From positions 3,603 through 27,602 of the forward strand of contig VGNW01000004.1 of NCBI GenBank assembly GCA_016865955.1: 24,000 nt of DNA, read 5' to 3'. The notes beneath the pieces were generated by a model. The model was not told the origin of the DNA and made no database searches. It saw nothing but the letters and a program-made list of their open reading frames with translations. The stretch comes from Chloroflexota bacterium (lineage in GTDB: Bacteria > Chloroflexota > Dehalococcoidia > SZUA-161). The first letter of the stretch is position 1, and the number at the start of each line of letters is the position of its first letter. Positions 1 through 24,000 of this stretch are shown piece after piece. Made by a program: the position numbers and the translations under genes.

Positions 1-1
1 G

Positions 2-538
2 CTTGAAGCCAGAGCCAGAATAGAGGGAATCGAGACGCTCTACCAAAAGCTGAAGCAAACCGACCCAGTTGCGGCAGAGCGCATCGACCCAAGAAATGTG
101 CGCAGAGTCATACGTGCGCTTGAGGTCAGCCGGCAGGGCACTCTTTTCTCAGAGCTTCAGGTGAAGAAGCCTTTCGCCGATTCCGTAATCATCGGTTTGA
201 CCACGGACAGAGCGAGCCTTTATCAACGTATAGATGCGCGGGTGGACGATATGATTGAAAAGGGTCTTGTGGCAGAAGTAGAGAGGCTTGAGGCAAGGGG
301 ATATGGTTTCGACCTGCCCTCTATGTCAGGCTTGGGTTACAGGCAGATAGGTAAATTTTTGCAGGGAGAGACAGACCTGCCCGCTGCTACACAACAAATC
401 AAGTTCGATACGCACGGCTTCGCCCGGCACCAGTATAACTGGTTCCGGCTCAAGGACAAACGCATCAACTGGTTTGAGTTGGGAGGAAATACCAACGAAG
501 CCATTCATCGTTTTATACAGAAATTTGTGGTAAAGTAA
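2..538 (+). CDS. miaA: tRNA dimethylallyltransferase MiaA, C-terminal part (5' end lies outside the window)
   Basis: The frame is open from the window edge (codon phase from nt 2). The translation LYQKLKQTDPVAAERIDPRNVRRVIRALEV...LGYRQIGKFL...ARHQYNWFR matches the conserved C-terminal half of bacterial MiaA. Stop TAA at 536-538. The ORF-track start (GTG 98) is internal. Confidence 0.9.
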   Translation, partial: LEARARIEGIETLYQKLKQTDPVAAERIDPRNVRRVIRALEVSRQGTLFSELQVKKPFADSVIIGLTTDRASLYQRIDARVDDMIEKGLVAEVERLEARGYGFDLPSMSGLGYRQIGKFLQGETDLPAATQQIKFDTHGFARHQYNWFRLKDKRINWFELGGNTNEAIHRFIQKFVVK

Positions 539-557
539 GACAAACCTGAGGTACCCC

Positions 558-926
558 ATGGTCAAGCTTTCTGAGGAAGTTAAAACGATGATTGCCGAGA
601 TTCGCCCCGGCATCATAGCCACTGCAAGCAAGGATGGCAAACCGAATGTGTCAGCCAAGGGGTCGTTCCGCGTGCTCGACGATGAACACGTGCTATTCGC
701 CGACATCAACTCGCCTCGCACCATAGCGAACATAAAGGAAAATCCGTATGTGTCCGCACTGGTGATACATCCCAAAACGCTCAGGGGCTGCCGTATCTGG
801 GGCAAAGGCGAGATAATCGACTCAGGACCCCTGTTCGACCAGTTGAACACAGAGTTCGTCGGCAAAGGGTTAAAAGTAAACCACGTGGTCAAGATTAAAA
901 TAGATAAGGTGCAGGAGAGCCCCTAG
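558..926 (+). CDS. Pyridoxamine 5'-phosphate oxidase-like (FMN-binding split-barrel) family protein
   Basis: 122-aa ORF starting at ATG 558, 19 nt after the miaA stop. IIATASKDGKPNVSAKGSFRVLDDEHVLFADINSPRTIANIKENPYVS resembles the N-terminal signature of small PNPOx-like flavoproteins. This is a family-level call only. Confidence 0.65.
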   Translation: MVKLSEEVKTMIAEIRPGIIATASKDGKPNVSAKGSFRVLDDEHVLFADINSPRTIANIKENPYVSALVIHPKTLRGCRIWGKGEIIDSGPLFDQLNTEFVGKGLKVNHVVKIKIDKVQESP

Positions 927-1033
927 CAAAATACCAGGTGTCACCCTGAGCGTCAGCGAAGGGTCTCAGACGCCGTCCTGATCAAGGACGAAGGATTTTC
1001 CGCTCCGCTCAGAATGAAAAATGGAGTGTCCAG

Positions 1034-1873
1034 ATGAATTTCATCAAACTGCAGGCAACAGGAAACGACTTCGTCCTGATTGATGCCCGGCAAATGGAAA
1101 GGCGTGACTGGTCGGCGCTGGCTAAAGCCATGTGCCATCGCCGCTTCGGCGTGGGCGCCGACGGCATCCTTCTGATTTTGCCCTCGAAAAAGGCGGACTT
1201 CTACATGAGGATGTTCAACCCCGACGGCTCCGAGGCGGAGGCATGCGGCAACGGACTGCGGTGTGCGGCCAGATATGCCCTGGAAAGCGGTCTGGTAGAT
1301 AAGCCCGAAGTCAGGATAGATACGCCCGCAGGGATAAAAATAGCGCACGTCAAGGGTAAAAGGGGCATTCAGGTGAACATGGGCAAGCCCGTGCTCAAAC
1401 CCGCCGCTATCCCTGTAATCGTAAAGGGCAGGAAAGCGAACGATGGGGCACCTGTTATCGACTATCCCTTGACTGTGGGTAAAAAGAGGCTGAAGATTAC
1501 CTGCGTTTCTATGGGCAATCCCCACGCGGTATGCTTTATAGAGCAGCCAGTTGCCGAATTCCCTCTGGCTGAGATAGGCCCGCAGATAGAGCACCATCCC
1601 ATGTTCCCCAACAGGGTGAACTTCGAGATAGTGAATGTTATCAACCGCAAAAAGCTCAGGGCGCGGGTATGGGAGCGCGGCGCGGGAGAGACCCTATCCT
1701 GCGGCACCGGCGCCTGCGCCGTAGCAGTAGCGGCAAGTTTGAAGGAGCTTACCGACAATCCTGTTGATATAATGCTGCCGGGCGGCACGCTGACCCTAGA
1801 CTGGGATGGCAAAGGAGAGGTGCTGCTCAGCGGCCCCGCCGAAGTGGTTTTCGAAGGGGAGTGGAGAGAATAG
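1034..1873 (+). CDS. dapF: Diaminopimelate epimerase
   Basis: The N-terminus MNFIKLQATGNDFVLID is present. Both catalytic Cys contexts are present (FNPDGSEAEACGNGLRC and ERGAGETLSCGTGACA), as is the SMGNPH block. SD-like TGGAG lies upstream of ATG 1034. Confidence 0.93.
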   Translation: MNFIKLQATGNDFVLIDARQMERRDWSALAKAMCHRRFGVGADGILLILPSKKADFYMRMFNPDGSEAEACGNGLRCAARYALESGLVDKPEVRIDTPAGIKIAHVKGKRGIQVNMGKPVLKPAAIPVIVKGRKANDGAPVIDYPLTVGKKRLKITCVSMGNPHAVCFIEQPVAEFPLAEIGPQIEHHPMFPNRVNFEIVNVINRKKLRARVWERGAGETLSCGTGACAVAVAASLKELTDNPVDIMLPGGTLTLDWDGKGEVLLSGPAEVVFEGEWRE

Positions 1874-1895
1874 TCAACCTGAAAGGGGTGGGGAA

Positions 1896-2726
1896 ATGAG
1901 TTTCATCATAGCAGTTTATGTTCCCGAGGGCATTGTTATGGCTTCGGACAGCCGTCAGTCGGTTACAGTGGAAGGGAAGACCCCGGAGGGCAACCCTTTC
2001 AAAGTCGAGACCGTCAACTCCGATGCCATAACGAGGACTTTTCTTCTCGAAGTACATCAGATAGGCATCTCCAGCTTCGGACAGGATCTCCTCGGCAATA
2101 CCCCTATAGCAAGTCACATCAAAAGGTTTATTGAGGAAGAGTTAACAGTCAAGAATGATGCCATAACAATTCCCAAGGAGTTAAACGAAACCCTCGGGAA
2201 ATCATTCCCCGATAAATTCATTGAGGAACAATTGACGACCAGAGACGATGTCACAACCATTTCCAAGAAGATGGTTGAGTACTTTCGCAGGTCATTTCCC
2301 AATGCAGATGCCGGTTTCCACATCGCTGGCTACAGAAAAGAGGGGAAGATAAGCATCCCTTATGTTTATTCCTGCCACGTGGCCCGAAACGTCGTTGAAA
2401 GAAGAAACATCAAGCCCGACGGCGCTCTTGCCTACGGAGCGACCTGGTCGGGACAGGGTGATATCCTCAGCTCTATACTGATTCCGGTGACGGTCAAAGA
2501 CCAGAAGGGCAATGATAAAGTCGTCCGCTCTCCGGCGCCGGTGATCTGGGATGCCATGTCATTGCAGGACGCCATAGATTTCGCCATATACGCCATCCGT
2601 ACCACCATCGACACCATGCGCTTTCAGGCACGACCAAAGAACGTCGGCGGTCCTATAGATGTACTTGTTCTAACCCCCGACGAAGCTAAATGGATTCAGC
2701 GCAAACAACTTCACGGCAGCACTTAA
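1896..2726 (+). CDS. Proteasome beta-subunit/HslV-like Ntn-hydrolase family protein (N-terminal Ser, no propeptide)
   Basis: I moved the start to ATG 1896, which has purine-rich GAAAGGGGTGGGGAA directly upstream; the ORF-track start at 1806 lies inside dapF. MSFIIAVYVPEGIVMASDSRQS parallels the HslV/20S-beta N-terminus (M-T-T-I-V-x-V...G-x-V-x-x-A-x-D-x-R/Q). The later blocks FHIAGY..G..IPYVY, YGATWSGQGD, MSLQDAIDFAIYAIRTTID and VGGPIDVLVLT follow the beta-subunit fold order. This is a by-eye profile match and is unverified. Confidence 0.5.
   Translation: MSFIIAVYVPEGIVMASDSRQSVTVEGKTPEGNPFKVETVNSDAITRTFLLEVHQIGISSFGQDLLGNTPIASHIKRFIEEELTVKNDAITIPKELNETLGKSFPDKFIEEQLTTRDDVTTISKKMVEYFRRSFPNADAGFHIAGYRKEGKISIPYVYSCHVARNVVERRNIKPDGALAYGATWSGQGDILSSILIPVTVKDQKGNDKVVRSPAPVIWDAMSLQDAIDFAIYAIRTTIDTMRFQARPKNVGGPIDVLVLTPDEAKWIQRKQLHGST
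2124..2303 (+). repeat. Internal in-frame tandem duplication (2 x 90 nt = 2 x 30 aa) inside the Ntn-hydrolase-like gene
   Basis: Copy 1 (2124-2213) is RFIEEELTVKNDAITIPKELNETLGKSFPD. Copy 2 (2214-2303) is KFIEEQLTTRDDVTTISKKMVEYFRRSFPN. They share FIEE.LT...D..TI.K...E....SFP in register. Confidence 0.7.
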
Positions 2727-2752
2727 TAGCAAATTGAGAGGATAGGAAACCT

Positions 2753-3919
2753 ATGCAGCTAGCGAAGCGAATCGAGAAATTGCCGCCATACCTGTTCGTG
2801 CAGATCAGCAAAAAAATAGCCGAAAAGAAGGCTCAGGGCATAGATGTTATCAGCTTCGGCATCGGCGACCCCGACATCCCCACCCCACCCCATGTCATCA
2901 AGCGCCTGTGCCAGGCAGCCCGGGATCCGACAAACCACCGCTACCCCGAGACCGAAGGGCTGCCCGAACTGAGGAAAGCCATCGCCGAGTGGTATCATCA
3001 GCGTTTTGGCATCTCCCTTAATCCCGATAAAGAGGTGCTGCCTCTTATCGGCTCCAAGGAGGGCATCGGACATATCGCACTGTGCTTCATCGACCCGGGA
3101 GATATCGCGCTTGTCCCCGACCCTGCCTATCCGGTCTACGCCATAGGCACCATGTTCGCCGGCGGGGAAAGCTACTTCATGCCGCTTATCGAAAAGAACG
3201 GCTTCCTACCCGACCTCGATACTATACCCGCCTGGGTCGCTCAGAAAGCCAAACTGATGTGGATAAGCTACCCTAACAATCCTACAGCAGCGATAGCAGA
3301 CCTCGATTTCTTTGAAAAGGTGGTTGCCTTTGCCAAAAGGCACGATATAGTAGTCTGCCACGACGGACCTTATACCGAGGTCGCCTTCGACGGCTACAAG
3401 CCGGTTAGCTTTCTGCAGGTGAAAGGGGCAAAAGATATCAGTGTGGAATTCCACTCTTGTTCCAAGAGCTACAACATGACCGGCTGGCGTATCGGTATGG
3501 CAGTGGGCAACGAGAAAATAGTCAACGCCCTGATGAGGGTGAAATCGAATCTCGACACGGGCGTCCCTCAGGCTATCCAGCACGCTGCCATCGCTGCCCT
3601 GCTGGGGAATCAGGACTGCATCGCTGAGCACAACGCCATCTACCAGCGCAGGCGCGATAAAGTGGTCAAGACGCTCAAGAAGCTGGGGCTGAAGGTGAAT
3701 ACGCCCAAAGCCAGCCTTTATGTCTGGGCAAAGATACCGAAAGGCTATACCTCGTTCGACTTCTGCACGCGGCTGCTCGATGAAGCCGCAGTAGTGGTTA
3801 CTCCGGGCACCGGCTACGGCAAATACGGCGAGGGTTACATACGCCTGTCTCTGACCACGCCCGATGATAGGGTCAAGGAAGGGCTAGCCAGATTGGAGAA
3901 ATTAGCCAAGAAATTTTAA
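2753..3919 (+). CDS. dapL: LL-diaminopimelate aminotransferase-type class I PLP aminotransferase (DapL-like)
   Basis: The N-terminus KRIEKLPPYLFVQISKKIAEKKAQGIDVISFGIGDPDIPTP and the PLP-lysine block SCSKSYNMTGWRIG are typical of the short DapL group. The gene is near dapF. SD GAGAGGA lies upstream of ATG 2753. Substrate specificity is inferred. Confidence 0.8.
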   Translation: MQLAKRIEKLPPYLFVQISKKIAEKKAQGIDVISFGIGDPDIPTPPHVIKRLCQAARDPTNHRYPETEGLPELRKAIAEWYHQRFGISLNPDKEVLPLIGSKEGIGHIALCFIDPGDIALVPDPAYPVYAIGTMFAGGESYFMPLIEKNGFLPDLDTIPAWVAQKAKLMWISYPNNPTAAIADLDFFEKVVAFAKRHDIVVCHDGPYTEVAFDGYKPVSFLQVKGAKDISVEFHSCSKSYNMTGWRIGMAVGNEKIVNALMRVKSNLDTGVPQAIQHAAIAALLGNQDCIAEHNAIYQRRRDKVVKTLKKLGLKVNTPKASLYVWAKIPKGYTSFDFCTRLLDEAAVVVTPGTGYGKYGEGYIRLSLTTPDDRVKEGLARLEKLAKKF

Positions 3920-3945
3920 AGGTAAAACTCTAAATAATAGGAAAA

Positions 3946-3980
3946 CTGATTGCTGACGGCTGAATACTGAAAGCTGTTTC
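3946..3980. repeat. Heptad micro-repeat array (5 x 7 nt, CTGAnnn)
   Basis: CTGATTG CTGACGG CTGAATA CTGAAAG CTGTTTC, read directly from the sequence. The array starts 27 nt downstream of the dapL stop. Similar arrays lie at 6121-6155 and 19691-19711. Confidence 0.8.
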
Positions 3981-4026
3981 AGGGAGGCAATAGATAAAGA
4001 GGCAAACCTTCCCCACCCATCCCCCT

Positions 4027-5178
4027 GTGGAAAAGGCTTTTCTGGTGGGAGTGCAGGTGAGGGGCGAACATAATAGCTGGTCGCTCGAAGGCTCGGTCAA
4101 GGAGCTGGGACATCTGGCGCGCACTGCCGGAGCGCATGTGGTCGGTACTATGACTCAGCGCCTTTCCGCCCCCAACCACGCCTACTATATGGGCAAGGGC
4201 AAACTGGAGGAACTGGTCTCTCTTAAAGAAAAGGCTGGTTACGACCTGGTAATCTTCGATGACGAGCTGTCGCCAGCGCAGCAGCGCAATCTGGAAGAAG
4301 CGCTCGATGTCAAAGTCATAGACCGCTCCGCCCTTATCCTCGATATATTCGCCCAGAGAGCGCACACCCACGAAGGTCGACTTCAGGTAGAGCTTGCCCA
4401 GCAGGAATATCTGCTGCCCCGACTCGCCGGACGCTGGCCCCATCTGGAGCGGCTCGGCGGCGGCATCGGCACCAGAGGACCCGGCGAAACTCAGCTTGAG
4501 AGCGACCGCCGCATCATCCAGCGCAAGATACAGCGACTCAAGAACGAACTGGAATCGGTAAGGAAGCACCGCGCGCTGTATCGCAGCCGCCGCAGCCAGG
4601 CAGGCATTCCCGTGGTAGCTATAGTAGGCTACACCAACGCTGGCAAGAGCACTGTTCTCAATGCCTTGAGCAATGCCAACGTGCTGGTCGAGGACAAGCT
4701 TTTCGCTACGCTCGACCCCACCACCCGTCGCCTTACCCTGCCCGATAAAAAAGAGGTGCTCATCACCGACACCGTAGGCTTCATCCAGAAGCTGCCGCCT
4801 ACCGTAGTAGCCGCCTTCAGAGCCACCCTCGAGGAGCTATCCGAGGCAGATTTGCTGCTCCATGTTGTTGACATCGCCAGCGAGACTGCGGCGCAGCAAT
4901 TCCACACCGTCGAAGGCATTCTGAAAGAGCTGGGGCTGGCTGAGAAGCCTGTCCTCGTCGTGCTCAACAAGATAGACCTGCTCGGCGGAGAAATCGACCC
5001 ATGTGACAGCGAAGCAGTCAGCCGCTACATCGACCAGCTCGGAGCCAGAGTCCAGGCAGCTGCCTTCATCTCCGCTGCCAAAGGATGGGGATTGACAAGG
5101 ATGCTAGAGCTTATCGCGGCAATGCTGGAGGAGATACAGATGAAAACCGGATACAGATCGTCCGGTTCTTCGACATAA
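4027..5178 (+). CDS. hflX: GTPase HflX
   Basis: The HflX N-domain is present (AFLVGV...SVKELGHLARTAGAHVV...GKGKLEEL). GTPase motifs are G1 GYTNAGKST, G3 DTVGF and G4 NKID. GTG 4027 is the first canonical start after the in-frame TAG at 3991-3993, but no nearby SD was seen, so the start is uncertain. Confidence 0.9.
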   Translation: MEKAFLVGVQVRGEHNSWSLEGSVKELGHLARTAGAHVVGTMTQRLSAPNHAYYMGKGKLEELVSLKEKAGYDLVIFDDELSPAQQRNLEEALDVKVIDRSALILDIFAQRAHTHEGRLQVELAQQEYLLPRLAGRWPHLERLGGGIGTRGPGETQLESDRRIIQRKIQRLKNELESVRKHRALYRSRRSQAGIPVVAIVGYTNAGKSTVLNALSNANVLVEDKLFATLDPTTRRLTLPDKKEVLITDTVGFIQKLPPTVVAAFRATLEELSEADLLLHVVDIASETAAQQFHTVEGILKELGLAEKPVLVVLNKIDLLGGEIDPCDSEAVSRYIDQLGARVQAAAFISAAKGWGLTRMLELIAAMLEEIQMKTGYRSSGSST

Positions 5179-5225
5179 AATGCCTTGCTACCTTTTGAGA
5201 CCTTGTGTAAAATAGCGCGGGAGGC

Positions 5226-6098
5226 ATGATGAAGATTCGCAAAGCGGTGGTCACTGCGGCGGGCTGGGGCACCAGGTTCCTGCCTGCAACCAAGGCGCAG
5301 CCCAAGGAGATGCTGCCGCTGGTCGATAAGCCCATGATTCAATACGTGGTGGAGGAGGCTGTCGCTTCCGGTATTAAGCAAATCATCATCGTTACCGCCC
5401 TCGGCAAACGCGCCATCGAAGATCATTTCGACCGCTCTTTCGAATTGGAATATGCCCTAAAGCAGAAGGGCAGCAGCGAGCTTCTGGAGAAGGTTCAGCA
5501 GACAATGGAGCTTGCCAATATTAGCTATATCCGCCAGAAAGAGCAGCTCGGTCTGGGACATGCTGTTCTGACCGCCAAGGAACTCATCGGCGACGAGCCG
5601 TTCGCCTTGTTCCTCCCCGACGATATCATCGAGTCTAAAATACCTGCCATGAAGCAGATGCTCGGGGTGTACGACCGCTACGGCAGCAGCGTCATTGCAG
5701 TTCAGACCATAGCGCCCGAGGAAAGCAAGGCGTACGGCGTGATAGCGCCCAGGCAGGTGGAGAAGCGTATATATCAGGTATTGAGCCTGGTGGAAAAGCC
5801 CGAGCCTGAAGACGCACCATCGAATCTGGGCATAGTGGGCAGGTACATTCTCACGCCCGAAATATTCGACATGCTGGAGAAAACCACGCCGGGCAAGGGC
5901 GGGGAAATTCAGCTTACCGACGGTCTGAGGCTGCTGTTGAAGAAGCAGAAGATATACGCCTACCAGTTCCAGGGGACCCGCCACGATACAGGCACGCCGC
6001 TGGGTTTCCTGAAGGCATCGGTGGAGTTCGCCCTCAAGCGACCTGACCTCGGCCCCAGGTTCAAAGAATACCTGCAACAGCTCAATCTAAGCAACTGA
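5226..6098 (+). CDS. galU: UTP--glucose-1-phosphate uridylyltransferase
   Basis: AAGWGTRFLPATKAQPKEMLPLVDKPMIQYVVEEA is the nucleotidyltransferase signature G-x-G-T-R-x-L-P-x-T-K. SD GGGAGG is at 5219-5224. The start is ATG 5226 or the adjacent ATG 5229. Confidence 0.9.
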   Translation: MMKIRKAVVTAAGWGTRFLPATKAQPKEMLPLVDKPMIQYVVEEAVASGIKQIIIVTALGKRAIEDHFDRSFELEYALKQKGSSELLEKVQQTMELANISYIRQKEQLGLGHAVLTAKELIGDEPFALFLPDDIIESKIPAMKQMLGVYDRYGSSVIAVQTIAPEESKAYGVIAPRQVEKRIYQVLSLVEKPEPEDAPSNLGIVGRYILTPEIFDMLEKTTPGKGGEIQLTDGLRLLLKKQKIYAYQFQGTRHDTGTPLGFLKASVEFALKRPDLGPRFKEYLQQLNLSN

Positions 6099-6120
6099 GC
6101 TTCCAAATTCCGAGCCCCAA

Positions 6121-6155
6121 GCTGATTGCTAATAGCTGACTGCTTATGGCTGACC
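6121..6155. repeat. Heptad micro-repeat array (5 x 7 nt, GCTnAnn)
   Basis: GCTGATT GCTAATA GCTGACT GCTTATG GCTGACC, starting 23 nt downstream of the galU stop. It has the same 7-nt periodicity and CTGA core as 3946-3980. Confidence 0.8.
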
Positions 6156-6206
6156 GTTTCTTTCCAGATAAGGAAGTATAGTCAAGGAATAGGAATATAC
6201 GTTATG

Positions 6207-6235
6207 TTGACTTTCAGAGTGAAGTTTCCTAGATT
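6207..6235 (+). promoter_or_regulatory. Candidate sigma70-type promoter for the small membrane-protein gene
   Basis: TTGACT (6207-6212), a 17-nt spacer, then TAGATT (6230-6235), in an AT-rich intergenic region about 80 nt upstream of ATG 6314. Sequence match only. Confidence 0.4.
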
Positions 6236-6313
6236 ATTATCAGGGACAGTACTTCGGTTTTCTATCAAAGTACTAAAGTTTACCGAACAACCTTGGAGGC
6301 ATCGAGGGTTAAG

Positions 6314-6652
6314 ATGTTCATAAGGGCAACAAAAGCCAGACAACTGAACGCAGTAAAGTTAGCCAGGGTTTTAACTGTAGTCTGGGTCACGTTATCTCTG
6401 GCTGAGGCCAGCGTCACATACCTCTGTCTGAGAAGCGCTGAAAACATCGAGGGGAATCCCTTCGCCAGAATGCTGCTGTCTCACAACGAGGTACTGTTCT
6501 ACGGAGCAAAGCTGCTGGTCACAGCGGCCATCGGATGGGGGCTGTGGTGGCTGGCAACAAGGACGCCTCATATAAAGCTTCTACTGGCATGCCAGATATT
6601 GCTGGTGGCGATGTTTGCAGGTGTCTTCATAAATAATCTGTTTCATCTCTGA
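6314..6652 (+). CDS. Small integral membrane protein, DUF5658-like (E-x-N-P motif family)
   Basis: I preferred ATG 6314 (GAGGG upstream) over the ORF-track TTG 6293. There are three to four hydrophobic helices. VTYLCLRSAENIEGNPFARML resembles the conserved 'T...g..E.NP' loop of that family. It is convergent with the end of the archaellum operon. Confidence 0.5.
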   Translation: MFIRATKARQLNAVKLARVLTVVWVTLSLAEASVTYLCLRSAENIEGNPFARMLLSHNEVLFYGAKLLVTAAIGWGLWWLATRTPHIKLLLACQILLVAMFAGVFINNLFHL

Positions 6653-6689
6653 TCACAGCGCAACAAGGTTTCAGCATGCCTCAACTATT

Positions 6690-7346
6690 CTAGGAAGATT
6701 CGCTCTGCCCGCCTCTGATTTTCGCCACAATCTTTTTCCCTTCCTCCAGCAAGGAATATATGCTCATATCGCTCAGATCTTCTGAAATAGCTCCAAGCGT
6801 ACCCGTTTCATCCTGCTCGCTCCTGAAAACGTCCAGCAGACTATCGGTATCTTTATCTCCGGCTCCTTTTGGTTTTTCTGCCGACGGCTGGTTCGCTGAT
6901 GCGGCATTCTGATTGACTGCCTCAAGCGCCTGCGGCTTGTCTTCGGCTTTCGCTGGTTCTTCGGTAGCCTTATTTGCCGGCTGAGATTCCTCTGTTTTCG
7001 CCGCAACAGTCGCGGCGACAGGGAACTCCTCCGTCTTTTTCTCCGCAACGCCCGGTTCGTTCAATTTCTGCCCGTCGCCCACCTTGTCAATGGCGACTAA
7101 TTCAACTTTCTCCTCTTTTCCCTCATTAGCGGCTGTCGCTACAGCAGGCTGCGCCGTTTCACCATCAGCTTGCTGCTCTTTATTTTCCTCTTCCTCGCAA
7201 ACAGTTAAGCCGTTATTCTTCCTGTCGAGGAACTCTCCGACAGGGTCTTCCTCGAGAGGTACCAATTCCCTGCCCCCGAAGAAGGACTCCTTGAAGAATT
7301 GCCAGGGTCGGCTGATTGCCGACCCGATCCATTCTATCATCTTCAT
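6690..7346 (-). CDS. Acidic, low-complexity (E/K/A/P-rich) protein of unknown function, last gene of the archaellum operon
   Basis: ATG 7346 lies 6 nt after SD GGGAGG (7353-7358), which directly abuts the arlJ stop (TAA 7359-7361), implying translational coupling. There is no TM segment or signal peptide. A structured-looking N-terminus (MKMIEWIGSAISRPWQFFKESFF) and C-terminus (DSLLDVFRSEQDE...MSIYSLLEEGKKIVAKI) flank a roughly 130-aa disordered linker. No family was recognised. Confidence 0.6.
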   Translation of the reverse strand: MKMIEWIGSAISRPWQFFKESFFGGRELVPLEEDPVGEFLDRKNNGLTVCEEEENKEQQADGETAQPAVATAANEGKEEKVELVAIDKVGDGQKLNEPGVAEKKTEEFPVAATVAAKTEESQPANKATEEPAKAEDKPQALEAVNQNAASANQPSAEKPKGAGDKDTDSLLDVFRSEQDETGTLGAISEDLSDMSIYSLLEEGKKIVAKIRGGQSESS

Positions 7347-7358
7347 TCTATACCTCCC

Positions 7359-8861
7359 TTAACTCACAGCGGGTATCGAGGAAAATATCTTACTCGCCGC
7401 TATAGGAACAAATACCAATGCTGCGCCCGATAGGCTCAGGGTTACGCCCAGATAGACGAAAAGCTTGAATCTGTTGCCGCCGTCAGCAGCCTTGATAGCA
7501 AAGGCATTAGCGCCAGCCATGACCAGGATGACAGGTAATACAAGGGTGCCGAGTATGTGGACGTTCTCAAAACTGAAGCCAAAAACATCCAGCACCCCCG
7601 AAGGGGCACCTTCAACTGCCTGCGTATAGACGCCTTCGACTGTTTTCGAGAAGATATTTAATACCTGTACCACAAATAACAGTAAGGCAACAAGGGCAGC
7701 GTGCATTCCCAGCACCAGCAGTACGAATGACGAAGATACCTGCCCTCTCTTGGCACGGAGAAAATCCAGACTCATCGCAATCAAAGAAGAGCGACCCCCG
7801 ACCTCCTCGGGGTCGCCTCCCAGCCTAGTGGCATCATGGAACATCTTCACGCTCCGGTATATCGTTTCGCTCCCCGTCTCCACTGAAAAGCGCTGCCAGC
7901 AAAGCTCGGGCCTGAGTCTCGAAATCAGTCTGCTGCGCAGACGCTTCACATCGCCGGATAGATTTGCCGTTGATCTGAGGTCCAGCCTGTCCAATGCGTT
8001 AGATACCGTAATCCCGATCGCAGAGGCAACATTGCCCAGCGACCTCAAAAATGTGCTGATATCCGTATCCTTCTTGGTGACCTGGCGGTCGAAGATGAGG
8101 CCGGCTACGCCAACAGGGAGCATTAATACCCCCGCTACCATAAGCCCCCATCCCAGCCCCGCTCCTATTAGCACTAAAACAAAGAAAGCGGCTACAGCTA
8201 TGGGAAGCAAAATGCCCGCAAGCTGACGCGCCCTGCGGTGAGCAGGACAGTACAAAGACTGGTTATGAACCCGCACCTCCTTGGGCGAGACCCTGTAAAT
8301 AGCCCACGCCCCCAGAATCGAAACCATTATAGTTACTCCTACCAGAGCTACAGTAATACCTATGGCTACAGGGTATATAAGCATAGAGATAGCAGCCACC
8401 ATGACAATCAAGGCTGCCGAAACAATAAGGGCGGCGTATGCCTCCGTCCACTTCCTCAGCGATTCCACCCCGCGTTCGTACTCGTTCTTGAACGCCTCAG
8501 CCTGGATTTTCGCTTCCTGCGCCAGGAATTCAGATTCGGGTTCACCGGAGCCCAGCGAGCTGGACAGGCGCAGCAAAAGACTTTTCACCGATTCCTCTTT
8601 TGCCGATTCTCCTACAATGCGACATGCCACAGCGTAGTCATATCGCATCTGCTTGCACAGCAGATTGATTTCGGCGAAATAACGTGATGAACTGCACGGC
8701 AGTTGAGCGGCAAACTCGAATATCTGGCTGCGCGGCAGCCCTGCAGCAGCTATAGAGGACATATACGATAGCTGGTAGAACAGGTCATATCCCAGGTAAT
8801 CGCCATTAATATTAGAAGATTCTTTCCTGCTGCGCTTTGGCCAGAACTTTGAGAAGTTCAT
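7359..8861 (-). CDS. arlJ: Archaellum membrane platform protein ArlJ (FlaJ; T2SS-F-like polytopic protein)
   Basis: The N-terminus DLFYQLSYMSSIAAAGLPRSQIFEFAA is typical of FlaJ. Two cytoplasmic T2SF-like domains are each followed by TM clusters. The gene sits immediately after arlI. ATG 8861 (AAGGAG 12 nt upstream) overlaps the arlI 3' end by 50 nt. Confidence 0.85.
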   Translation of the reverse strand: MNFSKFWPKRSRKESSNINGDYLGYDLFYQLSYMSSIAAAGLPRSQIFEFAAQLPCSSSRYFAEINLLCKQMRYDYAVACRIVGESAKEESVKSLLLRLSSSLGSGEPESEFLAQEAKIQAEAFKNEYERGVESLRKWTEAYAALIVSAALIVMVAAISMLIYPVAIGITVALVGVTIMVSILGAWAIYRVSPKEVRVHNQSLYCPAHRRARQLAGILLPIAVAAFFVLVLIGAGLGWGLMVAGVLMLPVGVAGLIFDRQVTKKDTDISTFLRSLGNVASAIGITVSNALDRLDLRSTANLSGDVKRLRSRLISRLRPELCWQRFSVETGSETIYRSVKMFHDATRLGGDPEEVGGRSSLIAMSLDFLRAKRGQVSSSFVLLVLGMHAALVALLLFVVQVLNIFSKTVEGVYTQAVEGAPSGVLDVFGFSFENVHILGTLVLPVILVMAGANAFAIKAADGGNRFKLFVYLGVTLSLSGAALVFVPIAASKIFSSIPAVS

Positions 8862-10563
8862 AAAAATCGCGCACTCCTTTTTCCTTATGCAGTTTTTCCA
8901 GAATCCTTGCCCTGCGCTCCACCAAGCTGTAAATCTGCCATTTCTTGTCCGGAGGATAGCCTCGTTTGATGGCTATCTTGTCCTCCAGTAAATAGCTGTT
9001 CCTTCTGCCCACGAACTCAAAGGTATCTGTTGCAGGGTTCCAGCGAAACACCTCTACATAGGAGAAGATATTTGATACCGGGTCATAACCGACTATTTCA
9101 CTGATGCTCGTCGCCCTACGACCTGCCTTCCCGTTAGGCAGCTTCACAGCGTTCTGGCATACCACTACATTCAAATTGTCCATGTATGTCTTCGGGACAT
9201 TAATTGGATGGCCCGTAAGTCGCTGAATCAGCTTCTCCACATTCGAGGCATGGAACGTGCTCATCACCTCATGGCCGGTCTGCATGGCGCCAAAGGCGAT
9301 ATTGCCCTCCTCGCCTCTAATCTCACCGACGATTATCACGTTGGGGCGCTGTCTCAGGGCAGCCTTCAACAGGTCGAACATGGTTACCTGAGCCCCCTTC
9401 TCCCCCTGCCCCGGTGCTCTGGACACCTCACGCAGCCAGTTGCCATGAGGCACCTGAAGCTCCGGCGTGTCTTCAATACTGACAATCTTGTGGCTCAGCG
9501 GTATAAACGTGGTGATGGCATTCAACAGCGTGGTTTTACCTGAGGCAGTTTCACCGACCACAAACAGGTTCATGCCGTCCTCTATTACAACGGAAAGATA
9601 AGCCGCCATCTCATAACTTATGCTGCCGAACTCGACGAGTTCCAGAATGCTCAGCGGCGTATCGGAGAATTTCCTGATGGTGAAGTTGCTGCCGCGCCGG
9701 GAGACCTCTCTGCCGAAGACTATGTTTATACGAGAGCCGTCGGGAAGCGTGGCGTCGACTATAGGATTACGCAGCGTGACCGGCCTTTTTATCTGCTCGG
9801 ACAATCGGAGCACGAAATCGTCCAGGTCGTCGTGCGTCTCAAAGGTTATCGCCGACCTGAGACCTTTGAAAATCTTGTGCTCCAGAAATATGGGGCCCAG
9901 CCCGCTGCAACTGATGTCCTCTATATTAGGGTCACGAATCATCGTATCTATAGTACCCATGCCCACCTTATCTCTGATGACTACATATTTCAGGGCATCG
10001 AACTGCTCCGGGGTGACCTGTACCTTGGTTTTGTTGCTCTTGCCGTTGCTTTCGCCTCCTTTGGCAACTTTGACGCTGGACGATGATTGGCTGGTGCCGT
10101 TTTTCTGCACAATGCACACCTTATCCAGCATCTTCAGAATGGCTTCCTTCCTTTCCGCATCGGATTCCGCTTCTTTAAGGCTTCCCGCAACATCGACCAG
10201 CCCACTTTCCACCTCTGACAGCACCTTGGTCAAATCCATAGTCAGGCTCGGCTCAATCGGGATATAGTAGGGTCTTCCCCCTCCCGGCTCCGAATAAACA
10301 TGAATGAATAGATTTTCCGAAACGGGATAAATGATGTTTTTCTGTGGTAAATCTGACTGCGCCCGCGTGAGCTTGAGACAATACTGCGGTGCGCCGACCT
10401 TGTCGATAGGAATCATGCGTAAATAGTTCAGCAGATGCTTGCTTTGCTTGCAAGCCTCCTGCATGGGCTCGGGCAGCAATTTGAGGAGTTCCTCTTCAGC
10501 CATACTGGTCTGAGAGGACTCCCCTTCTCCCTGATTCAGAAAGGGCAGTACTATCTTGGGCAT
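8812..10563 (-). CDS. arlI: Archaellum motor ATPase ArlI (FlaI; type II/IV secretion ATPase superfamily)
   Basis: Motifs present: Walker A GETASGKTTLLNA, Asp box DATLPDGSRINIV, IEDTPEL, Walker B RQRPNVIIVGEIRGEE, His box TGHEVMSTFHA. The length and N-terminal domain are typical of FlaI rather than PilB/TadA. Confidence 0.93.
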   Translation of the reverse strand: MPKIVLPFLNQGEGESSQTSMAEEELLKLLPEPMQEACKQSKHLLNYLRMIPIDKVGAPQYCLKLTRAQSDLPQKNIIYPVSENLFIHVYSEPGGGRPYYIPIEPSLTMDLTKVLSEVESGLVDVAGSLKEAESDAERKEAILKMLDKVCIVQKNGTSQSSSSVKVAKGGESNGKSNKTKVQVTPEQFDALKYVVIRDKVGMGTIDTMIRDPNIEDISCSGLGPIFLEHKIFKGLRSAITFETHDDLDDFVLRLSEQIKRPVTLRNPIVDATLPDGSRINIVFGREVSRRGSNFTIRKFSDTPLSILELVEFGSISYEMAAYLSVVIEDGMNLFVVGETASGKTTLLNAITTFIPLSHKIVSIEDTPELQVPHGNWLREVSRAPGQGEKGAQVTMFDLLKAALRQRPNVIIVGEIRGEEGNIAFGAMQTGHEVMSTFHASNVEKLIQRLTGHPINVPKTYMDNLNVVVCQNAVKLPNGKAGRRATSISEIVGYDPVSNIFSYVEVFRWNPATDTFEFVGRRNSYLLEDKIAIKRGYPPDKKWQIYSLVERRARILEKLHKEKGVRDFYELLKVLAKAQQERIF

Positions 10564-10574
10564 GGCAATCCCTA

Positions 10575-11285
10575 CTAAGCTCTAGCCTTGGAATAGGGTA
10601 TAACTCTGATACCCCAGTTCGGTTCGACATCGAAAGAAATGATATTGCCCGTGTTCATCTCAGCACCGCGTACCTTAGCCACCTCAAGTATCTTCATCAT
10701 CTTGCTTCCCATAGTTTCGATGCGCAGTCTGAGATGGGCGTCGCACATCGACCCCAGTCTGACCATAACGTTCTCGTCAAAGGCATAGGAGTGGGCTACG
10801 CAAATGACCCCCATCCCCCTGCCGGTAAGCGCTTTGCACTCCTCGAAGAAAGAGAGAACCTGTTCTATAGTGGCATGAGTCACATAGTACGTAAGGGAAT
10901 CTATCACTGCCAGGTCTACGCCCTTGCCGGCACAACTGGTCAGCAGAGGCAGCAGCCCTGTATGCAGGCACCGCCTCGTCTTCTTGGTATCGATAGGGTA
11001 TATCCACAGTTTAGAAAGGAGAAAATAGTCCGTTATATCCAGATTAAGGCTCTGCATCTGAGTGACAAAGCTCTTCACCGTATTCTCCGTGGTGAAGACA
11101 ACAGCACTGCACCCTTTCTTAAGAGAACCCCAGAGCATCTGCTGTGTAAGTACGGATTTGCCCGAATCCGGTTGTCCTTCTACCAGACTCAGCGTGCCCA
11201 GCGGTATGCCGCCGCCTATCTTCTTGTCCAGCTCATCGTTGCCGGTAGATATTATCTTGAAATCATTGCCTGCGCCTGTCTTCAT
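10575..11285 (-). CDS. arlH: Archaellum KaiC/RecA-like ATP-binding protein ArlH (FlaH)
   Basis: LDKKIGGGIPLGTLSLVEGQPDSGKSVLTQQ is a KaiC-like Walker A context. DLAVIDSL is Walker B-like. The size is about 236 aa. The gene lies directly upstream of arlI. SD AGGAGG precedes ATG 11285. Confidence 0.85.
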   Translation of the reverse strand: MKTGAGNDFKIISTGNDELDKKIGGGIPLGTLSLVEGQPDSGKSVLTQQMLWGSLKKGCSAVVFTTENTVKSFVTQMQSLNLDITDYFLLSKLWIYPIDTKKTRRCLHTGLLPLLTSCAGKGVDLAVIDSLTYYVTHATIEQVLSFFEECKALTGRGMGVICVAHSYAFDENVMVRLGSMCDAHLRLRIETMGSKMMKILEVAKVRGAEMNTGNIISFDVEPNWGIRVIPYSKARA

Positions 11286-11303
11286 CTTAATCCTCCTGAC
11301 CTT

Positions 11304-11828
11304 CTAGCCTTGAAATTGCGCCGATGTATTTACACCGTTAAAAGTCGAAATCGATACCAGATTCGTAGTCCCGTTGCCCGTCTGCGGAGACAGTTTGAGC
11401 TTGAGCTGCGCTACCTCCCCCTGATTCAATATGCCGGGCTCGTAGACTTCGCCCTGAGTCATGCCCTGGTCGGAATATATCGTGTTTACCGTCCATTCGT
11501 TATCTCCCGGATCGCTGTTGTCCGTATGTGCAAGTCTCCTTATGTAATAGTCACCGTTTGCATCGTAATACTGCACCAGCACATCCCAGTCAGCGAACTG
11601 GGCAAGACGCACCTCGCCGCTGTTATGAACTGCAACTTCAACATTGGCTCCCTGTTTTTGTGCGTCCAGTATTGAGATATCGGTCCTGTTGACCTCCTGA
11701 GTTGTCTGCGCCATCTGTTTCAATGACTGCGACACAGAATCAAATGACGAGAAAGCGGCCTGTGACCAAGTCAAAGCCGCTATTATCATCAAAGCTATAA
11801 CAAATAGAGCGACTATTGCATTGCTCAT
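11304..11828 (-). CDS. arlG: Archaellum accessory protein, ArlG (FlaG)-like (assigned by position)
   Basis: A single N-terminal TM helix (IVALFVIALMIIAALTW) is followed by a beta-rich domain of about 140 aa, which is the ArlF/ArlG architecture. It is the second of two such genes between arlC/D/E and arlH. The F-versus-G assignment rests on euryarchaeal gene order only. Confidence 0.6.
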   Translation of the reverse strand: MSNAIVALFVIALMIIAALTWSQAAFSSFDSVSQSLKQMAQTTQEVNRTDISILDAQKQGANVEVAVHNSGEVRLAQFADWDVLVQYYDANGDYYIRRLAHTDNSDPGDNEWTVNTIYSDQGMTQGEVYEPGILNQGEVAQLKLKLSPQTGNGTTNLVSISTFNGVNTSAQFQG

Positions 11829-11833
11829 TGTTC

Positions 11834-12349
11834 CTACATACTGAAATAGTATTCGTCAGAGACCCCGTTGGGGATAAGGACCTTGATACGGTACTCCCCG
11901 GATGAAAGAGCGCTCTCATAGCTAATCTCAATCCTTGTGGTGGTCGCTATGCCCCACTCCGTGCCATTCTCTATTTCATAATCCCACTGGGGATATTCAC
12001 CAATGGCATAGTAGTTATGGGGAATCCACGCCCATACTGTCTGGTCGCCATTAAGGAAAACATCGCAGCGTTTGACATCTACTACCTCTTCAGTGCCTAT
12101 GTTCTTCACCCATACGAAAACATCGAAGTATCCGTTGGAATTCGTATCCTGCCAGACGCCGTTACTGTCCAGCTCTCCGGTGGCATGTATTATGTCAATC
12201 TGGCTCTTTATCCGCTCGTTCATCCGCGCCGAAACGCTGCTCAATGCCCCGCTTGAGCTGGTGATAGCCGGATACACAGCGTTAATCACCAGGGTCACGC
12301 AAATTACTGCTGCAACCACAAGCAAAATGGTGCTCAGCACCTTATCCAT
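11834..12349 (-). CDS. arlF: Archaellum accessory protein, ArlF (FlaF)-like (assigned by position)
   Basis: An N-terminal TM helix (LSTILLVVAAVICVTLVINAVY) is followed by a beta-rich, aromatic-rich domain (VWVKNIG...WAWIPHNYYAIGEYPQWDYEIENGTEWG). There is a 3-nt gap after the arlC/D/E-like gene and a 5-nt gap before arlG. Confidence 0.6.
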   Translation of the reverse strand: MDKVLSTILLVVAAVICVTLVINAVYPAITSSSGALSSVSARMNERIKSQIDIIHATGELDSNGVWQDTNSNGYFDVFVWVKNIGTEEVVDVKRCDVFLNGDQTVWAWIPHNYYAIGEYPQWDYEIENGTEWGIATTTRIEISYESALSSGEYRIKVLIPNGVSDEYYFSM

Positions 12350-12352
12350 CGT

Positions 12353-13000
12353 CTACCCGCCTTTTTTATAGAACTGACCTTTTTCAAGGAGCATTGACAG
12401 CACAACCGACTCAAGAGCGCCGGTTCGATAACGGAGAAGGCTATCGAGCTCAATCAGCAACTGCATGCTGACCGACGCCGGCACATCCTCAGATTCATCC
12501 CTGTCGCTATTGGCATACAAATCTGCAAGCAACAGAATTGCCTGCTTCAGACGTGGCGGCAGGTTGCCTGTTATATCGTAAATTTCAACCAGCTTGGTTA
12601 TCTGCTCTTTGCTTACGGTTGCGGCAGCCCGGGATAACCATTGTGACAACACAGATACCGTAAGCAAGTCCACCCGGCCCTCGCTGTCAGTTTTAGCGCC
12701 CGCGATACCGGTTTCAGGAACACGCCCCACATCGCGTGCTGAAGCCTCAATCTTCTCAGCAGCCGGGCTAACAGTCTCCGGAGCCTCCGGCTCAGCCGTT
12801 TTAGGAGCCCCGCGCACAACCTTGACCACATTATTCTCCGGCTGAGCAGATGAGGGAACAGTGTTCGCCCAGGGCGGAGCAGAGGACGCCTGTATACCAC
12901 CGGTGGCAAGTTGCTCCTTGATATCCAGGAGGACTGCCCTTATCTGATTCTTCAGCACCTTAAACTCTTCTTCCAGATTCTTAATTTTTTGCTCTTCCAT
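12353..13000 (-). CDS. ArlC/D/E (FlaC/D/E)-family archaellum motor-accessory protein
   Basis: It has an N-terminal coiled coil (EEQKIKNLEEEFKVLKNQIRAVLLDIKEQL, FlaC-like), then a P/A/E-rich linker. The C-terminal block DLLTVSVLSQWLSRAAATVSKEQITKLVEIYDITGNLPPRLKQAILLLADL resembles the conserved FlaD/E domain pattern (..a..kWlefL....G...l..vL.yYe.iGWi....). It occupies the euryarchaeal position between the archaellins and arlF. Confidence 0.65.
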   Translation of the reverse strand: MEEQKIKNLEEEFKVLKNQIRAVLLDIKEQLATGGIQASSAPPWANTVPSSAQPENNVVKVVRGAPKTAEPEAPETVSPAAEKIEASARDVGRVPETGIAGAKTDSEGRVDLLTVSVLSQWLSRAAATVSKEQITKLVEIYDITGNLPPRLKQAILLLADLYANSDRDESEDVPASVSMQLLIELDSLLRYRTGALESVVLSMLLEKGQFYKKGG

Positions 13001-13026
13001 GCTGCCACCCTCTTTAATTTACCATT

Positions 13027-13073
13027 GAGGTCGCTGACGGGGCGGGGGTCGCCGCCCCCTTGTCAGCGACCTC
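13027..13073 (-). promoter_or_regulatory. GC-rich intercistronic stem-loop between the archaellin genes and the accessory genes (attenuator / mRNA-stabiliser candidate)
   Basis: GAGGTCGCTGAC (13027-13038) pairs with GTCAGCGACCTC (13062-13073). GGGGCGG (13039-13045) pairs with CCGCCCC (13052-13058). That gives 19 bp, with a 3-nt bulge and a 6-nt loop. On the transcribed (minus) strand no U-tract follows it (AAUGGUAAAUUAAAG), so it is not a canonical intrinsic terminator. Confidence 0.5.
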
Positions 13074-13098
13074 TTAACATTTTTCGCCCACTCCTGTA

Positions 13099-13596
13099 CT
13101 AGTTAAGGTCCATTACAGCGTCGATCCTGGCAGGCAGAGTTCTTTCAATTACCAGAACTGCGCCCGTCGGAGGCTTCACTGAGATGGTGAAGGTGTCATA
13201 CGGGCCCGGCGGGGTGGTTAGCCCGGTCAGGTCAACCGTAATCACAGCCTGTTCGTCCATCTCCAGGAGATTGTCATCATTGTTCATGCCGATGAACTCT
13301 ATGCTCCAATCAATGTCTTCCTCATGCTGATTGGCATCGGTGTAGCTGATAATGGTGACATGGTCTCCGCTGGTCGGCGATAGGTCTATCTTCTGTCCCT
13401 TCAAAGCGTTGGTCAGGGTGAAGACTACCGCCGTTGCTTCCTCGGAGGTGGTGTTGCCGTCGGCGAACACACTCCCCTTGATTTCCATGGAAGCCCTTGC
13501 CTCTTGCAGTCCGGCGTGTATCGCTTCCTGCCCCTTCTGGGAAGAGAATATGCCTGCCGACAACACGGTGTAGGCAAACACAGAGGCTACGACCAC
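13099..13596 (-). CDS. arlB: Archaellin ArlB2 (FlaB paralog). The coordinates give the uninterrupted ORF; the homologous coding sequence continues up to ATG 13686 but is interrupted by an in-frame TAA at 13669-13671
   Basis: It is a paralog of arlB1 over its whole length (…VFAYTVLSAGIFSSQKGQEAIH…TFTISVKPPTGAVLVIERTLPARID). Upstream of GTG 13596 the same frame reads RRDERGITGLETAIILIAF, which is the class III signal-peptide cleavage region. Further upstream the frame reads SD AAGGAGG (13694-13700), ATG 13686, M-L-K-R-L, then TAA. See the findings. Confidence 0.8.
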   Translation of the reverse strand: MVVASVFAYTVLSAGIFSSQKGQEAIHAGLQEARASMEIKGSVFADGNTTSEEATAVVFTLTNALKGQKIDLSPTSGDHVTIISYTDANQHEEDIDWSIEFIGMNNDDNLLEMDEQAVITVDLTGLTTPPGPYDTFTISVKPPTGAVLVIERTLPARIDAVMDLN

Positions 13597-13750
13597 GAAC
13601 GCAATCAGGATGATCGCTGTCTCGAGGCCGGTGATGCCTCTCTCATCCCGGCGCAGGCTCTTGTATAATTATAATCTTTTAAGCATCTTGCTTCCTCCTT
13701 CTCATTTCTTCTTATTGTGTTTATTTGTTTCCGCACCCGTTACGCTGACT

Positions 13751-14359
13751 TTAGTACAGTATCATGTAGTCATCAAGCGCAGCAGGTGTGGTTCTCTCGA
13801 CAACAAGCGCGCTGCCGACGGGAGGCTTAACCTGTATTGTGAAGGTGTGATAGGCGTCCACAGTCTCCCCAACACCGGACAGGTCAACTGTTATCTCGAA
13901 CAGCTCGCCAGCCTCCAGTAGATCGTCACCGTCATCAAGACCCATCGGGCTCGCGGTCCAAGCCAGGTCATCCTGTCTTACATCCTCGCTGGAGTAAGAG
14001 ATAACAACAACGTTGGTGCTGCCATCATCGGCTATGCCATTGCTATCGCCATCGGTCGGTATCGTCAGGTCAATGGCTTCACCGTTCAGAGCGTTGGCCA
14101 CGCAGAACACAAGGTAGTCAACCTGTGTGGCATTACCCTGAGCTACCACATTGCCCTTCATCTCCAACGTCGACCTCGCCTGCTCCAGTCCGGAATGGAT
14201 TGCCTCCTGGCCCTTTTGAGACGAGAAGATACCTGCCGACAACACGGTGTAGGCAAATACCGAGGCTACGACCACGAAGGCAATTAGAATTATCGCCGTC
14301 TCCAGGCCGGTGATGCCTCTCTCATCCCTGCGCATCATCTTTGCAAGTCTTTTCAACAT
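13751..14359 (-). CDS. arlB: Archaellin ArlB1 (FlaB) with class III (type IV pilin-like) signal peptide
   Basis: I moved the start to ATG 14359, which has SD AAGGAGG upstream; the ORF-track start at 14428 adds a non-homologous extension. MLKRLAKMMRRDERG | ITGLETAIILIAFVVVASVFAYTVLSAGIFSSQKGQEAI is the archaellin N-terminus seen in TGLE-type archaellins, with Glu at +5. A beta-rich C-terminal domain follows. Confidence 0.88.
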   Translation of the reverse strand: MLKRLAKMMRRDERGITGLETAIILIAFVVVASVFAYTVLSAGIFSSQKGQEAIHSGLEQARSTLEMKGNVVAQGNATQVDYLVFCVANALNGEAIDLTIPTDGDSNGIADDGSTNVVVISYSSEDVRQDDLAWTASPMGLDDGDDLLEAGELFEITVDLSGVGETVDAYHTFTIQVKPPVGSALVVERTTPAALDDYMILY

Positions 14360-14444
14360 CCTTTCTTCCTCCTTACTCGATTTGGTGCCACTGTCTTTCT
14401 TTCTGGCCTGCTGTGGCTCCGCAGGCAATCGTAAAAGCCATAGG

Positions 14445-14711
14445 TTAGGTTTTGAGCATCCCCATCACCTCCCTCTGGCCTTGACCCATTGGATTTGCTT
14501 CCTTCGCATCGTACAGGAAGGCCAAAACATCTTGTTTACGATATCTCCAGTCGCCGCGTTCTCCCACCTTGAAGGCTGTGAGTTTTCCGCTGCGACTCCA
14601 TCGTCTCACTGAACTGACATGAACCCTGAGATACTCCGCAACTTCATCGCATGTCATGATTGCTTTACCATCCGACCCATACTTTTTAATTTTCCTGGTT
14701 GTCCTATTCAA
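14445..14711 (-). CDS. Excisionase/MerR-superfamily helix-turn-helix DNA-binding protein, first gene of the archaellum transcription unit (candidate regulator)
   Basis: MTCDEVAEYLRVHVSSVRRWSRSGKLTAFKVGERGDWRYRKQDVLAFL fits the excisionase-family HTH pattern (lt..EaA.yL.vs..tv.rw...G.l.a.kvG..wR....dl..fl). TTG 14711 has AGAGGA 7 nt upstream; the alternative start is ATG 14657. It is on the same strand as arlB1 and 85 nt upstream of it. Confidence 0.65.
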   Translation of the reverse strand: MNRTTRKIKKYGSDGKAIMTCDEVAEYLRVHVSSVRRWSRSGKLTAFKVGERGDWRYRKQDVLAFLYDAKEANPMGQGQREVMGMLKT

Positions 14712-15163
14712 ATCGCTGTCCTCTTCGTATCAATGCAACCCTGCGCAGCAATTTCTGTAATCTTTTGTTTCACCGCTATACTTTTCAGCACTAAATTTGC
14801 TTATTCGTACAAACGCGTAATTTTGCGAGCAATGCGAAACATCTGGTAGCAATCCTAACAACCGCGTACAATGGCAACAATCACCAGCCAGTACTAAGGG
14901 AAATAGGTAAATAGTCATGCCTGAAGATGGCATCAAGATTCGATAAAGAAAGCTCTCCGACCCGAAAGAGGCACGAGTGCAGTACTTTTTCCGTCAAGGA
15001 AGATAACATTCCGTATCCTGCCGGAAGATTACGGAGGACAATTCGCAGTCCGCAAAGCTCAAGCCGGGTGTAGTAGCACTTTTGTAGGAGAAAAATACTA
15101 CTAAAAGGTATCCCTGGTACTCTTGCTATCGGGTCGTTAAATGTTTTATCATTGATAATTAGT

Positions 15164-15919
15164 ATGAATAGCGTTATAGAGGAAAAGACAGGGTTGCCGA
15201 GCAACGGCACTATAGAAAGCCTGAAGCTTCGGATTGACGGCTACCAGGCACATTACCTGAAAGCCGGCAGCGGCTCGCCTGTGGTCTTATTGCATGGAGG
15301 AGCCAGCGATTCGGGAGACTGGACGGATACCATGTCCGCTCTTTCCCCATACTATTCTTTATATGCACCAGATATCATAGGCTACGGAAAAAGCGATAAG
15401 AATAAGAGCGGTTACTATCTTACTGAGTTCGTTGACTTCACCCTGGATTTCATAAAAACGCTGGGGCTGAGTTCCATCGCCCTGGTAGGACATTCTCTGG
15501 GCGGGAGGATATGCCTGGATATAGCCCTCCATCACCCTTATACAGTACGCCGGCTCGTCCTTGTCGACACGGTCGGATTCGGCAAACTGGCCTGGTGGGG
15601 CACTTTCCTCGGCGCAGCTGCCTGGGGATTTCGTGAATTCATGGGGCGCCCGCAGCCCTATCCCAAATTCCTCAAGGAAGACACGGAGGACAAAGACTGG
15701 CAGTGCCTGGACAAACTCACCGAATTAAAGGTACCCACGCTGCTTATCTGGAACCGGCGCGACCCCTACTTCTCCGTGAATCACGCCTTCAGAGCTCAGA
15801 AATTAATTCCCGAGGTCAGTCTGGAGATATTCCCCGGCTACGGCCACGCACCCCACATGAAAAACAGGGAACAGTTCAACAACCTTCTGCTGGACTTCCT
15901 CAACCACGAACAGGGATAA
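15164..15919 (+). CDS. Alpha/beta-fold hydrolase
   Basis: The oxyanion-region HGG (VVLLHGGASDSGDW) and the nucleophile elbow GHSLGG are present. A C-terminal GYGHAPH supplies the catalytic His. The start is ATG 15164 or TTG 15152; neither has a clear SD. Confidence 0.8.
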   Translation: MNSVIEEKTGLPSNGTIESLKLRIDGYQAHYLKAGSGSPVVLLHGGASDSGDWTDTMSALSPYYSLYAPDIIGYGKSDKNKSGYYLTEFVDFTLDFIKTLGLSSIALVGHSLGGRICLDIALHHPYTVRRLVLVDTVGFGKLAWWGTFLGAAAWGFREFMGRPQPYPKFLKEDTEDKDWQCLDKLTELKVPTLLIWNRRDPYFSVNHAFRAQKLIPEVSLEIFPGYGHAPHMKNREQFNNLLLDFLNHEQG

Positions 15920-15962
15920 ATCCCCCTCAAACGGAACGCTTGATAGCTTCCATATGCTACAT

Positions 15963-16409
15963 CTAATTCGTCGCGGCTACAACGTAGCGGATGAACAGTC
16001 CGATTCCCGCAGCGAATCCGCTGAAGCCTACTATTGACGCGCAAACGTAAGCCCGGAATCCCTTCGGGCTGGCTCCCGTGAACTTTCTGTGCAAGAAACC
16101 CTGCCACATAAAGAAGGCAGTCGCCAACACGACAAGGGGAAAAAGAAACACGGGCGACCATAAGAAGAGTAGGCCAATGTAACCCTGAGAGCTATATCCT
16201 TTGGAGGAGGTAATTATGGGACGCGACGCCCAGACCAAAACAGGCACAAGCCACCATATTATGAGCATCACAATAGCTACCTTCCCGAAATTGATCCGGG
16301 AGATGCGGTCAAATCTAGTCTGGCACGCGTGACACTTGTAGGTGGTCTTCCGGTCAAGGGAGTCAGGCAATTGGTTCTCCGCCCTGCACTCAGGGCAAAT
16401 GACTTTCAC
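15963..16409 (-). CDS. Zinc-ribbon (CxxC...CxxC) N-terminal domain / 4-TM membrane protein, paralog A
   Basis: I preferred GTG 16409 as the start. SD GGAGG (16418-22) lies 8 nt upstream, and this arrangement is conserved in paralog B. The product begins MKVICPECRAENQLPDSLDRKTTYKCHACQTRF, as is typical for MJ0042-type zinc ribbons. The ORF-track start (GTG 16445) lies inside the predicted promoter spacer. Four hydrophobic helices follow. Confidence 0.7.
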   Translation of the reverse strand: MKVICPECRAENQLPDSLDRKTTYKCHACQTRFDRISRINFGKVAIVMLIIWWLVPVLVWASRPIITSSKGYSSQGYIGLLFLWSPVFLFPLVVLATAFFMWQGFLHRKFTGASPKGFRAYVCASIVGFSGFAAGIGLFIRYVVAATN

Positions 16410-16432
16410 AGGCAAATCCTCCAATCTGCCAT

Positions 16433-16461
16433 ATCGTATCGCCACACATCAGTTACGTCAA
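16433..16461 (-). promoter_or_regulatory. Candidate sigma70-type promoter of paralog A
   Basis: On the minus strand: TTGACG (16461-16456), a 17-nt spacer, then TACGAT (16438-16433), followed by SD GGAGG and GTG 16409. The same architecture is conserved in copy B. Confidence 0.5.
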
Positions 16462-16475
16462 GGAATACATATAGA

Positions 16476-16523
16476 GCAGGGGCTCTGTCCCCTGCCTTGA
16501 TTAGCGGGTGGCAGAGCACCCGC
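16476..16523 (-). terminator. Two consecutive GC-rich hairpins downstream of paralog B (terminator candidates)
   Basis: GCGGGTG (16504-10) pairs with CACCCGC (16517-23). GCAGGGG (16476-82) pairs with CCCCTGC (16489-95). Each has a 7-bp stem and a 6-nt loop. On the minus strand the second hairpin is followed by the U-rich UCUAUAUGUAUU. Both lie in the unique roughly 90 nt between the two duplication units. Confidence 0.45.
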
Positions 16524-16606
16524 CTATGAAAATGATGGGAATCGCTGATTTTGGGCCTCTTCGGAACGCTTGAAAGCTCCCATATGCCACATCTAATTCG
16601 TCGCGG

Positions 16607-17035
16607 CTACAACGAGCGGACGAATAACGCGATTCCCGCAGCGAACCCGCTGAACCCGAGCACAGACGCCAATATGAAAGCCCGGAATCCCTTTGGGCTG
16701 GCTCCGGTGAACTTTTTGTGCGGGAAGCCTTCCCACAGGAAGAAGGCTGTCACCAACAAAAGGAGAGGCAGTAAATACAAGGGCGACCATAAAAATAGTC
16801 CGCCAATCCATTCCAGGAAGCTAATTTCGGCAGAGTGAATTATGGGACGCGAGGCCCAGACTAACACAGGCACAAGCCACCATATTATGAGCATCACAAT
16901 AGCTACCTTCCCGAAATTGATCCTGGAGATGCGGCCGAACTCGGTCTGGCACGCATTACACTTATAGGTAGTATTTCGGTTGAGGGAGTCGGGAAGGCGG
17001 TTCTCCGCCCTGCACTTAGGACAAATAACATTCAC
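16607..17035 (-). CDS. Zinc-ribbon / 4-TM membrane protein, paralog B
   Basis: I preferred GTG 17035, with SD GGAGG (17044-48) 8 nt upstream. The product begins MNVICPKCRAENRLPDSLNRNTTYKCNACQTEF. The segment SRINFGKVAIVMLIIWWLVPVLVWASRPII is identical to paralog A. Confidence 0.7.
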   Translation of the reverse strand: MNVICPKCRAENRLPDSLNRNTTYKCNACQTEFGRISRINFGKVAIVMLIIWWLVPVLVWASRPIIHSAEISFLEWIGGLFLWSPLYLLPLLLLVTAFFLWEGFPHKKFTGASPKGFRAFILASVLGFSGFAAGIALFVRSL

Positions 17036-17058
17036 AGATAAATCCTCCAATTGGCTAT

Positions 17059-17087
17059 ATCGTATCATCATACAGGAGTAACGTCAA
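17059..17087 (-). promoter_or_regulatory. Candidate sigma70-type promoter of paralog B
   Basis: On the minus strand: TTGACG (17087-17082), a 17-nt spacer, then TACGAT (17064-17059). It was duplicated together with the gene. Confidence 0.5.
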
Positions 17088-17147
17088 GGGAATACACAGG
17101 GGGATGAGACCACAGGATTTCCACCACGCCTCGATAAAGCCAGTCAG

Positions 17148-17176
17148 TTGACAATTAACGCTCCGACATCTAATAT
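17148..17176 (+). promoter_or_regulatory. Near-consensus sigma70-type promoter for the radical SAM gene
   Basis: TTGACA (17148-17153), a 17-nt spacer, then TAATAT (17171-17176), about 50 nt upstream of ATG 17228. Confidence 0.5.
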
Positions 17177-17227
17177 TGGATTTCAGCGAAAAGAATAAAT
17201 GTGCCGGTTGGCTAAGATACCCTAAGT

Positions 17228-18757
17228 ATGAAAACCCTGCTGATAAACCCGCCGTACCCCTTCTCGGAAATACCCATCATGCCGATGGGTCTTGCCTATA
17301 TAGCCGCAGTACTGGAACAAAAGGGTCATGATGTAGAAGTCCTCGACCTCCTCGTGTCCAGGTATTCTAAGGAAAAGATAAAGCATAAGCTTGAGCAGTA
17401 TAAGCCGGATATCGTCGGCTTGACATCGGTTACCATGAACTATCCCATCGCCTCGGACATCATCAAATACTGCAAATCTATAGATAAGGACCTCATCACG
17501 GTTATCGGCGGCCCCCATGTCACTTTCGACACCGTTGATACCCTCACCAAGGCTCCCTGGATAGACATCATAGTGAGGGGTGAAGGCGAGCAGACCATTC
17601 TGGACATTGTGAACGGCAAGAAGCCAGGCGAAATAGACGGCATCGCGTATAGAGATAAGAATGATGGCATAAAAATTACCAAGGAACGCAGCCTGATTCA
17701 GGACCTTGATGAACTGCCGTTCCCTGCCAAACACCTTTTCCCGATATCGCGATACCATGCCCTGGATGTGCATGCCAGCATAATTACCGGCAGGGGATGT
17801 CCCTTCAACTGCGTCTTCTGCGTCGGCTCCAAGATGGGCGGTAGAAGGGTGAGATTCCGCAGCCCCAGGCTGGTCATAGACGAAGTGGAACAGGCTCTGT
17901 CATCGGGCTTCAAGGAGATAAACTTCGAGGACGATTCGCTTACAGTCAACCACAAACATCTCTACGCAATCTGCGATGAGATAACGGCAAGGGGTCTGAA
18001 ATTCAACTGGAGCGCCTTCTCCCGGGCGGACACCGTGAATCCCGAGATGCTGCGCAGAATGAAACAGACCGGATGCACCTGGCTGCTCTACGGCGTGGAA
18101 AGCGGCAATCAGCATATCCTGGACCTGGTCAAGAAGAAAATCACTCTGGATAAGGTCAGGGAAGGCGTCAAAATGGCAAGGGAGGCCGGCATAAGCGTGC
18201 AGGCATCCTTTATCATGGGACTGCCCGGCGAGACTAAAGAGACCATGAAACAGAGCCTGGAGTTCGGTAAATCGCTGGGGACCTCCTACGGTTTCCATGT
18301 GCTCACGCCCTTCCCGGGCACCGAGGTGCGCGAGAAATCTGAAGAATATGGCATCGAGATACTGACCAATGATTGGCTGAAATACGACTGCAACAGGCCG
18401 ATCACGCGCACCAGAGAAGCCAGCGTGGAGGATGTCACCGCTCACCTGCAGATATACTTCCATGAGCTCAAGCAATATATGGCAGCGCTGTCGAAGGAAA
18501 GCGATGCCGGAGACGGCGAGTTTGCCCGCACCAAACGTCGCCGCCAGCTCGCAGCGGCTCTGCTTAAAGAGGACGTAATCGAAAGCGTAGGCCCTGTGAA
18601 ATCGGAGACAAAACCTGTCGAAGGTCTCACCGCAAAACTGGCGGAGCTGGTGCCCTACTCACAGAATCAAATCAAAGAAGGCATCACCGATTGGGTGGAA
18701 CGGGGGCTTCTGAAATACGACAAAAGAGACGGCCATCTGTTCTGGCGCTGGAGTTAG
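17228..18757 (+). CDS. B12-binding domain-containing radical SAM enzyme (class B-like), substrate unknown
   Basis: The N-terminal cobalamin-binding-type domain is present (MKTLLINPPYP...PMGLAYIAAVLEQKGHDVEVLDL...KPDIVGLTSVT). The radical SAM cluster motif is GRGCPFNCVFC (CxxxCxxC). A roughly 100-aa C-terminal extension has no recognised motif. Confidence 0.85.
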   Translation: MKTLLINPPYPFSEIPIMPMGLAYIAAVLEQKGHDVEVLDLLVSRYSKEKIKHKLEQYKPDIVGLTSVTMNYPIASDIIKYCKSIDKDLITVIGGPHVTFDTVDTLTKAPWIDIIVRGEGEQTILDIVNGKKPGEIDGIAYRDKNDGIKITKERSLIQDLDELPFPAKHLFPISRYHALDVHASIITGRGCPFNCVFCVGSKMGGRRVRFRSPRLVIDEVEQALSSGFKEINFEDDSLTVNHKHLYAICDEITARGLKFNWSAFSRADTVNPEMLRRMKQTGCTWLLYGVESGNQHILDLVKKKITLDKVREGVKMAREAGISVQASFIMGLPGETKETMKQSLEFGKSLGTSYGFHVLTPFPGTEVREKSEEYGIEILTNDWLKYDCNRPITRTREASVEDVTAHLQIYFHELKQYMAALSKESDAGDGEFARTKRRRQLAAALLKEDVIESVGPVKSETKPVEGLTAKLAELVPYSQNQIKEGITDWVERGLLKYDKRDGHLFWRWS

Positions 18758-18793
18758 TCCCGGGTTCCTCAGCTAATAGAATAAGAAATGGAT

Positions 18794-18820
18794 GCAGGGG
18801 CGAGGTAACCTCGCCCCTGC
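18794..18820. terminator. Bidirectional intrinsic terminator between convergent radical SAM and heliorhodopsin genes
   Basis: A perfect 12-bp GC-rich stem: GCAGGGGCGAGG (18794-18805) pairs with CCTCGCCCCTGC (18809-18820), with a 3-nt loop. T-rich runs flank it on both strands (TCTTTAATTA on plus; ATCCATTTCTTATTCTATT on minus). Confidence 0.75.
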
Positions 18821-18827
18821 TCTTTAA

Positions 18828-19601
18828 TTACTGCAGAAATTGCGGCGCGTTCAGCGTACCCGCAAATACCTGCCACGCCAGCAGCGATTTAGCGGTCAGG
18901 CTAAGCACCATATACCCGTACTCTCCAAAGACATACGATTTCCACCAGCCTTTGCGGGCATATTGCAGCCACATGTTCAGAGGGAACAGCGCATAGAGGA
19001 ATATCAGAGACCCGATGATTGCATACACGAACGTGGGCGGTCCGGGTGTGGCGCTGGCGAAATAGAGCACTATTCCTATCCAGGGGATGACTCCCACCAC
19101 GCTGCCGAAAATAAATGAAGTCCAGTCGGTTTTAGCAGTGGTCTGATTATGCAGTTCCATCATCAGACCGAACAGGTTCATCGCTCCGGTAAGGCCGAAT
19201 ATGGCTATCAGGCTCACCATCTCCGTCATGCCGCACAGCGAAGCTATCACCACAATCATCACCGAGGCGCTGAACGAATACTCATACCAGCGCACATAGT
19301 TAATGCGCCTGCCCAGATTCCTAATATACCAGGGGAACACTCCGGGAAGCGATACCAGCATGTGGCAGAACGCCGATATGAATAGAAAGGTTGCCAGCAA
19401 GAATCGCGGCTCGTAGCTGTATTCGGCACCCCCGCCTATGTACGTCGTAGTAACCGGTGCCATGAAGCCCGAGCCCAAAAGTAAGATGACGATACCCTGC
19501 GCGAAATGGAGAATACTGAGGAAGACATTGGTACGCCGCAACCTCCGCTCCTGCGTCGGGGTTACCGCCTGGGTGCTAGCTGCTGCACTGTTACTTGCCA
19601 T
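18828..19601 (-). CDS. Heliorhodopsin (inverted-topology microbial rhodopsin)
   Basis: I moved the start to ATG 19601, which has SD GGAGGAGG upstream. Seven TM helices are apparent. The blocks RWYEYSFSASVMIVVIASLCGM and GEYGYMVLSLTAKSLLAWQVFAGTL closely parallel my recollection of the heliorhodopsin 48C12 blocks RWVEYSLSSSVMIVLIAQICGI and GERAYIVLSLVAKSALAWQIFSGTL. The retinal Lys (SLTAKS), counterion Glu (WYEYS) and both conserved His (ILHFAQ, AFCHMLVS) are present. Confidence 0.88.
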   Translation of the reverse strand: MASNSAAASTQAVTPTQERRLRRTNVFLSILHFAQGIVILLLGSGFMAPVTTTYIGGGAEYSYEPRFLLATFLFISAFCHMLVSLPGVFPWYIRNLGRRINYVRWYEYSFSASVMIVVIASLCGMTEMVSLIAIFGLTGAMNLFGLMMELHNQTTAKTDWTSFIFGSVVGVIPWIGIVLYFASATPGPPTFVYAIIGSLIFLYALFPLNMWLQYARKGWWKSYVFGEYGYMVLSLTAKSLLAWQVFAGTLNAPQFLQ

Positions 19602-19648
19602 CTTCAACCTCCTCCCGCAAATAATAAGAAAAACCAAAGTGCGACTTT

Positions 19649-19675
19649 TTTATACGATTTGCATGGATTTGTCAA
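19649..19675 (-). promoter_or_regulatory. Candidate promoter for the heliorhodopsin gene
   Basis: On the minus strand: TTGACA (19675-19670), a 15-nt spacer, then TATAAA (19654-19649), about 45 nt upstream of ATG 19601. The spacer is shorter than optimal. Confidence 0.35.
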
Positions 19676-19690
19676 GCTTATCATGCCACT

Positions 19691-19711
19691 CTGAAAGCTG
19701 ATAGCTGAATA
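19691..19711. repeat. Heptad micro-repeat array (3 x 7 nt, CTGAnnn)
   Basis: CTGAAAG CTGATAG CTGAATA, between the thioesterase stop and the heliorhodopsin promoter. It shares GCTGAATA with 3959-3966. Confidence 0.7.
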
Positions 19712-19719
19712 CCCAGCGA

Positions 19720-20145
19720 TCAATCAACCACATACGATTGAGCAGTGCTTTCCGCCAGCAACGTGCCGTCCCGAAGCGTCATCTCAGCGGCCGTGGTAAA
19801 AAGCTTCCTCGTTTTCTTGACCACTCTTCCCGTGACCACCAGCGGCACCCCAATCGGCACAGGCTGCCTCATCCTGACCTCAGTCTTGGCAGTAACCCCT
19901 TTTATCTCGGGCCAGTATGCGTAAGCCATAGCCTCATCGAGAATTGTGAAAATAATGCCGCCGTGAACATATCCGCGCCAGCCCTGATATAGCTCGCTTA
20001 TGACGCACTCACACCTCGCCTCATCGCCACTTTTAACGAACTTCAATTTAAGGCTGACGGGGTTCTCTTTGCCACAGCCGAAACACATGGGGAACTCGCT
20101 CTGATTCGCGTCGATCCCCGCCAGCTTCTTTTCCCAGCTCAGCAT
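19720..20145 (-). CDS. PaaI/hotdog-fold acyl-CoA thioesterase family protein
   Basis: 141 aa. The block GWRGYVHGGIIFTILDEAMAYA is the PaaI-type HGG...LD catalytic region. A CFGCG motif lies near the N-terminus. SD GAGGAG lies upstream of ATG 20145. Confidence 0.75.
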   Translation of the reverse strand: MLSWEKKLAGIDANQSEFPMCFGCGKENPVSLKLKFVKSGDEARCECVISELYQGWRGYVHGGIIFTILDEAMAYAYWPEIKGVTAKTEVRMRQPVPIGVPLVVTGRVVKKTRKLFTTAAEMTLRDGTLLAESTAQSYVVD

Positions 20146-20203
20146 TTTGTTCTCCTCATTTGTCCCAGTTCCCGAATAGCATAATATTAACGCGTTGTGC
20201 AGG

Positions 20204-21190
20204 TCAATATATGCGAAACGCCCTGCGCGTTTTGCGTTCCCATTCCGCGATGGGATGCTGGTTCCTCATCTCCTTGATTTGTTGGAATACAGGCAAGCCG
20301 GCCTCCTGCTCCGCCTCCCACTCTCTGGCGAAGGCGCCCGAGCGTATCTCTTCCAGCACGTCGCGCATGCCCTGAGCTATCTGGGGATTCATGTAGCGCA
20401 CCGAGCGGGTCATCGAGCCGTATTGAGAGGTGTGTGAATGAAGCTCCATCTGCGGAAAGAATCCCATCTCCACAATCTTCTGCATGGAGTAGGCAAACTC
20501 GCCCGAAAGAATCAGCTCCACCATCACCGCCTCCACAGGGTAGCCGGCATCTATAAGCGTCTGAATCGCCGAAAGCAATACCTGCCCGAAGGCAGGTCCG
20601 AAAGCCTGCTCCGTGAACAGGTCAAGCTCAGCCTCCTGCTCGAAGCTGAGCAGCATCGCGCCACTCTTCGTTGAGCCTATCCCTTTGGCAATCGCCAGTA
20701 CGGTTTTGAGCGCGTTCCCTGTGGCATCCTGATGGACGCCGATGAAGCTGGGGAAGCCTTTTTTCTCCATATAGCGCTGCCGCACGCCGGCTCCAATCAT
20801 CCTCGGCGCTGCCATGACGACATCGACGCCTTTGGGCGGCTTAATCAGCTTGAAGGCAACATTATAGCCAGAGGCAAAACAGACAGCCTTGCCCTTAGAA
20901 AGCCCCGGCAGCACCTGCTTTTGGAACACCTCGGGCATGACCTCATCGGGAATCAGCAACAGCACAACCTGAGCCTTCTCAGCAGCTTCCCGAATCGAAA
21001 AAACGTCGAAGCCGTCACTCTTAGCCTGTCGTTTGGTATCATCGGCGCGGACGCCGATAATCACCTCCAGCCCGCTGTCCCTCAGATTAAGCGCCTGCGC
21101 CCTCCCCTGATTGCCATACCCGATAACCCCGACGGTCTTGCGCTTCAGGAAGCCGACCTGGGCATCCTTATCGTAATAGAATCTTTTCAC
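20204..21190 (-). CDS. ilvC: Ketol-acid reductoisomerase (class I)
   Basis: TVGVIGYGNQGRAQALNLRDSGLEVIIG is the NADP-binding signature. The length (328 aa) and C-terminal knotted-domain blocks fit. GTG 21190 is preceded by GGGAGGGGG. Confidence 0.93.
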   Translation of the reverse strand: MKRFYYDKDAQVGFLKRKTVGVIGYGNQGRAQALNLRDSGLEVIIGVRADDTKRQAKSDGFDVFSIREAAEKAQVVLLLIPDEVMPEVFQKQVLPGLSKGKAVCFASGYNVAFKLIKPPKGVDVVMAAPRMIGAGVRQRYMEKKGFPSFIGVHQDATGNALKTVLAIAKGIGSTKSGAMLLSFEQEAELDLFTEQAFGPAFGQVLLSAIQTLIDAGYPVEAVMVELILSGEFAYSMQKIVEMGFFPQMELHSHTSQYGSMTRSVRYMNPQIAQGMRDVLEEIRSGAFAREWEAEQEAGLPVFQQIKEMRNQHPIAEWERKTRRAFRIY

Positions 21191-21239
21191 AACCCCCTCC
21201 CATTTCGTAGGGGCACGGCATGCCGCGCCCCTGCCTTTC

Positions 21240-22853
21240 TTAAACCTCTATCACGTCACCGACCTTCTCGGGAATTCTGACCTCAATCCCGCTCCCCTTC
21301 AGCCTATCTACATAGAACCCGGGGGTTTCGCTGTGGACAGGGATAAGCACCCGCGGCTTTATCTCGCGGACGATGCGGAGCAAATCGGTGCCGCAGGCAT
21401 GTCCCGAGGCATGCAAGCCCTTCTCTTCCTCGGGCACCCGCCAGTCGCCGTTGCTCTCCACAGGCAGCCCGAAGGGTTTGATGCCGAAGTGCTTGAGCCA
21501 CTCGTGCAGGCGGCGAAAGTCTATCTCCTGCTCTTCATCATGAGGTTCGCTGGAGCTGAATACATAGAGGCTTCCCGGAGCCGGTCTGATGCTGGGCAAT
21601 TCGTTTATGTCCAGAAAGCTGAAACAGAGGATGAACCTGTCCTGTGCCGACCTCACATCCTCAGCCATCACAATCTTGCCTTCGTAATCCTGACACAGGT
21701 TTCTCATCCATATAGAAGGTGACTTGGACGCAATGGTATCCTGGTAGATAACAAGGTGAGCATCCCTAGCAATATCGGGCATCTTCGGCTCGAGCAGGCG
21801 CATGGTCTTCAGCAAATAGGCATCCTTGGGCAATATCGCCAGCTTCCTGCCTGTCTCTCCGGCAATTTGCAGGAAGGTGAGCAGACGGTCAACATCCCTT
21901 GCAGAGAAATCGGCGATCACCAGGCTCTTTGCCTCCGCAATAACCTTTAATGCGTTACCATAGACCTCTTGCTCCGTGACATTCGACTCCCTCCCGACAT
22001 TGGTGCCCTCCAGCAGCAGTGCCACGGGATGCAGGGCAGAGGCTTCCTTAATAAACGTCTCGGTGAAATTACTCCGTTTGCCGTGAAGCCGCAGGTCGCC
22101 GCTGTATATTATCCAGCCCGAGCCGGTCTCGATGCCCCAGGCGGAGGCTCCCGGAATAGAGTGGTCGACGGGGAAGCAGCGCAGATTGAAACAGCATTTG
22201 CTGTGAGCCTGCAAGGGACAAGATGCAAGCTCCTTCTGTTTAGGGGTTTTCTCCCAGAAGCCCTGTGTCCAGAACCTATGGGCGGCGGCACTCAGGGCAT
22301 TCAAGCTCCTGTCAGGCACGCAGAACTGCCTCTGTTGCTTGGCATCGGCAGTATTGGCAATCAGAGACTGCTGCTTCCAGCCGCTGGGGCAATCCCAAAC
22401 GACAGGATTGAAATAGCACACGCTCTGGTCGAATCCGGATTTCCCCGAGTCCTGCATCGCTTTGGCGATAAACGCCGTTACGGCGCTGGAGTACACGGGT
22501 ACGTCCGATTTGAGAAATGAAATATAGCCGGAGTGGTCGAGGTGGGCATGAGACAGCAGCACGCCGTCCACCCCTTCGAGCTTGCGGTAATCGCGCTCAC
22601 TGCGGAACTGCTGCCATAGATTCGGTATCTCCAGGTCTTCCCGGTACAACCCCTCCAGCGGGGGCAGCAACTCCATCACCAGCGGGTCGAGCAAGCCGGC
22701 TCCGGGGCGGGGCTTCAAGTATTCTTCATAGAACTGCTTATTCCTCTTGAAGGGAAACCCGAAGTCCAGGAATAGCTTCTTCTCACCCTCTTCGAGAAGT
22801 ATTTTATTCCCGCCTATTTCGTTGACGCCGCCGTAAAAAGTCAGTTTAACCAT
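21240..22853 (-). CDS. Metallo-beta-lactamase-fold hydrolase of the beta-CASP / RNase J-like type
   Basis: The MBL motif 2 is LLSHAHLDHSGY. The C-terminal LHASGHACGTDLLRIVREIKPRVLIPVHSE resembles the RNase J/beta-CASP motifs (SGHA...P.H.E). Nuclease specificity is not established. Confidence 0.7.
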   Translation of the reverse strand: MVKLTFYGGVNEIGGNKILLEEGEKKLFLDFGFPFKRNKQFYEEYLKPRPGAGLLDPLVMELLPPLEGLYREDLEIPNLWQQFRSERDYRKLEGVDGVLLSHAHLDHSGYISFLKSDVPVYSSAVTAFIAKAMQDSGKSGFDQSVCYFNPVVWDCPSGWKQQSLIANTADAKQQRQFCVPDRSLNALSAAAHRFWTQGFWEKTPKQKELASCPLQAHSKCCFNLRCFPVDHSIPGASAWGIETGSGWIIYSGDLRLHGKRSNFTETFIKEASALHPVALLLEGTNVGRESNVTEQEVYGNALKVIAEAKSLVIADFSARDVDRLLTFLQIAGETGRKLAILPKDAYLLKTMRLLEPKMPDIARDAHLVIYQDTIASKSPSIWMRNLCQDYEGKIVMAEDVRSAQDRFILCFSFLDINELPSIRPAPGSLYVFSSSEPHDEEQEIDFRRLHEWLKHFGIKPFGLPVESNGDWRVPEEEKGLHASGHACGTDLLRIVREIKPRVLIPVHSETPGFYVDRLKGSGIEVRIPEKVGDVIEV

Positions 22854-22896
22854 TTTGCACTCTGCTCTGCATTCAAGGGTAAAGCCAACTTAGGAT

Positions 22897-23367
22897 TTAA
22901 CTATGATACTCTGAACTTGCTCTCATCCTTTTTTTCTGTCGCCCTAACAGAACGACAACAATGACAACGACAAACGCCATCTCAATGGCAAATCCCCAAG
23001 GAGTCGTGACCCATGATAACCACTCATGAATAACACCCTTCCCGACGATTGGACGTAGAATCAGCCAGTCAATAATATCGGGCGCTAAAGCCCATACCAT
23101 TCCCCACCAGTAGTGACGCAGCAAAAATCCCACGGCGATAGTGGCTACAACTAATGCAACCAATGTCAGAATGCTCGGCACATCATGAGGGTAAGGAAGA
23201 AAACGTAGTATAGCCGGTGAATCTGATGGCCATGGATAAGGGGCATGCCACATGTTCGTGCTATCAACGATTGCTGTGCTGGCAAACGCAACCGCCGCTG
23301 TCGGAAGTTTTCTTCTTATGCCAGCCTGACACAGGGCTCCTACAGCCATGTGGGCAGGTGGAAACAT
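22897..23367 (-). CDS. Hypothetical integral membrane protein
   Basis: 156-aa ORF with SD GAGGAGGG upstream of ATG 23367. It has about four hydrophobic segments and a basic C-terminal tail. No family was recognised. Confidence 0.5.
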   Translation of the reverse strand: MFPPAHMAVGALCQAGIRRKLPTAAVAFASTAIVDSTNMWHAPYPWPSDSPAILRFLPYPHDVPSILTLVALVVATIAVGFLLRHYWWGMVWALAPDIIDWLILRPIVGKGVIHEWLSWVTTPWGFAIEMAFVVVIVVVLLGRQKKRMRASSEYHS

Positions 23368-23508
23368 AGACCCTCCTCATATTGCCACAAATCTGCCCAT
23401 TGACTCATTTGCTTAGCTCACAGTCTAACGCAATATTTGCTAAGTCGCAAGAGAGAATAGCTGAAAAGCGTGCTGGCTTTGTTAGAATACAGTGCTTATA
23501 CTAATGGC

Positions 23509-24000
23509 ATGGCAACCAAACCTTTGCTCAAAGCGCTAACAGAAGCCGGACTGGACTCGCGAAGGCGTCTTGCCGACGCCATTCGGGAGGGCAGAGTCAG
23601 GGTAAACAAGATAGTTGCCGAGGACTTCCGTCAGTCCATTGATATTGAAAATGACAACATTACGATAAACGGGCAGCCTGTCGATTTGAAGCCCGAGCGA
23701 CTGGTTTATCTGATGCTCAACAAGCCAGCAGGTGTCATGTCCACTACCAGCGACGAACGGGGGCGCAGGACGGTTATCGACCTCCTGCCCGAGAAGTACC
23801 GTCATCTCAGATTATACCCCGTGGGACGGCTGGATAAAGACACCACAGGGCTGCTGCTGCTGACCAACGACGGCGAGCTGACCAACCGGCTCACCCACCC
23901 CAGATACGAGCGCGACAAAGAATATCTGGTCTCTATCAAGGAAAAACTGAAGCCGTCGGAAAGGCAAATGCTGGAACAGGGCATAAAGCTTGAGGATGGT
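23509..24000 (+). CDS. RsuA/RluB-family rRNA pseudouridine synthase with N-terminal S4 domain (3' end lies outside the window)
   Basis: This ORF is not in the ORF track because it has no stop in the window. The frame from ATG 23509 stays open to nt 24000. It translates as MATKPLLKALTEAGLDSRRRLADAIREGRVRVN (S4-like) ...LVYLMLNKPAGV...YPVGRLDKDTTGLLLLTNDGELTNRLTHP (catalytic Asp motif). Confidence 0.85.
   Translation, partial: MATKPLLKALTEAGLDSRRRLADAIREGRVRVNKIVAEDFRQSIDIENDNITINGQPVDLKPERLVYLMLNKPAGVMSTTSDERGRRTVIDLLPEKYRHLRLYPVGRLDKDTTGLLLLTNDGELTNRLTHPRYERDKEYLVSIKEKLKPSERQMLEQGIKLEDG

What the first reader, a model, noticed from the sequence alone, without database searches (positions are those of the whole stretch)
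6690..14711. Complete euryarchaeal-type archaellum operon embedded in a bacterial genome context
Seen in sequence: ten co-directional minus-strand genes from 14711 to 6690. From the arlC/D/E-like gene onward they are separated by 3-18 nt gaps or overlap. In order they are an HTH gene, two archaellins with a class III signal peptide (RG|ITGLETAIILIAFVVV), an ArlC/D/E-like protein, two TM-anchored ArlF/G-like proteins, ArlH (GQPDSGKSV), ArlI (GETASGKTT, IIVGEIRGEE, His box), ArlJ, and an unknown acidic ORF. Both flanks on the same contig are bacterial-type housekeeping genes (MiaA, HflX, GalU on one side; IlvC and an S4-RsuA/RluB pseudouridine synthase on the other). Established knowledge: ArlB/F/G/H/I/J plus ArlC/D/E is the euryarchaeal motility machine. 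The order B-C/D/E-F-G-H-I-J is the euryarchaeal order, not the crenarchaeal B-X-G-F-H-I-J. ArlH and ArlC/D/E have no counterparts in bacterial Tad/T4P systems. Inference: a whole archaeal rotary motility organelle was transferred horizontally into a bacterium and kept intact. The conserved catalytic motifs argue that it is still functional. I saw no integrase, transposase or tRNA at the borders, which suggests an old, domesticated acquisition. Caveat: I recall that archaellum-like clusters have been noted in some Chloroflexota, so novelty depends on the lineage. The extra genes at both ends look uncharacterised.
Basis: partly seen in the sequence, partly recalled or inferred. Interest (0 to 1): 0.9.

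Follow-up and report, generated by a model that had tools for sequence, protein, structure and literature searches.

The report
Archaellum operon in a Dehalococcoidia bacterium
This is a real, vertically inherited archaeal-type swimming-motor (archaellum) operon inside a Dehalococcoidia (Chloroflexota) bacterial genome. The phenomenon was already published in 2023-2025, so the locus is a good example and not a discovery.

Summary
All ten minus-strand genes exist at the stated coordinates. They are an HTH gene, two archaellin genes, an ArlD/E-domain gene, arlG, arlF, arlH, arlI, arlJ and an acidic ORF.

ArlI and ArlH pass NCBI's archaellum model cut-offs. The archaellin best matches a solved "Flagellin" filament, PDB 9i5h.

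The window is an NCBI "Chloroflexi bacterium" MAG (FJ004 tags). Cluster and flanks are syntenic in more than 10 independent Dehalococcoidia assemblies, including a complete chromosome. Composition is continuous and dN/dS is 0.05-0.26. This indicates an old, maintained acquisition and excludes a chimera.

- The order is G-F (arl2 type), not F-G.
- arlB2 carries a 6-bp tandem duplication that creates an in-frame TAA at codon 6.
- No prepilin peptidase lies in the window.
- The ArlC/D/E-like protein misses Pfam, but profile-profile comparison shows an ArlD/E domain (93%, P 3.5e-7).

Archaella in Chloroflexota are published (Lim 2023; Sivabalasarma 2025, which has structure, motility and phylogeny).

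Details I did not find described in the papers I read:
- a C-terminal motif protein encoded just after the last core gene (arlJ in most) in 45 of 57 Chloroflexota loci;
- a conserved hairpin after the archaellin genes;
- a hairpin/pseudoknot in the arlB1 leader.

The parts
14445..14711 (-). Small HTH_17 / excisionase-family (MerR/BldC-like) DNA-binding protein. Inferred to be the local transcription regulator of the operon.
   Evidence: Pfam HTH_17 1.5e-13. TIGR01764 2e-10 and BldC subfamily 1e-8, the latter below its cut-off. Found directly upstream of arlB1 in every related locus with ArlI identity of 68% or more that covers that side. dN/dS 0.26.
14387..14426 (-). Conserved hairpin in the arlB1 leader (GCCUGC / GCAGGC). 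Its loop sequence GCCAC is complementary to GUGGC 14 nt downstream, and that segment ends 13 nt before the Shine-Dalgarno sequence. Candidate pseudoknot or regulatory site.
   Evidence: Alignment and per-sequence parsing of 13 loci. The stem shows compensatory changes in L001, L006, L011 and L029, and G.U pairs in L014 and L028. The loop-downstream pairing is kept with different letters in L029 (AAUGCC:GGCAUU). No Rfam family matches. Function not tested.
13751..14359 (-). arlB1: intact archaellin with a class III signal peptide (MLKRLAKMMRRDERG|ITGLE...).
   Evidence: PF01917 8.7e-28. TIGR02537 N-terminal domain. Best PDB match is the 'Flagellin' filament 9i5h at 3.4e-38, whose chain starts at ITALETAIILIAF. 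dN/dS 0.16.
13099..13686 (-). arlB2: second archaellin gene, interrupted by an in-frame TAA (13671-13669) created by a 6-bp tandem duplication (13675-13664). Probably inactive in this genome.
   Evidence: Translation and sequence. The duplication is absent from L001, L003, L004, L006 and L011. It is identical in a separate JGI assembly, L019. The remainder still matches PF01917 at 2e-18.
13027..13073 (-). Strong G+C-rich hairpin (19 bp with a 3-nt bulge) between the last archaellin gene and the accessory genes, with no U-tract. Inferred attenuator or mRNA 3'-end stabiliser that sets a high archaellin-to-motor ratio.
   Evidence: dG -40.6 kcal/mol, z = -2.9. Present at the same place in related loci. 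Non-homologous strong hairpins occupy this spacer in many of the more distant Chloroflexota loci. In the outer 12 bp, 99.5% of cells are paired across 17 sequences and 3 pairs changed on both sides.
12353..13000 (-). ArlD/E-domain protein at the 'ArlCDE' position. It has an N-terminal long helix, a disordered linker and a C-terminal four-helix ArlD/E-like domain.
   Evidence: No Pfam or NCBIfam hit. The AF2 model has helix 2-32, a low-confidence (pLDDT < 50) stretch at 36-105 and helices 112-209. hhalign against six archaeal PF04659 domains gives Prob 93%, P 3.5e-7; controls give P >= 0.024. An HMM of the domain picks exactly the six PF04659 proteins out of 305 ORFs from six archaeal loci.
11834..12349 (-). 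arlG (stator protein with an N-terminal TM helix).
   Evidence: NCBIfam ArlG 7.2e-12 against ArlF 1e-4, both below cut-off. PF01917 2.4e-9. dN/dS 0.05.
11304..11828 (-). arlF (stator protein with an N-terminal TM helix and an Ig-like domain).
   Evidence: NCBIfam ArlF 1.8e-7 against ArlG 7.6e-5. Pfam FlaF_Ig-like 1.8e-4. PDB 4p94 (FlaF) 1.7e-5.
10575..11285 (-). arlH (KaiC/RecA-like ATP-binding regulator of ArlI).
   Evidence: NF004723 FlaH 267 bits, cut-off 194. PDB 4yds ('Flagella-related protein H') 141 bits; 4wia ('Putative flagella-related protein H') 82 bits.
8812..10563 (-). arlI (motor and assembly ATPase).
   Evidence: NF058587 archaellum FlaI 672 bits, cut-off 550; TadA 155 bits. PDB 4ii7 FlaI 435 bits against CpaF 157 bits. 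Walker A and B motifs read.
7359..8861 (-). arlJ (polytopic membrane platform). Overlaps arlI by 50 nt.
   Evidence: NF004703 ArlJ/FlaJ 1.7e-122, 409 bits, below the 570-bit equivalog cut-off. The only three NCBIfam families matched are ArlJ models. Weak Pfam T2SSF match. The overlap is conserved in relatives.
6690..7346 (-). Post-arlJ acidic, mostly low-confidence (likely disordered) protein. It has a conserved N-terminal DPVGEFL motif and a conserved C-terminal helical motif (..LLDVF..E....L...L.D....LLEE.K.I). Candidate Chloroflexota-specific archaellum accessory protein.
   Evidence: No Pfam, NCBIfam or PDB match. 87 clusters, all hypothetical and all Dehalococcoidia where named. AF2 gives confident helices only at 35-44 and 170-211. 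The C-terminal motif occurs in the ORF starting just after the last of arlH/I/J in 45 of 57 Chloroflexota loci, and there are 61 hits among 5,843 ORFs. There is no hit in six archaeal loci. dN/dS 0.21.

Best explanation
The window comes from a Dehalococcoidia (Chloroflexota) bacterium. It carries an arl2-type archaellum operon, HTH-arlB1-arlB2-arlD/E-like-arlG-arlF-arlH-arlI-arlJ-acidic ORF. By published phylogeny the operon descends from one ancient transfer from euryarchaea (Methanotecta) into Chloroflexota, and it has since been inherited vertically in this lineage.

Inferred mechanism, by homology with archaeal archaella and with the experimentally motile bacterium Litorilinea aerophila:
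- The ArlI hexamer on the ArlJ membrane platform assembles the filament and then rotates it by ATP hydrolysis.
- ArlH modulates ArlI.
- ArlF and ArlG form the envelope-anchored stator.
- The ArlD/E-domain protein forms the cytoplasmic accessory or switch layer.

In this particular genome arlB2 is knocked out by a 6-bp duplication, so the filament would be built from ArlB1 alone.

Additional inferences:
- The hairpin after the archaellin genes tunes the archaellin-to-motor transcript ratio.
- The upstream HTH protein is the local regulator.
- The acidic post-arlJ protein is a lineage-specific accessory factor.

What is shown here: gene identities, synteny, purifying selection, the arlB2 lesion and the conserved RNA structures. 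What is inferred: assembly, rotation and regulation.
For: - **Family assignments:**
- **ArlD/E domain homology:**
- **Taxonomic identity.** The window proteins are 100% identical to NCBI MAG 'Chloroflexi bacterium' FJ004_00470 and FJ004_00500. The nearest genomes are Dehalococcoidia MAGs.
- **Synteny.** Cluster plus flanks are syntenic in L001-L014, including a complete chromosome. The order B-DE-G-F-H-I-J recurs in most of about 80 metagenomic loci.
- **Selection and composition.** dN/dS is 0.05-0.26 for all ten genes against 0.08 for the flanking galU. Composition is continuous across the borders.
- **Literature.**
  - Archaellum loci were found in 243 of 3,780 Chloroflexota genomes, with arlGF order and arlCDE homologues.
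  - A cryo-EM filament structure and swimming were reported for L. aerophila.
  - The clade is sister to the Methanotecta arl2 clade.
  - 40 of 212 Dehalococcoidia genomes carry flaB.
Against: - arlB2 is disrupted in this genome.
- No class III signal peptidase and no che genes lie in the 24 kb.
- ArlJ, ArlF and ArlG score below NCBIfam equivalog cut-offs.
- Cultivated SAR202 strains that carry such clusters showed no archaella or motility in culture. Expression in this uncultured organism is therefore unproven.
- My own ArlI tree lacked a usable bacterial outgroup and any arl2 archaeal sequences. The donor lineage therefore rests on the published phylogeny alone.
Confidence: 0.88

Rival explanations
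1. The operon is a maintained but non-swimming or decaying system in this lineage. It could be an adhesion or surface filament, or a relic that has started to lose genes, and not a working rotary motor.
For: - arlB2 carries a premature stop in this population, seen in two assemblies.
- SAR202 isolates with archaellum clusters showed no archaella and were described as non-motile.
- L. aerophila itself was long described as non-motile.
Against: - Every gene, including the stator (arlF, arlG), arlH and the ArlD/E-like gene, is under purifying selection at dN/dS 0.05-0.14. These genes matter for rotation as well as assembly.
- arlB1 is intact.
- Relatives keep both archaellin genes intact.
- L. 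aerophila swims once it is induced on soft agar.
Confidence: 0.09
2. The junction between an archaeal cluster and bacterial flanks is an assembly or binning chimera.
For: The source is a metagenome-assembled genome. No read-level data could be inspected.
Against: - The same cluster sits between the same flanking genes (dapF, hflX, galU and a DUF5658 gene on one side; an alpha/beta hydrolase and a radical SAM gene on the other) in more than 10 independent assemblies.
- These include the complete chromosome CP070819.1 and a 1.75-Mb contig.
- Tetranucleotide and GC3 continuity holds across both borders.
Confidence: 0.01
3. It is a bacterial Tad or type IV pilus system, or an archaeal-type non-rotating pilus, misread as an archaellum.
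For: - ArlI and ArlJ belong to the same superfamilies as TadA/PilB and TadBC/PilC.
- Pfam reports only T2SSE and a weak T2SSF match.
- The literature reports a second, pilus-like archaeal T4P transfer into two Anaerolineales genomes.
Against: - The FlaI equivalog is passed at 672 bits against a 550-bit cut-off, while TadA scores 155 bits against a 373-bit cut-off.
- The archaellum-specific parts are all present: ArlH, ArlF and ArlG, and an ArlD/E domain.
- The archaellin is closest to a solved 'Flagellin' filament, 9i5h.
Confidence: 0.01

Closest known systems
Chloroflexota archaellum loci; model organism Litorilinea aerophila (Sivabalasarma et al., Nat Microbiol 2025, PMC12488501; filament entry probably PDB 9i5h)
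   Same: - The gene set and order are the same: arlB - arlCDE-like - arlG - arlF - arlH - arlI - arlJ.
- The host phylum is the same.
- The window archaellin's best PDB match is 9i5h at 3.4e-38, with a near-identical mature N-terminus. I assume 9i5h is the L. aerophila filament; the PDB table labels it only 'Flagellin'.
- The signal peptidase lies outside the locus in both.
- CheF is reported absent from Chloroflexota.
   Different: - The host class differs: Dehalococcoidia here, Caldilineae there.
- No pilN or pilO/LysM genes lie next to this cluster.
- This clade has an HTH_17 gene upstream and an acidic ORF after arlJ, which the paper does not discuss.
- arlB2 is interrupted here.
- No experimental data exist for this organism.
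SAR202 'Candidatus Lucifugimonas marina' archaellum cluster (Lim et al., Nat Commun 2023, PMC10444878)
   Same: - The host class is also Dehalococcoidia.
- flaB copies are followed by flaGFHIJ.
- Heliorhodopsin genes are in the same genome, as in this window.
   Different: - SAR202 has six tandem flaB copies.
- Loci that may be SAR202-type in my sample have the order B-G-F-J-DE-H-I (L063, L094, L096, L097, L101, L105). That label is my guess.
- The window has two arlB genes and the B-DE-G-F-H-I-J order.
Archaeal arl2-type archaellum clusters (e.g. Sulfolobus acidocaldarius arlB-X-G-F-H-I-J; arl2 clusters of Archaeoglobus and other Methanotecta)
   Same: - arlG comes before arlF.
- Among solved structures, the closest matches for ArlI (4ii7), ArlH (4yds) and ArlF (4p94) are entries I know to be from S. 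acidocaldarius; the PDB tables give no organism.
- The published tree places the Chloroflexota clade as sister to Methanotecta arl2 loci.
   Different: - The host is bacterial.
- An ArlD/E-domain protein occupies the ArlX position.
- The extra HTH and acidic genes are present.
- ArlI is only about 41% identical to the arl1-type euryarchaeal ArlI proteins I could fetch.
Euryarchaeal arl1 clusters (Methanococcus and Methanocaldococcus flaB-C-D-E-F-G-H-I-J)
   Same: The parts list is the same. The C-terminal domain of the window's 215-aa protein is a remote homologue of the FlaD/FlaE domain PF04659.
   Different: - F and G are in the opposite order.
- One fused DE-like gene replaces the separate FlaC, FlaD and FlaE genes.
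- Pfam PF04659 and PF05377 do not detect the bacterial protein.
- EarA-type regulator genes lie beside the archaeal loci. Here a bacterial-type HTH gene sits upstream.
Bacterial Tad (Flp) pilus
   Same: It is also a type IV filament system of archaeal ancestry, with a TadA-like ATPase and a TadBC-like platform.
   Different: - The Tad system has no ArlH, ArlF/G or ArlD/E parts.
- There are no Flp pilins here.
- The TadA model is scored far below its cut-off.
- The Tad pilus is not rotary.

Membership tests
Archaellum (arl/fla) machinery | Filament protein: archaellin with a class III signal peptide and the PF01917 domain | tested here: met
   arlB1 matches PF01917 at 8.7e-28 and TIGR02537. The cleavage motif RG|ITGLE aligns with the first residue of the filament chain 9i5h. 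arlB2 has the same sequence but is interrupted by TAA.
Archaellum (arl/fla) machinery | ArlI/FlaI-type motor ATPase, distinct from TadA, PilB and GspE | tested here: met
   NF058587 672 bits, above the 550-bit cut-off. TadA scores 155 bits, below its 373-bit cut-off. PDB FlaI 435 bits against CpaF 157 bits.
Archaellum (arl/fla) machinery | ArlJ/FlaJ membrane platform | tested here: inconclusive
   Best hit is NF004703 at 1.7e-122 and 409 bits, below the 570-bit equivalog cut-off. The only three NCBIfam families matched are ArlJ models. This is clearly the ArlJ family, but the curated threshold is not reached.
Archaellum (arl/fla) machinery | ArlH/FlaH KaiC-like protein (absent from bacterial T4P and Tad systems) | tested here: met
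   NF004723 267 bits, above the 194-bit cut-off. PDB 4yds at 3e-40.
Archaellum (arl/fla) machinery | ArlF and ArlG stator proteins | tested here: met
   There are reciprocal best NCBIfam matches, ArlG 7e-12 and ArlF 2e-7, both below cut-off. Pfam FlaF_Ig-like matches at 1.8e-4. PDB FlaF 4p94 matches at 1.7e-5. ArlG has no PDB sequence match.
Archaellum (arl/fla) machinery | ArlC/D/E (or ArlX) cytoplasmic accessory protein | tested here: met
   PF04659 and PF05377 are not detected directly. Profile-profile comparison of the C-terminal domain with six archaeal PF04659 domains gives Prob 93%, P 3.5e-7. The reversed control gives P 0.22 and the best of 30 shuffled controls gives P 0.024. An HMM retrieves only the six PF04659 proteins from the archaeal loci. 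An ArlC-like N-terminus was not established (P 0.017).
Archaellum (arl/fla) machinery | Class III signal peptidase (PibD/ArlK/PilD) available to process archaellin | not testable with these tools
   None of the window ORFs I scanned has a Peptidase_A24 match. The literature says it lies outside the locus in Chloroflexota. The rest of the genome could not be read.
Archaellum (arl/fla) machinery | ATP-driven rotation and swimming | not testable with these tools
   Shown experimentally only for L. aerophila.
   The upstream gene 11834-12349 is ArlG-like and the downstream gene 11304-11828 is ArlF-like.
arl2 locus type | arlG upstream of arlF, followed by arlH-I-J | tested here: met
   The same order is seen in most of the related loci surveyed and in the literature.
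Bacterial Tad/Flp or type IV pilus | TadA/PilB-type ATPase at equivalog level and a Flp or type IV pilin | tested here: not met
   TadA 155 bits against a 373-bit cut-off. PilB 59 bits against a 676-bit cut-off. The pilin-like genes are PF01917 archaellins.
Published Chloroflexota archaellum clade | Chloroflexota genomic context with the arlB-arlCDE-arlG-arlF-arlH-arlI-arlJ cluster | tested here: met
   The source names the window's proteins 'Chloroflexi bacterium', and the nearest genomes are named Dehalococcoidia. Order. Whether this MAG is among the 243 genomes of the paper could not be verified: 'FJ004' is not found in the held supplements.

The most novel reading that the evidence does not exclude
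The acidic, largely disordered protein encoded immediately after the last core gene (arlJ in most loci; here 6690-7346) is a bacterial addition to the archaellum. Its conserved C-terminal helical motif has the consensus DLLDLF..E.....L..LA.ELPDVDIQDLL.EL..I. It may serve as the adaptor that replaces the missing archaeal CheF, linking bacterial CheY or another signal to the ArlD/E-ArlH-ArlI motor. Alternatively it may tether the motor to the bacterial envelope.

The motif is found at that position in 45 of 57 Chloroflexota loci, sometimes behind a TM anchor or as tandem paralogues. It was not found in six archaeal (arl1-type) loci. arl2-type archaeal loci, the presumed donors, could not be checked.
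Probability: 0.12. Interest if true: 0.7.

Novelty: already known. Interest (0 to 1): 0.3.

Why it matters
The headline, a whole archaeal rotary motility machine working inside bacteria, was a real surprise. It has since been reported.
- Hug 2013 is cited as the first report, from a MAG.
- Lim 2023 described it in SAR202 isolates and found flaB in 40 of 212 Dehalococcoidia genomes.
- Sivabalasarma 2025 surveyed 243 genomes and reported a 2.7-Å filament structure, swimming and a phylogeny.

This locus therefore adds a clean Dehalococcoidia example and not a new phenomenon.

Its remaining value lies in details that I did not find described in the papers I read:
- a widely conserved post-arlJ motif protein, which is a concrete candidate for how a bacterial cell couples signalling or its envelope to an archaeal motor;
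- conserved RNA structures that probably set archaellin-to-motor expression;
- a natural arlB2 knock-out allele;
- the fact that standard Pfam and NCBIfam models miss the bacterial ArlD/E-like, ArlF and ArlG proteins, so automatic annotation leaves these clusters as 'hypothetical'.

Tried and rejected
- **Direct library searches on the ArlC/D/E-like protein.** Pfam and NCBIfam gave nothing for it or for ten remote relatives, even at E <= 5-10.
- **Structure-based searches on that protein.** A profile search of PDB sequences found nothing. A Foldseek search of the AF2 model against the PDB gave no hit at E <= 0.001. The AlphaFold-database libraries were not available.
- **Single-sequence hhalign against archaeal FlaC, FlaD and FlaE.** Scores were only weak (P 0.014-0.29), although the same region always aligned. 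The question was resolved only with diversified profiles.
- **N-terminal helix against FlaC_arch.** Not significant (P 0.017, 22 columns). 74 of 137 family members do carry an NPF motif after the helix, as archaeal FlaC does. I left this as unproven.
- **NJ tree of ArlI.** Uninformative. The only bacterial outgroup was a 46-aa fragment, and all the archaeal sequences I could fetch were arl1-type.
- **Names for remote relatives.** Cluster look-ups gave no names. Their contigs proved to be further bacterial archaellum loci and not archaeal ones.
- **Promoter and terminator consensus scans.** No more sites than in shuffled sequence.
- **tRNA and Rfam.** Nothing found.
- **Acidic ORF.** No PDB sequence match. 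The AF2 model is mostly low confidence, so I ran no fold search on it.
- **Sigma-54 promoter reading of the conserved GTGGCA element upstream of arlB1.** I considered this and rejected it by eye, because there is no -12 GC element.
- **Chimeric assembly and Tad-pilus readings.** Rejected; see the rival explanations.

Full report
**1. Observation.**
The window has ten co-directional minus-strand ORFs between 14711 and 6690. The quoted motifs are in the translations: ArlH GQPDSGKSV, ArlI GETASGKTT and IIVGEIRGEE, and archaellin RG|ITGLETAIILIAFVVV.

The flanks are bacterial housekeeping genes.
- On the low-coordinate side (1-6652) lie the MiaA C-terminus, a PNPOx-family protein, DapF, a class I/II aminotransferase, HflX, GalU and a DUF5658 membrane protein.
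- On the high-coordinate side (14712-24000) lie an alpha/beta hydrolase, two zinc-ribbon membrane proteins, a B12-radical SAM enzyme, a heliorhodopsin, a thioesterase, IlvC, an MBL-fold RNase and, running off the end, an S4-RsuA/RluB pseudouridine synthase.
- There is no tRNA and no Rfam family. None of the flank ORFs I scanned against Pfam is an integrase or transposase.

**2. Gene identities.**

| Gene | Evidence |
|---|---|
| ArlI | NCBIfam archaellum FlaI equivalog 672 bits (cut-off 550); TadA 155, PilB 59 |
| ArlI | PDB FlaI 4ii7 435 bits; CpaF 157 |
| ArlH | FlaH model 267 bits (cut-off 194); PDB 4yds 141 bits, 4wia 82 bits |
| ArlJ | ArlJ/FlaJ model 1.7e-122, 409 bits, below the 570-bit cut-off; no other family type matched |
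| Both archaellins | PF01917 |
| arlB1 | best solved relative is the 'Flagellin' filament 9i5h at 3.4e-38 |

I take 9i5h to be the bacterial archaellum filament of the 2025 paper. Its chain begins ITALETAIILIAF, which places signal-peptide cleavage after RG.

**3. Correction of the gene order.**
The upstream TM-anchored gene (11834-12349) scores best as ArlG (7e-12 against 1e-4 for ArlF). The downstream gene (11304-11828) scores best as ArlF (2e-7 against 8e-5). It also matches Pfam FlaF_Ig-like and the FlaF structure 4p94 at 1.7e-5. It matches what Sivabalasarma et al. report for Chloroflexota.

**4. The ArlC/D/E-like protein (12353-13000).**
- It has no Pfam or NCBIfam match.
- Its family has 854 representatives at E <= 0.001 in the representative library.
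- Ten remote members were equally unannotated.
- The five I looked up sit at the same position in other archaellum loci; where flanking genes were visible (L023) the context is bacterial.
- AF2 gives an N-terminal helix (2-32), a low-confidence linker and a C-terminal four-helix domain (112-209).
- To test homology I obtained archaeal loci through the FlaH structure 4wia. I know 4wia to be from Methanocaldococcus jannaschii, and its closest relatives in the search are Methanocaldococcus proteins.
- From those loci I extracted six PF04659 (Arch_fla_DE) proteins.
- A 134-sequence profile of the bacterial C-terminal domain aligns to the archaeal DE domain over 84 columns with Prob 93% and P 3.5e-7.
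- A reversed template gives P 0.22, and the best of 30 column-shuffled templates gives P 0.024.
- An HMM of the bacterial domain, run against all 305 ORFs of the six archaeal loci, retrieves exactly the six PF04659 proteins (E 1.5e-8 to 1.5e-3; the next hit is at 0.24).

An ArlC-like N-terminus remains unproven.

**5. Host and authenticity.**
Two window proteins are 100% identical to NCBI MAG "Chloroflexi bacterium" FJ004_00500 and FJ004_00470. The closest species-representative genomes are Dehalococcoidia MAGs, with ArlI identity of 93% to 67%.

The complete arrangement is:
- dapF - orf - aminotransferase - hflX - galU - DUF5658 gene,
- then acidic ORF - arlJ - I - H - F - G - DE - B2 - B1 - HTH,
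- then hydrolase - rSAM - heliorhodopsin.

It recurs in more than 10 independent assemblies, including the complete chromosome CP070819.1 and a 1.75-Mb contig. Tetranucleotide correlation between cluster and flanks (0.88-0.90) equals the flank-to-flank value (0.895), and GC3 values overlap.

Against the 93%-identical relative L001, dN/dS is 0.05-0.26 for all ten genes, compared with 0.08 for galU. This excludes a chimera. It supports an old, vertically inherited acquisition that is maintained by selection.

**6. What is not intact.**
arlB2 starts at ATG 13686 but carries a tandem duplication of ATTATA (13675-13664). This turns TTA-TAC into TTA-TAA-TTA-TAC, a stop at codon 6. Five relatives lack the duplication. 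A separately assembled JGI contig (L019) has it identically, so it is probably a real allele and not an assembly error. The next canonical start (GTG 13596) would remove the signal peptide and the start of the assembly helix. arlB1 is intact. No prepilin peptidase and no chemotaxis genes lie in the window.

**7. Extra genes.**
*The HTH gene.* It belongs to the HTH_17 / excisionase family and is MerR/BldC-like. It is conserved directly upstream of arlB1 in the close clade.

*The acidic ORF.*
- It has 87 clusters, all hypothetical, and all Dehalococcoidia where named.
- AF2 gives mostly low confidence, with a short conserved N-terminal helix (DPVGEFL) and conserved C-terminal helices.
- An iterated HMM of the C-terminal ~45-60 residues (consensus ...DLLDLF..E.....L..LA.ELPDVDIQDLL.EL..I...) finds 61 ORFs among 5,843 in the fetched bacterial loci.
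- In 45 of the 57 loci with at least 700 nt after the last of arlH/I/J, the hit ORF starts within about 340 nt downstream on the same strand. These include divergent loci with REC-ArlH fusions and loci with the alternative gene order.
- Some versions carry TM helices, and some loci have two tandem paralogues.
- No hit occurs in the six archaeal loci. All six are arl1-type, and arl2 archaea could not be checked.
- The Chloroflexota archaellum papers I searched do not mention such a gene.

**8. Cis elements.**
*Hairpin after the archaellin genes.* A 47-nt G+C-rich hairpin (13027-13073; dG -40.6 kcal/mol, z = -2.9) lies between arlB2 and the DE gene. It is conserved in the clade, with compensatory changes: 99.5% of cells paired in the outer 12 bp across 17 sequences, and three pairs changed on both sides. 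Unrelated but equally strong hairpins occupy the same spacer in many of the more distant loci. It lacks a U-tract. I infer an attenuator or 3'-end stabiliser that favours archaellin mRNA.

*Element in the arlB1 leader (14387-14426).* A 6-9-bp hairpin has a loop (U)GCCAC that is complementary to GUGGC(A) 8-14 nt downstream. In most loci that segment ends 11-13 nt before the Shine-Dalgarno sequence. Stem changes are compensatory in four loci, and L029 keeps the loop-downstream pairing with different letters. Its function was not tested.

**9. Comparison with the literature.**
- Lim et al. 2023 found archaellum clusters in SAR202 isolates, and flaB in 40 of 212 Dehalococcoidia genomes. They also found heliorhodopsins. 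They saw no archaella in culture.
- Sivabalasarma et al. 2025 found archaellum loci in 243 of 3,780 Chloroflexota genomes, with arlGF order and arlCDE homologues, and with the peptidase encoded elsewhere.
- The same paper showed swimming and a 2.7-Å filament structure for L. aerophila.
- It placed the Chloroflexota clade next to Methanotecta arl2 loci. It noted that CheF is missing and that another adaptor may exist.
- The finding is therefore a correct rediscovery.

**10. Verdict.**
Interest is low to moderate. It rests on three things: the unreported post-arlJ motif protein, the conserved RNA structures and the annotation gap.

Noticed in passing
window 13664-13686 (minus strand): A 6-bp tandem duplication, ATTATA|ATTATA, creates an in-frame TAA at codon 6 of arlB2. 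It is absent from five relatives and identical in a separate JGI contig (L019).
   Followed up: yes
window 13027-13073 (minus strand); same spacer in L001-L035 and many of the more distant loci: A very stable G+C-rich hairpin without a U-tract lies between the last archaellin gene and the ArlD/E-like gene. It is conserved with compensatory changes. Non-homologous strong hairpins occupy the same place in distant Chloroflexota archaellum loci.
   Followed up: yes
window 14387-14426 (minus strand), between the HTH stop and the arlB1 start: A conserved hairpin has a loop (GCCAC) complementary to GUGGC shortly upstream of the Shine-Dalgarno sequence. The stem, and in L029 the loop-downstream pairing, show covariation. 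It could be a pseudoknot or an operator. No Rfam family matches.
   Followed up: partly
window 6690-7346; ORFs just after arlJ in L015, L022, L023, L029-L034, L040-L104: The C-terminal motif of the acidic ORF is found in the gene immediately after the archaellum core genes in 45 of 57 Chloroflexota loci. Some versions have N-terminal TM helices, and some loci have two tandem paralogues (L040, L045, L050, L051, L057, L061). It is absent from six archaeal arl1 loci.
   Followed up: partly
L058 3944-5014, L060 6841-7911, L067 3523-4584: A variant set of loci encodes a roughly 355-aa ArlH whose N-terminal extension reads, by eye, like a response-regulator receiver domain; I ran no domain search on it. 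Downstream follow arlI, arlJ, a motif-bearing ORF and an ORF whose N-terminus resembles PilD-type prepilin peptidases. No arlB, arlF or arlG genes were recognised upstream.
   Followed up: no
L012 10001-11743 and 11816-13564 (complete chromosome CP070819.1): Two full-length tandem arlI genes, each about 65-67% identical to the window ArlI, lie in one otherwise syntenic operon.
   Followed up: no
L063, L094, L096, L097, L101, L105: An alternative gene order, arlB-G-F-J-DE-H-I, occurs in a subset of loci. They may be SAR202-like; that label is a guess.
   Followed up: no
window 18828-19637 (minus strand) and 17228-18757 (plus strand): A heliorhodopsin gene (PF18761, 2.6e-78) lies next to a B12-binding radical SAM gene, about 4 kb from the archaellum operon. 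This neighbourhood is conserved in several relatives (L003, L006, L010). Heliorhodopsins are also reported in SAR202.
   Followed up: partly
window 15963-16445 and 16607-17071 (minus strand): Two neighbouring ORFs have similar sets of weak zinc-ribbon Pfam matches at their N-termini, so they look paralogous. Function unknown.
   Followed up: no
window 1806-2726 (plus strand): A 306-aa ORF between dapF and the aminotransferase gene has no Pfam match. It is conserved in relatives at 65-74% identity, and its start overlaps the end of dapF.
   Followed up: no
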